Shown piece by piece: positions 1-64,000 of a stretch of 64,000 nucleotides of DNA. The position numbers were made by a program, and so were the translations under genes. How positions within the stretch are numbered: the first letter of the stretch is position 1; each line of letters opens with the position of its first letter. This DNA comes from an uncultured Candidatus Saccharibacteria bacterium (GTDB lineage Bacteria; Patescibacteriota; Minisyncoccia; Phycocordibacterales; UBA9973), in NCBI GenBank assembly GCA_964646765.1, contig CAZYIA010000002.1, positions 99,467 through 163,466 of the forward strand, read 5' to 3'. Under the pieces are notes generated by a model that saw only the letters and a list, made by a program, of their open reading frames with translations, made no database searches and was not told the origin of the DNA.

Positions 1-1181
1 CGGACGCGTACGCCATTTTAAATCCGCACCTTCCGGGCGAAACCTATCCGTTTCAGGATCTGTGCGGAGCAGGAGTAGCTTTTAAATTAGTTCAAGCACT
101 TTGTAAAAAATGTAATATCACGCCTGGTTGGGAGAAGTGGCTCTTAGATATGGCAGGACTCGCTACACTTTCTGATATGGTGCCACTCGTCGGTGAAAAT
201 CGCGTGCTCGCTTCGTACGGATTAAAAGTTCTTCAAAAAACTCGTCGGCCAGGACTTGCACAGCTTTTTCACAAAATGAAAACTGATATGGCACATCTCG
301 TTGAAGATGACGTGACATTTATGCTCACGCCTCGATTAAATGCTGCTTCCCGATTAGATACTCCACAAGCAGCGTTTGATCTTCTTTCTGAAACTGATGT
401 TGTTAAAGCTGGTGTACTGGCTGATCACCTCACTAAAATAAATGACTCGCGAAAAACAATGGTGGCAACTATTATGCGTGACGTGCACAAGCGGCTTGAA
501 GAGCGCGAGCTTCGCGACGTTATTGTTATCGGTTCTCCCGAATGGCGTCCAGGAGTACTTGGCCTAGTAGCTTCAAAAATTGTTGAAACGTATGAGCGAC
601 CAACATTTGTATGGGGAGGAGATAACGAGGGAAATTTTAAAGGCTCATGCCGCACAGAAGGAAAAGTGAACGTGGTTGAATTGATGACCAAGGCGAAAGA
701 TTCGTTTGCTTCATTTGGCGGACACAAAGAAGCCGGCGGGTTTGTAGTTACTCACGAAACGGTTCACTTTTTAGAAGATAAGTTAGTTTCTGCGTATCAG
801 TCATTTTCGTTTAAAGAGGAAGAGCATAAATTGGTTTCGTATACAGTTGATGCGGAACTTTCTCTTTCTGACGTTACGTTAGGCAATTACAAAGCAATTG
901 AACCGCTTGCCCCATTTGGATTGGGGAACACAAAACCAACATTTGCTTTTCCCAAGGTGACCATTTCCGGTATGCGACAATTTGGTAAAACTGCTGAGCA
1001 TCTCGAACTCTTACTCACCGATGGTGATACCAAAGTAAAAGCTATTTCGTTTTTTACTACACCTGAAAGTTATGATCGCACAATAGAACCCGGAGCTGTA
1101 GTTACTTTAGTTGGGACGTTTGAGAGATCTTACTTCTTGGGACGAAGCGAGTTGCGCCTTAGGATAGTTGATGTACTCTAA
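1..1181 (+). CDS. recJ: Single-stranded-DNA-specific exonuclease RecJ, C-terminal portion (5' end lies outside the window)
   Basis: The reading frame is open from nt 3 and translates to DAYAILNPHLPGETYPFQDLCGAGVAFKLVQAL..., which is a RecJ DHHA1-like region. The listed ORF starting at 150 is an internal Met. RecJ OB-fold-like C-terminus follows. Confidence 0.75.
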   Translation, partial: DAYAILNPHLPGETYPFQDLCGAGVAFKLVQALCKKCNITPGWEKWLLDMAGLATLSDMVPLVGENRVLASYGLKVLQKTRRPGLAQLFHKMKTDMAHLVEDDVTFMLTPRLNAASRLDTPQAAFDLLSETDVVKAGVLADHLTKINDSRKTMVATIMRDVHKRLEERELRDVIVIGSPEWRPGVLGLVASKIVETYERPTFVWGGDNEGNFKGSCRTEGKVNVVELMTKAKDSFASFGGHKEAGGFVVTHETVHFLEDKLVSAYQSFSFKEEEHKLVSYTVDAELSLSDVTLGNYKAIEPLAPFGLGNTKPTFAFPKVTISGMRQFGKTAEHLELLLTDGDTKVKAISFFTTPESYDRTIEPGAVVTLVGTFERSYFLGRSELRLRIVDVL

Positions 1182-1186
1182 GCACT

Positions 1187-1909
1187 ATGGCACAAACAGT
1201 CATATTTACTGACGGCGCTTCTCGAGGTAATCCTGGCCCGGGAGGTTGGGGAGCACTTATTATTGAAAGTGCAGAAAAGGGTTCTCGGGTTGCTGAACTT
1301 GGCGGTCGCGAAGATCATACTACCAATAATCGTATGGAGCTTATGGCGGCACTTAAAGCTCTTGAATATATAGAAGAGCGGAAATTTGGATCTCCAGTTG
1401 AAGTACGTACTGATTCCGCGTATCTCTTAAACGGTATTACCATGTGGGTGTACGGCTGGGAAAAGAATGGCTGGAAGACTAAAGAAGGAGAACCAGTATT
1501 AAACCAGGATATTTGGCAAGAACTTGCGCCAGTTGCATTTCGTCTGAAAAAAATTGTTGATCTCACCTGGGTAAAAGTAGTTGGTCATGCTGGAGACTTA
1601 GGTAATGAACGCGTTGATGAAATTGCTACTTCATTTGCCGACGGCGGTCATCCGCTTTTGTTTTCTGGTGCGCGAAGCGAGTACGAAAAATTATTTGGCG
1701 ATATGCTTGCCCCAGCACTTCTGCCACAAACGGTAAATCGTACGAAAGGCGTTGCCTACTCATACGTTTCAGTTATTGAAGGTATTCCGGAGATTCACAA
1801 AACTTGGCCAGAATGTGAACGTCGAGTAAAAGGGAAAAAAGGAGCAAAATACAAAAAAGTTTTTTCTAAAGAAGAGGAGGAGGCTCTGGTTACCGAGTGG
1901 ACCAAATAA
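1187..1909 (+). CDS. rnhA: Ribonuclease HI with a C-terminal viroplasmin (Cauli_VI)-like hybrid-binding domain
   Basis: The N-terminus VIFTDGASRGNPGPGGWGALI plus TNNRMEL and GHAGDLGNERVDEIA are the RNase H catalytic core. The C-terminal ~80 aa (GVAYSYVSVIEGIPEIHKTWPECERRVKGKKGAKYKKVFSKEEEEALV) resemble the Cauli_VI domain that normally sits N-terminal to RNase H. Confidence 0.8.
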   Translation: MAQTVIFTDGASRGNPGPGGWGALIIESAEKGSRVAELGGREDHTTNNRMELMAALKALEYIEERKFGSPVEVRTDSAYLLNGITMWVYGWEKNGWKTKEGEPVLNQDIWQELAPVAFRLKKIVDLTWVKVVGHAGDLGNERVDEIATSFADGGHPLLFSGARSEYEKLFGDMLAPALLPQTVNRTKGVAYSYVSVIEGIPEIHKTWPECERRVKGKKGAKYKKVFSKEEEEALVTEWTK

Positions 1910-1947
1910 TTTAAATTTTTCTTACTCTAGTTCGGTACAGTGGGAGT

Positions 1948-3405
1948 GTGTCATCACGCGATAAACTTCTCTATATCGTCCTTCTCGGTTTTACCATTGG
2001 TGTTTTTCTTCGAGCAAAGACACCCGATGTATATGTGCCGGCGGCTTTAGTTTCACTCAGTACTGGAAGTTTATTTTTATATCTTAAGGAAAAGAAAAGA
2101 CGGGTTATTTTTCTTACGAGTATTTTTGCAGTTGCGCTTTCCCTTGGAGTCATTCGGTTTGTTGTGAGTGTCCCTCCACCCTCGCTTTTATTAGGTGGCG
2201 TTGGAGAAACTATTTCTCTCACCGGGGTTATTTCTAGTGATCCTGATATTCGTGAATTTACCACGAAGTTAAGTATAGAAACTGATGAAGGCACAGTGCT
2301 AGTGACAGCGCCGATTGGCGCATATGCCTATGGTGACGAAATAATGGCAACTGGAACTCTAACGCAACCCGAAAACTTTGAAACTACTACTGGCCGCACC
2401 TTTAACTACGAAGCTTATCTTGGCAAAGATGGCATTTACTTTGAAATCAAAAAAGCAAAAGTTGTAGTTCTTTCACACAACCATGGAAACAGTATTTTAT
2501 CGTTACTCTTCACATTGAAACATGCAATTCTTAATGTTTTTTCGAAAACGATTCCTGATCCAGAACGAACTCTTTTAGGCGGCATTCTATTAGGTATTAA
2601 ACAATCGCTCGGCACTGATGTGCGCGATGCGCTTGTTGCCACGGGTACTATTCATATTGTGGCACTCTCTGGTTATAACGTTTCAGTTGTTGCTGGTTCC
2701 ATTATGAGAGCACTTTCTCTGATTACTTCAAGAACTGTTGCAACAATGGCAGGAGGCATCGGTATTGTTCTTTTTGTGCTTATGACTGGCGCGTCTTCAA
2801 CAGCAATTCGAGCAGGGCTTATGGCTCTGTTAGCGTTGATCGCTAAAATCTGGGGCAGGCCCTATGATGCACTACGCATTTTGTTTATCGCCGGAGTAGC
2901 AATGCTGATCTATAACCCACATTACCTAACCGACGATATTTCGTTTCAGCTTTCTTTTTTGGCCACCCTTGGGATTATTGTAATTGAACCAATTCTTCGA
3001 TCGAAACTTTCTTTTTTACAATCGCGATTTATTATCGAACTTTTCTCAGTTACCCTCGCCGCTCAAATTGCGGTGCTGCCATTTTTAGTTTGGGCGATGG
3101 GAACCCTTTCTTTGGTATCGTTACCTATAAATATTTTTGTTGGCATTTTGATTCCGTATTCAATGTTCGGTGGGGCATTGGTAGCTTTTCTCGGCCTTCT
3201 TTCTATGCCTTGTGCTACTCCAGTTGCCTATCTCGAGTATTGGCTGCTTCATATACTCCTCTGGCTTATTACCAAAGGAGCTAGTGTACCGTATGCTTCA
3301 ATAATTATTCCACCTTTCTCAGGGCTTTTCATTCTATTAATCTATGGGCTGATTTTGTGGTGGGTCTATACAGAAAGTAGAATTCGTGTTATAAAAAAAA
3401 TCTAA
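1948..3405 (+). CDS. comEC: ComEC/Rec2-family competence channel protein (polytopic membrane domain only); GTG start
   Basis: Multiple hydrophobic helices are present. The central region (GTIHIVALSGYNVSVVAG...TGASSTAIRAG) is typical of the ComEC competence domain. It has no metallo-beta-lactamase domain of its own. Confidence 0.65.
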   Translation: MSSRDKLLYIVLLGFTIGVFLRAKTPDVYVPAALVSLSTGSLFLYLKEKKRRVIFLTSIFAVALSLGVIRFVVSVPPPSLLLGGVGETISLTGVISSDPDIREFTTKLSIETDEGTVLVTAPIGAYAYGDEIMATGTLTQPENFETTTGRTFNYEAYLGKDGIYFEIKKAKVVVLSHNHGNSILSLLFTLKHAILNVFSKTIPDPERTLLGGILLGIKQSLGTDVRDALVATGTIHIVALSGYNVSVVAGSIMRALSLITSRTVATMAGGIGIVLFVLMTGASSTAIRAGLMALLALIAKIWGRPYDALRILFIAGVAMLIYNPHYLTDDISFQLSFLATLGIIVIEPILRSKLSFLQSRFIIELFSVTLAAQIAVLPFLVWAMGTLSLVSLPINIFVGILIPYSMFGGALVAFLGLLSMPCATPVAYLEYWLLHILLWLITKGASVPYASIIIPPFSGLFILLIYGLILWWVYTESRIRVIKKI

Positions 3406-3431
3406 AACATTTATAACGAAATAGTAAAATT

Positions 3432-3962
3432 ATGTTCAAGAAAATTTTTATCGTACATCCAACTGACCAGAAACTTATTAAAGCCCTACAGCTCTTTCTT
3501 GAGGGTTTAGGAATTCAGTGTGCTATCAACTTTAAATTCTATCCTCCAAATACGGAAAATGTATTGGCTGATTTAGCTGTTGTAGAAGGACCCGTACTTC
3601 TTATTTGTTCCGGAGAAGTGAATTTCGGTTCCGGTGACATGTATGCAGGTCAATTTGCAAAAGTAGCTAAATCCACCAAAGAAGATGTATTTGTGCTGGC
3701 ATATTCAAAGTCAGATAAACACCAGGAATCAAGAATGGCAGGAGAGCTCGATGCTTTCATTCTACGCTGGAATTCTGATTCTTATTTCCAACGTGTGTTT
3801 GAAATCGGCCAAAAACATCCTTCAGTAGATGGAGATTTGCGGTTGGATTACCAGCTTGCGGAATTTATTTCTGAAGCACTTAAAGTAAATAACCTGGATG
3901 AATTACATCACCTTATTGAAGGTGTTCATCAGGGAAAAGTTTTTGAACCGGTAAAACATTAA
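3432..3962 (+). CDS. Hypothetical protein, possibly a Rossmann/flavodoxin-like (TIR- or SLOG-like) fold
   Basis: The 176-aa ORF shows good coding periodicity. Its N-terminus KKIFIVHPTDQKLIKALQLFLEGLGIQCA follows a beta-strand–Asp–helix pattern, as in TIR or nucleotide-binding folds. No confident family assignment. Confidence 0.4.
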   Translation: MFKKIFIVHPTDQKLIKALQLFLEGLGIQCAINFKFYPPNTENVLADLAVVEGPVLLICSGEVNFGSGDMYAGQFAKVAKSTKEDVFVLAYSKSDKHQESRMAGELDAFILRWNSDSYFQRVFEIGQKHPSVDGDLRLDYQLAEFISEALKVNNLDELHHLIEGVHQGKVFEPVKH

Positions 3963-4012
3963 TACTCTTATCAGCTTTTACGCAGAGTATTGTTACACAA
4001 GTAAAAGATATG

Positions 4013-4052
4013 AATAGCCGCAGGTTAACGCCAGCGGCTGTTTTTTATTTTG
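4013..4052 (+). terminator. Rho-independent terminator (hairpin agccgc…gcggct followed by a T-run)
   Basis: An inverted repeat followed by TTTTTTATTTT lies immediately downstream of the 3432..3962 CDS. It overlaps the 3' end of the convergent SOD gene. Confidence 0.5.
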
Positions 4053-4641
4053 TCGCTTCTACGAAATTTTTTTCGATTACTTCCCAGTTGAGGTTTGCGA
4101 AGAAATCTTCAACGTACTGTTTCTTCCCAGAAGGAGCGTAGTCCATGACATAGGAGTGTTCCCACATGTCGAGCATGAGAATTGGTTGTAATCCATTTAG
4201 TTGGCCAAGATGCTGTTCGTCTACCCATGCCGGGGTAAATTGTCCCGCCTGTTTATCCCAGTATAAAATTGCCCAGCCGATGCCACGGGTCATTGCGAGC
4301 GTTTTAAATCCCATTAAGAATCCATCAAACGAACCAGCTTCGCTTTCGATTGCTGCTTTAAATTTTGAATTTTCTGGTAATGGTTTTGTGCCGTCCTCGA
4401 GCGATTTAAAGTAGTATTCATGGTTACGCATGCCATCAAATTCAAAAGCAATGCGACGATGGAGTTCCCCGATAATGTAAGCATTCTTTTCTGGATCACT
4501 CATGAGCTCGCCTAATTTTTCAAAAAGGCCGTTTAAGTTTTTTACGTATCCTTGGTAGAGCTTTAAATGTTCCTCAATTGTTTTTTTTGAAATTCCTTTA
4601 AGCTCCGGAATGTTAAATGTTTGTGCTAAGTGTTGTTTCAT
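4045..4641 (-). CDS. Fe/Mn-family superoxide dismutase
   Basis: The N-terminal LPELKG...IEEHLKLYQGYVKNLN matches the HHxKHH/YV region. The C-terminal DMWEHSYVMDY matches the classic D-x-W-E-H-A-Y-Y metal-ligand motif. Confidence 0.85.
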   Translation of the reverse strand: MKQHLAQTFNIPELKGISKKTIEEHLKLYQGYVKNLNGLFEKLGELMSDPEKNAYIIGELHRRIAFEFDGMRNHEYYFKSLEDGTKPLPENSKFKAAIESEAGSFDGFLMGFKTLAMTRGIGWAILYWDKQAGQFTPAWVDEQHLGQLNGLQPILMLDMWEHSYVMDYAPSGKKQYVEDFFANLNWEVIEKNFVEATK

Positions 4642-4818
4642 ACAATTTTTTCTATTACTGATACGTTTCTATTATATGCCGATAGAGGGAAGAGCCTAAT
4701 TTGACTTTTATAAAATTTATGTCAAAATACTTTAGTTCTTTTATAACTTGGTTAGCTAGCAGAAAGGCCACAAAGACTTTGCGGGTTTTCTATTAGCTAA
4801 CCTTAATACTAAAAAACA

Positions 4819-5307
4819 ATGGCAACTAAAAAAAGAAAAAAGAATGAAGACCCATCAAACATTACGAATGACCTTGCTCGCCTTGAAAAGGAAAAAAAGG
4901 AGATAATTCAGGAGTTTGTAAATGCGTGCCAGGAACACTCGACTGCACTTACGGCAGAACTTCGTAACCTATTACCTGACCTTTCCCTTAAAATCACTTT
5001 TGGACGGGAAGAAATTAGTCTGCTACCACAGATGAAAATTACTTCCGGCTATGTTGAATTACAAATTCGTTTTTCTCCACAGGGAACATATGGCTGCTTA
5101 GCAAAATATGCCCGTGGGAACAAGGAAAACCCCACTTGGTTAGAAAACTGCTATGAAGTTTTCGGCTTGCCCAACAGTTATAAGCCCGGGAAGACAAAAA
5201 GTATTTTAAGCAAAGCAAAAAAAATAGCTGAACATATACAGGAACAACACAACATTCCTTTACCGAAAGGACGGGAGTTTCAGAGTCAGCATGATTTAAT
5301 GTTTTAA
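4819..5307 (+). CDS. Hypothetical protein (basic N-terminus, predicted coiled region)
   Basis: The 162-aa ORF lies between a plausible promoter region and a downstream terminator. No recognisable family. Confidence 0.4.
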   Translation: MATKKRKKNEDPSNITNDLARLEKEKKEIIQEFVNACQEHSTALTAELRNLLPDLSLKITFGREEISLLPQMKITSGYVELQIRFSPQGTYGCLAKYARGNKENPTWLENCYEVFGLPNSYKPGKTKSILSKAKKIAEHIQEQHNIPLPKGREFQSQHDLMF

Positions 5308-5332
5308 TTTGTAAACCAATCGTTAGCTAATA

Positions 5333-5372
5333 AGGAAAGAAACCGTAGTTCATCACGGTTTCTTTTTTTTGC
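5333..5372 (+). terminator. Rho-independent terminator
   Basis: The hairpin gaaaccgtagttcatcacggtttc is followed by TTTTTTTT. Confidence 0.55.
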
Positions 5373-5403
5373 CTGAACGGTATTTTTCCAGTACACTAGC
5401 CGC

Positions 5404-6912
5404 ATGCAAATCCTCATTATTGACCTCGGCAGCCAGTACGCCCTGGTTATTGGCCGCACGCTTCGGGAGCTCGGGTATCGTTCTGCGGTGCTCTCACCAA
5501 AGCGGGCCGAAGAATGGCTTGCTCAAAATACGCCTAAATGTGTGATTCTCTCAGGAGGTGACAAGAGTGTGTATGAGGAGGGTGCTCCCAAAATCCCAGA
5601 AAAAGTTTTTTCGCTTGGGGTACCAGTGCTTGGTATTTGCTATGGCATGCAGTATATGGCGCATGTGCTTGGCGGAAAAGTAGAAAATATTACTGCTCAG
5701 CGTGAGTATGGACCAATTGATGTAACACACAACGGATCACTTTTATTTGAAGGAGTATCATCACCAACTCGCGTGTGGGCATCGCACGGCGATAGTGTTG
5801 TGACCCTGCCAGAAGGTTTTACTTCACTCGCTACTTCAACTGCTGGTGTGAATGAAGCGATGGTGCACGAAAACAAAAAACTCTATGCGGTTCAGTTTCA
5901 TCCAGAAGTACATGACTCAGTTGAAGGAAAAAAAATGCTCGAAAATTTTGTCCGCATTGTTGGTCTTGAAAAAGATTGGAATGCAGCCGAAATGATTGCC
6001 GAAATTCGTAACGAAGTAAAAACGGTAGCTGGCGATAAAAAAGCCATCATTGGCATGAGTGGTGGTGTTGATTCAACAACGCTCGGTGCCATTATTTCTC
6101 CAGTGTTTGGTGGAAATCTGTTGGCGCTTGCGGTAGATCATGGTGGTTTGCGCGAAGGTGAACTTGAAGAAATTAGAGCAAACGCGCTTTCTGCAAATCT
6201 CAATTTGAAAATTGTTGATGTAAAAGATCGGTTCTTCGCTGCAATGCAAGATGTTACTGACGCTGAAGAGAAACGTAAAAAATTTAAAGAAGTTTATCAA
6301 AAAGTTTTCGAAGAAGAAGCAGCGGCGTTTAGTGCACACTTTGTGGTGCAAGGAAGTTTAGCTACTGACTTTATCGAAAGTGGTAAAGCAGGAGAGTCGG
6401 CGCTCATTAAGAGTCATCACAATATTGGTATCGAATGGGCGATGGAAGATCTCCACCCACTTCGTAATCTATTTAAATATGAAGTTCGCGAATTAGCCGC
6501 GGCAGTGGGATTACCAGAGTGCGTTACCAAACGTCATCCGTTTCCTGGTCCAGGACTTTTCATTCGTATTGTTGGTACAGGAGTTAACGAAGAAACTATG
6601 AGTACGGTTCGGGCTGCTGATGCTATTGTGCGCGAAGTAGTAAAAACCCGCGGGTTAGAAGGTGATATTGCCCAGCTTATTGTTGCGCTTGTTGGTGTAA
6701 AAACAGTTGGAGTGAAGGGTGATGCCCGCTCATACGGATACTCAATTGTCGTTCGTGCTGTTGAAACGTCAGATTTCATGACGGCTCGCGGTTATTACTT
6801 CCCGAAAGAAGCCGCCGAAGAAATCACCAATCGTGTGACCAAAGCTCGCGAAGTGGTACGTGTGTGGTTTGACATGACTCCAAAACCACCAGCAACGACT
6901 GAGCTCGAATAA
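5404..6912 (+). CDS. guaA: GMP synthase (glutamine-hydrolysing)
   Basis: The N-terminal class-I glutamine amidotransferase region (ILIIDLGSQYALVIGRTLRELG, GICYGMQ, HPEV) is followed by the ATP pyrophosphatase PP-loop (GMSGGVDS) and the GMP synthase C-terminal dimerisation domain. Confidence 0.9.
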   Translation: MQILIIDLGSQYALVIGRTLRELGYRSAVLSPKRAEEWLAQNTPKCVILSGGDKSVYEEGAPKIPEKVFSLGVPVLGICYGMQYMAHVLGGKVENITAQREYGPIDVTHNGSLLFEGVSSPTRVWASHGDSVVTLPEGFTSLATSTAGVNEAMVHENKKLYAVQFHPEVHDSVEGKKMLENFVRIVGLEKDWNAAEMIAEIRNEVKTVAGDKKAIIGMSGGVDSTTLGAIISPVFGGNLLALAVDHGGLREGELEEIRANALSANLNLKIVDVKDRFFAAMQDVTDAEEKRKKFKEVYQKVFEEEAAAFSAHFVVQGSLATDFIESGKAGESALIKSHHNIGIEWAMEDLHPLRNLFKYEVRELAAAVGLPECVTKRHPFPGPGLFIRIVGTGVNEETMSTVRAADAIVREVVKTRGLEGDIAQLIVALVGVKTVGVKGDARSYGYSIVVRAVETSDFMTARGYYFPKEAAEEITNRVTKAREVVRVWFDMTPKPPATTELE

Positions 6913-6950
6913 TTTAGGAAAAACTTATTAGATCACGCTACACTTTCGGT

Positions 6951-7805
6951 ATGCGTCGGTATCTTTTTATTGTTCTTCTCATAGGATTCTGTGTCTTTGG
7001 CGTTCTGTGGTATGCGTTTCCAAAACACACAGTTGGTAACGATTTAAAAGTATATCTTTTAGATATTGGCCAAGGAGATGCAATGTATGTGTTGGCTCCC
7101 GACGGCAGCGATATGATTGTCGATGGTGGCCCGAAAGGGTCACTATTAACGCCGCTTCAAAAAGTGCTGCCGTTTGGTGATAGGGAAATAAATGTCATTG
7201 TGGTGACTAACCCTGACACTGATCACTACGCTGGTTTTCTTGAGCTGTTAAAAGAGTATCAGGTTGATACCGTTATTTTACCAGCGACACATTCTAAAAC
7301 GAAAACCTGGGCAGATTTTGAGTCTCTAGTTGCTGAAAAGAAAATTCCTACGGTGATTGCGTCGCGTGGCATGCGTGTACTGCTCGATAGAGATCATGGG
7401 GTCGAATACGATGTACTTTTTCCTGATCGCGATGTCTCCTCATGGACAAGTAATGATGGTTCGACGGTTGGGAAGTTGGTATATGGCGCGCGAAGTTTTA
7501 TGTTAACTGGTGACGCAACTGCGTATACTGAATCACTGCTTCTTTCAGGAAAAGATACTGCGATTTTAAAAAGTGATGTACTGAAAGTTGGTCATCACGG
7601 TTCACGAACTTCAACAAGTGAAGCGTTCTTAAAAGCTGTCCTCCCAACGTACGCCATTATTTCCGCAGGAGTACATAACAAGTATGGCCATCCACATCAA
7701 GAAGTGATTTCACGGCTGCAAGCATTTGGTGCCCAAATACTTGGAACCTATGAGCGTGGCAGCATTCTGTGTACCACTAATGGCGCTTCTCTTAATTGCC
7801 ACTAA
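6951..7805 (+). CDS. Membrane-anchored metallo-beta-lactamase-fold protein, ComEC C-terminal-domain-like
   Basis: An N-terminal transmembrane helix is followed by YLLDIGQGDAMYV, the VVTNPDTDHYAGF (HxHxDH-type) motif, and LKVGHHGS, which is typical of the ComEC/Rec2 MBL domain. It is encoded separately from the channel domain at 1948..3405. Confidence 0.65.
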   Translation: MRRYLFIVLLIGFCVFGVLWYAFPKHTVGNDLKVYLLDIGQGDAMYVLAPDGSDMIVDGGPKGSLLTPLQKVLPFGDREINVIVVTNPDTDHYAGFLELLKEYQVDTVILPATHSKTKTWADFESLVAEKKIPTVIASRGMRVLLDRDHGVEYDVLFPDRDVSSWTSNDGSTVGKLVYGARSFMLTGDATAYTESLLLSGKDTAILKSDVLKVGHHGSRTSTSEAFLKAVLPTYAIISAGVHNKYGHPHQEVISRLQAFGAQILGTYERGSILCTTNGASLNCH

Positions 7806-7902
7806 CTAGCTACCGCAAAAATATTCTATATACATTTCCCACCCCTGACGTGGGTTGTATATATGATTTTTTATTACAGTATCGAATTTGCGAGTACAAA
7901 AA

Positions 7903-9690
7903 TTAGTAGCACTCATGATGCCAAATTGGCACCTGGTGGGCTACGGGCGTCCTGTCGCCTGGTGGTGGAGTTCGTTCAAGCATGAAGATGATATCAAATG
8001 AGAGTAGTTCCTCGTTTGTGTTTCGGTGATCTGCATTCCATGTTCGGCAAATATATCTGCCATACCCTTGGCGAAAATCAGCAAGATCAGATGACCACAA
8101 GTTCATCATATATTTTTGCCAGCGTTGGTCTTTGTATGTGTAGGCAATCCACTGTGGTTTCTCGTAGGAAACAGGCGAGTGTCCACTAAAAACATCAATG
8201 GTGCCACCGTTTCTCAATTTACCTGGCATAACATACCACCCATCTTCAATAAGCGGAGTTGGGGCGAACATATTAAATTGCTGATCCAATCTGGTGATTG
8301 GGGCAATTGGCCGGAGTCTGTCTGGAATAATGTGATACCCAAGTGTTTCAAGATTTAAGCACACTATATAAATAGTAAAGAAAAGTAATACACCAGCGCG
8401 AAGCTGTTCTTTCCAAAGCTCTTGTTTTTCTGTTGGTTCTGGTGCACATACCAACTTGCGGTGATGAGCAACTGAACGGTATATCTCTTCACCAAGAGCT
8501 CGAAGTGGCGGGATGCGCAATAGTGGAGCAATAATTTTGGCATACGGTGAATATGTACATACGGTAATAAAGCCATAGAAACTTGTTGCTATTTTGCCAT
8601 CGGCATCAATAATGACCCAAGAATTCTCTTTCTCCATGATGCGCGCCCCTTCTTCATGTTCGGTTGAGGGGATAATGCGTGTCGATGGGTGAAGGAATAA
8701 AAGTCGGGCAAGTACAAAAGTTGCCTTGTGGCAGAATGAGCAATCGAAGTCATAAATAATAGTGAGATTAGGCTTACCCCAGGATTTTACTTTCGACACG
8801 ATTGGAGCAACACAATAATCCCAAAATTCGGAAGGGAAAAGACCAAAGAGTGTGGTAATCGTAATCATTCCAAAGAGGCCGAGACGCATACTCATATTAA
8901 AACCAGTTTGAAGTGCGATGAAACCAAAAATACCGATTGTGCGGAAAATCCATTGTTTCCAAGGGATAAAGAAAAGAATAACGCCGTAGACTTCGTAGTA
9001 GAGAACTGCGTGAGTAAGTAGAGGAAGAACAGCTGGAATGTTTCGCAACCATACGCCAAATGGTGTAACGAGCTGGTCAACGTTTAGAGCGTAATATACT
9101 GCGCTTCCTTCGCTGTGCCATGCCGGACCAGTTTTTAGGATGCCTGTAAAAATATACAGAACGCACGCTTGAGCTATGTACCCGAGGGTGCCGAAGTCCG
9201 CGATTGTTTTACTGCTTGGTCGAGGGACGCGATTAAAAAGTCGATCAAGCGACCACACACGTTCAAGTGGCAAAAACATCATGAAGAAAACAGTTGTGCG
9301 AAAAACAATATCACCACCCTGGAGCACCAACGGATTTCGATTTTGAAGTGAAATGAGGAGAAACCAACAAACAACAATGGCAAATCGAGTTCGGTAGCCA
9401 AAGAGTAGCATCAGCGCAAAAATCCCAGCAACAGCAAAGAGAAAAATTTGAAACCAAAGTTCTCCTGAAGCAAGATGGAGCGATACCGTCCAGTGCATAT
9501 TCCAATGAGCGAATAAGTCACTTCGCGGCAGGACTCCTCCATCGGTGTAGTGAGCAAAAAGATTTCGTGATCGCTGTAAAAGATCACAAAGAATGGTAAG
9601 TGCGATACCCACACGCAAAAGAGCTAGTGACCGATAATCAAGCGCGAACCACGTGCGAATAGTATCTTTCGCAAGTTCTAGAGATTTCAT
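7903..9690 (-). CDS. Polytopic membrane protein fusing an HTTM (vitamin-K-dependent gamma-carboxylase-like) domain to a DCC-family thiol-disulfide oxidoreductase (DUF393) domain, plus a C-terminal extension
   Basis: The HTTM signature is DYRSLALLRVGIALTILCDLLQR...FAHYTDGGVLP with multiple transmembrane helices. The DCC motif is IIYDFDCSFCHKATFVLARLL. The listed ORF runs to 9945, but the likely start is the ATG at 9688-9690 (MKSLELAKD), which gives a divergent arrangement with the next gene. Confidence 0.6.
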   Translation of the reverse strand: MKSLELAKDTIRTWFALDYRSLALLRVGIALTILCDLLQRSRNLFAHYTDGGVLPRSDLFAHWNMHWTVSLHLASGELWFQIFLFAVAGIFALMLLFGYRTRFAIVVCWFLLISLQNRNPLVLQGGDIVFRTTVFFMMFLPLERVWSLDRLFNRVPRPSSKTIADFGTLGYIAQACVLYIFTGILKTGPAWHSEGSAVYYALNVDQLVTPFGVWLRNIPAVLPLLTHAVLYYEVYGVILFFIPWKQWIFRTIGIFGFIALQTGFNMSMRLGLFGMITITTLFGLFPSEFWDYCVAPIVSKVKSWGKPNLTIIYDFDCSFCHKATFVLARLLFLHPSTRIIPSTEHEEGARIMEKENSWVIIDADGKIATSFYGFITVCTYSPYAKIIAPLLRIPPLRALGEEIYRSVAHHRKLVCAPEPTEKQELWKEQLRAGVLLFFTIYIVCLNLETLGYHIIPDRLRPIAPITRLDQQFNMFAPTPLIEDGWYVMPGKLRNGGTIDVFSGHSPVSYEKPQWIAYTYKDQRWQKYMMNLWSSDLADFRQGYGRYICRTWNADHRNTNEELLSFDIIFMLERTPPPGDRTPVAHQVPIWHHECY

Positions 9691-9748
9691 ATAAAAATAG
9701 TATACACCGCTATTGCACAGCAAGGATGGGTATAGTTTAATAACCCAT

Positions 9749-10666
9749 ATGAAACGCCTCGCAGGTATATTGTTGCTCATCGCCTCTTTTCTTGTCGTCT
9801 CTCCTGCACGCGCGGCAACAATTCCGGAACTTGAAAAAATAATTTCAGATCTCAAAGCCCAAATCGTTGAACTGCAAAGCAGATTGCAGGCCTCTGCTGT
9901 ACAAAAAGATGCAGGTGCTATTGGTGTCCAAAAAATCACGCGCACCCCAGCGCCACTTCCAGCGTTTGAAGACTTGAAACCGGCACGATACGGAGAATAT
10001 AGCGGAAGTGTTCGGACGCTTCAAAGCGAACTTACTGCGAGAGGATATTATGATGGTCCGATCACCGGCCGGTATGCTCAGGCAACTCGCGAAGCAGTAA
10101 AGAAGTTTCAGAAAGATAATGCTCTTCCTGGTGATGGGAGAGTGGTAAATGCGCAAATGATTTCCCGTATCAGCGAGTCGCTCTGTACGCTCTCTGTTTC
10201 TGTTTCTTCCGATATTGCTTCCCAAACAATTACCGCAGGGACCGAACACGTTCCGCTTGCGAAGCTTATGCTTACTGCACCCAAGAATTGCGGGGTTACC
10301 ATCTCAAAAATTTCAGTTGCTCTTGAGACAGACGGCACCGCGGTTAAAAACGTTGTCGAAGATATCAGGGTGTTTGCGGGAGAAAAGGAAATTGGTTTCT
10401 TTGCCTCGCCATCATGGGTAAATACCTTGCGCGATATTAATTTAGTTCTCGCTCCGAGTGAATCAGCATCTCTTATGATCGAAGCTTCCGTTGTAGGAGT
10501 TGGTAACGGAGTGGTGCAAGCTGGACTCTCTTATATCGAGGCAGTAAAAACAGGAACAACAACAAACGTGGGCAACAAACGAAGTTATCTTGGCGAAAAG
10601 ATGAAGCTAGTTGCTCCTCCGGAAGAAGAAAATTCTATAGATGGGGAAAGCCAGGAAACCATATAA
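9749..10666 (+). CDS. Secreted protein with signal peptide, coiled-coil, peptidoglycan-binding domain (PG_binding_1-like) and C-terminal domain
   Basis: The signal peptide MKRLAGILLLIASFLVVSPARA and the heptad-like IPELEKIISDLKAQIVELQSRLQ are followed by the PG-binding motif GSVRTLQSELTARGYYDGPITGRYAQATREAVKKFQKDNALPGDGRV. The start was moved from 9713 to the Met of the signal peptide. Confidence 0.6.
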   Translation: MKRLAGILLLIASFLVVSPARAATIPELEKIISDLKAQIVELQSRLQASAVQKDAGAIGVQKITRTPAPLPAFEDLKPARYGEYSGSVRTLQSELTARGYYDGPITGRYAQATREAVKKFQKDNALPGDGRVVNAQMISRISESLCTLSVSVSSDIASQTITAGTEHVPLAKLMLTAPKNCGVTISKISVALETDGTAVKNVVEDIRVFAGEKEIGFFASPSWVNTLRDINLVLAPSESASLMIEASVVGVGNGVVQAGLSYIEAVKTGTTTNVGNKRSYLGEKMKLVAPPEEENSIDGESQETI

Positions 10667-10705
10667 TTTTTTGCCACCGATCAAATTGTTTGGTTTAATT
10701 AGAAA

Positions 10706-12715
10706 ATGAAAAAAATCATTGCTGGCCTCGTGCTTGCAGGGGCACTTTTAGGAGCGGTACCGTTTGCTCGGGCTTCAACGCTTGATGACCTTGCGCTGCT
10801 TGTCCAACAGTTACGAGAAGAGGTTGTTCAACTCAAAAACCAGCTTCAGGCAGCAAGTATTCGCGCGACAACAACTGAGACGGTAAGCAGGATCCCTGAC
10901 CCTCAAGCAATTTCTGTTCTCGAAACAAAAGTTATTACTCCAGCAAAGCTGGGCGACTCTAGTGAAGCGGTAAAAGTTATACAAACTGAGCTTAAGACTA
11001 AAGGATATTATCCTGGTCCTATTACCGGAGTCTATGGGAAAGAAACTGCGAAAGCCGTCGCTAGTCTTCAAAAGACAGCAGGGATTAGCGGAGACGGTAG
11101 TAGGGTAGGATCACAAACAATTGCGGCGATTACTGGAGGAGTAAGTCCGGCACAAATTCCAAACGGAGGGCAACAGCCGGCACAAGGACCAAATGGAACC
11201 CAAAGCTCTATCTTTGGGAAAGTTCTTGTTTTAGCGGGAGGATATTGGGGGGCAACACCAACACCACAATCCTTTAATGATGTCTGGGCATCCTCAGGAA
11301 CACTTACCACATGGACTGAAGTTTTGGGAGATACCCCAACACCTGGAGTAAGTCAATTTAGCCAACAGACAGATACATATGCAGTTTTTCATAATGGGAA
11401 GATATATCTTCTCGGTGGTCTAGGAGGAACAGGACAATCTTTCTATGGTGACGTGTGGTCATCTTCGAATAATGGGCAGACTTGGACACGGCTTACAACA
11501 AATGCGCCGTGGAGCTCCCCGTATCCGTGTTGTGGTAGACGATATGGTCCCGGCTTCGTTTCCTTTAACGGAAAACTTTGGATTATTGGTGGTGATCAAA
11601 ACCCTGGACCAAATCCCACTACTACTGATATTTGGTCTTCCCCAGATGGCATAAATTGGACGCAAGAAACTTCTTCCGTTCCATGGGGCCGTCGGCATGA
11701 ACACACGACTTTGGTTTTTAATAACAAGCTCTGGGTTATTGGCGGTGTACAATTACAACCATACGCAACAAAAAATGACGTCTGGTCTTCATCTGATGGT
11801 GTTACTTGGACACAAGTAACAGCGAATGCCCCATGGTCAACAAGAAACGGGCATATGTCAGTGGTCTTCAATAACAAAATGTGGGTTATTGGCGGCGGTG
11901 GGTTTAACTCTGACGTTTGGTCTTCATCTGATGGTGTTACTTGGACACAAGTTACAGGCTCTGCTCCCTGGGGTGCAAGTTTCGGAAAAACCTGGGGGCA
12001 AGCGATTGTCTATAATAATAAAATCTGGATTCTTGGTGGTGGTGGAAATTCTCAGACGCAAGCTTCAGAGAGCGAAATTTGGTCTTCACCTGATGGAGCA
12101 ACATGGACACTAGTTACTAATATCCCGGGCTGGGCTGGCCGATCATGGCACGCAGCTGTTGTTATTCCGCCTTCCGTTAGTTCAATCCCAGTTACTAATT
12201 TGCCTACTCCAGTGAATAGCGCATGCAGTGCAAATCCAGTTATTACTGTTACACCGATACCACCTGCTGCGCAAATAGCCGCCCCAGGTCAGTATGGTGT
12301 GCAAATCGCGGATGTAACTATTAAAAATTATTCTTCATGTACGTATAAGATACGGTCAGTCTTTCCCACTTATGGTGTAGATGCGGGTAGTGGGAATTCA
12401 TCTTTACTCCAACAATTTACCAGTCAGTTCACTCTTCCTACAGTATTGACCTATTCAGTCAACAATGTAGCCGTTGGGCAGGGAAGTATTTCTGCTGGCG
12501 GTACAACAGCAGGCATCCCGCTTTCTCTCGGCATTACGCCAAACTCAACAAAGACGATCAAGGTTACAGCTACTTTTCCCGCAGTTACTGGCTATTCAGG
12601 GTTTAAACTACAACCAAAAGTGGTGAAGTGGATGAATGTTGATCTTTCTGGACAGATCTTTCAGGTAACTCCGCAGACTAATTACACGAATGCGACTTGG
12701 TTTACTGTTCAATAA
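10706..12715 (+). CDS. Secreted protein: signal peptide, coiled-coil, PG-binding domain, six to seven Kelch-like beta-propeller repeats, C-terminal beta-rich domain
   Basis: The N-terminal architecture matches the upstream gene (LDDLALLVQQLREEVVQLKNQLQ; GDSSEAVKVIQTELKTKGYYPGPITGVYGKETAKAVASLQKTAGISGDGS). Repeats of the form DVWSSSDGVTWTQVT..APW..R.GH..VVFNNKMWVIGG occur about seven times. Confidence 0.65.
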   Translation: MKKIIAGLVLAGALLGAVPFARASTLDDLALLVQQLREEVVQLKNQLQAASIRATTTETVSRIPDPQAISVLETKVITPAKLGDSSEAVKVIQTELKTKGYYPGPITGVYGKETAKAVASLQKTAGISGDGSRVGSQTIAAITGGVSPAQIPNGGQQPAQGPNGTQSSIFGKVLVLAGGYWGATPTPQSFNDVWASSGTLTTWTEVLGDTPTPGVSQFSQQTDTYAVFHNGKIYLLGGLGGTGQSFYGDVWSSSNNGQTWTRLTTNAPWSSPYPCCGRRYGPGFVSFNGKLWIIGGDQNPGPNPTTTDIWSSPDGINWTQETSSVPWGRRHEHTTLVFNNKLWVIGGVQLQPYATKNDVWSSSDGVTWTQVTANAPWSTRNGHMSVVFNNKMWVIGGGGFNSDVWSSSDGVTWTQVTGSAPWGASFGKTWGQAIVYNNKIWILGGGGNSQTQASESEIWSSPDGATWTLVTNIPGWAGRSWHAAVVIPPSVSSIPVTNLPTPVNSACSANPVITVTPIPPAAQIAAPGQYGVQIADVTIKNYSSCTYKIRSVFPTYGVDAGSGNSSLLQQFTSQFTLPTVLTYSVNNVAVGQGSISAGGTTAGIPLSLGITPNSTKTIKVTATFPAVTGYSGFKLQPKVVKWMNVDLSGQIFQVTPQTNYTNATWFTVQ

Positions 12716-12716
12716 T

Positions 12717-12752
12717 CAAAACAAAAGCCGCCTTGAGGCGGCTTTTGTTTTG
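12717..12752. terminator. Bidirectional rho-independent terminator
   Basis: The near-perfect palindrome caaaacaaaagccgcc ttga ggcggcttttgttttg has an A-run and a T-run on either side. It lies between convergent genes. Confidence 0.65.
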
Positions 12753-12765
12753 ATTTTCGATAAGT

Positions 12766-13011
12766 TTACGCGAGAAGTCCTGCTTTCTTAAGCGTTGCGT
12801 AGGCGCCGCGCTTGTTGATGGTGCGGATTGCACGGGTTGAGATTTCAAGAGTGACGGTTTTTTTGAGTTCAGGAATATACACCTTCTTCTTCTGGAGGTT
12901 TGGATATGCGCGGCGCTTGCCGGTTGGGTTGAATTTTGTAGCACGAACAGAGTTGGAGTATCCGCCAACGACTCGTGAACCTTTCTTTGTAATTGCGCAA
13001 ACCTTTGCCAT
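12766..13011 (-). CDS. rpmB: 50S ribosomal protein L28
   Basis: MAKVCAITKKGSRVVGGYSNSVRATKFNPTGKRRAYPNLQKK matches the L28 consensus (MAKVC...G.....S.S...T.R.F.PNLQ). Confidence 0.85.
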   Translation of the reverse strand: MAKVCAITKKGSRVVGGYSNSVRATKFNPTGKRRAYPNLQKKKVYIPELKKTVTLEISTRAIRTINKRGAYATLKKAGLLA

Positions 13012-13078
13012 AAGTCCTAGGATAGTAGCATAGATACTAAAAAGCGCAACCCCTCTAGCTCTATGCTACTATAGTGCT

Positions 13079-13711
13079 ATGCAAACAGAGCTCGCCGGAA
13101 TCTTTACAGTGATTATTGTCCTGATGTCTGTGGTGGTACATGAAGTTGCCCATGGCTACGCAGCGCTCGCCTATGGTGATCGAACAGCCTTAGTAGCTGG
13201 GAGACTCACACTTAACCCTCTTAAACATTTGGATCCAATTGGTTCAGTACTGTTACCACTCGTGCTTATCCTCTCTCATGCACCATTTCCATTCGGTTGG
13301 GCTCGGCCAGTACCATATAATCCGGCGAATATTAAAGACCTCAAGTGGGGTATCTTTGCGGTTTCAGCCGCAGGGATAGGAGCCAATTTTGGTCTAGCAT
13401 TTGTTTTCTCTCTCATCCTTCGAATTGCGGTTATGGTTGGTGTTACCTCGGCTTCTTTTTTGACGATAGTTTCTTTAATTATTATTGCTAATATTTCTTT
13501 AGCAGTTTTCAATCTTTTACCAGTCCCGCCGCTCGATGGCTCTCGAATTATTTTTAGTTTACTTCCACTACGGTATCGATATCTTGAAGCTCGTTTTGAA
13601 GCTTACGCACTTCCTGCCATTCTTGTTCTCATGTTTCTTCTCTGGAAATTCGACTTCATTTCCCCAGGTATTCGTTTTTTGTATACTTTTTTTACTGGGG
13701 TTGCGATATAA
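13079..13711 (+). CDS. Site-2 protease family (peptidase M50) membrane metalloprotease
   Basis: The HExxH motif (VVHEVAHGY) sits in the first transmembrane helix, and NLLPVPPLDGSRII is the M50 LDG motif. Four to five transmembrane helices. Confidence 0.6.
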   Translation: MQTELAGIFTVIIVLMSVVVHEVAHGYAALAYGDRTALVAGRLTLNPLKHLDPIGSVLLPLVLILSHAPFPFGWARPVPYNPANIKDLKWGIFAVSAAGIGANFGLAFVFSLILRIAVMVGVTSASFLTIVSLIIIANISLAVFNLLPVPPLDGSRIIFSLLPLRYRYLEARFEAYALPAILVLMFLLWKFDFISPGIRFLYTFFTGVAI

Positions 13712-13720
13712 TCTAGCTAC

Positions 13721-15646
13721 ATGCGATTGGAACGTCTTTTAGTCCCTCTTGTTTCTGCTGTTCTTATTTTTTCGACAGCGAGTTTTGCGCTTGCATCTTC
13801 AACTATAGGAACCATTGATCCAACTAACTCAGGTGCCAAATATGCATCCGTTGATGATGGTAGTCGATTAAACATTGGTAGTTTCACAACTCAATCTGCA
13901 TATAATGCGACAGTAACAAGTACCCAAATTCGCGGCTACGGTTGGGGTGATGATATGGGTTGGGTGGTTTGGAACTGTGCTGATACTACGAGTGGTTGTT
14001 CAAACACAAATGGTAATTTTAAGGTTTCAGTTAATGGAACTACCGGTGTTCTTTCAGGCTATGGTTGGGGAGAAATTGCTGGCTGGATTAATTTCGGTCC
14101 ATTTTCTAACGCGGCTATTTCGCGAGTAAAGATTGATCCGACCACCGGAGAATTTGGTGGAACCTTAGGCAATGCAGGTTACGCTTGGAGTGAAAATTTT
14201 GGCTTCATAAAATTTGATTGCAGTAATTCACCAACATGCGTCAAAACTGATTGGCGTGGAGCAAGTAGCACTACAGGTACTTCTGGTTCAGGCTCAGGTG
14301 CTGTTGGTTTGATTGGTCCTACTGGCCCAACATCAACAGTTGGTACAACGACTGGAACTACTACGGGCACAACTACAGGAACTGCTGGTACTACAACCAC
14401 TACAACTACTGGAACAACGACGGGAGGTAATGGTACTCAAACTTCTACAACTACAACAACGACAGGAACCACAACTGGTAGTGGTGATACGACAACCAGT
14501 ACAACCGGTGGCGATACTACAACCGGAACAACTGGAAGTGATGCCGGTACATCAACTGGATCAACAACTGGCACAGGAACTGGTTCTGGAACTGGTAGTG
14601 GTGGAAGTGGTACAGGATTCAGCCCAAATCCTCCAGGAGGTATCGTAGATGTTATTAAGAATCTTTTCGATACCATTAATGGTCTACAGGAGATTCCAAT
14701 TGCTAAGGAACTTGGTAAAGCTGCCGTGATTGTTGGTGCTGCCGCTGGTGTTGCCGCTACGACGGTTGCTGCACTCTTCGCTAATCCATTTGCAGTATCT
14801 GACCTCTTCTCTATCCCACTTCGTCTCTGGTCGCTACTCCTTTCTGCGTTTGGAGTTCGTCGTAAGCCATGGGGTGTTGTGTATGACTCTGTAACAAAAC
14901 AACCGCTTGATCCAGTATATGTAGTACTCAAAGACACGGCTGGTAACGATGTTGCAACCTCAATTAGTGATATCAGTGGACGTTGGGGCTTCTTAGCAAA
15001 ACCAGGTGTATATACCATTGCTGCTGGAAAAACAAATTATGTGTTCCCATCTCAAAATTTGAGTGGCCGCCTTGCGGACGAACTCTACCAAGATCTCTAC
15101 TTTGGTGAACCGATCACCATTTCACAAGAAGGTGAAGTAATTGCAAAAAATATTCCAATGGACCCAGTTGGCTTTGACTGGAATGAATTTGCCAAGAAGC
15201 AGCAGAAATTGATGAGCTTCTACACTGAACGAACAAAATGGTTTGCACGAATTACCGCAGTTGTATTCTATGCTGGTCTCCTCATTTCTCTCGCAGCATT
15301 TATTGGTACTCCAAAACCGTTGAATGGTATTATTCTTGCCCTCTATGGTTTAATTTTCCTTCTTCGCCGATTAGGTGTAAAACCAAAATCGTGGGGTGGT
15401 ATCGCCAATTCGCAAGGTTACCCAGTTCCGTTTGCCATCGTTCGAGTGTTCTCTGTTGCAACTAAGACTGAAATTACTCATAAAGTTGCTGATGCTACCG
15501 GCCGCTACTACTGTTTGATCCAGAATGGTAACTACTACGTCACTATTGATCGTAAGAATCCAGATGGTACCTATACCAGGGTTCTTGAAACTCCTCCATT
15601 TGCAGTCACAAAAGGGTTCTTGAACAAAAGCTTCACTATCCAGTAA
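13721..15646 (+). CDS. Large surface or membrane protein: signal peptide, N-terminal beta-rich domain, about 110-aa Thr/Gly-rich mucin-like linker, two transmembrane segments each followed by a carboxypeptidase-regulatory-like (prealbumin-fold) domain
   Basis: The signal peptide is MRLERLLVPLVSAVLIFSTASFALA. A low-complexity TTGTTTGTTTGTAGTTTTTTTG...GSGTGSGGSGTG region follows. Repeated modules read PWGVVYDSVTKQPLDPVYVVLKDTAGN...GRWGF and SWGGIANSQGYPVPFAIVRVF...TGRYY. Confidence 0.55.
   Translation: MRLERLLVPLVSAVLIFSTASFALASSTIGTIDPTNSGAKYASVDDGSRLNIGSFTTQSAYNATVTSTQIRGYGWGDDMGWVVWNCADTTSGCSNTNGNFKVSVNGTTGVLSGYGWGEIAGWINFGPFSNAAISRVKIDPTTGEFGGTLGNAGYAWSENFGFIKFDCSNSPTCVKTDWRGASSTTGTSGSGSGAVGLIGPTGPTSTVGTTTGTTTGTTTGTAGTTTTTTTGTTTGGNGTQTSTTTTTTGTTTGSGDTTTSTTGGDTTTGTTGSDAGTSTGSTTGTGTGSGTGSGGSGTGFSPNPPGGIVDVIKNLFDTINGLQEIPIAKELGKAAVIVGAAAGVAATTVAALFANPFAVSDLFSIPLRLWSLLLSAFGVRRKPWGVVYDSVTKQPLDPVYVVLKDTAGNDVATSISDISGRWGFLAKPGVYTIAAGKTNYVFPSQNLSGRLADELYQDLYFGEPITISQEGEVIAKNIPMDPVGFDWNEFAKKQQKLMSFYTERTKWFARITAVVFYAGLLISLAAFIGTPKPLNGIILALYGLIFLLRRLGVKPKSWGGIANSQGYPVPFAIVRVFSVATKTEITHKVADATGRYYCLIQNGNYYVTIDRKNPDGTYTRVLETPPFAVTKGFLNKSFTIQ
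14270..14625 (+). repeat. Imperfect tandem codon repeats (ACN GGN units) encoding the Thr/Gly-rich linker
   Basis: Repeated units act gga act/aca act gga are visible in the nucleotide sequence. This is a likely slippage- or recombination-prone tract. Confidence 0.5.
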
Positions 15647-15834
15647 ACTGTATAAGCAAACGCTCCGACTTCGGTCGGGGCGTCTTGCGTTTTGGGCCGA
15701 TATCTTGTATAGTTTTCGGCGTAGTTGCAACGGATAGGGTATGTCTCCCCGAGTCCGTCCTCGGCAAGAGGTTCTTGCCACTCCCTTTATTTTTGGATTT
15801 TTAATCCATTATTCGTTTTAGTATTTTTTGTAGA

Positions 15835-16260
15835 ATGCCTTCAATTAACCAGCTCATCAAAAAGCCTCGCAAACAGGTTCGCGCGAAGTCAAAGACCGTG
15901 GCTCTTTCTCGTGGTTTCAACACCTTGAAGAATCGCCCGATCTTTTACCCAGCTCCTTTCAAGCGTGGTGTGTGCACGAAAGTGACGACAACCACTCCTA
16001 AGAAGCCGAACTCAGCGTTGCGTAAAATCGCTCGTGTCCGTCTTTCAAACGGCATGGAAGTTACTGCGTATATTCCAGGTGAAGGACACAACCTCCAGGA
16101 ACACTCAGTGGTTGTTATTCGCGGTGGTCGTGTGAAAGACCTCGTAGGTGTGCAATACCACATTGTTCGTGGTCGTCTCGATGCTCAAGGTGTCGACAAA
16201 CGCCGCAAGGGTCGCTCACTTTACGGTAACAAGAAGCCAAAAGCTGGCGCTAAGAAATAA
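15835..16260 (+). CDS. rpsL: 30S ribosomal protein S12
   Basis: [13 protein letters not shown]...[10 protein letters not shown]...[39 protein letters not shown] is the S12 signature. Confidence 0.92.
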
Positions 16261-16270
16261 GAGTTAGACC

Positions 16271-16741
16271 ATGCGTAGAAAAGTAACCAATCGTAATATC
16301 CCAAAGCCGGATATTAAATACAGCTCAGAGCGTCTCGCTAAATTTATCAACTGCATCATGTGGGATGGTAAAAAAGAAGTCGCTCGTGGCATCGTCTATC
16401 GTGCTCTCGACATCATCAAGGAAAAGGAAAAGGTAACTGATCCACTTGAAGTATTCGAAGCAGCTCTTCGAAACACTGCTCCACTTATGGAAGTTCGCTC
16501 ACGCCGTATCGGGGGGGCTAACTACCAGGTGCCTCGTGAAGTTCGTCCAGAACGCCGTCTCGCTCTCTCTATCCGCTGGATGGTAGGTGCAGCTCGCGGT
16601 GGCAAGGGTCGCCCAATCGCTGATCGTCTTGCTGATGAACTCATCGCCGCTTCAAAAGGTGAAGGTGCAGCCGTTAAGAAAAAGGACGACACACACAAGA
16701 TGGCAGAATCAAACAAAGCATTCGCTCACTTTGCTTGGTAG
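16271..16741 (+). CDS. rpsG: 30S ribosomal protein S7
   Basis: MRRKVTNRNIPKPDIKYSSERLAKFINCIMWDGKKEVARGIVYRALD matches the S7 family. It lies immediately downstream of rpsL. Confidence 0.92.
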   Translation: MRRKVTNRNIPKPDIKYSSERLAKFINCIMWDGKKEVARGIVYRALDIIKEKEKVTDPLEVFEAALRNTAPLMEVRSRRIGGANYQVPREVRPERRLALSIRWMVGAARGGKGRPIADRLADELIAASKGEGAAVKKKDDTHKMAESNKAFAHFAW

Positions 16742-16900
16742 GTCGCAACTCCTTACAGGAGCAGTACACCTTTTGAGATATTTTTGTTCGTAAAACTCCA
16801 AAACTATCTCAAAAGGTCTTGCACTCCTCTAAGTATTCAGAGTTCACTCATCAGCGCCTCGCATCTAAAGCAATTTATATTGATTTTCCAAAATCTATTT

Positions 16901-16928
16901 CTCCACACAAAAACCGCCGTTCATGGCG
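16901..16928 (+). terminator. Rho-independent terminator after rpsL-rpsG
   Basis: The hairpin aaaaaccgccgttcatggcggttttt is followed by a T-run. Confidence 0.5.
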
Positions 16929-16950
16929 GTTTTTGCTATACTGGCAGCAT

Positions 16951-18243
16951 ATGCATCACCCTACGCGGTTGAAAGTTCTCATTGGAACTCTTGTTCTTAT
17001 TTCGATATACGCAGTATCTCTCTTTGCGCTTGCTGCCGTTACCTACGTAACTCCAGGAACTGTTCAAGATCCAGCTGGCGCACCTGGAAGCTATACCGTT
17101 GCTCCTGTTTCAATTGGGGAAACAATAGGGAACTCTCCCGTTCCGACAGGCGCTTTGTATGTAGATGGCAATGGCCTTTTGGCTACGGACGCCGGATTTA
17201 CTCATATTCCCGTACTTGTTGATCAACCAAACCAAACAGTTGCTAATCTAGCTATTTCATCAATTGCCAATACTGTTGATTCAACAACCGGGGTAACCAA
17301 TGTTGGCTTTGAGGGGGGATTAGTTATCAACGATAACTTTGATCATTCAGGAAATGGTGGAAGTTTGATTGGAACAGTAAATGGGGCTTTTCTCTCGAGT
17401 GCTGCCACAATTAATAAACTCATTGGCAACCTAAGTATTTCAGGAGGATATATTGGTGGTACAGGAACGATTACTGATGCTATTGGAGTAGCTTCGAATA
17501 TTATTAATGTTGGCAGTACAGTAACGAATGGTTACTTGTTCTACGGACAGAGTATTGGCTCAACAAACAAATATGGTGTCTATATTGATCTTGATGACAC
17601 GATAAATGTTCTCCGTGAACTTCAGCTCCGCCAAGATAGTCCGCTTAAGTGGTACGACGGCGACAGCTCAAATTACGTTGCTTTCAAGGCACCGAATGTT
17701 GTTGCTTCTGATCTTACTTGGGTGCTTCCTTCAGTTGAGGGAACCGATGGCCAAGTGCTTACTTGGCATACTGGCGGACTTTCGTGGGATACGCCGGCAG
17801 GTGGTGGCGGTGGGGGAGGAGAAACTGTAACCACTGTTAAACTAAGTCTCTCGCAATCTGATATTTTAGCTCTCGGAACAAAGGTAGAAGTTGTTCCAGC
17901 TCCTGGTCCTGGTAAAGCAATTCAAATTCTTAATATCGTAGGCACAGTAAATTTTGGAACTACGGCATATGATACTAATACCCAAATGGTTGGTTTCGAA
18001 GGAACCGATCCAAGTAATGGTATTTTTAGCTCCATAAACCACCTAAATGCTACCAGCTCAAAAACGATACTTTTTAACGCCAACGGTTTTGGTGGACCGA
18101 GTTCGTATAAAGCTGTTGTAGAGAATTCTCCATTTTATATTCAAGCAGGAAGTAGCGGTCCAGGAGGATTTACTGGAGGCAACCCAGCTAATGGAGATAG
18201 TACTATTGATTTGTATGTAACTTATACAACGATCAACCTCTAA
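16951..18243 (+). CDS. Membrane-anchored surface protein, family member A (N-terminal transmembrane anchor, conserved TYVTPGTVQDPAGAPGSYTV box, beta-rich repeats, poly-Gly hinge, C-terminal beta domain)
   Basis: The start was moved to MHHPTRLKVLIGTLVLISIYAVSLFALAA. It is paralogous to 18256..19464 and to the N-terminus of 52088..54724. Shared boxes are NVLRELQLRQDSPLKWYDGDSSNYVAFKAP and LTWHTGGLSWDTPAGGGGGGG. Confidence 0.55.
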   Translation: MHHPTRLKVLIGTLVLISIYAVSLFALAAVTYVTPGTVQDPAGAPGSYTVAPVSIGETIGNSPVPTGALYVDGNGLLATDAGFTHIPVLVDQPNQTVANLAISSIANTVDSTTGVTNVGFEGGLVINDNFDHSGNGGSLIGTVNGAFLSSAATINKLIGNLSISGGYIGGTGTITDAIGVASNIINVGSTVTNGYLFYGQSIGSTNKYGVYIDLDDTINVLRELQLRQDSPLKWYDGDSSNYVAFKAPNVVASDLTWVLPSVEGTDGQVLTWHTGGLSWDTPAGGGGGGGETVTTVKLSLSQSDILALGTKVEVVPAPGPGKAIQILNIVGTVNFGTTAYDTNTQMVGFEGTDPSNGIFSSINHLNATSSKTILFNANGFGGPSSYKAVVENSPFYIQAGSSGPGGFTGGNPANGDSTIDLYVTYTTINL

Positions 18244-18255
18244 CACTTTCATCGT

Positions 18256-19464
18256 ATGTCTATGTCTCTTCAACGAAAAAAAATTCTCCTCGGTTCATTT
18301 ATTTTTATTTCACTCTATGGGGCCGCGCTTACGTATGCAGCGATGACTTATGTTGCTCCAAGTACCGTCCAAGATCCTGTCGGTGCCCCAGGTACTTACA
18401 CAGTTGGTTTTGCTACAGCACCAAATGAGGTTCTCTATACCAATAGTTCAAACCAGCTTGCCTCTGATGCGGGGTTTACTCGTGTTCCAACAATGGTTGA
18501 TTTACCCGATCAATCAATTGGAAATAAAACTCTTACCACAATGCAGAACACGGCTAATACGAATGGTATTGCAAACGTTGGGTCAAGCTCGGTTCTCTTA
18601 ATAAATGACAGTTTTGATCACCTAAATGCGTATACTATTGGGTTAGCAGGTGAAGCAGTGCAAATGAGTAGTGGTACCATCGATAAGCTTGTTGGTCTTG
18701 GCGGCGTATCGATAAACAATGGTTCTGGTGTTGTAACACAGGCAATGGGAACGGCATCGGTGGTGGTTAACTCTGGTAGCGGTTCTATCACCAATGGCTA
18801 CGGATTTTTCTCGAACAAAATTGATGGTACAAATAAGTACGGTATTTATGTCGATGTTGACGACACTACGAATGTTCTTCGTGAACTTCAGTTGCACGAC
18901 GAAAGCCCGCTCAAATTATTTGATAAAGACAGTTCGAACTTTATTGCACTCAAGTCTCCATCAGTTCTCTTAACTGATACGACATATACACTTCCGCTTG
19001 CTGATGGTTCTTCTGGTCAATTTTTGAAAACGGACGGGGCAGGTAACCTTTCGTGGGATACGCCGGCAGGTGGTGGAGGGAGTAGCGACATTCAAACGGC
19101 AACCATTCACGTTAGTTCCGCAGAAATATTAGCACTCAACACTTCTCCTGTAGAACTTTTACCTGCTCCGGGAGCAGGTAAGGCTATTGATTTAGTATCA
19201 CTTGTCGTTAGACAGAACTTCGTTACAACTCAATATGATGGAGGATTCATGGCTATCTTCCCGAGTCTTTACTTTGGTGTAGGTAATATCAGCGACAACA
19301 TTAGTGGTACTCAGCTTGATTTTACTTCTTCGCGTATTACTAAAATGACTATGAACGGCCTCATGGTAGAGAATGAGCCTCTGTATCTTGGAACAAGTGC
19401 CAATCCAACCAATGGTGACGGCACCCTCGATTTCTATATAACCTATCGAATTATCGATTTGTAA
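18256..19464 (+). CDS. Membrane-anchored surface protein, family member B (paralog of 16951..18243)
   Basis: MSLQRKKILLGSFIFISLYGAALTYAAMTYVAPSTVQDPVGAPGTYTV, NVLRELQLHDESPLKLFDKDSSNFIALKSP and GNLSWDTPAGGGGS match the upstream gene in both order and spacing. The C-terminus ends TLDFYITYRIIDL, against IDLYVTYTTINL in the paralog. Confidence 0.55.
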   Translation: MSMSLQRKKILLGSFIFISLYGAALTYAAMTYVAPSTVQDPVGAPGTYTVGFATAPNEVLYTNSSNQLASDAGFTRVPTMVDLPDQSIGNKTLTTMQNTANTNGIANVGSSSVLLINDSFDHLNAYTIGLAGEAVQMSSGTIDKLVGLGGVSINNGSGVVTQAMGTASVVVNSGSGSITNGYGFFSNKIDGTNKYGIYVDVDDTTNVLRELQLHDESPLKLFDKDSSNFIALKSPSVLLTDTTYTLPLADGSSGQFLKTDGAGNLSWDTPAGGGGSSDIQTATIHVSSAEILALNTSPVELLPAPGAGKAIDLVSLVVRQNFVTTQYDGGFMAIFPSLYFGVGNISDNISGTQLDFTSSRITKMTMNGLMVENEPLYLGTSANPTNGDGTLDFYITYRIIDL

Positions 19465-19558
19465 TCCCTTTAAACTGTGCTATAGTTTGCGCTAGAAAAG
19501 ACCTAGCGGTCCTTTTTATTTATCACTTAGAAGCCTTTGCGCTGTATCTTTTATTTCC

Positions 19559-21709
19559 ATGGAACGAGATTATCCTCTAGAGAAAGTACGTAACTTCGGT
19601 ATCGTTGCTCACATCGATGCCGGTAAAACCACGACATCAGAACGTGTGCTCTTTTACACTGGTGTATCACACAAAATTGGTGAAGTGCACGAAGGTGAGG
19701 CAACCATGGACTGGATGGAACAGGAGCGTGAACGCGGTATCACCATTACTGCTGCGGCAACTACCTGTTTCTGGACTCCAACCTACGCAAACGGCGACAA
19801 AAATAAAAAGCACCGCTTTAACTTGATCGACACCCCTGGACACATCGACTTCACCGTAGAAGTGAAGCGTTCCCTCCGTGTGCTCGACGGCGCAGTTGTG
19901 GTGTTCGATGGTGTTGCTGGTGTAGAACCACAGTCTGAAACAAACTGGCGCTACGCTGACGAAGCAAAGGTTCCTCGTATTTGTTTCATCAACAAACTCG
20001 ACCGTACTGGCGCATCATTCGAGAAGTCATACGCTTCTATTCTTGATCGCTTGAACAAAAAAGCTGTTCGTATGCAGATTCCAATTGGTCTTGAAGATAA
20101 GCACGAAGGTGTTATTGATCTTCTTACTATGGAAGCAGTAACGTTCTCGGGTGAAAAAGGAGAAAAAATTTCTCGCGGACCAATTCCTGAAGAGTACAAA
20201 GCTGAAGCAGAAAAGTTTCACAACGAACTCATCGAAGCTATCGTTTCTCATGACGACGAACAGATGACCGCATACCTCGACGGAAAAGTTCCATCAATCG
20301 ATGAACTCAAGAAAACACTCCGTAAGGCAGTTATCGCAAACGAAATTTTCCCAGTGTACGCAGGTTCTGCGCTTAAGAACAAAGGCGTGCAACTCGTCCT
20401 CGACGGTGTTGTAGATTATCTTCCAGCTCCAACTGATATTCCACCAATCAAAGGTATTAACCCTGACACTGAAGAACCAGCAGAACGCAAAGCTTCTGAT
20501 GCCGAACCATTTTCAGCACTTGCTTTCAAGGTTGCTTCTGATCCATTCGTTGGCCAGCTCGTGTTCTTCCGTGTGTACTCTGGACAACTTGCCGCTGGTT
20601 CATACGTGTACAACCCACGCACTCGAAACAAAGAGCGCATCGGCCGTATTCTTCGTATGCACGCAAACGAGCGTGAAGAAGTGAAGAAAGTATTTGCTGG
20701 TGAAATTGCCGCTGCCGTTGGTTTGAAAGACACCATTACTTCTGACACTATCTGTGACGAACAGAATCCAATTGAACTTGATCGCATTGTCTTCCCAGAA
20801 CCAGTTATCAGCTTACGTATCGAACCGAAGACAAAGGCTGACCAGGAAAAAATGGGTATGGCACTTTCTCGTCTTGCTCAAGAAGACCCAACCTTCCGTG
20901 TCACCTCAGATTCTGAAACTGGCGAAACAATCATCGCAGGTATGGGAGAACTTCACCTCGACATTATTGTTGATCGCTTGAAGCGCGAATTCTCTGTTGA
21001 AGCAAACGTTGGTAAGCCACAGGTTGCTTACCGCGAAACTATTACCGGTACTGCTGAAGTGGAAGGTAAGTACATCAAGCAAACTGGTGGTCGTGGTAAC
21101 TATGGTCACGTTCGCATCAAGATTAAGCCAATGGATATGACTCTTACCAAAGAGGATATTGCTGACCTTCCGAAGAACGTGAAGCGCGAAGACCACTTCG
21201 AATTCATTAACACAATTAAAGGTGGTGCAATTCCTCAAGAATATATTCCAGCTTGTGAAAAAGGTTTCCGTGAAGGTCTTGAACGCGGTGTTGTTGCTGG
21301 ATTCAAAATGGTGGACGTTTCTGTTGACCTTTGGGATGGTAGTTACCACGATGTGGACTCAAACGAAATGGCCTTCAAGATTGCTGCTTCAATGGCAATT
21401 CAGGATGCATGTAAACAAGCTCGTCCAGTTATCCTTGAACCGATGATGAAAGTAGAAGTGGTGACTCCAGATAAATTCATGGGTGATGTTACTGGTTCTC
21501 TTTCAGCGAAGCGTGGTCTTATCGAAGGTATGGAAGCTCGTGGTATGAACCAAGCAGTAAAAGCAGTTGTGCCACTTTCTGAAATGTTCGGTTACATGAC
21601 TAACCTCCGCTCAATGACCGAAGGCCGCGCTGGATTTACTATGGAATTCCTTCGCTACGATGTGGTTCCGCAGAACGTCGCCGACGAAATCGTAAAATCC
21701 CGCAAATAA
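19559..21709 (+). CDS. fusA: Elongation factor G
   Basis: The G1–G5 GTPase motifs ([20 protein letters not shown]; DTPGHIDF; NKLD) and all EF-G domains II–V are present, including [13 protein letters not shown]. Confidence 0.95.
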
Positions 21710-21720
21710 TTTTTGACACT

Positions 21721-21752
21721 AAAAACAACCCCTCACAAGGGGTTGTTTTTGC
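21721..21752 (+). terminator. Rho-independent terminator after fusA
   Basis: The hairpin aaaaacaacccctcacaaggggttgttttt has flanking A- and T-runs. Confidence 0.6.
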
Positions 21753-21799
21753 AAGAGGAGAGGCGCTCACTCGTCTTAGTTAGTGACAAGAAATGGTAT

Positions 21800-21828
21800 T
21801 TGACTAAATGTCAAAAACATGGTAAAGT
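21800..21828 (+). promoter_or_regulatory. Candidate sigma70-type promoter (TTGACT, 17-nt spacer, extended -10 TGgTAAAGT) for the downstream secreted-protein gene
   Basis: ttgactaaatgtcaaaaacatggtaaagt lies about 115 nt upstream of the 21944 start. Confidence 0.35.
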
Positions 21829-21943
21829 CAGAGCCATTTTACTGCCTTGAAAAATGTTAAGGAATAGAAAGTTTTGGCCGCTATAAAGTGGCTGGGATTT
21901 TCTATTTTTTAATTAAACAATCACTTTTAAACAAAGACCAACT

Positions 21944-24574
21944 ATGAGGAAATTTCTTCTCTGCATGCTGGTAGCTCTAGGTAGTTACCACATGTTTGCT
22001 CAAACCACTTTCTCCACGTCCTTCAACAGCGGGGTTCAATTTATCTGTTCACAGCAGGTAAACTTTGAAATCGCTGAAGCAGGCATTACGGCTTCCGTTT
22101 CGGAAGACTTACAACCAAACACGGTGTATTTTCACCTGAATCCTTCCGTAACAGGAATAATTACCAATGTCACTATATGGCAAGGTGGGGTTCAGTATGG
22201 TCCTACGGTTAATCCGTTTGGGGCGATGCAGGTAGCTATTCAGGGTTCGCCCGGCATACCAGCAGGAACTTCGGAAATTCTTACGTTCAATGCAGATGTT
22301 ATTGGCAATTCTGGCGACATATTCAGCCTAACAATTGACTCAATTCGTTGCATTGGTCTAACTACCGGAACGGCCGTTACTCTTCCTGCAAATTTTTCCG
22401 GAAAAACATTCATTATTCAAAGTTGCCCGGCGCTTATCGCGGATTTCAGTTTGAGTAAACATGAGTTTTGCTACGGTGAAATTATAGCAATAACAAATCA
22501 TTCTATTGCTCCAGGTAATGCCGAATATCAATGGGAATTTGGTTGGAACTCACAGCCGCCTAATATTATTGGTGATACTTCAGTTTTCCCGAATACATTT
22601 ACCGTTCAGTTCTATCAAACAGGAACATACAATGTTGATCTTTGGGTAACCAATCATACTACCGGCCAATCAAGCCACCACGCCGAAACTGTTCAAGTAC
22701 GCCCGAATCCATCTACAACATCAATTACCGCAAGCGGATTACTGGGCTGCAATGGAGCGACCGAATTAACACTTACAGCAAATACCCTTGGCGGTATTAA
22801 CACATACACCTGGATGCAAGGAACATGGGGTGGTCCATATGACACACTTGCTGTGAATGGAGATTCCACTCTTATGGTTACCACGCCGGGAGAGTATTTC
22901 GTTGTTCCTACAAATGTGTATGGTTGCTCACAACCGTATCCGCAACCCTACAATGTAAGTTATGTTCAAAATCCAAGTGTGGAATTGTACGTAACGAATT
23001 TGCCGGGAACATGGATTCAAATACCACAGGTACTACATGATACTGCTTATGCGTGCGAATTTAGTCTTTCCCAACTACAACTTGGAGTAAATGCTTGGGT
23101 TCCTATGACCGGCTCCCAAGGACTATTCTATGAGTGGAACGATAGTAGCCATGCCGCTCAGTTTCATCCACTTTCCGGTTCCGGAAATTCGGAGTGGTAT
23201 TATGTTTCAGTTACCAATACAAATGGTTGCACTACAGTGGATTCTCTGTACTTAGATGTTGTTCATCCAACAGCGCCCACTATTACTGCATTAGGCCCAA
23301 CTACTTTCTGCGAAGGTGACCATGTATCTTTATTAGCCAGTGGTTCTCCAGGATTACAATACTACTGGAACTACGGTGCTCCTGGAGATAGCGTGTCGCT
23401 GTTCTGGAATCCCGGACCTATCGTTGCGTTTACCATTGATGCCTATGGTTGCAGAGCCCAATCAGATACCGTGTTTATTACCATATTGCCGGTGCCACAA
23501 AAACCAACAATATTAGTGAACGGTTGCAATCTTGTTTCTGATGCTGTTTCAAATAACACCTGGTTTTATGGAACACAGCAACTCTCTTACACTGGAAGTG
23601 TTATTACTCCTGATTCATCAGGAATTTTTATCACCACAGTTACAGGAGTGAATGGTTGCTCAGCAACTTCTGACCCTGTTGCGTTCCAAGTACCACCACT
23701 TCCACAAATTACAGTTAGCGATAACAATTTTTGTGAAGGTGGTTCAAGTACGCTCGCTGTTGGACCTGGTACGGATTTTGTATGGTCTAACGGCCAAACA
23801 GGAAGCCCAATTACTGTTGAAACTTCAGGCACCTACAGCGCCACCGTTACAAATGGTACCTGCGTACGGGTTGCAACACCTGTTACTATCACGGTTTTTC
23901 CGAAACCGAACACTACTATTGATACCGTTGGCACAATGCAATTTTGCCAAGGTGGCTCAGTTACCTTGCTACTTCAGGAAAGTGGTTCTGTGTACGATTG
24001 GAACACAAATGAGGTTACACAAGAAATTAATGTAACCCAATCCGGTTCCTTCCGTGCTCACATCACTAATATATATGGCTGCGAAGCTTATACTGATGTA
24101 GTAACAGTGTTTGTACATCCATTACCTGATGTTGACCCGATTTTAGTAACTAACTGTTTACTGGCCGCGCCTTACGGAGCAGCGACCTATCAGTGGTTAC
24201 TGTTCGGAGATACTATTAGCGGAGCAACAAACCGCTTTTGTACTGCAGATACCAACGGCATCTACGAATGTGTTCTGACCAGCCAATTTGGTTGTGAGGC
24301 GTATTCGTTGCCAACTGTTGTAACTTGCGGAGCTACTACGGGTATTACAGAAATTACCGAAGATGCGCTTGCGTTATTCCCGAACCCCACAACTGGTTTG
24401 GTTACCGTAAAGCCTGATTTGACGCTTGAAGAAGAAGTTTTCATTTACTCCATTACCGGAGATATTGTTCGCAAGGAACCGAAAGGGACCAAAGCATTCG
24501 ATATTTCTAACCTGGCAGACGGTATGTATACCGTTCGCATAGGGAATTCGATTACAAAACTGGTGAAGCAGTAA
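21944..24574 (+). CDS. Large secreted multi-domain protein with a Bacteroidota-type signal peptide, tandem Cys-bracketed Ig-like repeats and a type IX secretion (Por) C-terminal sorting domain
   Basis: The signal peptide is MRKFLLCMLVALGSYHMFAQ. Repeats of the form FC.GG(S).L.....Y.W..G.T...I.V...G.Y...VT...GC occur at least five times. The C-terminal ~70 aa (LFPNPTTGLVTVKPDLTLEEEVFIYSITGDIVRKEPKGTKAFDISNLADGMYTVRIGNSITKLVKQ) fit the T9SS CTD pattern (PNP..., Y...G..V, D.S.L..G.Y.V.I). Confidence 0.7.
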   Translation: MRKFLLCMLVALGSYHMFAQTTFSTSFNSGVQFICSQQVNFEIAEAGITASVSEDLQPNTVYFHLNPSVTGIITNVTIWQGGVQYGPTVNPFGAMQVAIQGSPGIPAGTSEILTFNADVIGNSGDIFSLTIDSIRCIGLTTGTAVTLPANFSGKTFIIQSCPALIADFSLSKHEFCYGEIIAITNHSIAPGNAEYQWEFGWNSQPPNIIGDTSVFPNTFTVQFYQTGTYNVDLWVTNHTTGQSSHHAETVQVRPNPSTTSITASGLLGCNGATELTLTANTLGGINTYTWMQGTWGGPYDTLAVNGDSTLMVTTPGEYFVVPTNVYGCSQPYPQPYNVSYVQNPSVELYVTNLPGTWIQIPQVLHDTAYACEFSLSQLQLGVNAWVPMTGSQGLFYEWNDSSHAAQFHPLSGSGNSEWYYVSVTNTNGCTTVDSLYLDVVHPTAPTITALGPTTFCEGDHVSLLASGSPGLQYYWNYGAPGDSVSLFWNPGPIVAFTIDAYGCRAQSDTVFITILPVPQKPTILVNGCNLVSDAVSNNTWFYGTQQLSYTGSVITPDSSGIFITTVTGVNGCSATSDPVAFQVPPLPQITVSDNNFCEGGSSTLAVGPGTDFVWSNGQTGSPITVETSGTYSATVTNGTCVRVATPVTITVFPKPNTTIDTVGTMQFCQGGSVTLLLQESGSVYDWNTNEVTQEINVTQSGSFRAHITNIYGCEAYTDVVTVFVHPLPDVDPILVTNCLLAAPYGAATYQWLLFGDTISGATNRFCTADTNGIYECVLTSQFGCEAYSLPTVVTCGATTGITEITEDALALFPNPTTGLVTVKPDLTLEEEVFIYSITGDIVRKEPKGTKAFDISNLADGMYTVRIGNSITKLVKQ

Positions 24575-24599
24575 AAACTGCCTTCATTTTATCTTTTGA

Positions 24600-24634
24600 A
24601 AAAGGCGAGCTTCGGTTCGCCTTTTTTCTTTTTC
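24600..24634 (+). terminator. Rho-independent terminator
   Basis: The hairpin aaaaaggcgagcttcggttcgcctttttt is followed by a T-run. Confidence 0.6.
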
Positions 24635-24659
24635 CACCAAATTCACAGGCAAGGCGCCT

Positions 24660-24688
24660 TTGACAGGATACTTGTTTTGACGTAGTAT
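24660..24688 (+). promoter_or_regulatory. Candidate sigma70-type promoter upstream of tuf (TTGACA, 17-nt spacer, TAGTAT)
   Basis: ttgacaggatacttgttttgacgtagtat lies about 190 nt upstream of the tuf start. Hairpin-forming sequence follows immediately. Confidence 0.4.
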
Positions 24689-24880
24689 AGCCCCAACTGC
24701 TCCTTGGGGCATTTTTTATTTGTCCAAATAAAAAATGCCAGAAGACAGGTATGAGTTAGTGGCTGTGGCTGAGGATAGATGATCAAATCCTCAACTTTCG
24801 CCAGTAACTCAATTTATTATCAGTTAAGCTAATAGATTGCAGATGTAGAATCTGGGAACTACTAGCAAAGACTAAAACAT

Positions 24881-26080
24881 ATGGCAGAAGAATTTAATCG
24901 TTCCAAGCCGCACGTAAACGTAGGTACCATCGGTCACGTTGACCACGGTAAGACCACGCTCACGGCGGCAATCCTCACTGTTCTCGGTCGCGAAGGCAAC
25001 GGGTATGGTGCAAAGATGAAGGGTGTTGATCAAATCGACAACGCTCCAGAAGAAAAGGCTCGTGGTATCACGATTGCTCTTTCTCACAACGAGTACGAAA
25101 CTCCTACTCGTCACTACGCTCACATCGACGCTCCGGGTCACGCTGACTACATCAAGAACATGATTACTGGTGCCGCTCAAATGGACGGTGCTATTATCGT
25201 GGTAGCAGCTACTGACGGTGCTATGCCTCAGACTCGTGAACACATCCTCCTTGCTAAGCAAGTTGGTGTTCCAAAGATCATCGTTTTCCTCAACAAGTGC
25301 GACATGGTTGACGACAAAGACATGATCGACCTCGTTGAAGAAGAAATCCGCGAACTCCTCACCAAGCAGGGCTTCGACGGTGCTGGTGCTCCAGTTATCC
25401 GCGGTTCAGGTCTCAAGGCTCTCGAATCAGCTGACAACTCAGATCCATGGGCACAGAAAGTGCTTGAGCTCGCAAAGGCTCTCGACGAATACATCCCGCT
25501 TCCACAGCGTGATCTCGACAAGCCATTCCTCATGCCGGTTGAAGACATCTTCTCAATCGAAGGCCGTGGAACTGTGGTTACCGGTCGTATTGAGCGTGGT
25601 GTTGTAAAAGTTGGTGAAGATATCGAAATCGTTGGTATCAAGGACACCGTTAAGACAACTGTTACCGGTATCGAAATGTTCAACAAGTCCCTCAAAGAAG
25701 GTATGGCTGGTGACAACGCTGGTATCCTTCTCCGCGGTACTAAGAAAGAAGACATCACTCGTGGTCAGGTGCTTGCAAAGCCAGGCTCTGTAACTCCTCA
25801 CTCACAGTTTGAAGCTGAAGTATATATCTTGAAGAAGGAAGAAGGTGGCCGCCACACTCCATTCTTCTCTGGATATAAGCCACAGTTCTACGTTCGTACT
25901 ACGGACGTAACTGGTGAAGTTACTCTTCCAGAAGGAAAGGAAATGGTCGTTCCAGGTGACACCGTTACTTTCAAGGTGAAGCTCGTTACTCCAGTTGCGC
26001 TCGAAGAAAAGACTCGTTTTGCTATCCGTGAAGGTGGTAAGACAGTTGGTGCTGGTGTCGTAACCAAAATTACTGCGTAA
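24881..26080 (+). CDS. tuf: Elongation factor Tu
   Basis: [39 protein letters not shown] and NKCDMV match, and the overall length and domain order are those of EF-Tu. Confidence 0.95.
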
Positions 26081-26131
26081 GCAAGCAGCGTTTCTTTAAG
26101 GCCCTCGCTTAAAGATCTCTAGCTCTTTCCC

Positions 26132-26488
26132 ATGGCTACCGCTAAAGCAAAAACAAAGGCGAAGGCTTCGTCCGGTGAAACTTCTATCCGATTGCGCATC
26201 CGCGTTCGGGCGTACGAGAACAAAATTCTTGACGCGTCCGTTAAGCAAATCATGGACACTGCTGCTCGCTATGATGCACAGGTCCTTGGTCCAATCCCGA
26301 TGCCAACGGAAATTAAGAAATACACGGTCAACCGTTCGTCTTTCATCTATAAGAACACTCGAGAACAGTTCGAAGTTCGCGTGCACAAGCGCGTGATCGA
26401 CATTCTCAACCCTAACCAGAAGACTATTGAAGCACTTACCAACCTCTCACTCCCTAGTGGTGTTGATGTTGATGTGAAAATGCTCTAA
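26132..26488 (+). CDS. rpsJ: 30S ribosomal protein S10 (with a short basic N-terminal extension)
   Basis: IRLRIRVRAYENKILDASVKQIMDTAARYDAQVLGPIPMPT matches the S10 core. It begins the S10 operon after tuf. Confidence 0.9.
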   Translation: MATAKAKTKAKASSGETSIRLRIRVRAYENKILDASVKQIMDTAARYDAQVLGPIPMPTEIKKYTVNRSSFIYKNTREQFEVRVHKRVIDILNPNQKTIEALTNLSLPSGVDVDVKML

Positions 26489-26513
26489 GCATTCCACGAG
26501 TGCGAGAATCTTT

Positions 26514-27125
26514 ATGAAATATTTACTTGGAACGAAAGTCGCCATGACGGAGTTCTTCGCTGAAAACGGCGAAGTAACTCCGGTTACGGTGATCAGCGCA
26601 GGTCCTATCACTGTTACCAGTGTAAAGACCAAAGAGCGCGACGGCTACGCCGCCGTAAAAGTTGGCTACGGCGCACAGAAAGAGAGCCGTCTCTCAAAAT
26701 CTGTCGTCGGTGAAACAAAAGCAAACGGAGTATTCCGTCACCTCAAGGAATTTCGTCCAAAAGGCGATATGCCGGAAGTGAAGGCAGGTGACACGTTTGA
26801 TGTTTCTGCATTTGCTGCAGGGGACACCATTCGCGTTACTGGCACTTCGAAAGCAAAAGGTTTTCAAGGTGTAGTTAAGCGTCATGGTTTCCATGGTGGT
26901 CCTCGTTCCCACGGTCAGAAACACTCTGAACGCGAACCAGGTTCTATTGGTGGAGGTCTCCGTGTTCGTGTACCAAAAGGTATGCGCATGGCCGGCCGCA
27001 CTGGTGGTGACACCGTGACAGTAACCAACCTCAAAGTGGTTGCTACTGATCCTACAAACAATCTCTTACTCGTCAAAGGAGCCGTCCCTGGTCGTCGCGG
27101 CACTCTTCTAACTATCGTTGGATAA
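26514..27125 (+). CDS. rplC: 50S ribosomal protein L3
   Basis: LGTKVAMTEFFAENGEVTPVTVISAGP...VTGTSKAKGFQGVVKRHGFHGGPRSHGQ is typical of L3. Confidence 0.9.
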   Translation: MKYLLGTKVAMTEFFAENGEVTPVTVISAGPITVTSVKTKERDGYAAVKVGYGAQKESRLSKSVVGETKANGVFRHLKEFRPKGDMPEVKAGDTFDVSAFAAGDTIRVTGTSKAKGFQGVVKRHGFHGGPRSHGQKHSEREPGSIGGGLRVRVPKGMRMAGRTGGDTVTVTNLKVVATDPTNNLLLVKGAVPGRRGTLLTIVG

Positions 27126-27130
27126 ATTCT

Positions 27131-27832
27131 ATGGCTACTAAAAAGACAAAAGAAGCATCCGGCGCAAGCTTGGAAGCAAAAGTATATAGCGCCGCTGGTA
27201 AGGAAGTTTCAAAACTTTCTCTCCCAGAAGCTGTATTCGGTGCAAAGCGAAACACTGACCTCGTGCACCAAGTAGTATCTGCTATGCGTGGCAACGCGCG
27301 CGCAGGTACAGCGCACACCAAAAACCGTGGAGAAGTTCGCGGTGGTGGACGCAAGCCTTGGAAGCAAAAGGGAACTGGCCGTGCTCGTCACGGTTCAACC
27401 CGTTCTCCAATTTGGAAGGGTGGTGGTGTAACCCACGGACCACGTGCTGAAAAAGACTACACACGCTCTATCAACAAAAAGATGCGCGTGGGTGCTCTCT
27501 ATGCAGTCCTTTCTGAAAAATTCCGCGCAGGCGAAATTCTCTTTGTTGAGAAGCTCGACCTCAAAGACGCAAAAACCAAGAGTGGTGCGAAAGTAGTTTC
27601 TGCTCTCGCAAAAATTTCTGGATTTGAACGTCTCGCTGGTAAAAAGAAGACAGCACTTGTTGCGCTTCCGGGCAAAGACGAAGAAAATCGCCGCGCTCTC
27701 CGCAACCTTGGTGTTGTTGAACTTGTTTCAATCAAAGATATTAACCCGGTCGATGTTCTTGATACTCGCTATCTCATCGTTACTGCTCCAGAAGAAAGTG
27801 TGAAAATGCTTGCTTCTCGCAGTGCAAAATAG
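27131..27832 (+). CDS. rplD: 50S ribosomal protein L4
   Basis: ...RGGGRKPWKQKGTGRARHGSTRSPIWKGGGVTHGP is the L4 signature. Confidence 0.9.
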   Translation: MATKKTKEASGASLEAKVYSAAGKEVSKLSLPEAVFGAKRNTDLVHQVVSAMRGNARAGTAHTKNRGEVRGGGRKPWKQKGTGRARHGSTRSPIWKGGGVTHGPRAEKDYTRSINKKMRVGALYAVLSEKFRAGEILFVEKLDLKDAKTKSGAKVVSALAKISGFERLAGKKKTALVALPGKDEENRRALRNLGVVELVSIKDINPVDVLDTRYLIVTAPEESVKMLASRSAK

Positions 27833-27834
27833 TT

Positions 27835-28146
27835 ATGAAAAAGACTACACTCGAAATGCGCGTACTCGGAACAAAATCGGCTGAAAGCATTGTGCTCTCT
27901 CCACGCATTACTGAGAAAGCAACAAAGGCTGCAGAAAACAATACGTACACCTTTAACGTTGCTAAAGATTCTTCAAAGACTGAAATTACTCAGGCAGTGA
28001 AGGCTCTCTACAATGTTACTCCGGTCGAAGTTCGCGTTGTTACCGTTCGCGCACAGCGCGCCGTTCGCGGCACGCGTGGTGCTCGCAAGAGCGGTCGCAA
28101 AGCGTACGTTACCCTCAAAAAGGGCGATGTCATTAAGCTCATGTAA
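27835..28146 (+). CDS. rplW: 50S ribosomal protein L23
   Basis: ESIVLSPRITEKATKAAENNTYTFNVAKDSSKTEITQAVKALYNVTPVEVRVV matches the L23 family. The position between rplD and rplB fits. Confidence 0.85.
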   Translation: MKKTTLEMRVLGTKSAESIVLSPRITEKATKAAENNTYTFNVAKDSSKTEITQAVKALYNVTPVEVRVVTVRAQRAVRGTRGARKSGRKAYVTLKKGDVIKLM

Positions 28147-28151
28147 GGCAT

Positions 28152-29000
28152 ATGAAAACATACCGACCAACAACCAAATCACGCCGCAACATGTTGACTG
28201 TTGACTACTCTGACAAACTCACACGAGGGAAGCCAGAGAAGTCACTCACTGGTGGTTTTAAGCGCTCTATGGGCCGTAACGCACAGGGCCGCATTACTAC
28301 TCGCCACAAAGGCGGCGGTAACAAGCGTCTCTATCGCGACATCGACTTCGTATTAAACAAGCGCGATATTCCTGCGAAGATCGCTTCAGTTGAATACGAT
28401 CCAAACCGCACAGCATTCATTGCGCTTGCAGTGTACGCTGATGGTGAAAAGCGTTACGTACTTGCACCAAAAAGTTTAACCGCTGGAAGCACCTTCATCA
28501 TTTCTGAGAAGGCTCCAGTGAAGACTGGTAATCGTCTCCCGCTTAAGTTCATTCCTGTTGGTACCTTCGTGTACAACATTGAGCTCAAGCCAAACGGTGG
28601 TGCTAAGCTTGTTCGTTCAGCTGGTAACTTTGCTCAAGTTATTGCTAACGACGCAGGTTACACACTTCTTAAGATGCCTTCAACCGAAGTTCGCAAAGTT
28701 TCAGAAATGAGCTGGGCAAACGTTGGTGAAGTTTCTAACGAAGAAAACAAACTCCGAAACTTCGGTAAAGCAGGACGTTCACGATGGCGCGGTATTCGCC
28801 CAACCGTTCGTGGTTCTGCTATGAACCCAGTTGATCACCCATACGGTGGTGGTGAAGGAGCTCAGGGTCGCGGAACCCGTCGCCCAAAGACCCTCTGGGG
28901 TAAGGTGACTGGTGGACGCAAAACTCGTACACCAAAGAAATACTCAAACCAATTTGTGGTTACTCGCCGGGTTACCGGAAAGAAGCGCAAAGAGGCGTAA
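28152..29000 (+). CDS. rplB: 50S ribosomal protein L2
   Basis: GRNAQGRITTRHKGGGNKRLYRDIDF and the C-terminal GGGEGAQGRGTRRPKT are L2 hallmarks. Confidence 0.92.
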   Translation: MKTYRPTTKSRRNMLTVDYSDKLTRGKPEKSLTGGFKRSMGRNAQGRITTRHKGGGNKRLYRDIDFVLNKRDIPAKIASVEYDPNRTAFIALAVYADGEKRYVLAPKSLTAGSTFIISEKAPVKTGNRLPLKFIPVGTFVYNIELKPNGGAKLVRSAGNFAQVIANDAGYTLLKMPSTEVRKVSEMSWANVGEVSNEENKLRNFGKAGRSRWRGIRPTVRGSAMNPVDHPYGGGEGAQGRGTRRPKTLWGKVTGGRKTRTPKKYSNQFVVTRRVTGKKRKEA

Positions 29001-29011
29001 AGATTTTTACT

Positions 29012-29048
29012 CAAAAAGTCGAGAGGAGATACCCTCTCGACTTTTTGT
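29012..29048 (+). terminator. Rho-independent terminator after rplB
   Basis: The hairpin gtcgagagg…cctctcgac is followed by TTTTTG. It interrupts the S10 operon, where rpsS would normally follow. Confidence 0.6.
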
Positions 29049-29085
29049 ATTTATGTGGTATTGTAAAAATACAAAATTTACAACA

Positions 29086-29664
29086 ATGAAAAGAATATTT
29101 TTTGAAACCAACCGCATGCTTCGCGCATTAAAAAACATCTTGTTACTCGTAATACCCGAAACTATCGATGTAGAAGTTTTCAGTGAGCGTATTGAGAACC
29201 TACTTCGTTTTGTAATGGGTAGTTGGATTATTGCTCTTACCAGCTTCATTATTTTTACAGCCGGGGTGGAAACTGCATATTTTTACTATTTTCACTACCT
29301 GCAGGATATGAGCAAAGAAGCATACTTCTACTACCTCAAAGACCACCAAAATGGGGTAGTGGTTCGTATCGTTGTGTTTACAGCAATACTCTTGCTTTGC
29401 CAAAAGCGTTTTTTGAAAACCACTGAAGATGTAATAAAGACAAGAATATTACTTATTGCCACAGGTTTTTTCTGCGCCCCGCTACTGTTAACCTGGGATT
29501 TCCTTCAGCTTTGGGACCCGAGTAGTGCAATTGCCCTTGCCTTTGCGGTAAGAATAACGCTTTCGTGGGAGATTTTGAGTAAATGGGTAAACCCATTTAC
29601 TGCATCCATCAGGGATTTTATACACCAGAAAACTGCCAAAACTTGGCATGTTCGAAGTTCGTAA
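29086..29664 (+). CDS. Hypothetical integral membrane protein
   Basis: The listed ORF begins inside rplB. The likely start is MKRIFFETNRMLRALK (an alternative ATG at 29053). About four hydrophobic helices. Confidence 0.4.
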   Translation: MKRIFFETNRMLRALKNILLLVIPETIDVEVFSERIENLLRFVMGSWIIALTSFIIFTAGVETAYFYYFHYLQDMSKEAYFYYLKDHQNGVVVRIVVFTAILLLCQKRFLKTTEDVIKTRILLIATGFFCAPLLLTWDFLQLWDPSSAIALAFAVRITLSWEILSKWVNPFTASIRDFIHQKTAKTWHVRSS

Positions 29665-29715
29665 TACTAAACTGCTCACCCTCCGTCTCCGCGGAGGGTT
29701 TGCTATACTCCAGGG

Positions 29716-30108
29716 ATGGAATCACCAAAAGAAGAGGAAGCTTTTTCTGTAGTAAAGAGAGCACGAAGTTTTACCCATGCTTGGCGCGGATTATGCATTA
29801 TGGTTAAAACGCAGCATAATGCCTGGCTTCATGTATTAGCCGCACTGGTTGCAATTGCTCTTGGTGTATATTTTTCAATCTCTACAACTGAATGGTTTGC
29901 CCTCATTATTTCTATTGGTGTGGTATTAGTGGCTGAAGCGTTTAATACGGCAATTGAAGTTGATATCAATTTAACTTCACCGGAATATCACCCGTTTGCA
30001 CGCGACACCAAAGACATTGCCGCTGGGGCAGTGCTCATTTCAGCCCTCATGGCTCTCACTGTTGGCCTTATGATTTTTTTACCGAGAGTCCTTGAACTTC
30101 TTTCTTAA
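29716..30108 (+). CDS. dgkA: Diacylglycerol kinase / undecaprenol kinase family (DgkA)
   Basis: AWRGLCIMVKTQHNAWLHVLAALVAIALG and AEAFNTAIEVDINL carry the conserved E..NTAIE motif. Three transmembrane helices, about 130 aa. Confidence 0.7.
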   Translation: MESPKEEEAFSVVKRARSFTHAWRGLCIMVKTQHNAWLHVLAALVAIALGVYFSISTTEWFALIISIGVVLVAEAFNTAIEVDINLTSPEYHPFARDTKDIAAGAVLISALMALTVGLMIFLPRVLELLS

Positions 30109-32518
30109 AGAGAGTTCCTTTCTCTTCGAAATTTTTCCAAAGTGAATACGAAGGGGAAGCTGTTGAAAGGAGACAGATGCTTCCTTTTTTTGTGTGTTGG
30201 TAAGCAAAAGTCACGGCCGCTTTCATGCTTTTTGTTTTAAGAATGTTAAATCCTTTTTCGCTTTTTAAGATTCGCTTACCTGAATCAGGGAAGAGCACAA
30301 TATTTTGCACTTTATATTTTCGGAGTGTTTTTTCGAGCTCACGAAAATCATAGCCGCGGTCCGTACCGCCCAAGAAGATGGTATTAACGTTTTTCAGAGT
30401 CTTGATTGCTTCGCTAGTTGATTCTGGGGTAGTTGAAATAGCGTCGTCGTAGAATGTAACATCGCTATATGTGCCAACTTTCTCAAGTCGATGAGGAAGC
30501 GGCTTAAAGTTTTTGATCGCTTTTTTGATTGCTATGTCAGAAATACCAAAGTATTTTGCAATAGTAATTGCTGCTTTAATGTTACTCTCGTTATGTTTTC
30601 CTAAGAGTGGAATATCTTTTTCTCCAACTGGAATTTTTGCTGTAAATGGAGCAACAAAAGCCACGTCCCCTTTCTTCTGAAATTTGAATATGTTTTTCTT
30701 AGCCGCGTAGTATGCTTCCACTGATCCGTGATAGTTCATGTGTTCAGGGAACAAGTTAAGAAGTAGGGCAACGTTTGGTGATTGCTCAATGTCCTCAAGC
30801 ATGTAACTTGAAAGTTCAAGGACGAAAATCTCTTTCTGATTGCGCTTAGTAAGCACTGCTTCGAGCATTGGATTTCCAATATTCCCAAGCAGCCGCACTT
30901 TTTTCCCGCCCGCTTTGAGCATTTCATATACTAAGCTGGTAGTCGTGCTTTTACCTTTTGTTCCCGTAATGCCAACCGTTACGTTTTTATTTTCAGAGAA
31001 GAAAAGATTAGTTGCTGTAGTATAGGGAATAGTAATAAGGCGCTTTGGAATACCTGGAGTTTTAATGGCAAGGTCATAAGCGCTCTGTTTCTTTAAATAG
31101 TTTTTATCGCGGGTTTCGTCTAAAATGCCAACTTTCAGGTTTGGGTATTTTTGCTTGAGATACTTTTCAGTTACTTTTCCTTCTCGGCCGTAACCAACAA
31201 TTGCCACGTTTTTGATACTCAAGAATTTAAATGGAGTCGGAAGCGTTGGAGCGTGAGCAGTTTTAAAAACTTTCTCTACTAGAGCCTTCGGATTTTTAAC
31301 TTTTGATAAAAATGTTTTTACTACAACGGAGTCTTTCCAATTCTTTGAAGCTAAATAAAGCGCAGCCTGGGATTCTTCAAATGTACCTACACAATCAAAC
31401 GGCTTCATGGTGCCAAAGCCTAATATGTCTTTATAGAGTGGCAAAAGCGATTCATCCGCTAACAGATTCTTGCCGAACATGTCGATGACTTCTTGTTTTG
31501 GAAGCGTGGCGGCAAGCAGCAAAAAGACGAAGGCACATTTTGGGCACTCTCCGCACCACAGCGTATTTGGGCGATCTTTGTGAACTTTGAAGTTTCGGTT
31601 GCAGCTTGAGAAAAAAGGAAAGTATTTTGGATACTTGGCAAACATTTTCACAATTCGGATTTCATAAAATTGGCGAAGAACTGAAGTATAGATGATGTCA
31701 GGTGTAATAAATTTTCGAGTGTACTCTTGAAGTAGTGCTTCAAATTCTGCTGATTTGCTCCATTGGTGATTAATTGTTTCTCCTTTATAGGTTAAGTTCC
31801 CGAAGTTACTCGAGTGTTCATTTGCGACAGCGATATATTTAAAGCCGTAGAGTGCTGAAGTGAGAAGACCAAGAAAAGCAAACACGGCGGAAATTGGCAC
31901 GTGACCGTTATATGCACCATCGTGATTTTGAAAAATCTTCGGATCAAGTCTTCGGTGAATTTTTAGCGCTGGATAGCCAATAGTTTCAATAATGTGTTCT
32001 GAAATAAGATCAGCTCGCTCGGTTTCAACTAAGAATGATGTAACGGGAAAATCACGCAACAGTTCGGCTGCAACGATTGAATCTTTTCCGCCACCAATAC
32101 CAAGTAAGATGTCATTGCCGGTTGGAATTCGTACGGAAGTAGTGCCAGTTTTTGTAAAAGGGAATTTGGCGATATTTTTTGGATTAATATTATTTCGGTA
32201 TGAAAATTCACCGAGACCTTTTCGATATACTGTATTCCAAAATTCCGCCTGCTCTTTAGAGAGAGAGTAGGGAACCGTAATTTTCTTCGGGCAATACAGT
32301 TTGTAGTAACTGATACCTAAAATAAGGTGAAGCGGCTCTAAAAAGTGGCCTAGCTCTTCCTTCGAAAGTTTCCGCGGAGCTTTTGGCAAGGTAATGGTTT
32401 CGGTAAAAATAAGTGGTTCTCGATTTGAAAAAGCGATTTCGTAAGAAAACTTGATTTCTAGGCTGTTTTTAGGGAATTCGTAGCCGAGAAAGTTAAAACT
32501 GTTCGCGCGCGGAGTCAT
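30068..32518 (-). CDS. murD: Fusion protein: N-terminal PP-loop (adenine-nucleotide alpha-hydrolase-like) domain with a CxxC motif, joined to a complete UDP-N-acetylmuramoyl-L-alanine–D/L-glutamate ligase (MurD-type)
   Basis: The N-terminal half has LLGIGGGKDSIVAAELL (SGGxDS-type PP-loop) and WCGECPKCAFVFLL. The C-terminal half has VAIVGYGREG, the Mur ligase P-loop GITGTKGKSTTTSLV, the central domain, and the Mur ligase C-terminal domain (HNESNIKAAITIA; FYDDAISTTPEST). Confidence 0.65.
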   Translation of the reverse strand: MTPRANSFNFLGYEFPKNSLEIKFSYEIAFSNREPLIFTETITLPKAPRKLSKEELGHFLEPLHLILGISYYKLYCPKKITVPYSLSKEQAEFWNTVYRKGLGEFSYRNNINPKNIAKFPFTKTGTTSVRIPTGNDILLGIGGGKDSIVAAELLRDFPVTSFLVETERADLISEHIIETIGYPALKIHRRLDPKIFQNHDGAYNGHVPISAVFAFLGLLTSALYGFKYIAVANEHSSNFGNLTYKGETINHQWSKSAEFEALLQEYTRKFITPDIIYTSVLRQFYEIRIVKMFAKYPKYFPFFSSCNRNFKVHKDRPNTLWCGECPKCAFVFLLLAATLPKQEVIDMFGKNLLADESLLPLYKDILGFGTMKPFDCVGTFEESQAALYLASKNWKDSVVVKTFLSKVKNPKALVEKVFKTAHAPTLPTPFKFLSIKNVAIVGYGREGKVTEKYLKQKYPNLKVGILDETRDKNYLKKQSAYDLAIKTPGIPKRLITIPYTTATNLFFSENKNVTVGITGTKGKSTTTSLVYEMLKAGGKKVRLLGNIGNPMLEAVLTKRNQKEIFVLELSSYMLEDIEQSPNVALLLNLFPEHMNYHGSVEAYYAAKKNIFKFQKKGDVAFVAPFTAKIPVGEKDIPLLGKHNESNIKAAITIAKYFGISDIAIKKAIKNFKPLPHRLEKVGTYSDVTFYDDAISTTPESTSEAIKTLKNVNTIFLGGTDRGYDFRELEKTLRKYKVQNIVLFPDSGKRILKSEKGFNILKTKSMKAAVTFAYQHTKKGSICLLSTASPSYSLWKNFEEKGTLFKKEVQGLSVKKS

Positions 32519-32581
32519 GTTGAACCTACTATACTCGCTGTTCGCTTTATCGCCAAACCTGAGTTACTATAGCGAATATCT

Positions 32582-33475
32582 ATGGCACTAGGTTTCCGTG
32601 AAAAACTAAAAGCACGTCAGGAAGAAATCCGAGGCGTACTTTGTGTTGGACTCGACCCACTCCCAGAAAAATTGCCGTCCTCTCTCTCAACCGGCTCACA
32701 TCCTTCACAAACTGCTCACGATATTACGGAGTGGATGAAGGCTATTGTGGACGCTACCGCTCCATACGCCACCATGTTTAAGCCACAGAAAGCTCACTGG
32801 GAGGCATTTGTTGGTGGCGACTATGCGCTTCAAGAAGTGATTACCTACATTCATAAACGCTATCCAGGTATTGTGGTTTTTGAAGACTGTAAACGTGGAG
32901 ATATTGGTCGCACTCAAGAACGATATCGTATGAGTGTCTTTGAATTTGACGGGGCTGATGGCGCTAACTTTTCTCCATACATGGGCCGCGAGTGTATGGA
33001 ATATTTCGTTGATCAAAATCATAAAGAGCGCTCAATTGTTGGACTCTGTTATACGAGTAATCCTTCAGCGCGCGAGATCCAAAATCAAAAATTAGAAAGC
33101 GGAGAATATCTCTGGGAATTTATTGCTAAGCGTACACTTGCGTGGGCAGACGAACTCGGAGTAACCGAAAATGCTGGTCTTGTGATGGCTGCTGCATATG
33201 AAGAAGAAAAGGGATCCGGTAAGATCAAAACTGATCATCTCACTCGTTGTCGCCAAATTGTTGGCGACAAATTCTGGTTCTTAATTCCAGGTGTTGGAAC
33301 CCAAGGTGGTTTTGCTTATGAAACTGTTCAAGCTTCGTTTGCTGGTTTCGGTTCCATTGCGGTGAATTCTTCAAGCGATATCAACTTTGCTTCAAGTGGT
33401 CCTGACTTTGCCGACGCTGCTGCTCAAAAAGCAAAGGAGCTCCATCTAGAGCTCCAGGCTGCATTACCAAACTAG
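32582..33475 (+). CDS. pyrF: Orotidine 5'-phosphate decarboxylase, type 2
   Basis: LCVGLDP near the N-terminus, a length of about 295 aa and KRGDIGRT are typical of the long-form PyrF. Confidence 0.7.
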   Translation: MALGFREKLKARQEEIRGVLCVGLDPLPEKLPSSLSTGSHPSQTAHDITEWMKAIVDATAPYATMFKPQKAHWEAFVGGDYALQEVITYIHKRYPGIVVFEDCKRGDIGRTQERYRMSVFEFDGADGANFSPYMGRECMEYFVDQNHKERSIVGLCYTSNPSAREIQNQKLESGEYLWEFIAKRTLAWADELGVTENAGLVMAAAYEEEKGSGKIKTDHLTRCRQIVGDKFWFLIPGVGTQGGFAYETVQASFAGFGSIAVNSSSDINFASSGPDFADAAAQKAKELHLELQAALPN

Positions 33476-34248
33476 TTTTTTGCCATTGCTTCGCGAAGCG
33501 GCGTCCAGTTATCCTTTGGTTTCCAAATGATATTTCCGGCTTCGATATCGGCTTGTACGGCCGTGTCGTCTTGGCGAAATTCAGGAATAGGGAAGGCAAG
33601 AAGAGCAATAACCTTAAGGGTTATATCGTTTTCACTGTAGATATCGGTCACTTTCGAAGAACGATTCAAAATATCAGTTACGGCAACCGGCACGCCACCT
33701 TTTTCGGTAATGGCAGCAATCGATTTTCCAATAGTTGAGAAGTTAAAAGAAACATCTTCAGAAATAATTACTTTGTCGCCTGGTTCAATGCGATGACGGA
33801 AGAATCCCATCTTCGTTTCTTCGCGCTCTCCGATAGCTGCGGCCTTGGTTACTTTCTTTTCAATGATGGCAAAACGCGTGCCGAGTTCAGCAGCTAAAAA
33901 ATTTCCAATGCCAATGCCGCCCATTTGTGGTCCTGCCACAACATACTGTGCGGCGTGTGTTTCAATATCTGGAATTGCCTCCCGAACTTTTTGAGCAATC
34001 AGTTTTCCGATATATGAAAGAATAGTTGGATACTGTTCAATTTGCGCGCAGTTGATGTAGGTTTCACCAACCCACTGTTTCATTTCACCGTTATCTTCAT
34101 ATGTTCCGGCATAGCCAACTAATGGACCAAGACGCTTTCCGCTCACATCTTTCGGCACGGTGTACATTGCGCCACACGCTTTCAAAATTGCCACCGGGTC
34201 GCCTGGGTTTTTTTCAATGATGGTTTGAAGTTCGTTGGGCGAGAGCAT
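33472..34248 (-). CDS. pyrE: Phosphoribosyltransferase-domain protein, probably orotate phosphoribosyltransferase
   Basis: The PRPP-binding motif is KVIISEDVSFNFSTIGKSI (acidic-hydrophobic followed by a T/G-rich loop). It is convergent with and overlaps pyrF by 4 nt. Confidence 0.55.
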   Translation of the reverse strand: MLSPNELQTIIEKNPGDPVAILKACGAMYTVPKDVSGKRLGPLVGYAGTYEDNGEMKQWVGETYINCAQIEQYPTILSYIGKLIAQKVREAIPDIETHAAQYVVAGPQMGGIGIGNFLAAELGTRFAIIEKKVTKAAAIGEREETKMGFFRHRIEPGDKVIISEDVSFNFSTIGKSIAAITEKGGVPVAVTDILNRSSKVTDIYSENDITLKVIALLAFPIPEFRQDDTAVQADIEAGNIIWKPKDNWTPLREAMAKN

Positions 34249-34307
34249 AGATTTCTACAGGAAACGGTAGCACAGGAGCGGAGTCGGTGCAATTTAGAAG
34301 TCTATAT

Positions 34308-34335
34308 TTGACAATGTTAGACAATCTGCTAATAT
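34308..34335 (+). promoter_or_regulatory. Candidate sigma70-type promoter for rpsS and downstream ribosomal-protein genes (TTGACA, 16 nt, TAATAT)
   Basis: atttgacaatgttagacaatctgctaatatagcc lies about 40 nt upstream of the rpsS start. Confidence 0.45.
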
Positions 34336-34373
34336 AGCCACCACTGGCTCTTTGGAGCCCTTTTATTTACGCC

Positions 34374-34715
34374 ATGACACGATCACTCAAAAAAGGACCA
34401 TATATTGACCCACGCCTCTTGAAAAAGATTGAGGGCAAAGAACCACAAAAGACTGGGGTTATTAAAACCTGGTCACGCGCCTGCCAGATTTCTCCAGAAA
34501 TGATTGGATTCATTTTTGGCGTGCACAATGGTAAGCAACACATCGAAGTTCTTGTTTCTGAAGACATGGTTGGACATCGCTTAGGTGAATTTTCTCCAAC
34601 TCGTAAGTTCAGCAAGCACGGTGGTAAGATGCAAAAGGAACTTGAAGCTAAGAAGAAGGAAGCTGAACTCGCTGCTGCACAGGCTGCTAAGGCTGCTCCT
34701 GCCGATAAGAAATAA
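34374..34715 (+). CDS. rpsS: 30S ribosomal protein S19 (with a Lys/Ala/Glu-rich C-terminal extension)
   Basis: [19 protein letters not shown]...[29 protein letters not shown] matches S19. Confidence 0.9.
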
Positions 34716-34717
34716 TC

Positions 34718-35128
34718 ATGAAAGCTACTCTCTCAAACTATCGTCAAGCTCCACGCAAGGTTCGCCTTGTTGCTACTTCTTTGAAAGGAAAGAAGGTTTC
34801 TGACGCGAGTGTTGCTCTCCGCTTTATGCCAAAGCGTGCTGCTCTTCCACTTTCAAAACTCCTTGCTTCAGCTGTAGCTAACGCCCTCCAAGATTCAAGC
34901 GTTCGTGCAGAAGACTTGATTGTTCGCGAAGTCCGCGTCGACAAAGGAACCAACGCTAAGCGCTGGCTTCCTCGTGCGTTCGGCCGTGCTTCCCGCATAA
35001 ACAAGCGCTCAAGCCACGTTACTATTGTGCTTGGTGTAGCAGAAGGCAAGGCAGAGAAAAAAGCTAAGGCTGTTAAGGCTCCAAAAGCAAAAGCTGTAAA
35101 GAAGACCACTAAGAAAGCCGCGAAATAA
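34718..35128 (+). CDS. rplV: 50S ribosomal protein L22 (with a Lys/Ala-rich C-terminal tail)
   Basis: APRKVRLVATSLKGKKVSDA...KRWLPRAFGRASRINKRSSHVTIVL matches L22. Confidence 0.9.
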   Translation: MKATLSNYRQAPRKVRLVATSLKGKKVSDASVALRFMPKRAALPLSKLLASAVANALQDSSVRAEDLIVREVRVDKGTNAKRWLPRAFGRASRINKRSSHVTIVLGVAEGKAEKKAKAVKAPKAKAVKKTTKKAAK

Positions 35129-35129
35129 T

Positions 35130-35810
35130 ATGTCTAAGAACGTTCATCCATATGCACACCGCCTCGTAATCCTCCGCGACTGGAAAAGCCGCTGGATTGC
35201 TCCAAACCGTAAGTATCAGGAGTTTCTCCGTGCTGACGTTTTGATCCGTGAATTTCTCGCCGAGAAGCTCCGTGGCTTTTATGTTTCTTCTGTAGAAATC
35301 GAGCGCGGTCAGAAAACCACTCGCATCATCCTCCGCACTTCACGCCCAGGAATGCTTATCGGCCGCAACGGTGAAGGTTCTATCAAACTTAAAGCTGATC
35401 TCACTTCTTTCATGAAAAAGAAGAAGATCGCTGTTCCAGAAGATCTCAAGATTGATATCGTTGAAGTTCCAAACGCTGATGCTGATGCTCATGTTGTTGG
35501 CTACGCCATTGCTGAAGCTCTCGAAAAGCGTATGACCTTCCGCCGCGTCATGAAGCAGACCATCGAAAAAGTTATGGCTGTTCGTGGTGTTGAAGGAGTT
35601 CGCATCGTAATGTCAGGCCGCCTTGGTGGTGCTGAAATTGCTCGTACTGAAGAACTCAAGAAAGGTTCAATCCCACTCCAAACATTCCGTGCTGATGTTG
35701 ATTTCGCTCGTGAACGTGCAACTCTTCCATACGGCGTTATCGGTATCAAAGTTTGGATTTACCGCGGTCAGATTTTTAATGATAAGAAAGCAGCCGCACC
35801 TGCTAAGTAA
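35130..35810 (+). CDS. rpsC: 30S ribosomal protein S3
   Basis: A KH domain and the S3 C-terminal domain are present (GVEGVRIVMSGRLGGAEIARTE). Confidence 0.9.
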   Translation: MSKNVHPYAHRLVILRDWKSRWIAPNRKYQEFLRADVLIREFLAEKLRGFYVSSVEIERGQKTTRIILRTSRPGMLIGRNGEGSIKLKADLTSFMKKKKIAVPEDLKIDIVEVPNADADAHVVGYAIAEALEKRMTFRRVMKQTIEKVMAVRGVEGVRIVMSGRLGGAEIARTEELKKGSIPLQTFRADVDFARERATLPYGVIGIKVWIYRGQIFNDKKAAAPAK

Positions 35811-35816
35811 ACCTAT

Positions 35817-36239
35817 ATGCTTATCCCTAAGAAAGTAAAACACCGCAAATGGCAAAGTGGCCGCGCTGGTAAGGAACGAACAGTTCGTCCAGAAACTCGT
35901 GGTATTACACTTGCTTTTGGCTCACACGGTCTCAAAGCTGAAACTCAGGCTCGCATCCGTTCAAACCAGCTCGAGGCTGCTCGAAAGGCTCTTACTCGCC
36001 AGCTTACTAAAGTTGGTAAAGTATGGATTCGTGTGTTCCCAGACCGACCATATACTCAGAAAGGTGCACAGGTGCCGATGGGTAAGGGTAAAGGAGATCT
36101 TCAGGGATACTGTTTTGATGTTCGCCCAGGCCGCATCCTCTTTGAAGTTGATGGTGTTGATGAGAAGACTGCTCGCGAAGCACTTCGCAAAGCAGGTACG
36201 AAGCTTCCAGTTAAAGTCCGCATTATCTCACGTGCGTAA
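35817..36239 (+). CDS. rplP: 50S ribosomal protein L16
   Basis: MLIPKKVKHRKWQSGRAGK... matches the L16 N-terminus and length. Confidence 0.9.
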   Translation: MLIPKKVKHRKWQSGRAGKERTVRPETRGITLAFGSHGLKAETQARIRSNQLEAARKALTRQLTKVGKVWIRVFPDRPYTQKGAQVPMGKGKGDLQGYCFDVRPGRILFEVDGVDEKTAREALRKAGTKLPVKVRIISRA

Positions 36240-36248
36240 GAGTTTTGT

Positions 36249-36449
36249 ATGAAGAAGAAAGTAAACTTTACTGATCTCAATACGACTGATCTCAAAGACA
36301 AGCTCGCAGAAGCTCGCAAAGCAGTTCACACAGCTTCGATGGCTCTCGCTGGCGTTCGTGGCAAAAGCTTAAAAGAAGCTCGCGTTGCGAAGAAAACTGT
36401 TGCCCAGATCATGACCGAGCTCACTAAGCGCACAAAGGCAAACGCATAA
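36249..36449 (+). CDS. rpmC: 50S ribosomal protein L29
   Basis: The 66-aa protein has the L29 pattern [20 protein letters not shown]. The position is conserved. Confidence 0.8.
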
Positions 36450-36454
36450 CCTAT

Positions 36455-36706
36455 ATGACAAAGAACAAAGTACAAAACAAAACAGTAAAGACTTGGAAAG
36501 GCGTTGTTGTCTCTGACAAAATGGACAAGACCGTTGTTGTTCGTGTTGACCGCTACGTGAAGCACGCAAAGTACAAGAAGTACTACACCATTTCAAAGAA
36601 CTACAAAGCTCATGATCCAGAAAACAAAGCTAAGGTAGGCGACACTGTTACCATCAAAGAAACGAAGCCAATGTCGAAAGACAAGCGGTTTGCGGTAGTG
36701 TTTTAA
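36455..36706 (+). CDS. rpsQ: 30S ribosomal protein S17
   Basis: [32 protein letters not shown]...[18 protein letters not shown] matches S17. Confidence 0.9.
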
Positions 36707-36709
36707 TAT

Positions 36710-37081
36710 ATGATTCAACCTCGCTCAATCGTAAAAATTACAGACAACGCTGGTGGTAAAGTAGGCCGCGTATTTAAAGTACTCGGTGGTTCAAAGAAGC
36801 GCTACGCTTCAATTGGTGAACTCGTCGTTATCTCTGTACAGATTGCTGAACCTCGCAAAGGCGTAAAGAAGAAGGATGTTCACCGTGCAGTTGTCGTTCG
36901 TCAGCGTAATGCGTTCCGCCGCAAGGACGGTTCATACATTCGCTTTGACGACAACGCAGTAGTGATCCTCGAAAAGGACAAGCCAGAACCAAAAGCTGGT
37001 CGCGTATTCGGTCCGATTCCACGTGAAGTTGGTGAAGCTGGCTACCAGAAAATTATTTCCCTCGCACCGGAAGTTCTCTAA
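36710..37081 (+). CDS. rplN: 50S ribosomal protein L14
   Basis: [44 protein letters not shown] matches L14. Confidence 0.92.
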
Positions 37082-37091
37082 GAGTTTGTAT

Positions 37092-37391
37092 ATGCATATC
37101 AAGAAAGGAGACAACGTAATAGTAAAAACCGGTAAGGATAAGGGTAAGAAGGGCTCAGTGCTCCGTATCATGGGTGATCGCGTTCTCGTAGAAGGCGTTA
37201 ACATGGTAAAGAAGCACCAAAAGCCTCGCCGAAGTGGTGAAGCTGGTCAGATTCTCGATGTTGGTCGCTCAGTCCACATTTCAAACGTATCACCAGTTGA
37301 TCCAAAGACAGGCAAAGCTACACGCGTTGGTTCAAAAATGATCAGCGGCAAAAAAGTTCGCATTGCTAAGAAGAGCGGACAGGAGTTCTAG
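37092..37391 (+). CDS. rplX: 50S ribosomal protein L24
   Basis: [26 protein letters not shown] matches the L24 (KOW) signature. The start was moved from the listed 37023 to the Met after the rplN stop. Confidence 0.85.
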
Positions 37392-37392
37392 T

Positions 37393-37932
37393 ATGATTTC
37401 AGTTAAAGAAAAAGCAGAAAAAGCATTTGAGACGATGAAAGGTTCGTTCGGCTACAAAAACAAAATGGCCGCACCAAAACTCAAGAAAGTAGTTGTTTCA
37501 GTTGGTACTGGTAGCGCAATGAAGCGCGACAATAAGCGCAACGATTTCGTTCTCGGACGCCTCGCAAACATTACTGGCCAGAAGCCAGCAACTCGCCAGG
37601 CTAAGAAGTCAGTGGCATCATTCAAAATTCGTCAAGGTGATCCAATCGGTGTTGCGGTTACTCTCCGTGGTGCTCGCATGTACGCGTTCCTCGACAAGCT
37701 CTTCAATATTGCACTTCCTCGAACCAAAGACTTCCGTGGAATTGATGCAAAAGTTGTTGATGATATCGGAAACGTAACGCTTCCAATTAAAGAGCACACA
37801 ATCTTCCCAGAAACTGCTGATGAAGAATTGAAAGACGTGTTCTCTCTCGGAATCACTATCGTTACTTCTGCAAAGGATAAAAAAGAAGCAACTAAATTCT
37901 TCGAACTCATTGGCGTTCCGTTCAAAAAATAA
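37393..37932 (+). CDS. rplE: 50S ribosomal protein L5
   Basis: The protein has PKLKKVVVSVGTGSAMKRDNKR and RGARMYAFLDKLFNIALPRTKDFRG. The start was moved to MISVKEKAEK. Confidence 0.88.
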   Translation: MISVKEKAEKAFETMKGSFGYKNKMAAPKLKKVVVSVGTGSAMKRDNKRNDFVLGRLANITGQKPATRQAKKSVASFKIRQGDPIGVAVTLRGARMYAFLDKLFNIALPRTKDFRGIDAKVVDDIGNVTLPIKEHTIFPETADEELKDVFSLGITIVTSAKDKKEATKFFELIGVPFKK

Positions 37933-37937
37933 ATTGC

Positions 37938-37975
37938 AAAACAAAAACACCCCATACGGGGTGTTTTTGTTTTCT
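37938..37975 (+). terminator. Rho-independent terminator after rplE
   Basis: The hairpin aaacaccccatacggggtgttt is followed by TTGTTTTC. Confidence 0.6.
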
Positions 37976-38062
37976 ATTGACAAAAAGAGGAGTAATGAGG
38001 TAATTTAAAGGTCTCATTCTTAAATAATTAAATTTTTTCTAAACCAGTCAAACCAAGTTATT

Positions 38063-38542
38063 ATGAACACTGCAGCTCCAAAAATTTTGGGCGAGGACTT
38101 TAACCTTGCCGATGTAACCAATTTCTTCACTACTAACAATATGGCTATCGGCAATGATATCCGTACATTGTTAGGGAATATCGCTCGTTCCCCGGAGATT
38201 TATACCAAACCGGACACTGACGCCTTCAATCATTTCCTCTCTAAACCCGTTCAATCGCATGAGCAGGTATTGGGAGAACTTACTGATTGCGAAAAGGTGT
38301 TAGCTATCGGTTCTGTATATGGAACCAGTAACATCGAGCCGCTGCGTAAATTTTTGCGCAAAAATGATTCCAGCCACCCTGACTATTTTGAAAAGGAAAA
38401 AGAGTGTCTGCTGATTAAGCCCCGCCAGGAGCTTTTGAAAGGACACCTGATTACCTCAATTGCTGACCGGTTTAAAGGTCAGATTCAGGGACGCCCGATT
38501 GAAATCCGTGAAGGCTGGCAAGTTGTTGTGCTGCCTCATTAA
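38063..38542 (+). CDS. Hypothetical protein (159 aa) inserted in the spc operon
   Basis: The ORF is clean and followed by a 13-bp-stem hairpin (agccccgcaatac…gtatttgcggggct). I noticed more CTG (Leu) and CCG (Pro) codons than in neighbouring genes. Confidence 0.4.
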   Translation: MNTAAPKILGEDFNLADVTNFFTTNNMAIGNDIRTLLGNIARSPEIYTKPDTDAFNHFLSKPVQSHEQVLGELTDCEKVLAIGSVYGTSNIEPLRKFLRKNDSSHPDYFEKEKECLLIKPRQELLKGHLITSIADRFKGQIQGRPIEIREGWQVVVLPH

Positions 38543-38635
38543 CAAACGGTTACCGTTAAAAAAACAAGCCCCGCAATACCTTAAAAGTATTTGCGGGGCT
38601 AGTTTATTTATGGGGAGACATGCTATTGTTCCTCC

Positions 38636-39244
38636 ATGCAGAAAAAGGAACGTCTTGGTTTTAATATTGTTTTGCTTGGGCAAATTGCCGCTGGAAAAGA
38701 AACACAGGCGGCACTTCTTATGGAAAAATACGCTCTCCATCCTGTTGAATCAGGAAAGTACTGGCGTACGATGATGAAGGCTAAAACTAAAGAAGGGGAA
38801 TGGCTCCGTCGTACAACCGCCAAAGGACTGCCGGCTCCAGTATCACTGATGAAAAAATTCCTTGTTGAACGTATTAACAAAAAACCAAAAAATAAAGACC
38901 TTCTCTTTATTGGTAACCCACGATTGAAGCCGGAAGCCCAGCTTTTAAAAAAGTTGTTAGCAGCAAAGAAACAAGATTTCTTTGCGCTCTATATCTCACT
39001 TCCTGATAAGGAAATATATAATCGATCGCTCAAGCGAAAAGAAGGTGCCGGTAAGGCAATTTACAAAGTGCTTGATGAAAAGCACCTTATTGCTGCGCGT
39101 ATTAAATGGCATAAAGACCAGGTTGGTAAGACCGTGGCCTACTTTGATTCTCTCGGTAAATTAAAAAAAATTAACGGCAAACAAAGCATTGAAAAGGTGG
39201 CTGCTGATATTGAAAAAGCTATCGCTCAAGCTCGAAAAGCCTAA
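38636..39244 (+). CDS. Adenylate-kinase-like nucleoside-monophosphate kinase paralog with a variant P-loop (GKETQ instead of GKGTQ)
   Basis: The protein has FNIVLLGQIAAGKETQAALLMEKY, and its length and LID-like region match the adk family. The canonical adk is at 43325..43921. Confidence 0.5.
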   Translation: MQKKERLGFNIVLLGQIAAGKETQAALLMEKYALHPVESGKYWRTMMKAKTKEGEWLRRTTAKGLPAPVSLMKKFLVERINKKPKNKDLLFIGNPRLKPEAQLLKKLLAAKKQDFFALYISLPDKEIYNRSLKRKEGAGKAIYKVLDEKHLIAARIKWHKDQVGKTVAYFDSLGKLKKINGKQSIEKVAADIEKAIAQARKA

Positions 39245-39245
39245 A

Positions 39246-39276
39246 TTGACTTTTCGCCATTTCCTGATACTATAAT
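39246..39276 (+). promoter_or_regulatory. Candidate promoter (TTGACT, about 19 nt, perfect TATAAT) for rpsN and the distal spc genes
   Basis: aattgacttttcgccatttcctgatactataatgcc. A 7-bp-stem hairpin with a large loop (tcctgcc…ggcaggg followed by a T-rich tract) lies between it and rpsN. Confidence 0.4.
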
Positions 39277-39412
39277 GCCTAGGCACCTGTTACGGTTCCC
39301 AGTCCGTTTTTCTCCTTTAGATTACGCCTCGTTCCTGCCGAGCGCTGTAGCATAAAGAATAAAAACGCGATACTGGATCCTGGCAGGGGGCTTTTATTAA
39401 GTATTTTCTAGT

Positions 39413-39598
39413 ATGGCAAAAACATCAACGTACGTACGTTCTCAAAAAAAGCCCAAGTTCTCATCTCGGGCTAAGAACCGCTGCTTTCGCTGCGGTCGTG
39501 GTCGTGGTTTTATGCGTGATTTCGGACTCTGTCGTATTTGCTTCCGCGAGTTAGCAAACGAAGGAATGATTCCGGGCGTCCGCAAATCATCTTGGTAG
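39413..39598 (+). CDS. rpsN: 30S ribosomal protein S14, zinc-binding type Z (61 aa)
   Basis: [61 protein letters not shown] carries the Z-type C..C...C..C signature. Confidence 0.9.
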
Positions 39599-39617
39599 TT
39601 TTTTAAAGCACACGATT

Positions 39618-40004
39618 ATGGATCCAATTTCCAACATGGCAATCGCCTTAAAAAACGCTTCTCTTGCTTCACACGAAAGCATCACTGTGCCTTTTTCAAA
39701 GGTAAAGCTTGCTCTCGCAGAAGCTCTCGAGAAAGCTGGTTTCGTTAAGGCCGTTGCAAAAAAAACAAAGAAGAACCTCCAGGTTCTCGAAGTTACCCTC
39801 GCTTATACGAATGGCAAGCCAAAGATTAGTGGCGTTGAGCGTGTTTCAAAACCGTCTCGCCGTCTCTATATCAATACTCGGGCAATGAAAAAGCCGCTCG
39901 GTGGCGTTGGTACTGAATTTATTTCCACCCCGAAAGGGATTTTGACTAGTCGCGAGGCTCACCTCGAACACGTCGGCGGCGAAGTTATGCTTAAAGTTTG
40001 GTAA
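39618..40004 (+). CDS. rpsH: 30S ribosomal protein S8
   Basis: DPISNMAIALKNASLASHESITVPFSKVKLALAEALEKAGFV matches S8. Confidence 0.9.
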   Translation: MDPISNMAIALKNASLASHESITVPFSKVKLALAEALEKAGFVKAVAKKTKKNLQVLEVTLAYTNGKPKISGVERVSKPSRRLYINTRAMKKPLGGVGTEFISTPKGILTSREAHLEHVGGEVMLKVW

Positions 40005-40008
40005 CTAT

Positions 40009-40542
40009 ATGTCACGAGTTGGTAAACAAGTTATAACAATTCCATCTGGTACTGAGGTTAAACTCGACAATGGAATGGTTTCAGTGAAAGGTCCAAAAGG
40101 AACTCTCACTCGTCCGGTGCTCGACAATGTGGTTATCACCATTGAAGGCACAACCGTTCGCTTTGAACCAAAGCGCAACGATGGTTTCACAAAAGCTCTT
40201 TGGGGAACCTATGCTTCGCACGTCAAAAATATGATCGCTGGTGTGAACACCCCGTTCGTTAAGAAACTCATTCTCGAAGGTGTTGGTTTCAAGAGCGATG
40301 TGAAAGGAAAGAATCTCGAGCTTGCGCTTGGTTTCTCTCACCCAGTATCAGTAGCAATTCCTGAAGGTCTTACCGTGACCGCAGAAAAGAACCTCATCAC
40401 AATCACTGGAGTCGACAAGGAAAGTGTTGGTCAGTATGCGGCAAAGATCCGCGCACTCAAGAAGCCAGAACCATATAAGGGTAAAGGTTTTCGCTACGAC
40501 ACTGAAGTTATTCGCCGCAAGCAGGGTAAGAAAACTGCATAG
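40009..40542 (+). CDS. rplF: 50S ribosomal protein L6
   Basis: MSRVGKQVITIPSGTEVKLDNGMVSVKGPKGTL with a two-domain length matches L6. Confidence 0.9.
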   Translation: MSRVGKQVITIPSGTEVKLDNGMVSVKGPKGTLTRPVLDNVVITIEGTTVRFEPKRNDGFTKALWGTYASHVKNMIAGVNTPFVKKLILEGVGFKSDVKGKNLELALGFSHPVSVAIPEGLTVTAEKNLITITGVDKESVGQYAAKIRALKKPEPYKGKGFRYDTEVIRRKQGKKTA

Positions 40543-40545
40543 TGT

Positions 40546-40896
40546 ATGAAAGCAACTAACAAACAAAACGAAAAGCGTTCACGACTCAAGGCAAAGATCC
40601 GCGCAAAAGTGTTTGGAACACAGGAGCGCCCACGCCTTTCAGTCTATCGCTCAAATAAATTCATTTACGCTCAAATCATTAACGACGACATGGGCAAGAC
40701 TCTTGTTTCTGCTTCTGATGTTTCAACAACGAAGGGAACAAAGATTGAACGTGCTGAAAAAGTTGGTACTGATATTGCAGCTGCCGCAAGTGCAAAAGGT
40801 ATCAAAGCAGTTGTCTTCGATCGTAACGGATTCAAGTATATTGGTCGCATTAAACTTCTCGCTGACGCCGCTCGCAAGGCCGGTTTAGTTTTCTAA
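40546..40896 (+). CDS. rplR: 50S ribosomal protein L18
   Basis: [28 protein letters not shown]...[25 protein letters not shown] matches L18. Confidence 0.9.
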
Positions 40897-40900
40897 ATTT

Positions 40901-41548
40901 ATGGATACTCCTACAACAACAAATGCTGCTTCGGCTACCGGAGCACAGAAGCCTCGACCAGCAAACGATCGTCGCCGTCCAGGTGGTCCTCGTGGCCAAG
41001 GTGGTCCACGCCGTGGTGGTGATCGAGGTGGTAATCGCCCAAACTTTGAGCGCCCTCGACCAGAATTTGAACAAAAAATGCTCGCTGTTCGCCGCGTAAC
41101 CCGTGTGGTTGCTGGTGGACGCCGCATGTCATTTGCTATCGCACTCGCGATTGGTGACAAAAAAGGTTCAATCGGTCTCGGTACTGGTAAAGCTGGTGAT
41201 ACTTCACTCGCTATCAACAAAGCAGTTCGTGATGCAAAGAAAAATCTCATTCGCATCAAGACCACTAAGAATTTTTCAATTCCTCAGGTTGTGTCTGCTA
41301 AGTATGGCAGTGCTGAAGTAATGATTATGCCTAACCGTGGTAAAGGTCTTGTGGCTGGTTCTGCAGTTCGTGATCTTCTCTCTCTCGCTGGTATTAAAGA
41401 CACTACTTCAAAAGTGCTCACTGGTTCGAAAAACAAGTTAAACATTGCTCGCGCAACTATGCTCGCGCTCTCTCGCATTGCGGACAAGAAAACTTCTTTC
41501 CCGATGACTGAACAGAAAGCGTTCGTTGCTGATGCTCCAGCAGAGTAA
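40901..41548 (+). CDS. rpsE: 30S ribosomal protein S5 (with an Arg/Gly-rich N-terminal extension)
   Basis: RRVTRVVAGGRRMSFAIALAIGDKKGSIGLGTGKAGDTSLAINKAVRDAKKNLIRI matches the S5 dsRBD and C-terminal domain. Confidence 0.9.
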   Translation: MDTPTTTNAASATGAQKPRPANDRRRPGGPRGQGGPRRGGDRGGNRPNFERPRPEFEQKMLAVRRVTRVVAGGRRMSFAIALAIGDKKGSIGLGTGKAGDTSLAINKAVRDAKKNLIRIKTTKNFSIPQVVSAKYGSAEVMIMPNRGKGLVAGSAVRDLLSLAGIKDTTSKVLTGSKNKLNIARATMLALSRIADKKTSFPMTEQKAFVADAPAE

Positions 41549-41553
41549 ACTTT

Positions 41554-41985
41554 ATGCAAACTCACTCACTTAAACGAAATCATCCAAACAAGGACGCAAA
41601 GCGCGTTGGTCGCGGTGGCCGATTTGGAAAGACTTCTGGCCGCGGTACAAAAGGTCAGAACGCTCGCGCAGGTCGCAAGAAGTGGCCTGAACTCCGCACC
41701 ATCATTAAGCGTTTACCAAAACTTCGTGGTTACCGTTTCAATTCAATCCACGACAAGCCTCTTACCGTAAATCTTATTGCTCTCGAAGCTGCTTTCAAGG
41801 CAGGAGAAACGGTTACTCCGGTAACACTTCGTGAACGTGGTGTTATTAAGAACACCAAGAGCACTGGCGCACAGGTTAAAATTCTTGCGACTGGTGACAT
41901 TACCAAAGCACTCACCGTTTCAGGCTGCACGCTTTCTGAGACTGCCAAGGAGAAAATTACGAAAGCTGGTGGTACTGTTAAGTAA
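41554..41985 (+). CDS. rplO: 50S ribosomal protein L15
   Basis: VGRGGRFGKTSGRGTKGQNARAGR matches the L15 N-terminus. It follows rpsE directly, with no rpmD (L30) between them. Confidence 0.9.
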   Translation: MQTHSLKRNHPNKDAKRVGRGGRFGKTSGRGTKGQNARAGRKKWPELRTIIKRLPKLRGYRFNSIHDKPLTVNLIALEAAFKAGETVTPVTLRERGVIKNTKSTGAQVKILATGDITKALTVSGCTLSETAKEKITKAGGTVK

Positions 41986-41991
41986 CCCCCT

Positions 41992-43266
41992 ATGAACTCA
42001 CTTATTCAAAAGATAAAGACAGTTTTCACGGATGCTTCGATTCGTCGTCGTGTTATCGTGGTACTTCTTTCCCTCGTTGTCTTCCGACTGCTTGCGTCGA
42101 TTCCAGTTCCTGGTATTGATGCAAATCGTTTGGCAGCATTCCTCGCTAATAACCAGTTTCTCGGTATCTTAAACATCTTCTCAGGTGGTGGACTTTCAAA
42201 CCTTTCGGTGATCATGCTCGGTGTTGGTCCGTACATTACGGCTTCCATCGTGCTTCAACTCCTCACGATTATGGTGCCATCACTTAAGCGTCTCTACCAA
42301 GAAGAAGGTGAAGCTGGCCGCAAGAAATTTGCCCAGTACTCACGTCTTCTTACAGTACCGCTTGCTGCTGTTCAAGGATTTTCCCTCATGACCATTCTTG
42401 AACGACAGGGAATTCTGGTTAGCCCAGATCTCTTTCACAAGTTTGTAACCCTCGCGGTTATCATTGGGGGCTCACTACTCCTTATGTGGATTGGAGAACT
42501 TGCTACTGAATTTGGTATTGCAAACGGTGTCTCGCTTATTATCTTTGCTGGTATCGTTGCTCGTCTTCCTCGTGAAGTTGGACAACTTCTCTTTACCTTC
42601 GATGCTTCGCAGATTCCGCAGTACATCGTATTCCTTTTGGTTGCTGCTCTCCTTATTCTTGGAGTGGTTATCGTTACTGAAGCGGAACGTCCAATTCCAG
42701 TAACGTATGCTCGCCGAGTTACGGCAACAGGACGCGCAACAGGTGGTGTCTCAACATACCTTCCAATTCGCGTGAACCAGGCTGGTGTGATGCCAATCAT
42801 CTTTGCGCTTTCACTCCTCCTCATTCCGCAGCTTCTTGGAACCCTTCTGTCGAATAATGCGCATGCATCTCTCCAAGCAATTGGTCATACACTCGCACTA
42901 TTCACTCAGAATACTTGGGGCTATCTTGTTGCCTACTTCGTTCTCGTGTTTGTCTTTACCTACTTCTATACAGCGATTACTTTCGAACCACATCAGCTCG
43001 CTGAAAATCTTCAGAAAGGTGGTGCGTTCGTTCCAGGTATTCGCCCAGGTAACGATACCGAGCAGTACGTTGGCAACATTGTTTCTCGCATTACCTTTAT
43101 TGGTGCGCTCTTCCTCGGTGTTATTGCGATCTTGCCACTTCTCATGCAGAAGTTAACTGGCATCACCGCAATTGCAGTCGGTGGCACAGCGCTCCTCATC
43201 GTAGTGTCTGTTGTGCTTGATTTCTTGAAACGAATCGACGCTCAGCTTGCGATGCGCGAGTACTAA
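41992..43266 (+). CDS. secY: Preprotein translocase subunit SecY
   Basis: Ten transmembrane helices are present, and the protein has GIDANRLAAFL, FSGGGLSNLSVIMLGVGPYITASIVLQLL and IPGIRPG. Confidence 0.92.
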   Translation: MNSLIQKIKTVFTDASIRRRVIVVLLSLVVFRLLASIPVPGIDANRLAAFLANNQFLGILNIFSGGGLSNLSVIMLGVGPYITASIVLQLLTIMVPSLKRLYQEEGEAGRKKFAQYSRLLTVPLAAVQGFSLMTILERQGILVSPDLFHKFVTLAVIIGGSLLLMWIGELATEFGIANGVSLIIFAGIVARLPREVGQLLFTFDASQIPQYIVFLLVAALLILGVVIVTEAERPIPVTYARRVTATGRATGGVSTYLPIRVNQAGVMPIIFALSLLLIPQLLGTLLSNNAHASLQAIGHTLALFTQNTWGYLVAYFVLVFVFTYFYTAITFEPHQLAENLQKGGAFVPGIRPGNDTEQYVGNIVSRITFIGALFLGVIAILPLLMQKLTGITAIAVGGTALLIVVSVVLDFLKRIDAQLAMREY

Positions 43267-43288
43267 ATTCTTCTCGAAAGGATTAAAA

Positions 43289-43316
43289 ACAGCCTGCTTT
43301 CGCAGGCTGTTTTTGT
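43289..43316 (+). terminator. Rho-independent terminator between secY and adk
   Basis: aaacagcctgctttcgcaggctgttttt. Confidence 0.55.
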
Positions 43317-43324
43317 GTGTTAGG

Positions 43325-43921
43325 ATGGCTCGTATGAATCCTAAAACCTATGTATTTTTCGGTAATGTTGGTGCCGGAAAGGGAACCCAGATTGAACGCC
43401 TCCAGAAATACCTTAAGGAAAAAACTGGCCAAGATACAGCATACGCGTATCCAGGCGGAGAGTTTCGGAAACTCATTGGTGGAACAGGTTATACCTCGTC
43501 GTTGGTAAAAGATATTTTGAGCGCTGGGAAATTAGTACCGATGTTCCTGGTTTCGTGGGTTATTGGCAATGTTCTAGTTGAAAAACTTACCAGCCCTGAC
43601 ATGCATGTAATTTTTGACGGTTTCCCACGATCACTCGATCAGGTAATTGCTTTTGAATCGACGCTCGATTTGTATAAGCGTACAAATGTTGAACTTGTCT
43701 ATATCGAAGTGCCGAAAGAGGAAGTGATTAAACGCATGAAGCTACGCGGTCGTTTTGATGACACCGATGAAGGTATTGCTCAGCGTTTTTCGGAGTATGA
43801 AAACAATGTACTTCCTGCATTAAATCTTTTGAAAGAAAAGGGATACCCAGTACATACGATTCATGGAGCTCAGAGTATTGAAGAAGTATTTGCTGATCTC
43901 GTTAAAGCGCTCAATGTGTAA
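43325..43921 (+). CDS. adk: Adenylate kinase
   Basis: MARMNPKTYVFFGNVGAGKGTQ carries the canonical GxxGxGKGTQ P-loop. The start was moved from the listed TTG at 43247 to the ATG after the terminator. Canonical position after secY. Confidence 0.8.
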   Translation: MARMNPKTYVFFGNVGAGKGTQIERLQKYLKEKTGQDTAYAYPGGEFRKLIGGTGYTSSLVKDILSAGKLVPMFLVSWVIGNVLVEKLTSPDMHVIFDGFPRSLDQVIAFESTLDLYKRTNVELVYIEVPKEEVIKRMKLRGRFDDTDEGIAQRFSEYENNVLPALNLLKEKGYPVHTIHGAQSIEEVFADLVKALNV

Positions 43922-43923
43922 GT

Positions 43924-44604
43924 ATGAATAATCGCACCATCATCTCTCTCGGCGGTTCACTCGTAGTACCAAACGGTATCGATACCGAATTTTTGTCTAC
44001 GTTTGTTTCGCTTATAAAAAAAGAAGCAGAGAATGGTAAAGAATTTTCGATTGTGGTTGGTGGTGGCAAAGTGGCGCGTGATTACCGCGACGCACTTACT
44101 GCTCTTGGAGTTTCAGATAACGATATCCTTGATTGGCAGGGGATTTACGCCACACGATTGAATGCCGAGCTCGTTCGCCTCGCATTTGGTGAAACTGCTG
44201 AACCAGAAATTTTTCTTGAACCAGCGCAAGCTAGTTTTAAAACTAAGCGTATTCTCATTGGCGGCGGCTGGAAGCCAGGTCACTCAAGTGATGGTGCTGC
44301 TGTTGGCCTTGCAGAAGCACTTAAAGCGGGAACACTCATTAATCTTTCAAATATCGACTACGTCTACACTGATGACCCTCGCAAAAATCCTGAAGCCACA
44401 CCAATCGAAAAAATTAGTTGGGCAGAGTTTCGAAAGTTACTACCAACAGAGTGGAATCCTGGTGTGAATGCACCATTTGATCCAGTTGCCGCACAGATGG
44501 CCGAAAAAATTGGTCTTACTGTTGTGGTGATGAATGGCAAAAATTTGAATAATCTTAAAGCGTACCTTTCTGGCGAGCAGTTTATTGGTACGGTCATTTC
44601 TTAG
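43924..44604 (+). CDS. pyrH: Uridylate (UMP) kinase, short archaeal/CPR-type amino-acid-kinase fold
   Basis: IISLGGSLVVPNG...IVVGGGKVARDY...ILIGGGWKPGHSSDGAAV is the amino-acid-kinase family pattern. The length is about 225 aa. Confidence 0.65.
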   Translation: MNNRTIISLGGSLVVPNGIDTEFLSTFVSLIKKEAENGKEFSIVVGGGKVARDYRDALTALGVSDNDILDWQGIYATRLNAELVRLAFGETAEPEIFLEPAQASFKTKRILIGGGWKPGHSSDGAAVGLAEALKAGTLINLSNIDYVYTDDPRKNPEATPIEKISWAEFRKLLPTEWNPGVNAPFDPVAAQMAEKIGLTVVVMNGKNLNNLKAYLSGEQFIGTVIS

Positions 44605-45376
44605 TATGGCTATCATTATTAAAACCGAAGAAGAAATTGCGCATCTTCGTGAGGGGGGCAAGCGCTTAGCAAAAATTTTAGCTGAGGTGGCAACTCATGT
44701 CCGCCCAGGTATTTCTACACTCGAACTCGACAAAATTGCGGAAGGGCTTATTCGTGATGGTGGAGACGAACCAGCATTCAAAGGTTATCGCCCAGCTCAC
44801 CATATGGCTCCGTATCCAGCGTCGCTTTGTACCTCACTAAATAGTGAAGTGGTACATGGTATTCCACGAGCGAGCGTTATCTTAAAAGAAGGTGATATTG
44901 TTTCGCTCGATCTTGGTTTAAAACACAAAAATCTTTTTACCGATCACGCTATTTCAGTTATCGTTGGCAAAGGCTCAAAGAAAGATCAAGAATTTTTGGA
45001 AAACACTAACGAAGCACTACTTGTGGGAATTTATGAAGCAGTAGCAGGGAATCGCACAGGTGATATCGGCGCGGCTATTTCGGAATTTGTAAAACCATTT
45101 AAATATGGGGTGGTTCGTGATCTTGCTGGTCATGGTGTTGGGCGTGCAATCCACGAAGATCCATTTATTCCAAACTATGGCAAACGAGGAACTGGAGCGC
45201 TATTAGAGCCAGGAATGGTAGTTGCTCTTGAGCCAATGCTTACCCAAGGTGGTGCTCCGACAATCGTTGATGCTGACGGCTACACCGTTCGTACTGCCGA
45301 CGGTTCTCGCGCTGCTCACTTTGAACACACGATTCTCATCACTGAAGGAGAGGCTGAAATCCTGACTATTTTCTAA
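44585..45376 (+). CDS. map: Methionine aminopeptidase, type I
   Basis: IKTEEEIAHLREGGKRLAKIL, metal-ligand His/Asp/Glu positions (HGIP...; DLG; HGVGRAIHEDP; EPM; FEHT). Confidence 0.88.
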   Translation: MVRSFLSMAIIIKTEEEIAHLREGGKRLAKILAEVATHVRPGISTLELDKIAEGLIRDGGDEPAFKGYRPAHHMAPYPASLCTSLNSEVVHGIPRASVILKEGDIVSLDLGLKHKNLFTDHAISVIVGKGSKKDQEFLENTNEALLVGIYEAVAGNRTGDIGAAISEFVKPFKYGVVRDLAGHGVGRAIHEDPFIPNYGKRGTGALLEPGMVVALEPMLTQGGAPTIVDADGYTVRTADGSRAAHFEHTILITEGEAEILTIF

Positions 45377-45397
45377 GGTGCGCTATAATAGTGGGAG

Positions 45398-48136
45398 ATG
45401 GAAAGTTTCCCGCAAGCGTCCAAATTTAAAACGGCTGAAGAAGAGCTCGCTTTTTTGCGTGCTCATATTGCTGAACGCGAACAAAAATCTGCTGAGATGG
45501 GCACAGGCGGTGGCAGTGAAAAAGCAGCGGAAGCCACACTTGAAGCATACAAGCGTGCTGACGCTGCAGAAGTGCTTCATGAAGCTGCGAAATTGCCGGA
45601 GCATCAGGTTGAACAATTAGTTCTTAATTTAAAACCTGAAACACACGATCGCCAGATGGAAGAGCTTCTCGGGATTCTTCTTGAGAATGGTATTAAGAAC
45701 GCCCTTGATGTAGTTGAGGCTATGCAGAACCCGCACTTAACCGATGATTTTCATCGTTTTCTAGTGCAGTACCTTGTAAGTACCAACGGTATTCCAGGAC
45801 TAAAAGAATCGCATCCACTTTGGAAAGGAGTGAATATGAAGCTTTTTGAAATTACCCTTCCTGAACAAGGAAAAGATGAAGCAAAGGGCTACAAAGAATT
45901 TATTGCCGCTATGGAGCAATTTTACGCTGGCATGCTCTCCGCTGGCGGAACTGACAATCCAAACCGTAAATACTACACCCTTGAAATCGCGGTTAATAAT
46001 AAGTCACCGCAAATCATGTTCTATGCTGCGGTGCCGAATGAAAAAGTAGATCTCTTTGAAAAACAGGTTCTTGGTTTCTACGAAGATGCAAAAGTAAAAG
46101 AAATTTCTGACGACTACAATATTTTTACTGAAGGTGGTGAAGCCGCTGGTTCATATGCCAAGCTTGGGGAAGTAGAAGTATTTCCACTGAAAATGCATGA
46201 TGAACTCGAGCACGACCCGATGAAGGCTATCATCAATGCCTTTTCAAAATTGAAGGATGAAGGTGAAGGTGCTGCTATTCAGTTTATGGTAGTTCCTGCG
46301 GGGGAACGACTAGTAAAGCAATTTTCTAATGTCCTCTGGCGAGTGAAAGAGGAAAAACTTCGAGCTCGAGAAGCTCTTAAGCTTTCAAACTCAATTGGCC
46401 GGGAAGTATTTCACCTGGCCAAACAGTTTGTAAAACCAACTTCCAAAGAGCGTCTTGAACAAAAAGGCCGCGCAAATGAAAAAGATATTGAAAATATCAC
46501 TAATAAGTTAAAAAGCACTGTTGTTGATGTTGCTGTTCGAGTAGTTGCTTCAGCTGCTACTCGTGAACGAGCGAAAGACATTTTGCGTGAAATTGAATCA
46601 GCATTCTATCAATTCTCAAATCCAACTGCGAACCATATTGAATGGGAACGTGTTGAAGGGCGTCGGGCAAGCGAACTCTTCCAAGAATTTTCATATCGTA
46701 TGTTCAATGAGGAAGAGCGCATGTCGCTTAATCTTCGCGAACTTGCCTCACTTTTTCATTTCCCAATTGGTATTTCTTCTTCACCTGAACTCAAGCAAGC
46801 TAAGGCTGCAACTGCTCCAGTGCCACTGGAAATGAAGGCTGACGCCGGCGGTATTTTCTTAGGTACCAATGAGCATCGTGGTGGATCGAAGAAAGTATTT
46901 ATGGGCAAAGAAGATCGCCGTCGTCACTTCTATGCTATTGGTCAAACCGGTACTGGTAAGACAACCATTTTGAAGCACATGATCATTCAAGATATTCAGA
47001 ATGGTGACGGAGTGTGTTTCATCGATCCGCATGGTTCTGATCTCCAGGACATTATTGCCAATATTCCAAAAGAGCGTATCGACGATGTTATTTACTTTGA
47101 TCCGGCGTACATTGCTCGGCCAATGGGGCTAAACATGTTGGAATACGATCCACGATACCCAGAACAAAAAACCTTCGTGGTGAACGAGCTTTTGGCTATT
47201 TTTAATAAGCTCTTCGATATGAAAACGGCCGGTGGCCCAGCGTTTGAACAGTACTTCCGTAACTCGTCGCTTTTGGTTATGGAAGATCCAGCATCTGGTT
47301 CAACGCTCCTGGAAATCGGTCGCGTGCTCGCGGATAAAGAATTCCGCGATCTCAAACTTTCTCGTTGTAAAAACCCAATCATCAAACAATTTTGGGAAAA
47401 TGCTGAAAAAACATCGGGCGAACAATCATTGGCAAACTTCGTACCATACGTTACCAACAAGTTCGATGTGTTCGTTTCAAACGACATCATGCGTCCGGTT
47501 ATTGCTCAGGAAAAGTCCGTATTCAATTTCCGTGAGATTATGGATAATCGCAAGATCCTTCTCGTGAATCTTTCGAAAGGCCGTTTGGGTGATATTAACT
47601 CAAACCTTATTGGTCTCATTTTGGTTGGAAAGCTTACGATGGCGGCGCTTTCTCGTGTCGATATTTTAGGCAAACAAGAAGTGCACGATTTTTACCTCTA
47701 CATCGACGAATTTCAGAACGTCACAACCGACTCCATCGCAACAATCCTTTCCGAAGCCCGCAAATACCGCCTGTGTTTGAATATCGCCCATCAATATATC
47801 GAACAGCTTGATGAGAAGATCAAAAATGCCGTCTTTGGAAACGTGGGATCGATGGCCATCCACCGTGTTTCGGTGGAGAATGCGGAGGTGTTCGCTAAAC
47901 AGCTTGAACCGACATTCACTGCAGAAGATATCATTAAACTCGAGAACCTTAATTGTTACATAAAGATGCTGGTGAACGGCATGCCGGTAAAACCATTCAA
48001 CTCGAAAACACCGTTTCCGCCGAAGGGTAATCCAGAGCTTGCTGAAAAGATTAAAGAGCTTTCGTACCTCAAATTCGGGCGAGATCGGGAAGAAGTGGAA
48101 AGTGAAATCATGGCCCGCTACGTTCAGCAGTTCTAA
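45398..48136 (+). CDS. Large soluble P-loop ATPase of the VirD4/TraG/TrwB coupling-protein superfamily (ATPase domain in the C-terminal half; about 450-aa N-terminal domain of unknown function, no transmembrane segments)
   Basis: Walker A is HFYAIGQTGTGKTT, followed by CFIDPHGSD. Walker B is LYIDEFQN. The region SEARKYRLCLNIAHQYIEQL resembles the TraG-D_C motif. Confidence 0.6.
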   Translation: MESFPQASKFKTAEEELAFLRAHIAEREQKSAEMGTGGGSEKAAEATLEAYKRADAAEVLHEAAKLPEHQVEQLVLNLKPETHDRQMEELLGILLENGIKNALDVVEAMQNPHLTDDFHRFLVQYLVSTNGIPGLKESHPLWKGVNMKLFEITLPEQGKDEAKGYKEFIAAMEQFYAGMLSAGGTDNPNRKYYTLEIAVNNKSPQIMFYAAVPNEKVDLFEKQVLGFYEDAKVKEISDDYNIFTEGGEAAGSYAKLGEVEVFPLKMHDELEHDPMKAIINAFSKLKDEGEGAAIQFMVVPAGERLVKQFSNVLWRVKEEKLRAREALKLSNSIGREVFHLAKQFVKPTSKERLEQKGRANEKDIENITNKLKSTVVDVAVRVVASAATRERAKDILREIESAFYQFSNPTANHIEWERVEGRRASELFQEFSYRMFNEEERMSLNLRELASLFHFPIGISSSPELKQAKAATAPVPLEMKADAGGIFLGTNEHRGGSKKVFMGKEDRRRHFYAIGQTGTGKTTILKHMIIQDIQNGDGVCFIDPHGSDLQDIIANIPKERIDDVIYFDPAYIARPMGLNMLEYDPRYPEQKTFVVNELLAIFNKLFDMKTAGGPAFEQYFRNSSLLVMEDPASGSTLLEIGRVLADKEFRDLKLSRCKNPIIKQFWENAEKTSGEQSLANFVPYVTNKFDVFVSNDIMRPVIAQEKSVFNFREIMDNRKILLVNLSKGRLGDINSNLIGLILVGKLTMAALSRVDILGKQEVHDFYLYIDEFQNVTTDSIATILSEARKYRLCLNIAHQYIEQLDEKIKNAVFGNVGSMAIHRVSVENAEVFAKQLEPTFTAEDIIKLENLNCYIKMLVNGMPVKPFNSKTPFPPKGNPELAEKIKELSYLKFGRDREEVESEIMARYVQQF

Positions 48137-48183
48137 CAACCTAGCAGGCTTTACGCTTCATTCTTTACCCGTATACTAGGGAA

Positions 48184-48762
48184 ATGACTATCTTACCGTT
48201 GCCTCTCATCCTCGGTTCCTCTTCGGAGTTTCGGGCGCTTGAACTTCGAAATGCCGGGTACGATTTTACTGTGCGCACTGCTGATATCGACGAGAAAAAA
48301 AATCGGCATACTGATTTGCGAAAATTACCCCTTTTTATTGCTGAGGCAAAGGCTGAAGCTCTTCTCCCGCAGATCCAAGAACCGTCAATTCTACTCACGG
48401 CTGATGTGGTCGTTATCGCCAATGGCGAGCTCCGTGAAAAACCTATCGATGAAACGCAAGCGCGCACATGGTTCCACTCATATAGTAGCGGTGTGCCAGC
48501 AGTCATTTATACTGGCCTTGTCGTAGTGAACACTAAAACCGGAAAACGCGCCGAAGGTATTGATGAGTGTGTCGTGCATTGGAATCATATTCCTGAAAAT
48601 GCAGTAGAGAAAATTATTGCCGATGGTACGATTTTCAAAACCGCTGGCGGATTCACAAATGAAATTGCTCTTGAATTTGGACGGCAACCACTTCCGTCAG
48701 GCGATCGCCGTCGCGGCATCCCGATCTATCTTTTTGAAGAATTAGTGCAGAAAGTCTTGTAG
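48184..48762 (+). CDS. maf: Maf-family nucleoside triphosphate pyrophosphatase
   Basis: LILGSSSEFRALEL matches the Maf N-terminal signature (LILAS.SPRR..LL). The length is about 190 aa. Confidence 0.7.
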   Translation: MTILPLPLILGSSSEFRALELRNAGYDFTVRTADIDEKKNRHTDLRKLPLFIAEAKAEALLPQIQEPSILLTADVVVIANGELREKPIDETQARTWFHSYSSGVPAVIYTGLVVVNTKTGKRAEGIDECVVHWNHIPENAVEKIIADGTIFKTAGGFTNEIALEFGRQPLPSGDRRRGIPIYLFEELVQKVL

Positions 48763-48764
48763 CT

Positions 48765-49349
48765 ATGCATGAAGAAATTGAAATAAAGTTTTTGGAGGTA
48801 GATATTCCAACACTTGAAGAAAAATTTCTTTCCTATGGTGCTACCCGGGTGGGAGAGACTCTTTCACGTATCACTAATTTTGATTTTCCCGACTACCGCT
48901 TAAAAAGCGATCATGCGTGGGTACGGCTTCGAACAGAGTTTGGAAAGACAACTCTTACCTATAAGCAGCGAATTGGTGTAGTTTCTAGCGATACATCACT
49001 GCGTGACGAAGGAATGCGCGAAATTGAAATCACTGTTTCTGATTTTGAGACAATGCGCAAATTACTTCACGCTATTGGCATGATTGAGAAATTTTCCCAG
49101 GAACGGAAAAGAATTCATTTTGAAAAAGACGACCTGTCTTTTGACATTGACACGTGGCCTCTCATACCGCCGTACTTGGAAATTGAAGGAAACAGCTGGG
49201 AGAATGTCGAAAAAGCGGCTTCTGATCTCGGCTTTGATTACGATAGCCATCTTCGCTGTTCGGCAGGTAATATCCTTACCAAATACGGATATCCTGACCA
49301 TGATTATTCCATTTTTACCTTCAGTGAACAGATAAAAAAGAATTTGTAA
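48765..49349 (+). CDS. CYTH-domain (triphosphate tunnel metalloenzyme, CyaB/ThTPase-like) protein 1
   Basis: EIEIKFL is the N-terminal CYTH ExExK motif. Alternating acidic beta-strand residues (RLR, ExE) and YLEIEG are present. Confidence 0.65.
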   Translation: MHEEIEIKFLEVDIPTLEEKFLSYGATRVGETLSRITNFDFPDYRLKSDHAWVRLRTEFGKTTLTYKQRIGVVSSDTSLRDEGMREIEITVSDFETMRKLLHAIGMIEKFSQERKRIHFEKDDLSFDIDTWPLIPPYLEIEGNSWENVEKAASDLGFDYDSHLRCSAGNILTKYGYPDHDYSIFTFSEQIKKNL

Positions 49350-49422
49350 AACCACCAAATTTTTGCTAGTATCTGGCTGTATTTTAGTAGTCCTATAGAG
49401 CGAGAAATCGCATTTTTTATTT

Positions 49423-50007
49423 ATGGCAGTACACCCGAAAGAGGAGCGCACATACGTGATGATCAAACCGGATGGCGTTCGCAAAGGCCTTATTGGAGAG
49501 GTCATCAAGCGTTTCGAACAGCGCGATCTTAAAATTGTCGCTCTTGAGATGTTTACCCCGACTCGCGACCAGGTTCACAACCATTATCCGCAGGATGAAA
49601 AGTGGATTCGTCGCCTCGGTGAAAAAACCGCTGCTACTTATGAAAAGTACGGCTATGACTTGAACGAACTCGGTACATCCGATCTTCTTGAGATTGGTGG
49701 CATGGTTCGCGAATGGCTCCTTGATTTCATGACCAGCGCTCCGATGGTTCGCATGGTGGTGCAGGGACTCCACGCTGTAGACGTTGTCCGAAAAATTGCA
49801 GGCCCAACGATGCCGTATCTCGCTGAAATGGGAACGATCCGCGGAGATTACTCAATTGACTCTCCAGCGCTTGCAAACAAAGAAAAGCGCGCAGTTGCAA
49901 ACATCATTCACGCTTCAGAAACTGCTGAAGAAGCAGCACATGAAATCGAATACTGGTTCGGCAAAAGCCCGATTCACCCGTACAAGCGTTTCGGTGTAGA
50001 CGAATAA
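49423..50007 (+). CDS. ndk: Nucleoside diphosphate kinase (long form, 194 aa)
   Basis: RTYVMIKPDGVRKGLIGEVIKRFEQRDLKIVALEM... NIIHASETAEEAAHEIEYWF carries the NxxHGSD-like active-site His region. Confidence 0.8.
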   Translation: MAVHPKEERTYVMIKPDGVRKGLIGEVIKRFEQRDLKIVALEMFTPTRDQVHNHYPQDEKWIRRLGEKTAATYEKYGYDLNELGTSDLLEIGGMVREWLLDFMTSAPMVRMVVQGLHAVDVVRKIAGPTMPYLAEMGTIRGDYSIDSPALANKEKRAVANIIHASETAEEAAHEIEYWFGKSPIHPYKRFGVDE

Positions 50008-50019
50008 AAAGAAAAGTCA

Positions 50020-50128
50020 CAAACTGCTTACTAAGGAAAACGGAATATTTTTCTGCGGAAAAATTTCCTCCGACTCGCACCCAGTGCTCCGTCGAGTTTC
50101 CTTAGTAAGCAGTTTCTTTTTTTGAGAG
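50020..50128 (+). terminator. Long-stem hairpin (about 19 bp, about 55-nt loop) plus T-run after ndk
   Basis: caaactgcttactaaggaaa … tttccttagtaagcagttt is followed by cttttttttg. Confidence 0.45.
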
Positions 50129-50129
50129 G

Positions 50130-50813
50130 TTGTTACATAACCCAACTAGCAGTATGCTGATTACTATCATGCGGCCTATTTTAGAAATCTACAAACAATA
50201 CAATATTCCACCGAAGCTTGAGGAGCACATGCTTACAGTTGCCGGAGTCGCTCTTTGGATCGGTGAACACATCGAAGTGCCGCTTGATACTGACCGGGTA
50301 GTAACCGCGGCGCTTCTTCACGACATGGGAAATCTGGCGAAGTTCAAATTTGATTCTGATCTCTACCCGATATCTGACGAAGAGCGCGAGTACTGGAGGC
50401 GGGCGCAGTTGGAATTTTTTCACAAATATGGTCGTGACGAATACGAAGCAACCCTCCATATCGTCAGAGAACTCGGGATGCCCGATACGGTAACGTCACT
50501 TCTCGGTAGCGCCGGATTTAAAAGCGCATGTCTTGTATTAGAGGGAGCTAATTGGGAATACAAAGTTCTCGATTATTCTGATATGCGCGTCGGCCCGCAT
50601 GGAATTGTTTCACTTGATGAACGCCTGCTTGATCTTAAAAAGCGTTATGGTGAAAAAGTAGTTGTTGAGACGAAGGAAGAAGCAGAAAAACAATCCGAAT
50701 GTCTTCGCATGCTTGAGAAACAACTGTTCGAAAAGATTTCCCAAGATCCAGCCGCTATTTCTTCGGAAACAATCTTCTCGTATCGCGAGCGTGTACGCGC
50801 ACGGAATATCTAA
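50130..50813 (+). CDS. HD-domain metal-dependent phosphohydrolase
   Basis: The H…HD motif is TAALLHDMGN. The protein is helical and about 225 aa long. Confidence 0.6.
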   Translation: MLHNPTSSMLITIMRPILEIYKQYNIPPKLEEHMLTVAGVALWIGEHIEVPLDTDRVVTAALLHDMGNLAKFKFDSDLYPISDEEREYWRRAQLEFFHKYGRDEYEATLHIVRELGMPDTVTSLLGSAGFKSACLVLEGANWEYKVLDYSDMRVGPHGIVSLDERLLDLKKRYGEKVVVETKEEAEKQSECLRMLEKQLFEKISQDPAAISSETIFSYRERVRARNI

Positions 50814-50814
50814 T

Positions 50815-51351
50815 ATGGAAATTGAAACTAAAGTTCTTGAGATCGATCGGGTTTTGGTTGCTCAAAAGTTACGAGCGCTCGGAGCAAACGAAGTCCAAAA
50901 CGTGCGTCTTATCGTTGATTGGTATTCGCCGGCAGACATTTTGGGGGATACTCATCCGTGGTATTTGCGTGTGCGAAGCTTTGGAGAAGAGAAAGCAGAG
51001 ATTTCCTGGAAGTCTTTGCCGAAAATAATAGGGAATACGCGTCATTCAGAGGAAATAACCGTTCCGGTAAGTGATTTTGAGACAGCAAAAAGTATTTTAG
51101 ATGCTCTCGGGTTTAAAAACTACGCTCACCAGGAAAAAGACCGGCTCTCGTTTGTCTATAAAGCTTGGAATTTTGATATTGATCAGTATCCAGACATGCC
51201 GTGCTACTTAGAAATTGAAGGAAACTCGTATGAACACGTACAAGAAGCAATTTTGTTACTTAATTTAGAAAACCACGAAAGTATTTCTGAAGGAGAACGC
51301 CTTCTCATTGAAGAGAAATACAAACTAAACTGGAGTGACATGCGATTTTAG
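50815..51351 (+). CDS. CYTH-domain protein 2 (paralog of 48765..49349)
   Basis: MEIETKVLEID carries the ExExK motif. The shared C-terminal box YLEIEGNSYEHVQEA matches YLEIEGNSWENVEKA in the paralog. The start was moved to the Met after the HD-gene stop. Confidence 0.6.
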   Translation: MEIETKVLEIDRVLVAQKLRALGANEVQNVRLIVDWYSPADILGDTHPWYLRVRSFGEEKAEISWKSLPKIIGNTRHSEEITVPVSDFETAKSILDALGFKNYAHQEKDRLSFVYKAWNFDIDQYPDMPCYLEIEGNSYEHVQEAILLLNLENHESISEGERLLIEEKYKLNWSDMRF

Positions 51352-51617
51352 TTTTGTCTAATTTGCTACCATGCATTTTTTATTGCAAATCTATTCTTTC
51401 CGCTTGCAGATTATGTATCGAAGCATACAATAAATACAGGATTATTGAGGAGTATCACTTAGAACATAAAGTATCCGGGATCCTTGATTATTTTGTGCCG
51501 TGGCACAGAATCTCTGGAACCCACTTGGCTTCACGCTAAGGTGATATCTGCCCGATAGTCCTAACAAGCAACTCTCCGTTTGGAGGGTTTTTTGTTTGTT
51601 CAGGCTTTAGGTATACT

Positions 51618-52055
51618 TTGCATATGTATCCGATTACTTCAGTAGCGCAGAAACGCACTTTTCGACAAGCGGCGGCGGTCATTGCGGTCATTTGCGTCCT
51701 TAATCTCCTGGCAACCCTCTTCTATTGGTACTCTACAATCTGGTGGTTTGATATTTTGATGCATTTCCTGGGTGGATTTTTTATAGGATTGCTTGCGTAC
51801 TGGATCAGCACCTCTTTTATTCCCGCTCGATTTCTACCGACCACTATCATGGGGTGGATTTCTGTACTGATTCTTTCGGTATGTATTATCGGCTTTCTTT
51901 GGGAAGCATATGAACTCGTGGTTGATCTTTGTACCGGAGCCCAAGGATACGGATATCTTGATGGAATTTCTGATATGTTTAACGATCTTTCCGGAGGCTT
52001 TTTTAGTGTCATCGCAATCTTCCTTTTCCCTCAAAGAGATTCAACAGTAAATTAG
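51618..52055 (+). CDS. Hypothetical small integral membrane protein (about four transmembrane helices)
   Basis: Hydrophobic helices VIAVICVLNLLATLFYWY, FLGGFFIGLLAYWI and ISVLILSVCIIGFLW are present. It is preceded by a terminator-like hairpin. Confidence 0.4.
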   Translation: MHMYPITSVAQKRTFRQAAAVIAVICVLNLLATLFYWYSTIWWFDILMHFLGGFFIGLLAYWISTSFIPARFLPTTIMGWISVLILSVCIIGFLWEAYELVVDLCTGAQGYGYLDGISDMFNDLSGGFFSVIAIFLFPQRDSTVN

Positions 52056-52087
52056 GAATACTGTTGCATTTTTGATATACTATAAGG

Positions 52088-54724
52088 ATGTTTGACCAAG
52101 TATGGTTATTTCTAAAGCTCCGTATTTTTTCCGAGAAGGTTCTCATCGGAGCTTTTGTATTTATTTCTCTCTATACAGGCGCCTTATACGCATTTGCGGT
52201 TACGTATGTAAACCCGGGAGATGTTCTTGATCCTTCAGGATTGCCTGGGAGTTACACAGTTCGAATATTTCCCAATCAAGCCGGCCATGCTGGAGAGTAC
52301 CTCACTACCGATGGCTCAGGAAATCTAAGCTGGGATTCAGTCTCTGGTTCCGGTAGTCCTGCGGGGAGTGATGGAGAAGTGCAGTTTAATAATGGAGGCT
52401 CTTTTGGAGCTTCGTCTCATTTTTTCTGGGATAACAGCACTAATCGTTTGGGAATAAAGACAAATACTCCGGAAGCGAGTCTGCATCTGCTAGCTTCGCA
52501 AAATATTATTCCAGGAACCCCCGGCACTATCGGTTCAACTTCCTATACTCCCACTGGTCCAGGAGAGCTTGATGACGCGACATTTGGCGGAGATTACTCT
52601 GGAGACAGCGATTGTACAATTGCTGCAGGCATCGCAACGACAGCCCCAGGAAATGGCCATACCAATGATGAATTTATCTGGGGGTATGTAAGCGGTTCTT
52701 GCAGTGGGGGGTCAGGCACTCCGACTGAAATCACCCCAGGAGCTCCTCAGGCTCTTGAGAATGGCATTACGATTACTTTTGCATCAGGAACCGGTCATAC
52801 ACCGTTAGGTGAAGATTTTAGTTCAATTTGGACAGCGGCGGTTACCGCAGGTACTCCAGATACTACGAGCGCTGGAGATGATCCGTTTTTGATCACGAAT
52901 AGTGATGATGCCACTGTATTTAAGGTGGCAAACGACGGCAGAATTTCGGTAGGAGGTAGCATCGGTTCGTCTACCGTATTAATTCACGCTCTTGAAGGCT
53001 ACCGGGCGCTGACGATTCGTAACTTTGACGACAGCAGCCTTCTTTTTTCCATTGATGATTTAGGGGATGCCGATTTGTTTGGTGATTTAAGCGTTGGAGG
53101 TAATTCCTTGGCTGTAAACGGAGTTGATTATACGTGGCCTAGTTCCCAAGCTGGTGGTTCCGGGTATGTTCTTACAAACGATGGTTCGGGTGGGTTATCT
53201 TGGACAGTGCCAGATGGTGGAGGTATTACTGTTGACGCAACAAGTTATAATATCTTTTCCGATAATATAAATGCTGGTACTTCACTTACTAGCGGTACAA
53301 CAAATACTTTTTTTGGTCGGCATGCAGGATCTATTAATACCGAGGGTTCAAGTAATATTTTCATTGGACCATATTCTGGATCCTCAAATACGACAGGCAA
53401 CAACAATGTGTTTTTAGGTTCAAATGCTGGTTTTACTAGCATGATGGGAGACGATAATATTTTTATCGGGACTAATGCTGGGTATCAGGCAAATGCCGCT
53501 CAGTATAATGTTTTCTTAGGTGCAGGTGCGGGCTACTCAAATCTTTCAGGAAATTTAAATGTTGCTATTGGGTATAATGCAGGATCTGTTGCTTCTAATT
53601 ATCAAAATACCTTTATTGGCGCTTATGCGGACGCCACAATTAATACAGTCACTGAATCTATAGCACTTGGCTCTTATTCTAAAGTTAGCAATTCAAATAC
53701 ATTTGTCGCAGGTTCACAAAACGCTCCAATAACAGATGTATATTTTGGTGGAGGAGAGCATCTCGATTGGATGTACGCACCATTCGGTTATACAATTCAC
53801 GGCACCGATGCTAATGGTAATAATTTAAAAGGCGGAGACATTACTCTTATGTCAGGAGCGGGAAGCGGAAATGCTGATGGAGGAGATATTCGCATCGGGG
53901 TCGCTCCGGGCGGTTCTTGCGGCACTCCATCATCTGGCAGTACAAACGGCACGCTGTGTCGTGGGATTTTCGTTTCAGGCAATTACGGAGAAGTAAGTTT
54001 CGGATCATATACCCAATCTCCGGGAACGTTTTACACATTCCCATATAATGACGGCTCGAGCGGTGATGTTCTCGTAACCGACGGTGCCGGTGTTATAACT
54101 TGGGAAGATCCAAGCCTGCTTCCATCTGATATCTCTCTTAAAACAAACATAAACCCGATTTCCTATGGACTCGAAACTCTAGAGAATCTTCGCCCCGTTT
54201 CTTATACCTTGATTGCCTCAGGACGTCCGCAGGTTGGTTTTATCGCCCAGGAGGTTGAAACAGTTGTGCCTGAATTGGTCGGGGTAATCTCGGGAGATAA
54301 AAAAGGAATTCAATACGGCCAGCTCTCAGCGGTGATTGTAAAAGCGATTCAGGAGCTCGACCTTAAGGTACAAAACCTTGAATTGCTTACCGGAGAGGCA
54401 ACTTCAATTGCCGGTCAGTTTACAGAAACGATTCTCCGTGTAAAAAGCATCGTCTTTGGATCGTCTGAAGACCCAACAGGATTTACCATGTATGATACCG
54501 TCACTAAAGAACCGTATTGCGTAACACTTACTAGCGGAGATTTCGTTAAAACCCCGGGTGTTTGCGGTGAAGACAGTAATTTAGGATCTTCTGGAAGTGG
54601 AGACGGCGATGATATTCAAACAGAGGAAACCGTTACTCCGGATGAGCAAGAAGAAGGTGGAAGCGGAGAAGAAATTACTACGGAAAATCCTTCTCCTCAA
54701 GCGGAGCCTGCTCCTATAGAGTAA
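52088..54724 (+). CDS. Tail-fiber-like surface protein: N-terminal transmembrane anchor and family box shared with 16951 and 18256, Gly/Ser-rich hinge, beta-helix-like N.F.G..AG repeats, C-terminal phage intramolecular-chaperone (peptidase S74-like) domain, acidic tail
   Basis: The N-terminus is KVLIGAFVFISLYTGALYAFAVTYVNPGDVLDPSGLPGSYTV...GSGNLSWD. Repeats read NIFIGPYSGSSNTTGNNNVFLGSNAGFTS / NIFIGTNAGYQANAAQYNVFLGAGAGYS. The C-terminal chaperone region is SDISLKTNINPISYGLETLENLRPVSYTL...QVGFIAQEVETVVPELV. Confidence 0.6.
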   Translation: MFDQVWLFLKLRIFSEKVLIGAFVFISLYTGALYAFAVTYVNPGDVLDPSGLPGSYTVRIFPNQAGHAGEYLTTDGSGNLSWDSVSGSGSPAGSDGEVQFNNGGSFGASSHFFWDNSTNRLGIKTNTPEASLHLLASQNIIPGTPGTIGSTSYTPTGPGELDDATFGGDYSGDSDCTIAAGIATTAPGNGHTNDEFIWGYVSGSCSGGSGTPTEITPGAPQALENGITITFASGTGHTPLGEDFSSIWTAAVTAGTPDTTSAGDDPFLITNSDDATVFKVANDGRISVGGSIGSSTVLIHALEGYRALTIRNFDDSSLLFSIDDLGDADLFGDLSVGGNSLAVNGVDYTWPSSQAGGSGYVLTNDGSGGLSWTVPDGGGITVDATSYNIFSDNINAGTSLTSGTTNTFFGRHAGSINTEGSSNIFIGPYSGSSNTTGNNNVFLGSNAGFTSMMGDDNIFIGTNAGYQANAAQYNVFLGAGAGYSNLSGNLNVAIGYNAGSVASNYQNTFIGAYADATINTVTESIALGSYSKVSNSNTFVAGSQNAPITDVYFGGGEHLDWMYAPFGYTIHGTDANGNNLKGGDITLMSGAGSGNADGGDIRIGVAPGGSCGTPSSGSTNGTLCRGIFVSGNYGEVSFGSYTQSPGTFYTFPYNDGSSGDVLVTDGAGVITWEDPSLLPSDISLKTNINPISYGLETLENLRPVSYTLIASGRPQVGFIAQEVETVVPELVGVISGDKKGIQYGQLSAVIVKAIQELDLKVQNLELLTGEATSIAGQFTETILRVKSIVFGSSEDPTGFTMYDTVTKEPYCVTLTSGDFVKTPGVCGEDSNLGSSGSGDGDDIQTEETVTPDEQEEGGSGEEITTENPSPQAEPAPIE

Positions 54725-54778
54725 ACATATACACAGCGCTCTCTCCCGTTTCAGCCGTCTAATCGGTATACTAGGGGA

Positions 54779-56167
54779 ATGCAAGCTTCGGGAGAGAAGA
54801 GTCTCTCTATTACATTTTGTTCTGGCGCCGGTACGGTTACCGGGGCTAATTTTTTAGTCGAAGCAAAAAATCCGGACGGCACGAGTACAAAGTTTCTCGT
54901 TGACTGTGGTCTTATTCAAAATACCAGTATTGCTGACCCAGTGAATTGGCAGCCGTGGCCTTATAACGCTTCCGAAATTGAAGCACTGATTATTACACAC
55001 TCACATATTGATCATATTGGCCGCATTCCTAAACTTATTAAAGATGGTTTTCGTGGCCGAATTCTTTCAACGGTGCCAACAAAGGAGTTGGTCAAACCAA
55101 TGCTTGAAGATACCGCAGCGATTTTGGGTCATGAAAAGGAGCTCAAGCTCAACGAAATTTATAATTCCGAAACTATTAACCAGGCTTTAAAGCTTTGGGA
55201 AGGAATCCCATATCATCAGGAATTTCAAATTGGGGAAGTGCGTGGTCGCTTCTTAGATGCTGGCCATATTTTAGGTTCAGCTATGGCATCGCTTCGCTTT
55301 GGTGAAAAAACCACTGTCTTTACTGGTGATCTTGGTAACTCACCATCACCAATTTTGAAGGATACTGAGCCGTTAGGAACCGTTGATTATCTCGTCATGG
55401 AAAGTGTGTATGGTGATCGTAACCATGAAGCGCGTGACGAACGCAAGCGTCGTCTTGAGGGAGTCATTGAGGATAACTATAAGCGTCGTGGCACACTCGT
55501 GATTCCAACATTTTCTCTTGAACGCAGCCAAGAACTGCTCTATGAAATTGGTACGCTCGTTGAAGAAAAACGCATTCCAGAAATGCCAGTATACTTCGAT
55601 TCACCACTTGGTATTAAACTTACCAGTGTCTATCGTTCGTTTACTAATTACTTAAATGAAGAAGCTCAAAACTGGTTGAAACATGATGACGATCTTTTCT
55701 CATTTCCAGGGCTCAAAGTCACTCCGGAAACTGACGACTCAAAAGCCATCGTGCATACCTCTGACCCAAAAATTATTATTGCTGGTAGTGGTATGAGTAA
55801 CGGCGGCCGTATTACGCATCACGAGCACAATTACTTACCAAATCCAAACAACACCTTATTACTTACTGGGTATCAATCAATGGGAACTCTTGGCCGAGCG
55901 ATTGAAGACGGAGCCAAAGTAGTGCGCATTCATGGAGATGAAGTTCCTGTAAAAGCTCACATAGAAAAAATTAGTGGCTACTCAGGTCATAAAGATCGTG
56001 ATCATCTGGTGGACTTTGTAGGAGCAGTGAGCGATCAGGTGCAACGTGTCTTTGTGGTGATGGGAGAACCACATTCATCCCTTTTTCTTACTCAACGACT
56101 TCGTGATTTCTTGGGTGTGCAAGCAGAAGCACCAGATGCTGGTACCAGTGTAACCCTTCAGTGTTAA
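54779..56167 (+). CDS. Metallo-beta-lactamase / beta-CASP family ribonuclease (RNA-metabolising MBL)
   Basis: The MBL motif is ITHSHIDHIGRIP, with a downstream beta-CASP region and a C-terminal RMMBL-like histidine (ISGYSGHKDRDHL). Confidence 0.6.
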   Translation: MQASGEKSLSITFCSGAGTVTGANFLVEAKNPDGTSTKFLVDCGLIQNTSIADPVNWQPWPYNASEIEALIITHSHIDHIGRIPKLIKDGFRGRILSTVPTKELVKPMLEDTAAILGHEKELKLNEIYNSETINQALKLWEGIPYHQEFQIGEVRGRFLDAGHILGSAMASLRFGEKTTVFTGDLGNSPSPILKDTEPLGTVDYLVMESVYGDRNHEARDERKRRLEGVIEDNYKRRGTLVIPTFSLERSQELLYEIGTLVEEKRIPEMPVYFDSPLGIKLTSVYRSFTNYLNEEAQNWLKHDDDLFSFPGLKVTPETDDSKAIVHTSDPKIIIAGSGMSNGGRITHHEHNYLPNPNNTLLLTGYQSMGTLGRAIEDGAKVVRIHGDEVPVKAHIEKISGYSGHKDRDHLVDFVGAVSDQVQRVFVVMGEPHSSLFLTQRLRDFLGVQAEAPDAGTSVTLQC

Positions 56168-56170
56168 TGT

Positions 56171-56800
56171 ATGGCAACCAATCCAACTACACTTCTTTGT
56201 TATAACGGTCCAATTGGTAACGGTGATAAACATAATCACCTCAAACGTAAAATTGGAATTGCTGGTGCTTCTGAAACAGTACAGTGGGGCGGTACCGTAC
56301 TCGATACCGCAAAAGAAGTTGGGAAAGAAGTTGTTAAACAAGGAGGAATTTTGTTAACAGGAGCAGAAAGTGGTTTTGCGCTGTGGGCTTCCATGGGAGC
56401 GAAAGAAGAACGGGGAATTGTGATTGGTATTTCTCCTGCAGTTTCTGAAGAAGAACATGTAAATGTGTATCGGTATCCGCTTGATTACACTGACCTTATT
56501 GTCTATACCGGTTTTGGTCTTGCTGGTCGCGATCTTCTTTTTACCCGTAGTTGCGATGCTGTCGTTATTGGTGCTGGCCGTACTGGCACTATTCATGAAT
56601 TTACAGTTGCGTACGAAGACGAAAAACCGATCGGAGTACTCGAAGGCCCTGGAAGTATTGCCGAAATTGCTCGCGATATTATTACTCGTGGCGGGCATCC
56701 AGCTGACAATGTTATTTTCTCTGCTTCTCCAAAAGAACTTATTACGAAACTTATGAAAATGCTCGATGAGCGAAAAGTAACAGAAGCCCATCTTCGTTAA
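56171..56800 (+). CDS. TIGR00725/LOG-like Rossmann-fold nucleotide-binding protein
   Basis: The protein has KIGIAGASE...GGILLTGAESGFALWASMGAKE...CDAVVIGAGRTGTIHEF, which is the pattern of the LOG/SLOG superfamily. Confidence 0.5.
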   Translation: MATNPTTLLCYNGPIGNGDKHNHLKRKIGIAGASETVQWGGTVLDTAKEVGKEVVKQGGILLTGAESGFALWASMGAKEERGIVIGISPAVSEEEHVNVYRYPLDYTDLIVYTGFGLAGRDLLFTRSCDAVVIGAGRTGTIHEFTVAYEDEKPIGVLEGPGSIAEIARDIITRGGHPADNVIFSASPKELITKLMKMLDERKVTEAHLR

Positions 56801-56801
56801 T

Positions 56802-59243
56802 ATGTCGACCATCCAGGGCTTAACACACGCCGAAGCAGTAGCGCGTCTCAGTAAGGAAGGTTATAACCGCGTTGGTGGGCAAGAACATCAATCAGCACTC
56901 CGTACGTTTCTTGCTGAATTCAAAAGTCCGTTAGTCTTGCTTCTCATTGGAGCCGCTTCTATCTCCTTTATTTCAGGATCGTACGCCAGTGCGACGCTTA
57001 TTATCATCATTATTTTAGTCAGTTCGGTTATTGATTTTTGGATTTCACACAAATCAGAACGAGCCGCTCAGGCGCTCGCGGAAAAAATTGCCGAGCATGC
57101 AACTGTTATTCGGGAAGGACGAGAACTTGAAGTTCCGATTGAAACAGTGGTTCCCGGAGATATTGCTGTGCTTGAAGCAGGTTCACTTGTTCCTGCTGAC
57201 GGTGTGGTCGTTGATGGTACTGATTTATTTTTAAACGAGTCGTCCTTAACAGGAGAATCGTTGCCCGTTGAAAAAGGCAAAGGCTTGCCAGTGTATCTTG
57301 GTTCCGGTGTGGTTACTGGGCATGCTTATATTGAGATAACCGCAACAGGTAAAAAGACAAAATTTTATGACATTGTTGCGTTACTTTCTTCTCGTGAGCG
57401 CGCCAGTAGCTTTGAAACCGGTATCCGCGACTTTAGTTTTCTGGTAGCAAAAGTTGCCGTTCTGATGGCAGCTGTTGTATTTGGAGCAAATGTTTTTGCG
57501 CATCGTGATATTCTAGAGTCTCTCATTTTTGCTTTGGCAATTGCTGTTGGTGTGACTCCTGAACTTTTACCAATGATCATTGCGTTTAATGTGTCACGAG
57601 CATCTATTCGAATGGCCGATGGGGGAGTTATTGTGAAGCGCCTCTCCGCAATCGAAAATTTTGGAAGCATTGATATTCTCTGTACTGACAAAACCGGGAC
57701 GTTAACAGAAGATCGAATTGCCGTTGTGAAGTATCTCAATAGTGATGGGGTAGAATCACTCGACGTTCTAAAAGATGCCTATTTAACCAGTGCATTCCAT
57801 TCAGGGGTTCGCAATCCGCTTAATGAAGCAATTATCAGTTATCGCGATTTTGATCTTTCACCTTATCAAAAAATTGAGGAAATACCGTTTGATTTTGAAC
57901 GCCGACGAGACAGTATTGTCGTTGGTGAAAATGGTATACGGACCTTAATAGCGAAAGGTGCACCAGAAAATATTTTGCCGGTGGTAACGCTTTCAAGCAC
58001 GGAAAAAGAAAAGGCGAATGCTCTTTTTACCGCACTTTCTAAGGATGGGTATCGAGTTCTTGCTGTTGCCCGAAAAGAAGGTATTGAAGCCAAAGATAAC
58101 TATACTCGCGAAGATGAAAAAGAGATGACTTTCGATGGCTTTATTGCTTTTATTGATCCACCAAAACCTGGAGTAAAGCCAATACTTGATATGCTCAAGG
58201 CGCGAGGCATTAGCATTAAAGTTATTACCGGAGATCATCCTTTAGTTGCTGAGAGGGTTGCTAAAGATGTTGGTCTATCAGTACAGTCGTTGGTGACTGC
58301 AGAAGAAATTGATGCACTTTCTGATGAAGCACTTCGTGAACGTGCCGAGCATACAACTATTTTTGCTCGAGTTACGCCAGTTCAAAAAAATCGTATTATC
58401 CAAGCGCTTCAGGCAAAGGGCCATATTGTTGGGTATATGGGAGATGGTATCAATGATGCTCCGGCACTGCGTACTGCGGATGTTGGTATTTCTGTAAACA
58501 ATGCAGTAGATGTTGCTCGTGAGGCCGCAGATATTATTCTTACTCAGAAAAGCTTGAAGCAGTTGAAAGATGGAGTAATTGAAGGTCGCCGTACTTTTGC
58601 AAATACAACAAAATATATTACGATGGCCGTCTCCTCTAATTTTGGGAATATGTTCTCAATGACTGGAGCATCATTTATTTTGCCATTTCTCCCGATGCTT
58701 CCAGTGCAAATTTTGCTCAATAACTTACTCTATGAAAGTTCACAGTTCTCACTTGGCTTTGATACTGTTGAGGATGAAATTTTAAATAAGCCAAACCCGT
58801 GGGATATCGCTTTTATCAAAAAATTCATGGTGGTGTTTGGCACGGTTAGTTCGCTGTTCGATTTTCTAACCTTTTTCCTTTTGTATAAAGTGTTTGCGCT
58901 CTCAGGGGCAACATTTCAAACCGGCTGGTTTATTGAATCATTTGCCACTCAGGTGCTTGTGGTCTTTGTGATTCGAACGCATAAGTCATTTATTAAAGCC
59001 AACCGAGCAAAGCCTGTAGTGATTATCGCTATTCTCGGGGCTCTCTTAGTTGCCTGGGCTATTGCGCTAACCGGACTTGGCGCACTCTTTGGATTTACTC
59101 CACTACCGTTGCCCCTTATTGTAGCCATTGGCATCATTGTTCTTGCTTACCTTTTTGTTGTTGAAGTTGTGAAGCATTTCTTCTACTCATGGACTACTGT
59201 TGGTAGACGAGTAAAACATGTTCACGTAAATGTGGCAGCATAA
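56802..59243 (+). CDS. Cation-transporting P-type ATPase (MgtA/Ca2+-ATPase-like)
   Basis: The phosphorylation motif is ICTDKTGTLTED. The hinge MGDGINDAPALRTADVGISV, the TGES motif (LTGES) and ten transmembrane helices are present. The N-terminus GLTHAEAVARLSKEGYNRV resembles MgtA. Confidence 0.8.
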   Translation: MSTIQGLTHAEAVARLSKEGYNRVGGQEHQSALRTFLAEFKSPLVLLLIGAASISFISGSYASATLIIIIILVSSVIDFWISHKSERAAQALAEKIAEHATVIREGRELEVPIETVVPGDIAVLEAGSLVPADGVVVDGTDLFLNESSLTGESLPVEKGKGLPVYLGSGVVTGHAYIEITATGKKTKFYDIVALLSSRERASSFETGIRDFSFLVAKVAVLMAAVVFGANVFAHRDILESLIFALAIAVGVTPELLPMIIAFNVSRASIRMADGGVIVKRLSAIENFGSIDILCTDKTGTLTEDRIAVVKYLNSDGVESLDVLKDAYLTSAFHSGVRNPLNEAIISYRDFDLSPYQKIEEIPFDFERRRDSIVVGENGIRTLIAKGAPENILPVVTLSSTEKEKANALFTALSKDGYRVLAVARKEGIEAKDNYTREDEKEMTFDGFIAFIDPPKPGVKPILDMLKARGISIKVITGDHPLVAERVAKDVGLSVQSLVTAEEIDALSDEALRERAEHTTIFARVTPVQKNRIIQALQAKGHIVGYMGDGINDAPALRTADVGISVNNAVDVAREAADIILTQKSLKQLKDGVIEGRRTFANTTKYITMAVSSNFGNMFSMTGASFILPFLPMLPVQILLNNLLYESSQFSLGFDTVEDEILNKPNPWDIAFIKKFMVVFGTVSSLFDFLTFFLLYKVFALSGATFQTGWFIESFATQVLVVFVIRTHKSFIKANRAKPVVIIAILGALLVAWAIALTGLGALFGFTPLPLPLIVAIGIIVLAYLFVVEVVKHFFYSWTTVGRRVKHVHVNVAA

Positions 59244-59244
59244 T

Positions 59245-59278
59245 AAAAAAAATCTCCGCCGAGCGGAGATTTTTTTAT
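59245..59278. terminator. Bidirectional rho-independent terminator
   Basis: aaaaaaaatctccgccgagcggagattttttt lies between convergent genes. Confidence 0.65.
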
Positions 59279-59287
59279 TCCAGAGTA

Positions 59288-59632
59288 TTACGAGAGGCTC
59301 TTAGCGAGACGCTCGAATGTTTCAGGGTGGTGTTCAGCAATTTGAGCGAGAACCTTTCGATCGAGAGCGATGCCTTTTTTCTTGAGAGCACCAATCATCT
59401 TTGAGTAGGAGAGACCAAAAGCTTTTGCAGATGAACCAAGCTTGATGTTCCAGAGACCGCGGTTTTCAGTCTTTTTCTTTCGGCGATCGCGGAAAGCGTA
59501 CTTACCAGCGTGCTTGATAGCTTCCTTAGCTGCTGCTTCCTTAGATTTTCGGCCGAAGCGATATCCTTTCGTTTGAGAGAGGACATTGCGGCGGCGCTTC
59601 ATTTTTATAACACCTCGTTTGACGCGTGACAT
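59288..59632 (-). CDS. rplT: 50S ribosomal protein L20
   Basis: MSRVKRGVIKMKRRRNVLSQTKGYRFGRK...YAFRDRRKKK matches L20. Confidence 0.9.
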   Translation of the reverse strand: MSRVKRGVIKMKRRRNVLSQTKGYRFGRKSKEAAAKEAIKHAGKYAFRDRRKKKTENRGLWNIKLGSSAKAFGLSYSKMIGALKKKGIALDRKVLAQIAEHHPETFERLAKSLS

Positions 59633-59635
59633 AGA

Positions 59636-59824
59636 CTAGCTGAATGGCAAGAGGCGGCTCTTGTCTTTATTCTTCATGGTAAATTCGACACCTTTCTTTC
59701 GACCGAGCTGTTTCACTCGACGCTCTTTGGCGTTGAAGTGGTTGCCACCCGGTTTGCGACCGATGAGCTTACCATTCTTGGTGAGCTTGAGGCGCTTTGC
59801 AACTGCTTTGTTTGTTTTTGGCAT
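59636..59824 (-). CDS. rpmI: 50S ribosomal protein L35
   Basis: MPKTNKAVAKRLKLTKNGKLIGRKPGGNHF matches L35. It sits between infC and rplT. Confidence 0.85.
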   Translation of the reverse strand: MPKTNKAVAKRLKLTKNGKLIGRKPGGNHFNAKERRVKQLGRKKGVEFTMKNKDKSRLLPFS

Positions 59825-59841
59825 GTTGTTTTACTACTAAA

Positions 59842-60387
59842 TTACTTACTAGGTTCGGTCTTTGCCTTCTTTGCGTTATCGCGCTCAATAGTGAGTTGGA
59901 GTCCTTTCGGGCCGCGCTTAACTTCTTCGGCAATTTTCCAGTTTTCGGTGATGAGTTTTAATACTCGATCAAGCCGTTCTTTCAAAAACCTCTCTTCCAT
60001 GTACTTTGTGCGACCTGAAAGGAACAGTTCAACTTTAATGCGATGGCCTTCAGCGAGCCAGTTTGAAGCTTGCTTCGCTTTGAGCTCGAGGTCGTGTTCG
60101 CCAGTTCCTACTTTTACCTGAATGGCTTTAGTTTCGGTTGGCTTAGCGCCTGCGCGCATTTTCTTGGCCTTTTTGGCTTCCGCATACTGATACTTGCCGT
60201 AGTCAGCAATTTTAGCAACCGGGGGAGTAGCGTTTGGGGCAACCTCAATGAGGTCAAGTCCAACACTTTGTGCTCGAGCGAGAGCATCTTTCGTGGCCAT
60301 AACGCCAAGATTTTCGCCATTCTCGCCGACAACCCGAAGTTCGGCTGCGCGGATAAAGTTGTTTATTCGTTCTCGCAAGTTATACAA
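59842..60387 (-). CDS. infC: Translation initiation factor IF-3 (non-ATG start, listed with TTG)
   Basis: INNFIRAAELRVVGENGENLGVMATKDALARAQSVGLDLIEVAPNATPPVAKIADYGK matches the IF3 N- and C-terminal domains. Unusual start codons are typical for infC. Confidence 0.85.
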   Translation of the reverse strand: MYNLRERINNFIRAAELRVVGENGENLGVMATKDALARAQSVGLDLIEVAPNATPPVAKIADYGKYQYAEAKKAKKMRAGAKPTETKAIQVKVGTGEHDLELKAKQASNWLAEGHRIKVELFLSGRTKYMEERFLKERLDRVLKLITENWKIAEEVKRGPKGLQLTIERDNAKKAKTEPSK

Positions 60388-60475
60388 AACGGCGTACTTC
60401 GCTCCGGTGTGGAGTAGGAAGGAGACATACCGTAGGCACCACTATAGCGCGGAATTACTAACCTGTCAAAAGGGG

Positions 60476-61825
60476 TTACGACAGGAGCGTATTCAGAATC
60501 GCCAGTATTTCCAAGGTCCGTTTTTCGGTTAGTGCTTCTACTGTTGCACGGGCAATTGGCTCAGTATTGGAAGGACGGAGGGAAAGCCAGGAACCGTCAG
60601 AAAAATCAAGTCGAATGCCATCCTGAGTATTCTTTGTGCCTCCCGGGAAGGCAGCTTCTATCTTTTGATAGAAGGCATCCAAAGTGCCAACAAGAGGGAA
60701 TTTCATTTTTTTCATATAGGTTTTTGGAAGTTCGTCCACAATTTGAGAAAGTGGCTTACCCGTTTCAGCGAGGAGAGAAAGGATAAGAGCCATACCAGCA
60801 ATACTGTCACGACACGGATTCATAGTTGGGTAGATAATTCCGCCAGATCCTTCACCGCCGATAATACAGTTGTTTTCTAAAATTGCTTCAACTACGTTTC
60901 CTTCACCCACTTTGGCGTAGTATGTCTTTTTGCCGTAAGAAGCTGCAATCATTTCCGTTACTTTTGATGAGGTGAGATTGGTTGCAACGTCACCAGGAGT
61001 TTTTCGAAGCACGGAAAGTACGCCAAGAGCAATGGTGTATTCTTCAAACACAATTTGGCCTTTCTCGTCACAAAAAACAATGCGATCGGCATCAGGATCT
61101 TGAGCAAAACCAACCTGTGCACCCACTTTTGTTACTGTTTCAGCAAGCTTTGTTAAATGTTCTGGCAATGGTTCTGGTGTATGAGCAAAATCTCCATTTG
61201 GTGTATCGTTTAAATAGGTAACTTCGCAACCAAGTTCAGAAAGTAAGAGCTTTGCTGGTAAGATGCCGACGCTATTAATAGAGTCGAGCACAACCTTAAA
61301 GTGCATATTCCGAATGTTAGTTTTGGTTTCTTCACTCAGTTTTGAAAGTATGTGAAGTGCGTGTTTTTGAGCGAGCCCTTCGGTAATGGTAACTTCACCA
61401 TGACCAGTTGGCTCCTCTCCAAGTTCACTCATGATAGCCATAATTTCGTTAGCCTCTTCTTGGTTGGTCATTATGCCTCGGCCGGTAACAAACTTGAGGC
61501 CATTATATTGGGCAGGATTGTGTGAAGCGGTAATGATAATGGCGCCATCAAAACCCATTTCACGAACCAAAAACATAATTGATGGAGTAGGTAAAAGACC
61601 ACCGATAGTTACATTCATGTTTTCGCTCGATAGAGCGGCCGAAACAAGTGGTTCTATGGTTTCGCCAGTTTGTCGTGCGTCGCGGCCAACTAAAATACGT
61701 GAACCTCCACGTTTTTTAGTGAATTGTGCAAAAGCGCGAGAAAAGTCTCGGACAAGTTCGGGAGTGAGGCTTTCACCCCAGATAGCGCGGTAACCAGAAA
61801 CAGCTAATTTTACAGTTTGTGCCAT
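60476..61825 (-). CDS. Alpha-D-phosphohexomutase family enzyme (phosphoglucosamine mutase or phosphomannomutase-like)
   Basis: The active-site serine loop is IITASHNPAQYNGLKF. The Mg-binding FAQDPDADR and the four-domain length (449 aa) also match. Confidence 0.7.
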   Translation of the reverse strand: MAQTVKLAVSGYRAIWGESLTPELVRDFSRAFAQFTKKRGGSRILVGRDARQTGETIEPLVSAALSSENMNVTIGGLLPTPSIMFLVREMGFDGAIIITASHNPAQYNGLKFVTGRGIMTNQEEANEIMAIMSELGEEPTGHGEVTITEGLAQKHALHILSKLSEETKTNIRNMHFKVVLDSINSVGILPAKLLLSELGCEVTYLNDTPNGDFAHTPEPLPEHLTKLAETVTKVGAQVGFAQDPDADRIVFCDEKGQIVFEEYTIALGVLSVLRKTPGDVATNLTSSKVTEMIAASYGKKTYYAKVGEGNVVEAILENNCIIGGEGSGGIIYPTMNPCRDSIAGMALILSLLAETGKPLSQIVDELPKTYMKKMKFPLVGTLDAFYQKIEAAFPGGTKNTQDGIRLDFSDGSWLSLRPSNTEPIARATVEALTEKRTLEILAILNTLLS

Positions 61826-61904
61826 AGGGGAAATTCTAGCGCATCTTTCAAAATAACGGAAAATTTCTCCTTGAAATTGAAGTATTTTTAGGCTATAGTT
61901 CGGT

Positions 61905-64000
61905 CATGATTTCGAGAGTGTTTATAGCCCCGGTCGTTTCTGACCCGAGGGCGCACTCCGCCCAAAAATCCTTCGATCGCCTTACTCTTTCCGGAAAGGT
62001 GTCTTCGGTATTTGTGGTTGATGCCTATACCTTTGATGTATCGCTCTCACTCCTAGAACACAAGAAGCTTGCCGAGGCGCTCACCAATCCAGGACTAGAA
62101 ATTTCCACCATTGATAGTCTGCCGAAGCTCCCGAAATTCTCCTTCGCCATCGAAATTGGTTTTAAGCCGGGAGTTACCGACAACGTAGCAACTACGGTTC
62201 GCGAAATGGTCGGAGATATAACTCGCCGAAATGTAAAAGACTCTGAAACAATTGCGAGCTCGAAGGTCTTTTTTGTTTCAGGTCCTCTCAACGAGAACGA
62301 TGCAAAAATAATTGCGCTCTCTCTCCATAACCCGCTTATTGAGCATGCAGCAATTACCAAAGAATCTGAAGTAAAAAAAAGTGGTTTACCTACCTATCTT
62401 CCGCGCGTGGTGCTTGAAAGTTCAGGCAATGTTTCTACTGTGCCACTGCTTTTAATGAGTGACGCTGAACTCAAAGAAGTCGGTGAAAAGGGAATCAAAA
62501 ATGCCGACGGCAGCTACCGTGGCCCGCTCGCACTTGAATTTGATTATATGAAAGTAATTCAGGCGCACTTTAAAGCGCTCGGCCGAAATCCTACGGATAT
62601 TGAACTGGAATCGTTGGCTCAGACGTGGAGCGAGCACTGCAAACACACTATTTTTGCCAATCCGATGGAAGGAGCAGAGCGCGGCATTTACAAAACCTAC
62701 ATTAAAGGCGCCACAGAAAAAATTCGTGCCGCAAAAGGCAAAAAAGATTTTTGCGTTTCGGTTTTCTCTGACAACGCCGGCGGCATTGTCTTCGATGATG
62801 AGTATGTGGTGACGCACAAAGTTGAAACGCATAATTCACCATCAGCCCTCGATCCATTCGGCGGTGCCATCACCGGCATCGTTGGTGTTAACCGCGACAC
62901 GATCGGTTTCGGCCTCGGAGCGAAGCCAGTGGCAAACGTCTACGGCTTCTGTTTTGGTTATCCAACCGATAAGCGCCCGCTCTATCGCAACGCACAAAAA
63001 ACTGAAAAACTGCTTTCACCGGAACGTATTATGGAAGGCGTGGTGAAGGGAGTGAATGTTGGCGGCAACTGCTCGGGTATCCCAACAGTGCATGGCTTTC
63101 TTCATTTTGATGATGACTTCCGCGGAAAGCCGCTCGTTTTTGCAGGAACTGTTGGTCTTATTCCGAGAAAAGTGAAAGGGAAACCTTCGCACGAGAAAGA
63201 AGCAAAGAAAGGCGACTATGTGGTAGTTATCGGCGGCCGCGTCGGCGCCGATGGTATTCATGGCGCAACATTCTCTTCAGTCGTGCTTGATCAAAATTCT
63301 CCGGCAACAGCGGTGCAAATCGGCGACCCCATCACTCAGAAAAAACTTTCTGACATGATCGTCAAAGAAGCTCGAGAAGAGGGACTCTATAACAGCATCA
63401 CCGATAACGGCGCGGGAGGTATTTCCTGTTCGGTTGCTGAAATGGCAAAGGAGTGTAACGGTGCAGTGGTTGATTTAGAAAAAGTGCCGCTCAAATATCC
63501 CGGACTTGATCCATGGCAGATTTGGATTTCTGAATCACAAGAACGCATGACTCTTTCTGTGCCGAAAGGTAAGTGGGAAGCATTCAAAAAACTATGCGAT
63601 AGCCGAGGAGTAGAAGCAACGGTGATTGGTGAATTTACTAACTCTGGAAACATGACGGTGCGTTTTGGTGGGAAAACAGTGATGGATATTTCACTTGAAT
63701 TTCTTCACAACGGTTTACCAAAGAAGGAACTCGAACTTACAAAGCCGGTTCGTACATTTATTGAACCAAAACGTAAGGCAGAAAAAGATCTTACAAAAAC
63801 TGTTATAAAACTTCTTGCTCGCGAAAATATCGGCAGCACCGAGTTTGTGTCTAAGCAGTACGATCATGAAGTCCAAGCTGGTTCAGTATTGAAGCCAACC
63901 CAGGGTCGCGGTCGTGTTTCCGCTGATGCCGAAATTTTCCGTCCAGTTCTTTCCAGTAAAAAAGGAGTGGTGCTCACTTCAGCTCTCTTTCCTTCGTACT
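61905..64000 (+). CDS. purL: Phosphoribosylformylglycinamidine synthase (FGAM synthase, PurL-type), 3' end outside the window
   Basis: This ORF is not in the supplied track because it runs off the window. It translates from the ATG at 61905 to MISRVFIAPVVSDPRAHS... and contains LAQTWSEHCKHTIF (the PurL SEHC.HK.F motif) and GAITGIVGVNRD, and it continues in frame to the window end. Confidence 0.7.

Follow-up and report, generated by a model that had tools for sequence, protein, structure and literature searches.

Five consecutive genes at 48184-51351 on the plus strand of the window (the whole 64,000-nucleotide stretch of DNA analysed) encode a Maf, a CYTH, an Ndk, an HD and a second CYTH protein. 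The genome is a member of the Patescibacteria (CPR), and we favour, with moderate confidence, the reading that these genes form a lineage-specific neighbourhood for nucleotide-pool upkeep in this group, joining NTP synthesis to house-cleaning. Their grouping is more than a chance same-strand run: the full order recurs in one close relative, whose HD protein is 65% identical, and the core of the cluster recurs in 16 species-representative genomes. Judged by its sequences, the cluster looks like one NTP-making enzyme accompanied by four that degrade such compounds.

Gene content, spacing and flanking genes

The sequence-only reading had placed five same-strand genes here and given each a family. 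Open reading frames (ORFs) lie on the plus strand at those positions, and all five family names proved correct, each protein exceeding the gathering score of its respective Pfam family. The features are as follows, with scores given against cut-offs.

43325..43921, plus strand: adenylate kinase (Adk), end of the ribosomal-protein/SecY operon; context (Pfam ADK, public gene call)
43924..44604, plus strand: archaeal-type UMP kinase PyrH; context (TIGR02076 pyrH_arch, 196.3 bits against 158)
45398..48136, plus strand: DUF8128 and TrwB/TraG-like P-loop ATPase, 912 aa; context (TrwB_AAD_bind, 27 bits against 20.5; TraG-D_C, 23.1 against 22)
48184..48762, plus strand: Maf nucleotide pyrophosphatase, YceF-like (Pfam Maf, 89.1 bits against 27, 3.6e-25)
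48765..49349, plus strand: CYTH1, triphosphate-tunnel metalloenzyme with WxRxR motif (Pfam CYTH, 41.2 against 23.2)
49423..50007, plus strand: Ndk, long (Pyrobaculum-type) form (Pfam NDK, 127.6 bits against 27, 3.8e-37)
50009..50123, plus strand: long-stem hairpin with T-run, between Ndk and HD (inverted repeat, MFE)
50154..50813, plus strand: HD-domain phosphohydrolase of an unnamed family, predicted mononuclear H..HD..D type (Pfam HD, 31.5 against 22)
50815..51351, plus strand: CYTH2, paralogous triphosphate-tunnel metalloenzyme with YxRxR motif (Pfam CYTH, 34.9 against 23.2)
51427..51597, plus strand: unclassified, conserved structured RNA that has a terminator of its own (covariance model R1)
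51618..52055, plus strand: DUF2238 membrane protein; context (PF09997 in public gene call; cluster c2)
54779..56167, plus strand: aCPSF1-like beta-CASP ribonuclease; context (Pfam Beta-Casp, RMMBL, Lactamase_B)
56171..56800, plus strand: LOG/'lysine-decarboxylase-like' family protein; context (PF18306 LDcluster4)

The public gene call places the HD start at 50154 rather than at the TTG at 50130. The true start of CYTH2 is the ATG at 50815; a 229-aa ORF from 50662 overlaps HD. Close spacing is confined to the pairs Maf/CYTH1 (2 bp) and HD/CYTH2 (1 bp from stop to start), the other gaps being larger (73 bp from CYTH1 to Ndk, 146 bp from Ndk to HD and 266 bp 3' of CYTH2). The hairpin between Ndk and HD contains a perfect 19-bp inverted repeat (MFE -47.4 kcal/mol, z = -6.97), matched no Rfam entry and had no further copies in the window or in relatives. 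With its T-run, it is a probable terminator or insulator. Because it separates Ndk from HD-CYTH2, the five genes probably do not share one transcript, and at least three expression units would be expected (Maf-CYTH1, Ndk and HD-CYTH2).

The cluster sits at the tail of a ribosomal-protein/SecY/Adk/PyrH/Map superoperon, with Adk and PyrH 4 kb upstream (every NCBIfam adk match to this Adk scores under its cut-off), and is bounded by the DUF8128/TrwB-like ATPase and the beta-CASP RNase. The ATPase corresponds to the VirD4/TraG-like protein previously noted directly upstream; its DUF8128 assignment comes from precomputed domain matches. In relatives, the ATPase stop and the CYTH1 start overlap or lie 1-2 bp apart, and the two genes are, as judged from this arrangement, translationally coupled there. 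The membrane and tail-fibre-like proteins reported downstream are likewise present, as the DUF2238 protein, which 10 of the 16 related slots contain, and a protein of 878 aa bearing a Peptidase_S74 intramolecular-chaperone domain. Both proteins at the far end score under the cut-off of their NCBIfam models (beta-CASP RNase, TIGR03675, 280 bits; LOG-like protein, TIGR00725, 79 bits).

Gene order in related genomes

We found the core of the cluster in about 20 related genomes, comprising 16 species-representative genomes and four further loci. This core consists of CYTH1 adjoining Ndk or an Adk-like kinase, often together with CYTH2 abutting an HD gene. CYTH1 directly adjoins Ndk in 13 of the 16 species-representative genomes and an Adk-like kinase in Ndk's place in another two; sister genomes carry a short Ndk, about 30-35% identical, at the same position. 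CYTH2 abuts an HD-type gene, in either order, in 8 of the 9 genomes that have it, and in two of those eight a YfbR-like HD_3 protein replaces the window-type HD. Maf occupies this slot in two genomes only, the window's and that of its closest relative. Other genes recruited to the slot in relatives are a third CYTH paralogue (five genomes), YfbR-like HD_3 (three), His_Phos_1 (two), and a Nudix and a cytidylyltransferase-like gene (one or two genomes each, as for Maf). The sequence-only reading had called the duplication of CYTH unusual; the two genes are indeed paralogues, but two to three CYTH genes in the slot are normal for the lineage.

The syntenic genomes all belong to one Paceibacteria-like lineage, and their flanking genes are conserved as well (about 59% identity for the ATPase, 62% for Map and 57% for beta-CASP). 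Inherited order rather than selection could thus account for part of the linkage. Conserved linkage, proposed earlier as a check on the cluster, thus holds within this lineage, extends for Maf to the closest relative only, and is absent from the 64 more distant CPR/DPANN genomes with a CYTH1 homologue, none of which has a conserved CYTH neighbour. Beyond this lineage, HD homologues often lack the linkage. More distant CPR lineages show the orders Gmk-Adk-Map-Ndk-HIT-betaCASP and Ndk-Nudix.

This pattern bears on a possible, though rather unlikely, account in which unrelated housekeeping genes share an inherited order without functional coupling, in a variable slot that follows the ribosomal operon of one lineage. 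Conservation of Map, ATPase, beta-CASP and LOG-like flanks in the same genomes, loss of linkage at greater distance, and the terminator-like elements that divide the cluster all fit it, as does the presence in the slot of IS200-like transposases, a DUF559 gene and a tail-fibre-like gene. However, about 63 of roughly 81 slot ORFs encode nucleotide or polyphosphate enzymes (hand count from the cluster table, ORFs of at least 100 aa, 18 loci), and different folds with similar chemistry swap in place (Ndk by the Adk-like kinase, HD by HD_3). Moreover, CYTH2/HD gaps stay at 1-11 bp in both gene orders, and other lineages carry HIT or Nudix beside Ndk rather than CYTH or HD. The cluster also survives a changed upstream flank: at one locus (L011), 23S-5S rRNA genes stand in the ATPase's place and CYTH1, Ndk and HD are still together.

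Proposed roles in nucleotide synthesis and house-cleaning

The best solved relatives of the Maf protein are Tb-Maf1 (2amh) and YceF (4jhc). Aligned to YceF, its S-R-E-K-D-K signature, which includes the catalytic Asp (PMC3899018), is complete (S14, R17, E37, Lys in AEAKAE, Asp in TADVV and Lys in EKP). Two of three subfamily positions match (F-V-E here, W-Q-E in YceF): the protein is of the YceF/Tb-Maf1 type at positions 1 (aromatic) and 3 (Glu), but has Val instead of Gln at position 2 and scores under the TIGR00172 cut-off. Maf enzymes prefer modified nucleotides (PMC3899018).

The match of Ndk to its Pfam family is split into two stretches by an insertion. An insertion of about 40 residues is shared with the Ndk of Pyrobaculum aerophilum (1xqi), to which the protein aligns over its full length (E 1.6e-49), and the catalytic His motif (NxxH(G/A)S) is also common to both ('NIIHASE' here, 'NLVHASD' in 1xqi), although the host in the present case is a bacterium. 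We found 4209 homologues at E <= 1e-10. The best 120 of these 4209 are all at least 74% identical, and among the matches listed, those with a named source are all from Patescibacteria.

The HD protein's ligands H20, H51-D52 and D138 do not vary across 38 homologues; K58, R140, R152 and R159 are likewise invariant in the family. Conservation of metal ligands extends only to these four of a single-metal site; the second-metal His/Asp ligands of HD-GYP, PgpH and YqeK are not conserved, and we therefore rejected a binuclear phosphodiesterase. The best profile matches were YfbR/HDDC2/oxetanocin-like HD 5'-nucleotidases (E 4e-4 to 0.04), which have a similar size and the same single-metal H..HD..D site. 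A YfbR-like 5'-deoxynucleotidase was nonetheless rejected: the protein is without HDxxE, the Glu of that motif (1xx7, HDDC2) aligning to the invariant Asn55 (HDMGN) of the window family, and its HD_3 score barely passes the cut-off (22.7 against 22.5 bits, residues 31-67 only). True YfbR-like HD_3 proteins occupy the same slot separately in relatives, and a fold search of the HD protein indicated no nucleotide-specific subfamily. Among PADLOC protein models, there was no match for Maf, CYTH1, Ndk or CYTH2 and only a weak generic Cas3-HD match for HD (E 7e-4), which does not place the cluster among known anti-phage defence systems.

From these identities we infer substrates, co-regulation and a housecleaning role. 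Adk and the UMP kinase encoded upstream would supply NDPs, from which the long-form Ndk would make (d)NTPs, and the four hydrolases around it would clear non-canonical or surplus nucleoside and organic polyphosphates. The YceF-like Maf would convert NTPs to NMP and PPi, probably acting on modified purine NTPs such as m7GTP; the two CYTH enzymes may hydrolyse the terminal phosphoanhydride of a triphosphate, and the mononuclear HD phosphohydrolase may take a further phosphorylated substrate. Modified nucleosides can enter NTP pools through salvage (PMC12887539), and such clean-up should matter where nucleotides salvaged from degraded nucleic acids bring modified bases into the pool. A housecleaning or salvage role had been one of two functions suggested beforehand, and it fits the five intact catalytic sets, the nearby Adk and PyrH genes and the other nucleotide hydrolases in relatives' slots.

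Class and possible substrates of the CYTH proteins

CYTH1 and CYTH2 are paralogues (35% identity, E 4e-24) and share the YLEIEGNS box previously read in both. They show the eight-stranded tunnel fold of the CYTH/triphosphate tunnel metalloenzyme (TTM) superfamily, and both retain ExExK, RxR and ExE; RxR and ExE occur in all three paralogue classes of the window and its relatives. In CYTH1, ExExK reads E4-I-E6-I-K8 and is invariant or almost so in 33 homologues, with R54/R56 and E139/E141 invariant in the alignment. The N-terminal motif of CYTH2 is M-E-I-E-T-K, and its full signature is EEK / Y / RR / K / E / D / EE. The acidic catalytic residues, on which the sequence-only reading had made its proposal depend, are thus present in both proteins.

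Archaeal TTMs (SaTTM/Saci_0718, PH1012 and Pfu-838710; SSN cluster 3 of PMC8233210) were the best matches by sequence and fold. Like CYTH1 and CYTH2, each consists of a single domain, is about 180-195 aa long and carries the same three motifs, a likeness that suggests a triphosphatase rather than a cyclase mechanism. They differ in that CYTH1 has a conserved C-terminal extension of about 50 residues and in that two to three paralogues lie side by side here, adjoining ndk. In addition, the position that is Ala in SaTTM is W in CYTH1 and Y or F in CYTH2. This aromatic residue completes a W/YxRxR motif in both proteins (W52 in CYTH1, Y in CYTH2). Among homologues from 63 other CPR/DPANN genomes, position 52 carries W in 50 cases and an aromatic residue in 56, and this residue may be placed to stack a base or a thiazole ring.

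A wider proposal, which we consider unlikely, is that W/Y-type CYTH proteins are CPR/DPANN-wide triphosphatases whose substrates are base-bearing triphosphates, the 5'-triphosphate ends of RNA among them, and that HD (Nudix or HIT in sister lineages) helps to prepare beta-CASP substrates. If so, the block from Adk/PyrH to beta-CASP and LOG-like would be a recycling line, 'RNA decay to clean NTP', and might act in concert with the conserved unclassified RNA inside it.

A module for RNA 5'-end processing and decay is distinctly unlikely. Here the CYTH enzymes would strip transcript 5' triphosphates in the manner of Cet1-type TTMs, licensing decay by beta-CASP; HD (Nudix/HIT in sister lineages) would have a related role, and Ndk and the upstream kinases would recycle the released nucleotides. 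Residue 52, being aromatic, could stack a 5' nucleoside, the Nudix protein of one locus (L018) also matches Nudt16-like, a decapping family, and the HIT protein of another (L092) matches DcpS_C. The aCPSF1-like beta-CASP RNase, moreover, closes the slot in all syntenic loci and in L090 and L092, but this association is not independent of shared ancestry. The TTMs to which these proteins are most closely related (SaTTM, PH1012 and ThTPase) are triphosphatases of small molecules, Cet1 not being among them, and free nucleotides are the substrates of Maf and Ndk.

The same residue raises the very unlikely option that W/Y-type CYTH proteins are prokaryotic thiamine triphosphatases (ThTPases) or PPPases, removing ThTP or PPPi made as by-products by promiscuous kinases. 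An aromatic W/YxRxR motif defines ThTPases (PMC8233210), the mammalian 25-kDa enzyme has W-x-R-x-R at the aligned position, W52 pairs with the Trp of human ThTPase in a profile alignment ('kaWvRlRdeg' and 'dhWLRRREDS'), and nucleotide kinase genes adjoin. However, the profile match to ThTPase (CYTH SSN cluster 8) is weak and covers the N-terminus only (E 0.015), the window family is bacterial and archaeal, from CPR/DPANN genomes, and the aromatic residue might just as well stack a nucleobase.

CyaB-type class IV adenylate cyclases (Aeromonas, Yersinia) belong to the same superfamily, and the second function suggested beforehand was a second-messenger module, with CYTH making cAMP or another cyclic nucleotide and HD degrading it. 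Such cyclases carry HFxxxxExExK, a small residue at the first Arg of xRxR, and ExA instead of ExE (PMC8233210). All three paralogue classes lack the HF motif (only three residues precede the first Glu in CYTH1, and one in CYTH2), keep both arginines and have ExE, neither cyclase substitution being present; against the NCBIfam TIGR00318 cyaB cut-off of 57.95 bits, CYTH1 scores 36.1 and CYTH2 42.7. We therefore rejected class IV cyclase identity for both proteins, and the module is most improbable even though public pipelines annotate CYTH homologues as 'class IV adenylate cyclase' and the relatives' third paralogue exceeds the cyaB cut-off, since the HD family conserves single-metal ligands only, the neighbourhood contains no effector or receptor gene, PADLOC gives no hit beyond the weak Cas3-HD match, and SaTTM, the closest characterised relative, is reported to yield no cyclic nucleotide.

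Downstream of the enzyme genes lies the structured RNA of about 170 nt, which scores 148 bits with covariance model R1 in the window and matched no Rfam family. It adjoins the cluster and is tied to the enzyme set by position only. The model recovered it at every related locus that has the ATPase-to-beta-CASP block and is available as DNA (17 of 17); 92.8% of cells are paired, against at most 48% in slid controls, and compensatory changes occur in 25 of the 53 pairs.

The nucleotide-enzyme cluster and its flanks

The sequence-only reading had described five consecutive same-strand genes acting on nucleotide phosphoanhydrides, and this observation was correct. All five open reading frames lie in an uninterrupted row on the + strand (48184-51351), and each passes the gathering score of its own Pfam family:

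48184-48762 (+): Maf, Pfam 89.1 bits
48765-49349 (+): CYTH1, the first CYTH (triphosphate tunnel metalloenzyme, TTM) gene, Pfam 41.2 bits
49423-50007 (+): Ndk, Pfam 127.6 bits, match split by an insertion
50154-50813 (+): HD (public gene call), Pfam 31.5 bits
50815-51351 (+): CYTH2, the second CYTH gene, Pfam 34.9 bits

An open reading frame from 50662 (229 aa) is CYTH2 extended upstream, overlapping HD. CYTH1 and CYTH2 are paralogues (35% identity, E 4e-24). The exact window protein also occurs on Logan assemblies (runs SRR11845633 and SRR11845634), and homologues with a named source come from Patescibacteria-group bacteria. A literature search found no described CYTH-Ndk-HD cluster in CPR bacteria; the cluster is a new variant assembled from known kinds of enzyme.

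By Pfam labels, the public gene calls run S8-L6-L18-S5-L15-SecY-Adk-AA_kinase-Map-[DUF8128/TrwB-like ATPase]-Maf-CYTH-Ndk-HD-CYTH-DUF2238-Peptidase_S74 protein-betaCASP-LDcluster4-P-type ATPase. The gene labelled 'AA_kinase' encodes an archaeal-type UMP kinase (TIGR02076, 196 bits versus a cut-off of 158), and there are therefore three nucleotide kinases inside 7 kb. Four flanking genes recur below:

45398-48136 (+): 912-aa ATPase, N-terminal DUF8128 and C-terminal TrwB/TraG/HerA-like P-loop domain
52088-54724 (+): Peptidase_S74 (endosialidase chaperone) domain protein of 878 aa, rich in Gly, Ser and Thr, between DUF2238 and the beta-CASP gene
54779-56167 (+): aCPSF1-like beta-CASP ribonuclease
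56171-56800 (+): LOG/LDcluster4-family protein

Outside the window, the Peptidase_S74 protein was seen in the closest relative alone (there 1433 aa); it resembles a tail-fibre-like surface protein particular to the lineage. Most relatives keep the beta-CASP and LOG pair downstream of the variable gene stretch; genes for the turnover of nucleic acids and nucleotides thus reach past the five flagged genes. The best NCBIfam match of the beta-CASP protein is the type VII CRISPR Cas14 MBL/CASP model, far under its cut-off, and the ATPase has a weak PADLOC match to mad8 (8.6e-12). A defence system was rejected for the cluster itself: in PADLOC, Maf, CYTH1, Ndk and CYTH2 matched nothing, and HD gave a weak generic Cas3-HD hit alone.

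Maf, Ndk and HD look active from their sequences. Maf aligns best with Tb-Maf1 and YceF and has every residue of the S-R-E-K-D-K signature; at the subfamily positions it has F-V-E where YceF has W-Q-E, which suggests the m7GTP-preferring branch. Maf enzymes prefer modified nucleotides (PMC3899018). Ndk aligns end to end with the Pyrobaculum aerophilum enzyme (1xqi), insertion and catalytic His included; among the matches listed, all 120 homologues share at least 74% identity, and the few with a named source are Patescibacteria. The HD family, which bears no family name, has 738 representatives at E <= 1e-30. Its invariant residues (H20, H51-D52, N55, K58, D138, R140, R152 and R159) form a single-metal H..HD..D site plus several basic residues. 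Placement in a characterised subfamily was not convincing: profile matches to YfbR, HDDC2 and oxetanocin-like (OxsA-like) nucleotidases are weak, and where those enzymes have the Glu of HDxxE, the window protein has Asn. Longer family members, fusions in appearance, were uninformative; they probably represent gene calls merged with signal peptidase II or DUF5915.

Between Ndk and HD lies a hairpin (50009-50123, +; minimum free energy -47.4 kcal/mol, z = -6.97). Its 19-bp inverted repeat is perfect, continues into A and T runs and encloses two small hairpins; a T-run comes after it. The hairpin is single-copy, unique to the window genome and without an Rfam match, and the ideas of a repeated element and of an already described RNA were dropped. 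A strong terminator, possibly acting in both directions, is its probable identity. With this hairpin inside the cluster, a single transcript spanning all five genes is improbable; another terminator follows the RNA downstream of CYTH2.

CYTH1 and CYTH2 as predicted triphosphatases

Across 33 homologues, with identity down to 44%, CYTH1 residues E4, E6, K8, W52, R54, R56, K67, E86, E88, D129, E139 and E141 are invariant or nearly so. According to Vogt et al. (PMC8233210), a true class-IV cyclase requires HFxxxxExExK, has a small residue replacing the first Arg of xRxR and carries ExA where others have ExE, while thiamine triphosphatases are marked by an aromatic W/YxRxR motif; the same paper still describes what prokaryotic CYTH/TTM proteins do physiologically as elusive. 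CYTH1 reads MHEEIEIK ... W-V-R-L-R ... YLEIEG and CYTH2 reads MEIETK ... Y-L-R-V-R ... YLEIEG, and neither has any of the three cyclase features (0/3 each). Nor does either reach the 57.95-bit cut-off of the NCBIfam class IV adenylate cyclase model, cyaB/TIGR00318 (CYTH1 36.1, CYTH2 42.7). Both are predicted to be triphosphatases, not cyclases. The cyclase or signalling half of the sequence-only reading was therefore abandoned, with all three motif tests and the TIGR00318 score against it. Because both proteins fail the cyclase rules and the model, database names of the kind 'class IV adenylate cyclase' are misleading; correcting this widespread mis-annotation matters, as the label could lead others to claim, wrongly, that CPR bacteria signal through cAMP.

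The nearest solved relative by family profile is the archaeal TTM SaTTM (Saci_0718; 4.4e-11), reported by its authors to be a triphosphatase and to form no cyclic nucleotide. In the profile alignment W52 coincides exactly with the ThTPase tryptophan and with an Ala of SaTTM, and on that alignment it would sit in the tunnel. Among homologues from other CPR/DPANN genomes (30-47% identity), the position is W in 50/63 and aromatic in 56/63; in these alignments an aromatic residue here is a family trait. A large CPR/DPANN CYTH family bears the aromatic motif taken as the hallmark of thiamine triphosphatases in animals, and very small genomes retain two or three copies of it. A Saccharimonadales MAG (locus L052, 8968-10816) has three W-type CYTH genes in tandem, so multiplication of CYTH paralogues is not limited to the window's lineage.

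Linkage within and outside the lineage

In a synteny scan of one genome per species (80 loci encoding CYTH1 relatives), the block PyrH-Map-ATPase-[slot]-betaCASP, where the slot is the variable stretch between the ATPase and beta-CASP genes, is kept in 16. The ATPase directly follows Map across the lineage, and identities in the flanks are about 59% (ATPase), 62% (Map) and 57% (beta-CASP).

Gene content of the slot in the 16 syntenic genomes.
CYTH1: 16/16
CYTH1 immediately next to Ndk: 13/16
CYTH1 next to a 360-aa Adk-like kinase in Ndk's stead: 2/16
Two inserted genes between CYTH1 and Ndk: 1/16
Window-type HD family: 8/16
CYTH2: 6/16
Third CYTH paralogue, SaTTM-like: 5/16
YfbR-like HD_3: 3/16
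His_Phos_1: 2/16
Nudix: 1/16
Cytidylyltransferase-like: 1/16
IS200-like transposase: 4/16
DUF2238: 10/16
Maf: 0/16

The closest relative (CYTH1 81%, HD 65% identity) has the window order exactly, ATPase-Maf-CYTH-Ndk-HD-CYTH-DUF2238-S74-betaCASP; Maf stands between ATPase and CYTH1 in these two. In relatives, CYTH1 starts 1-2 bp past the ATPase stop or overlaps it, and the two genes are translationally coupled. CYTH2 adjoins an HD-type gene in eight of nine CYTH2-bearing genomes, at gaps of 1-12 bp and in both gene orders for the window-type HD; CYTH2-bearing genomes without that type have YfbR-like HD_3 upstream of CYTH2. The Adk-like kinase lies between CYTH1 and HD at the Ndk position in two relatives (L018 10657-11733, L024 10707-11789); both its termini carry long extensions, and it has a Zn-lid-like CxxC...CxxxC segment. 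One locus (L011, 1-2846) has 23S-5S rRNA upstream rather than the ATPase, with CYTH1-Ndk-HD still joined; its 23S gene has group I intron model matches of 47.2 and 28.7 bits, under the gathering score of 50.

The lineage pattern comprises an invariant kinase, swapping hydrolases beside it that differ in fold and resemble each other in chemistry, and tight CYTH2-HD coupling; CYTH genes here consistently neighbour nucleotide kinases and other nucleotide hydrolases. On these grounds we lean towards a functional neighbourhood for NTP synthesis and for clearing non-canonical or surplus polyphosphorylated nucleotides. The salvage or housecleaning half of the sequence-only reading is better supported, by the pattern of synteny, than its signalling half, although we infer it from genomes that all share ancestry. 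Gene order inherited without functional coupling, to be weighed against the exchange of hydrolases beside a constant kinase, is rather unlikely. RNA 5'-end processing tied to the beta-CASP RNase, which is always adjacent, appears improbable, and clean-up of ThTP or PPPi, towards which the ThTPase-like tryptophan might point, a shade more so. Second-messenger signalling, with the motif tests against it, is highly improbable. NTP supply and housecleaning would be plausible for salvage-dependent organisms (PMC12887539). For the CYTH family, and for an HD family of about 740 cluster representatives, hygiene of the NTP pool in obligate salvagers offers a concrete setting that can be tested.

Co-occurrence of the five genes was borne out in part, with the exact order in the closest relative and the core in 16 genomes, but 64 further genomes with a CYTH1 homologue lack the linkage. 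No conserved CYTH neighbour was found in those 64, none occurring in more than six loci, and we dropped neighbours outside the lineage as a guide to CYTH function. The commonest there, at six loci each, are what we take to be a long ribonucleotide-reductase-like protein and an ABC-type ATPase; a few genomes have presumably Nudix-like ORFs nearby. Two HD homologues examined showed no linkage to any cluster gene. Other loci outside the lineage carry Gmk-Adk-Map-Ndk-HIT-betaCASP (L092), Ndk-Nudix (L091), Map-ATPase-Ndk-HD-betaCASP (L090) and Nudix-HD (L087).

A conserved RNA downstream of CYTH2

Along with the multi-copy W/Y-type TTM family, the element of most interest is an adjacent unclassified RNA of about 170 nt (51427-51597, +), within the 266-bp gap past CYTH2, with a promoter-like site upstream and its own intrinsic terminator. 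A Rfam scan of the whole window (1-64000) at gathering thresholds gave no RNA family, tRNA included, and a 206-nt stretch with the RNA had no match even at E <= 10; yjdF riboswitch, 6S, SRP and other Rfam families were rejected. Bacillus subtilis YjdF and DUF2238 are different protein families, so the yjdF idea fails on this count also. A closing helix as long as 22 bp speaks against a classic riboswitch, and the likeness to 6S RNA (closing stem, bubble, distal stem) is one of architecture, a resemblance only.

Ten aligned copies share the closing helix, a conserved internal loop, a distal stem built of two parts and a small hairpin at the side. Of the alignment cells, 92.8% are paired, versus at most 48% with slid partners; covariation is strong, with compensatory changes in 25 of 53 pairs, and 0/500 shuffles reach the observed scores. 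A covariance model found the RNA in all 17 related loci that have the ATPase-to-beta-CASP block and whose DNA was examined, seven of which lack DUF2238. Its place is constant, with the nucleotide-enzyme genes on one side and (DUF2238)-betaCASP on the other; further copies are at L007 11995-12199, L010 13021-13191, L026 14352-14520, L090 6716-6916 and 13 more loci.

Follow-up and report, generated by a model that had tools for sequence, protein, structure and literature searches.

A predicted exported S74 fibre protein encoded in a Patescibacteria (CPR) genome, and the CPR-wide family to which it belongs

The S74 chaperone domain is best known from phage spikes and from the eukaryotic MyRF. In the endosialidase (K1F/endoNF) and the T5 L-shaped fibre pb1 (MEROPS S74, PF13884), it begins with an S-x4-K dyad and lies C-terminal to a beta-structured fibre, whose trimer it nucleates before excising itself; S74-nucleated folding of the shaft is established for endosialidase, T5 pb1 and MyRF. 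The two phage proteins are assembled into virions in the cytoplasm, have no signal peptide, are encoded in a phage structural module and end with the S74 domain. MyRF is a eukaryotic membrane-bound transcription factor; its ER membrane anchor follows the ICA domain, and cleavage releases the N-terminal transcription factor from it. S74 fibres as a kind are known already, and cellular "tail fiber domain-containing proteins" are visible in the databases. Exported Bacteroidota proteins of this annotation class combine 17-aa NxFxGxxAGxxNTxG repeats with S74, and some of them carry a T9SS C-terminal sorting domain; no functional study of them was found in the searchable literature. Trimeric autotransporter adhesins (YadA-type) are a conceptual analogue, namely exported trimeric fibres with a C-terminal module that trimerises outside the cytoplasm. 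For CPR/Patescibacteria, little is understood of how host cells are recognised and held, apart from type IV pili and a few adhesins known in cultivated Saccharibacteria. Work on these cultivated strains ascribes attachment to such pili and to other adhesins; the S74 fibre family is not mentioned there.

The window analysed here is the whole stretch of 64,000 nucleotides. Its EF-G is 84-86% identical to proteins of Patescibacteria, Pacebacteria and Nomurabacteria, and its genome was therefore assigned to Patescibacteria (CPR). The fibre gene was confirmed exactly where the first-pass annotation had placed it, with a product of 878 aa. The features of this gene are as follows.

52088..54724, + strand: whole gene, encoding an 878-aa S74 fibre protein with predicted export (from the ORF list)
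52088..52198, + strand: aa 1-37, predicted Sec signal peptide or signal-anchor (sole hydrophobic segment, conserved h-region end)
52199..52261, + strand: aa 38-58, N-box VTYVNPGDVLDPSGLPGSYTV, common to two paralogs
52262..52474, + strand: aa 59-129, junction motif 1 (FPNQAGHAGEYLTTDGSGNLSW ... GEVQFNNGGSFG...WD...LGI), from motif comparison
52475..52987, + strand: aa 130-300, CPR-specific all-beta module with Cys176/Cys205 (confident core aa ~140-260)
53120..53224, + strand: aa 345-379, junction motif 2 (YTWPSSQAGGSGYVLTNDGSGGLSW), from motif comparison
53303..53707, + strand: aa 406-540, eight 17-residue repeats (period-17 autocorrelation, translation, PHROG)
53765..54124, + strand: aa 560-679, pre-S74 stalk with Cys611/Cys624 and junction motif 3 (YTFPYNDGSSGDVLVTDGAGVITWEDPSLLP), ending at the predicted scissile bond P679↓S680
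54125..54388, + strand: aa 680-767, Peptidase_S74 intramolecular chaperone/auto-processing domain (Pfam, PHROGs, PDB profile, fold)
54389..54577, + strand: aa 768-830, post-S74 extension (AF2 model)
54578..54724, + strand: aa 831-878 and stop, acidic Ser/Gly/Pro-rich low-complexity tail (translation; predicted disordered)

We consider it slightly more probable than the alternatives taken together that the gene encodes a trimeric surface fibre of a CPR/Patescibacteria cell, exported through Sec and chaperoned by its own S74 domain, and we infer its export, trimerisation, cleavage, retention and binding function. The domain identities, the intact dyad, the fold, the cellular setting, the layout common to CPR relatives and the signal-like N-termini are direct results. 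Pfam PF13884 matched aa 680-731 over profile positions 1-57 of 58; at 54.9 bits (E 1.1e-14) the match lies above the gathering score of 22, and S74 was the sole Pfam match in the protein at E<=1, without a YadA anchor, head or stalk; the NCBIfam search gave no match. In addition, 13 PHROG families of tail-fibre, baseplate or RBP type matched aa ~679-765. When phmmer was run against the PDB, the full protein was unmatched and the C-terminal 229 aa reached a best E of 0.89. After these single-sequence searches, the remote S74 structures were reached by profile only: the C-terminal alignment profile matched 8jov (4e-20), 6f45 (1e-15), MyRF 7dc3 (2e-10), 3gud (6e-8) and T5 pb1 8hqz (1e-4). The AF2 model, computed as a monomer, has pLDDT 86-95 at aa 680-770, with a helix spanning aa 743-790, and thus shows the ICA fold of a small beta "donut" with a long C-terminal helix. 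The best structural match is the MyRF ICA 7dc3 (Foldseek E 4.8e-5, probability 1.0, TM 0.63 normalised by target), and the endoNF chaperone 3gw6 was matched at E 0.1. The first-pass annotation had assigned the C-terminal ~110 aa to S74; the domain stands, but its position had to be corrected to aa 680-767, with 111 aa after it.

The conserved Ser-Lys dyad, proposed earlier as a check, was found intact, with S680 (codon 54125-54127) preceded by P679, and K685 (codon 54140-54142). Both columns are at least 90% conserved in alignment A4 and align to SDER.K of solved structures. Among 23 homologues, S, D, K, G, A, Q, P and E are retained, and S-x4-K occurs in 80 of 120. The Ser/Lys spacing equals that of endoNF (S911/K916) and of MyRF (S587/K592), which also has the same P↓S scissile junction, and the crystallised 3gud chain starts at the homologous Ser. 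Judged by the residues, the prerequisites for autoproteolytic release of S74 are present. Like endosialidase and T5 pb1, the target has its S74 domain C-terminal to a beta-structured fibre, and trimer nucleation followed by self-excision is predicted. Unlike them, it possesses a signal-like N-terminus, a chromosomal housekeeping context and the 111-aa extension after S74, and its identity to phage proteins over the S74 region is only 27-34%. It shares with MyRF a non-viral S74 that is followed by more sequence, but it has neither a TM segment after S74 nor a DNA-binding domain.

Upstream of S74, the tail-fibre-type repeats that had been noticed before were resolved into eight 17-aa units of the form N-x-F-h-G-x-x-A-G-x-x-N-T-x-G-x-x. 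Their autocorrelation peaks at shifts 17 (0.28) and 34 (0.30), whereas the remaining shifts tested gave ~0.03-0.15. The block matches PHROG tail-spike and virion-structural families and is matched by all homologues (120/120), and it is predicted to form a beta-roll or beta-helix shaft. The stalk behind it is 46% identical to aa 549-653 of homologue P0003; its low pLDDT in the monomer model would be expected for an intertwined trimer segment. YadA-type adhesins likewise contain short Gly/Asn-rich beta-roll repeats, and two homologues bear the JGI label "trimeric autotransporter adhesin". However, the target has no beta-barrel anchor, and its C-terminus consists of a helix, then a small beta unit and a disordered acidic tail; the C-terminal module of the YadA type is a retained membrane anchor, whereas that of the target is a predicted self-excising S74. 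CPR bacteria are generally reported to be monoderm and, on this assumption, have no outer membrane for a beta-barrel anchor. The Bacteroidota fibres have the 17-aa repeats and S74 in common with the target at 28-47% identity; like it they possess a signal-like N-terminus and a chromosomal location, theirs being on Mb-scale contigs. They differ in lacking the CPR N-box, the beta module and the two-Cys extension, and usually stop ~92-140 aa past the Ser or have a Por_Secre_tail.

The beta module consensus LH..A.Q..IPG...ITPG..Q....GITITFASGTGHT...GDDPFLIT is present in the target, which is 42-53% identical to six other CPR sequences in alignment A2, with 42 invariant columns. Among 185,579 species genomes the full-length module is confined to CPR MAGs, and it was not found in IMG/VR; junction motif 2 is the sole part of A2 that matches viral contigs. 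Junction motif 1 follows the N-box immediately in Saccharibacteria and Paceibacteria relatives, and its residues ~57-125 (...GEYLTTDGSGNLSW...GEVQFNNGGSFG...WD) are also found inside giant viral fibre proteins. The earlier statement that the N-terminus is not phage-like thus holds for aa 1-56 and fails for ~57-125, and the non-phage-like parts of the target are only aa 1-56 and ~130-330.

Since phage and eCIS fibres typically carry S74, 17-aa repeats and junction motifs of this type, we considered an ordinary fibre of a phage, prophage or phage-tail-like particle (eCIS/tailocin). The genomic context argues against it. Upstream lie S5, L15, SecY, Adk, Map, Maf, CYTH, NDK and HD genes, so that the window itself encodes SecY, and downstream an RNase J-like gene, SLOG, P-type ATPase and PGM. 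In the ~12 kb on each flank, no gene for a capsid, portal, terminase, tail, sheath or baseplate was found, and no contractile-injection cluster (sheath, tube, baseplate) among the annotated ORFs of the window. The checked neighbours are all housekeeping genes, which puts the fibre gene outside a prophage, and the prophage reading was rejected on the annotation of both flanks; a complete prophage, named in the first-pass annotation as the finding that would reduce the protein to a simple phage fibre, is therefore not what surrounds this cellular gene. The GC content of the gene is native, a homologue at locus L003 is syntenic with cellular genes, and a signal-like N-terminus would be ill-suited to cytoplasmic assembly of virions or particles. 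Moreover, aa 1-391 had no PHROG match at E<=0.01, and the N-box, the signal and the beta module are absent from the viral contigs of IMG/VR. A phage or particle fibre is largely refuted for this window, and we regard it as highly improbable.

The identical protein occurs on four contigs, one of which is a 281-kb NCBI contig, and the neighbours are conserved in the contigs read. The promoter scan gave 3 promoter-like sites against 7 expected, and one terminator-like hairpin (51570-51589) lies 5' of the DUF2238 gene that precedes the fibre gene. Two further roles were rejected: anti-phage defence, as the PADLOC search gave no match, and DGR-type mutagenesis of the fibre, as the Kelch repeats at 11.4-12.1 kb are the sole direct repeat that reaches 40 nt anywhere in the window.

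For each module, the closest relatives (37-58% identity) are cellular proteins from CPR or Bacteroidota. Phage proteins cover at most 18% of the target length with 27-46% identity, and phage genomes match only aa 394-551 or 628-801. The proposal of a domesticated phage RBP was consequently not retained, for the data show neither the direction nor the recency of such an event. In fact, the layout of signal, N-box, junction motif, CPR-only beta module, shaft, S74, Cys extension and low-complexity tail recurs in Saccharibacteria, Paceibacteria and Nomurabacteria MAGs, often as tandem copies and in cellular contexts. A signal-like N-terminus was seen in 90 of 114 homologues, and in 63 of the 114 together with S74. 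Because the layout recurs and most cellular homologues bear a signal, the target is a member of a large exported S74 fibre class and not a unique domestication. The fibre architecture is CPR-wide, and around it lies the much larger class of cellular S74 fibres that are exported.

The CPR-type exported S74 fibre family is defined in the present analysis and is not a curated one. The target has the [V/A]-F-A signal, the N-box and FP.Q.G..G.YLTTDG..SW, and aligns to P0003, P0012, P0026, P0113, L005 and L012; it also has the Cys pair after S74 (C811/C826), though in an extension of the rare variant B, and the low-complexity tail. CPR S74 fibres with the whole layout of the target (P0002, P0003, P0007 and P0012; loci L003, L005, L006, L008 and L012) are 37-58% identical to it per module. 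They are longer, with 1,000-1,900 aa against 878 aa, and the target departs from them in having lost both N-box Cys and in its variant B extension.

The N-terminus comprises an n-region (K10/R12/K17), an h-region at aa 18-36 and then A-F-A↓V, a signal-peptidase-type site. The segment at aa ~17-37 is the single hydrophobic one in the 878-aa protein, and the [V/A]-F-A that closes the h-region is conserved among CPR relatives. With this n-h-c layout it looks like a cleavable Sec signal peptide, and export of the protein is predicted; the Cys residues, evenly arranged in three pairs, are consistent with an extracytoplasmic protein. A transmembrane anchor, as claimed initially, is doubtful and not established, since the lone hydrophobic segment ends in A-F-A↓V. 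The N-box has a CPR-wide homologue, the box Y.PG..LDP.C.PG...C.V, whose two Cys are replaced in the target (S/G and Y). This Cys-less variant was otherwise seen only in the two paralogs, P0035, P0044 and L063. The N-terminal alignment A1 gave 99 pattern matches and 0 confirmed ones against species-representative genomes, which marks the variant as rare and suggests that those representatives do not include the genome of the window; the metagenome scan with A1 gave one 1.2-kb contig. As the first-pass annotation had stated, the box is shared with two paralogs, and both ORFs lie between rpsG and fusA.

16951..18243, + strand: paralog 1, 430 aa from Met45 of ORF 16819-18243, with the same signal and N-box
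18256..19464, + strand: paralog 2, 402 aa, with the same signal and N-box

Paralog 1 has a body different from that of the target, without S74, and gave no match in Pfam, PHROG or PADLOC. Paralog 2 is 43% identical to paralog 1 over the full length; it has in common with the target only aa 9-84 and the motif DGSSG..L.TDGAG.L.W. An exhaustive search with paralog 2 returned 6,285 representatives, nearly all only at the junction unit aa ~200-290, and very few full-length relatives.

At the other end of the fibre protein, the long helix runs on to ~aa 790 and is followed by a 3-strand beta unit with Cys811/Cys826 (TGFTMYDTVTKEPYCVTLTSGDFVKTPGVCG; AF2 pLDDT ~80 at aa 799-823). Besides the target's own cluster of at least 90% identity, only P0060 and P0259 were seen to carry this variant B, and a word-indexed search with it gave one 120-aa fragment only. 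The majority of CPR relatives have another two-Cys extension, variant A (W[FL].D..NGI...LC....C), and end in analogous Pro/Thr/Asp/Glu-rich tails. Pfam and sequence inspection revealed no LPXTG, C-terminal TM or recognised wall-binding domain in the target.

For the surface fibre that we favour, the following course is proposed. First, the signal at aa 1-37 would send the unfolded chain through SecYEG. Second, outside the membrane and without ATP-dependent chaperones, three S74 domains would associate via their long C-terminal helices and nucleate folding of the upstream beta-structured shaft. Third, after trimer formation, Ser680, activated by Lys685, would cut Pro679-Ser680, and the 199-residue C-terminal piece (S74, two-Cys unit and acidic tail) would be discarded. 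The mature fibre would then span ~aa 38-679, with disulfides C176-C205 and C611-C624. Its exposed shaft, beta module and new C-terminal tip may bind a ligand on another surface, plausibly that of the host bacterium, and a role as an adhesin for host attachment is plausible. The literature on cultivated Saccharibacteria, with its pili and other adhesins, speaks against this reading.

If the signal is cleaved and S74 is excised, no demonstrated element holds the fibre on the cell. This leads to an alternative, which we judge unlikely, of a soluble secreted trimer: the extension and tail would hold the nascent trimer at the wall, and self-cleavage at S74, switching on release as it does in MyRF, would let a lectin-, enzyme- or bacteriocin-like fibre pass into the medium. 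The AxA-type site after the h-region agrees with it, as does the fact that an anchoring motif was recognised nowhere in the target. Many cellular homologues have modules after S74, such as a Por_Secre_tail (P0042), an Ig-like domain (P0113) and C-terminal TM segments (P0046, P0070); in these it is the C-terminal piece that carries targeting or anchoring, as in MyRF, and the Pro/Thr-rich tails of CPR relatives may recall wall-spanning linkers. However, no catalytic or toxin domain was detected in the target, its tail has no known wall-binding motif, and a strictly conserved N-box on paralogs with unrelated bodies is hard to explain without N-terminal docking.

For the surface fibre, retention would be by the N-terminal end, through an uncleaved signal-anchor or, more likely, through docking of the N-box to a hypothetical common envelope partner. 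Docking is favoured because the N-box is common to the str-operon paralogs, and phage fibres likewise share an N-terminal attachment module and vary distally. A wider version of this idea, offered tentatively and with little confidence, is a modular "cellular tail-fibre" system of CPR, in which an N-terminal plug (signal and N-box) docks interchangeable fibre bodies on one envelope socket, mirroring the swapping of phage RBPs on a common baseplate adaptor. Some bodies would be self-chaperoned by an excisable S74, and the str-operon paralogs would carry a different distal knob.

The distribution of the family also bears on a structural role in the CPR envelope (fuzzy coat, spacer or S-layer-associated fibril), possibly as a phage decoy and with no part in host recognition. 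The family occurs widely in CPR genomes and in several copies, relatives of the fibre gene are located near rplJ-rplL, and such positions, like that of the paralogs in the str operon, would be favourable to strong constitutive expression; Pfam recognises no ligand-binding domain. Nevertheless, the relatives have diverged to 37-47% identity, with variable shaft length and two extension variants, and such divergence and module shuffling are more typical of diversifying interaction pressure than of a core scaffold. The PADLOC result also counts against this reading, and we regard an envelope component of this kind as quite improbable.

The present analysis defines a recognisable CPR-wide exported fibre family, which joins S74 as a self-contained extracellular folding device to a conserved N-terminal module. 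The S74 chaperone is widely used by cellular bacteria in proteins with predicted Sec export. The CPR fibre family provides concrete candidates for attachment or host-range determinants, and these are approachable in genetically tractable Saccharibacteria, whose relatives carry homologues. If the modular system is true, placement of fibre genes in the str operon would ensure high constitutive expression, and the fibre set would determine which host cells are open to attachment by the episymbiont.

The gene studied occupies the following position in the window:

52088-54724, + strand: single open reading frame of 878 aa, the S74 fibre protein

Its sole Pfam domain is Peptidase_S74 (“chaperone of endosialidase”; the intramolecular chaperone auto-processing, or ICA, domain, hereafter S74), located at aa 680-731 with an E-value of 1.1e-14 and 54.9 bits (Pfam gathering score 22) and spanning profile positions 1-57 of 58. 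Neither NCBIfam nor a single-sequence search of PDB gave a match. Among PHROGs, 19 families were matched: 13 tail-fibre, baseplate or receptor-binding families align at aa ~679-765, and tail-spike and virion-structural families align at aa ~395-540. We also searched PDB with a profile built from an alignment of 23 S74-bearing homologues, in which residues S, D, K, I, G, A, Q, P, V and E of S74 are at least 90% conserved.

PDB matches of the S74 profile
8jov, E 4e-20
6f45, E 1e-15
MyRF 7dc3, E 2e-10
3gud, E 6e-8, chain starting at the homologous SDERHK
T5 pb1 assembly 8hqz, E 1e-4

In the AF2 model of aa 620-850, residues 680-770 are confident (pLDDT 86-95), and the top PDB match of the modelled S74 region is the MyRF ICA (E 4.8e-5, probability 1.0), with the endoNF intramolecular chaperone 3gw6 also among the best. 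The S74 domain proposed in the first-pass annotation is therefore borne out by Pfam, PHROGs, the PDB profile and the modelled fold. The candidate Ser-Lys dyad is intact, being formed by S680 and K685 with P679 before the serine; its S-x4-K spacing is that of endoNF S911/K916 and MyRF S587/K592, and in MyRF the cut falls between P586 and S587 (PMC8326128).

The domain had been placed in the C-terminal ~110 aa, but 111 residues lie downstream of it. In the AF2 model the S74 helix runs on to about aa 790 and is followed by a small three-stranded beta unit (aa 799-823, pLDDT ~80); this unit holds C811 and C826, and the C-terminus is a disordered acidic tail. Such an extension is a rare form (variant B), found elsewhere only in the homologue P0060, the fragment P0259 and the protein's own cluster. 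Counted from the catalytic Ser, the C-terminus lies 92-140 aa away in most homologues and 167-260 aa away in the CPR (Patescibacteria) type. Other cellular homologues carry further modules after S74, such as Por_Secre_tail in P0042 and an Ig-like surface domain in P0113, and P0046 and P0070 have a C-terminal TM segment after S74, a MyRF-like topology. That S74 often precedes a targeting or anchoring module in cellular homologues suggests that in some bacterial proteins it may work as a release switch.

Upstream of S74, the predicted fibre-like repeats are supported by autocorrelation, with sharp peaks at shifts 17 and 34, as well as by the tail-spike and virion-structural PHROG matches; they form eight 17-residue units, N-x-F-h-G-x-x-A-G-x-x-N-T-x-G-x-x, at aa 406-540. 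A short junction motif, which at aa ~57-125 reads FPNQAGHAGEYLTTDGSGNLSW...GEVQFNNGGSFG...WD, is present in three copies (aa 66-82, 345-379 and 647-676). On IMG/VR viral contigs it occurs within giant fibre proteins, at positions 540-1660. An exhaustive search with paralog 2, one of two related proteins described below, recovered 6,285 cluster representatives, almost all of them by way of the junction unit, which occurs in up to 24 copies per protein. The N-terminus had been described as not phage-like; this fails for aa ~57-125, where the junction motif occurs as in viral fibres. Residues 1-391 have no PHROG match.

The only hydrophobic segment lies at aa ~17-37, with a basic n-region and the end A-F-A|V; in relatives the same segment ends in V-F-A, A-F-A, S-F-A or V-S-A. 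Directly after it comes a box (N-box, aa 38-58) of sequence VTYVNPGDVLDPSGLPGSYTV. The segment had been read as a transmembrane anchor. It is indeed present, but its end shows a signal-peptidase-I site pattern by the -3/-1 rule, so that a cleavable signal peptide appears at least as likely as an anchor. Segment and N-box recur, as the first-pass annotation had noted, in two paralogs of the str operon:

16271-16741: rpsG
16951-18243: paralog 1
18256-19464: paralog 2
19559-21709: fusA

Both paralogs, non-ribosomal secreted-protein genes 43% identical to each other, thus sit between rpsG and fusA and break up (16819-19464, + strand) an otherwise canonical rpsL-rpsG-fusA-tuf str operon. Their C-terminal domain of ~120 aa has very few relatives (P0270, P0287 and P0396 among 1.84 billion representatives). 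The N-box is the only region common to the three proteins, whose bodies otherwise differ, and phage fibres likewise share an N-terminal attachment module and differ distally; this parallel is the main argument for regarding the N-box as a putative docking module for fibre retention. Both N-box cysteines are replaced in the fibre protein; a Cys-less box was found only here, in the two paralogs, in the tandem pair P0035/P0044 and on one small metagenome contig.

The gene has cellular neighbours on both sides:

upstream: S5, L15, SecY, adenylate kinase, amino-acid kinase, Map, T4SS-coupling-like ATPase, Maf, CYTH, NDK, HD, CYTH, DUF2238
downstream: beta-CASP RNase, SLOG protein, P-type ATPase, phosphoglucomutase

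No capsid, portal, terminase, tail or baseplate genes are found among them, and the GC content of 0.44 is in line with that of the remaining window. A complete prophage around the gene is therefore ruled out. Annotated phage genomes cover at most 18% of the protein (aa 394-551 or 628-801) at 27-46% identity. By its EF-G, which shares 84-86% identity with proteins named Patescibacteria group, Ca. Pacebacteria, Ca. Nomurabacteria and Minisyncoccia, the source organism is a CPR bacterium. The 912-aa ATPase between map and maf (45398-48136, + strand) has weak TrwB/TraG Pfam matches (T4SS coupling protein) and matches the uncharacterised phage family phrog_5156 over nearly its full length (E 1.8e-84).

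A word-indexed search yielded 755 homologues. Among the 120 retrieved, the repeat block is present in all 120, S74 in 81, the aa 120-330 region in nine and the N-box in three. All nine are CPR proteins, including P0002, P0003, P0007 (“Patescibacteria group bacterium”) and P0012 (“Ca. Pacebacteria”). The alignment of this beta-module region (A2) has 42 invariant columns, and in a scan of 185,579 species genomes, CPR MAGs (Nomurabacteria, Patescibacteria group, Saccharibacteria, WWE3 and Paceibacteria) were the only ones with the module in full; in IMG/VR, only the short motif VLTNDG.G.L.W was matched. We treat the module as a surface-exposed insertion domain, for which a distant phage origin is possible. 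The fibre layout is conserved across CPR classes.

Layout at CPR loci, from N- to C-terminus
1, signal peptide
2, N-box PY.PG.TLDPSC.PGS.NC.V
3, FPDQTGN.GKYLTTDG..SW
4, variable shaft, then S74
5, two-Cys extension W[FL].D..NGI...LC....C[IV]T..L..LL
6, Pro/Thr/Asp/Glu-rich tail

Judged by its sequence, our protein fits this layout with three peculiarities: its short length for the type (878 aa), the Cys-less N-box and the variant B extension. Its cysteines come in pairs. The relatives, too, lie among cellular genes. P0003 lies on a 501-kb JGI contig (L002) beside glycosyltransferases, UvrB and two further S74 genes. On this CPR-like contig three S74 genes (1384, 748 and 264 aa) fall inside 10 kb (10001-20091), adjoining a PG_binding_1 protein and glycosyltransferases, which suggests local expansion of the family. 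P0035 and P0044 are located downstream of rplJ-rplL. A Nomurabacteria homologue (locus L003) adjoins genes for an S2P-like protease and a ~640-aa membrane protein, which precede rpsL in the window. The S2P-like metalloprotease gene is followed by the ~640-aa (635-641) protein in both places (window 13079-15646, + strand; L003 8197-10739), and just upstream of the pair in L003 is a gene for a 1393-aa S74 fibre. The ~640-aa protein has a signal peptide, then a long low-complexity stretch rich in Thr and Gly, and membrane segments at its C-terminus; its 641-aa form has no Pfam match. Among 114 homologues with intact starts, 90 have a signal-like N-terminus, combined with S74 in 63; Bacteroidota proteins on Mb-scale chromosomes are among them, and some homologues bear a T9SS sorting domain or TM downstream of S74. 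The architecture is thus widespread among cellular homologues, rather than a singular domestication of a phage fibre.

Other genes of the window also encode secreted proteins. Between fusA and tuf an ORF of 876 aa is inserted (21944-24574, + strand), whose product has a Bacteroidota-style signal peptide and a T9SS C-terminal sorting domain (Por_Secre_tail, aa 811-874, 38.7 bits, cutoff 27); T9SS has been described as a system confined to Bacteroidota. An identical protein is encoded on a 281-kb NCBI contig and a nearly identical one on a Logan contig, so the insertion is no obvious mis-assembly; a Bacteroidota neighbour or host may have passed it on by horizontal transfer. Two adjoining secreted proteins (9713-12715, + strand) both open with a coiled-coil-like stretch and have a PG_binding_1-type segment in common; the second also has a Kelch beta-propeller, whose blades are the window's only long direct DNA repeat. 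Despite a large ribosomal-protein cluster, the 64 kb contain no tRNA genes (ARAGORN) and no Rfam match at the gathering threshold, not even ribosomal-protein leader motifs.

In endoNF, T5 pb1 and MyRF, S74 first forms a trimer by way of its C-terminal helices, then acts as a folding template for the upstream beta-stalk and finally excises itself at the bond preceding Ser (PMC8326128). By analogy, our protein would be exported through Sec and fold outside the membrane, driven by S74. ATP-dependent chaperones are absent there, which makes such folding attractive. Self-cleavage at P679|S680 would then shed a 199-aa C-terminal piece, and the mature fibre would be held on the cell by its N-terminal end. 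It is also possible that the product is a released soluble trimer with S74 as the release switch: if the signal peptide is cleaved, no demonstrated feature keeps the fibre on the cell, and retention is the main weakness of the cell-bound reading.

Phage S74 fibres are well known, and non-viral use of S74 is known from MyRF. Many bacterial proteins already carry the database label “tail fiber domain-containing”. Our literature search found no paper linking S74 with Patescibacteria or Saccharibacteria and none on the function of exported bacterial S74 fibres. The Southlakia Tn-seq study lists type IV pili, T4SS and other adhesins, the CPR S74 family being absent (PMC10633639). What is new here is the CPR-specific architecture of N-box, beta module and Cys extension. 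On the cell-bound reading the fibre would have a binding function, and a role as a putative adhesin of this CPR bacterium is plausible.
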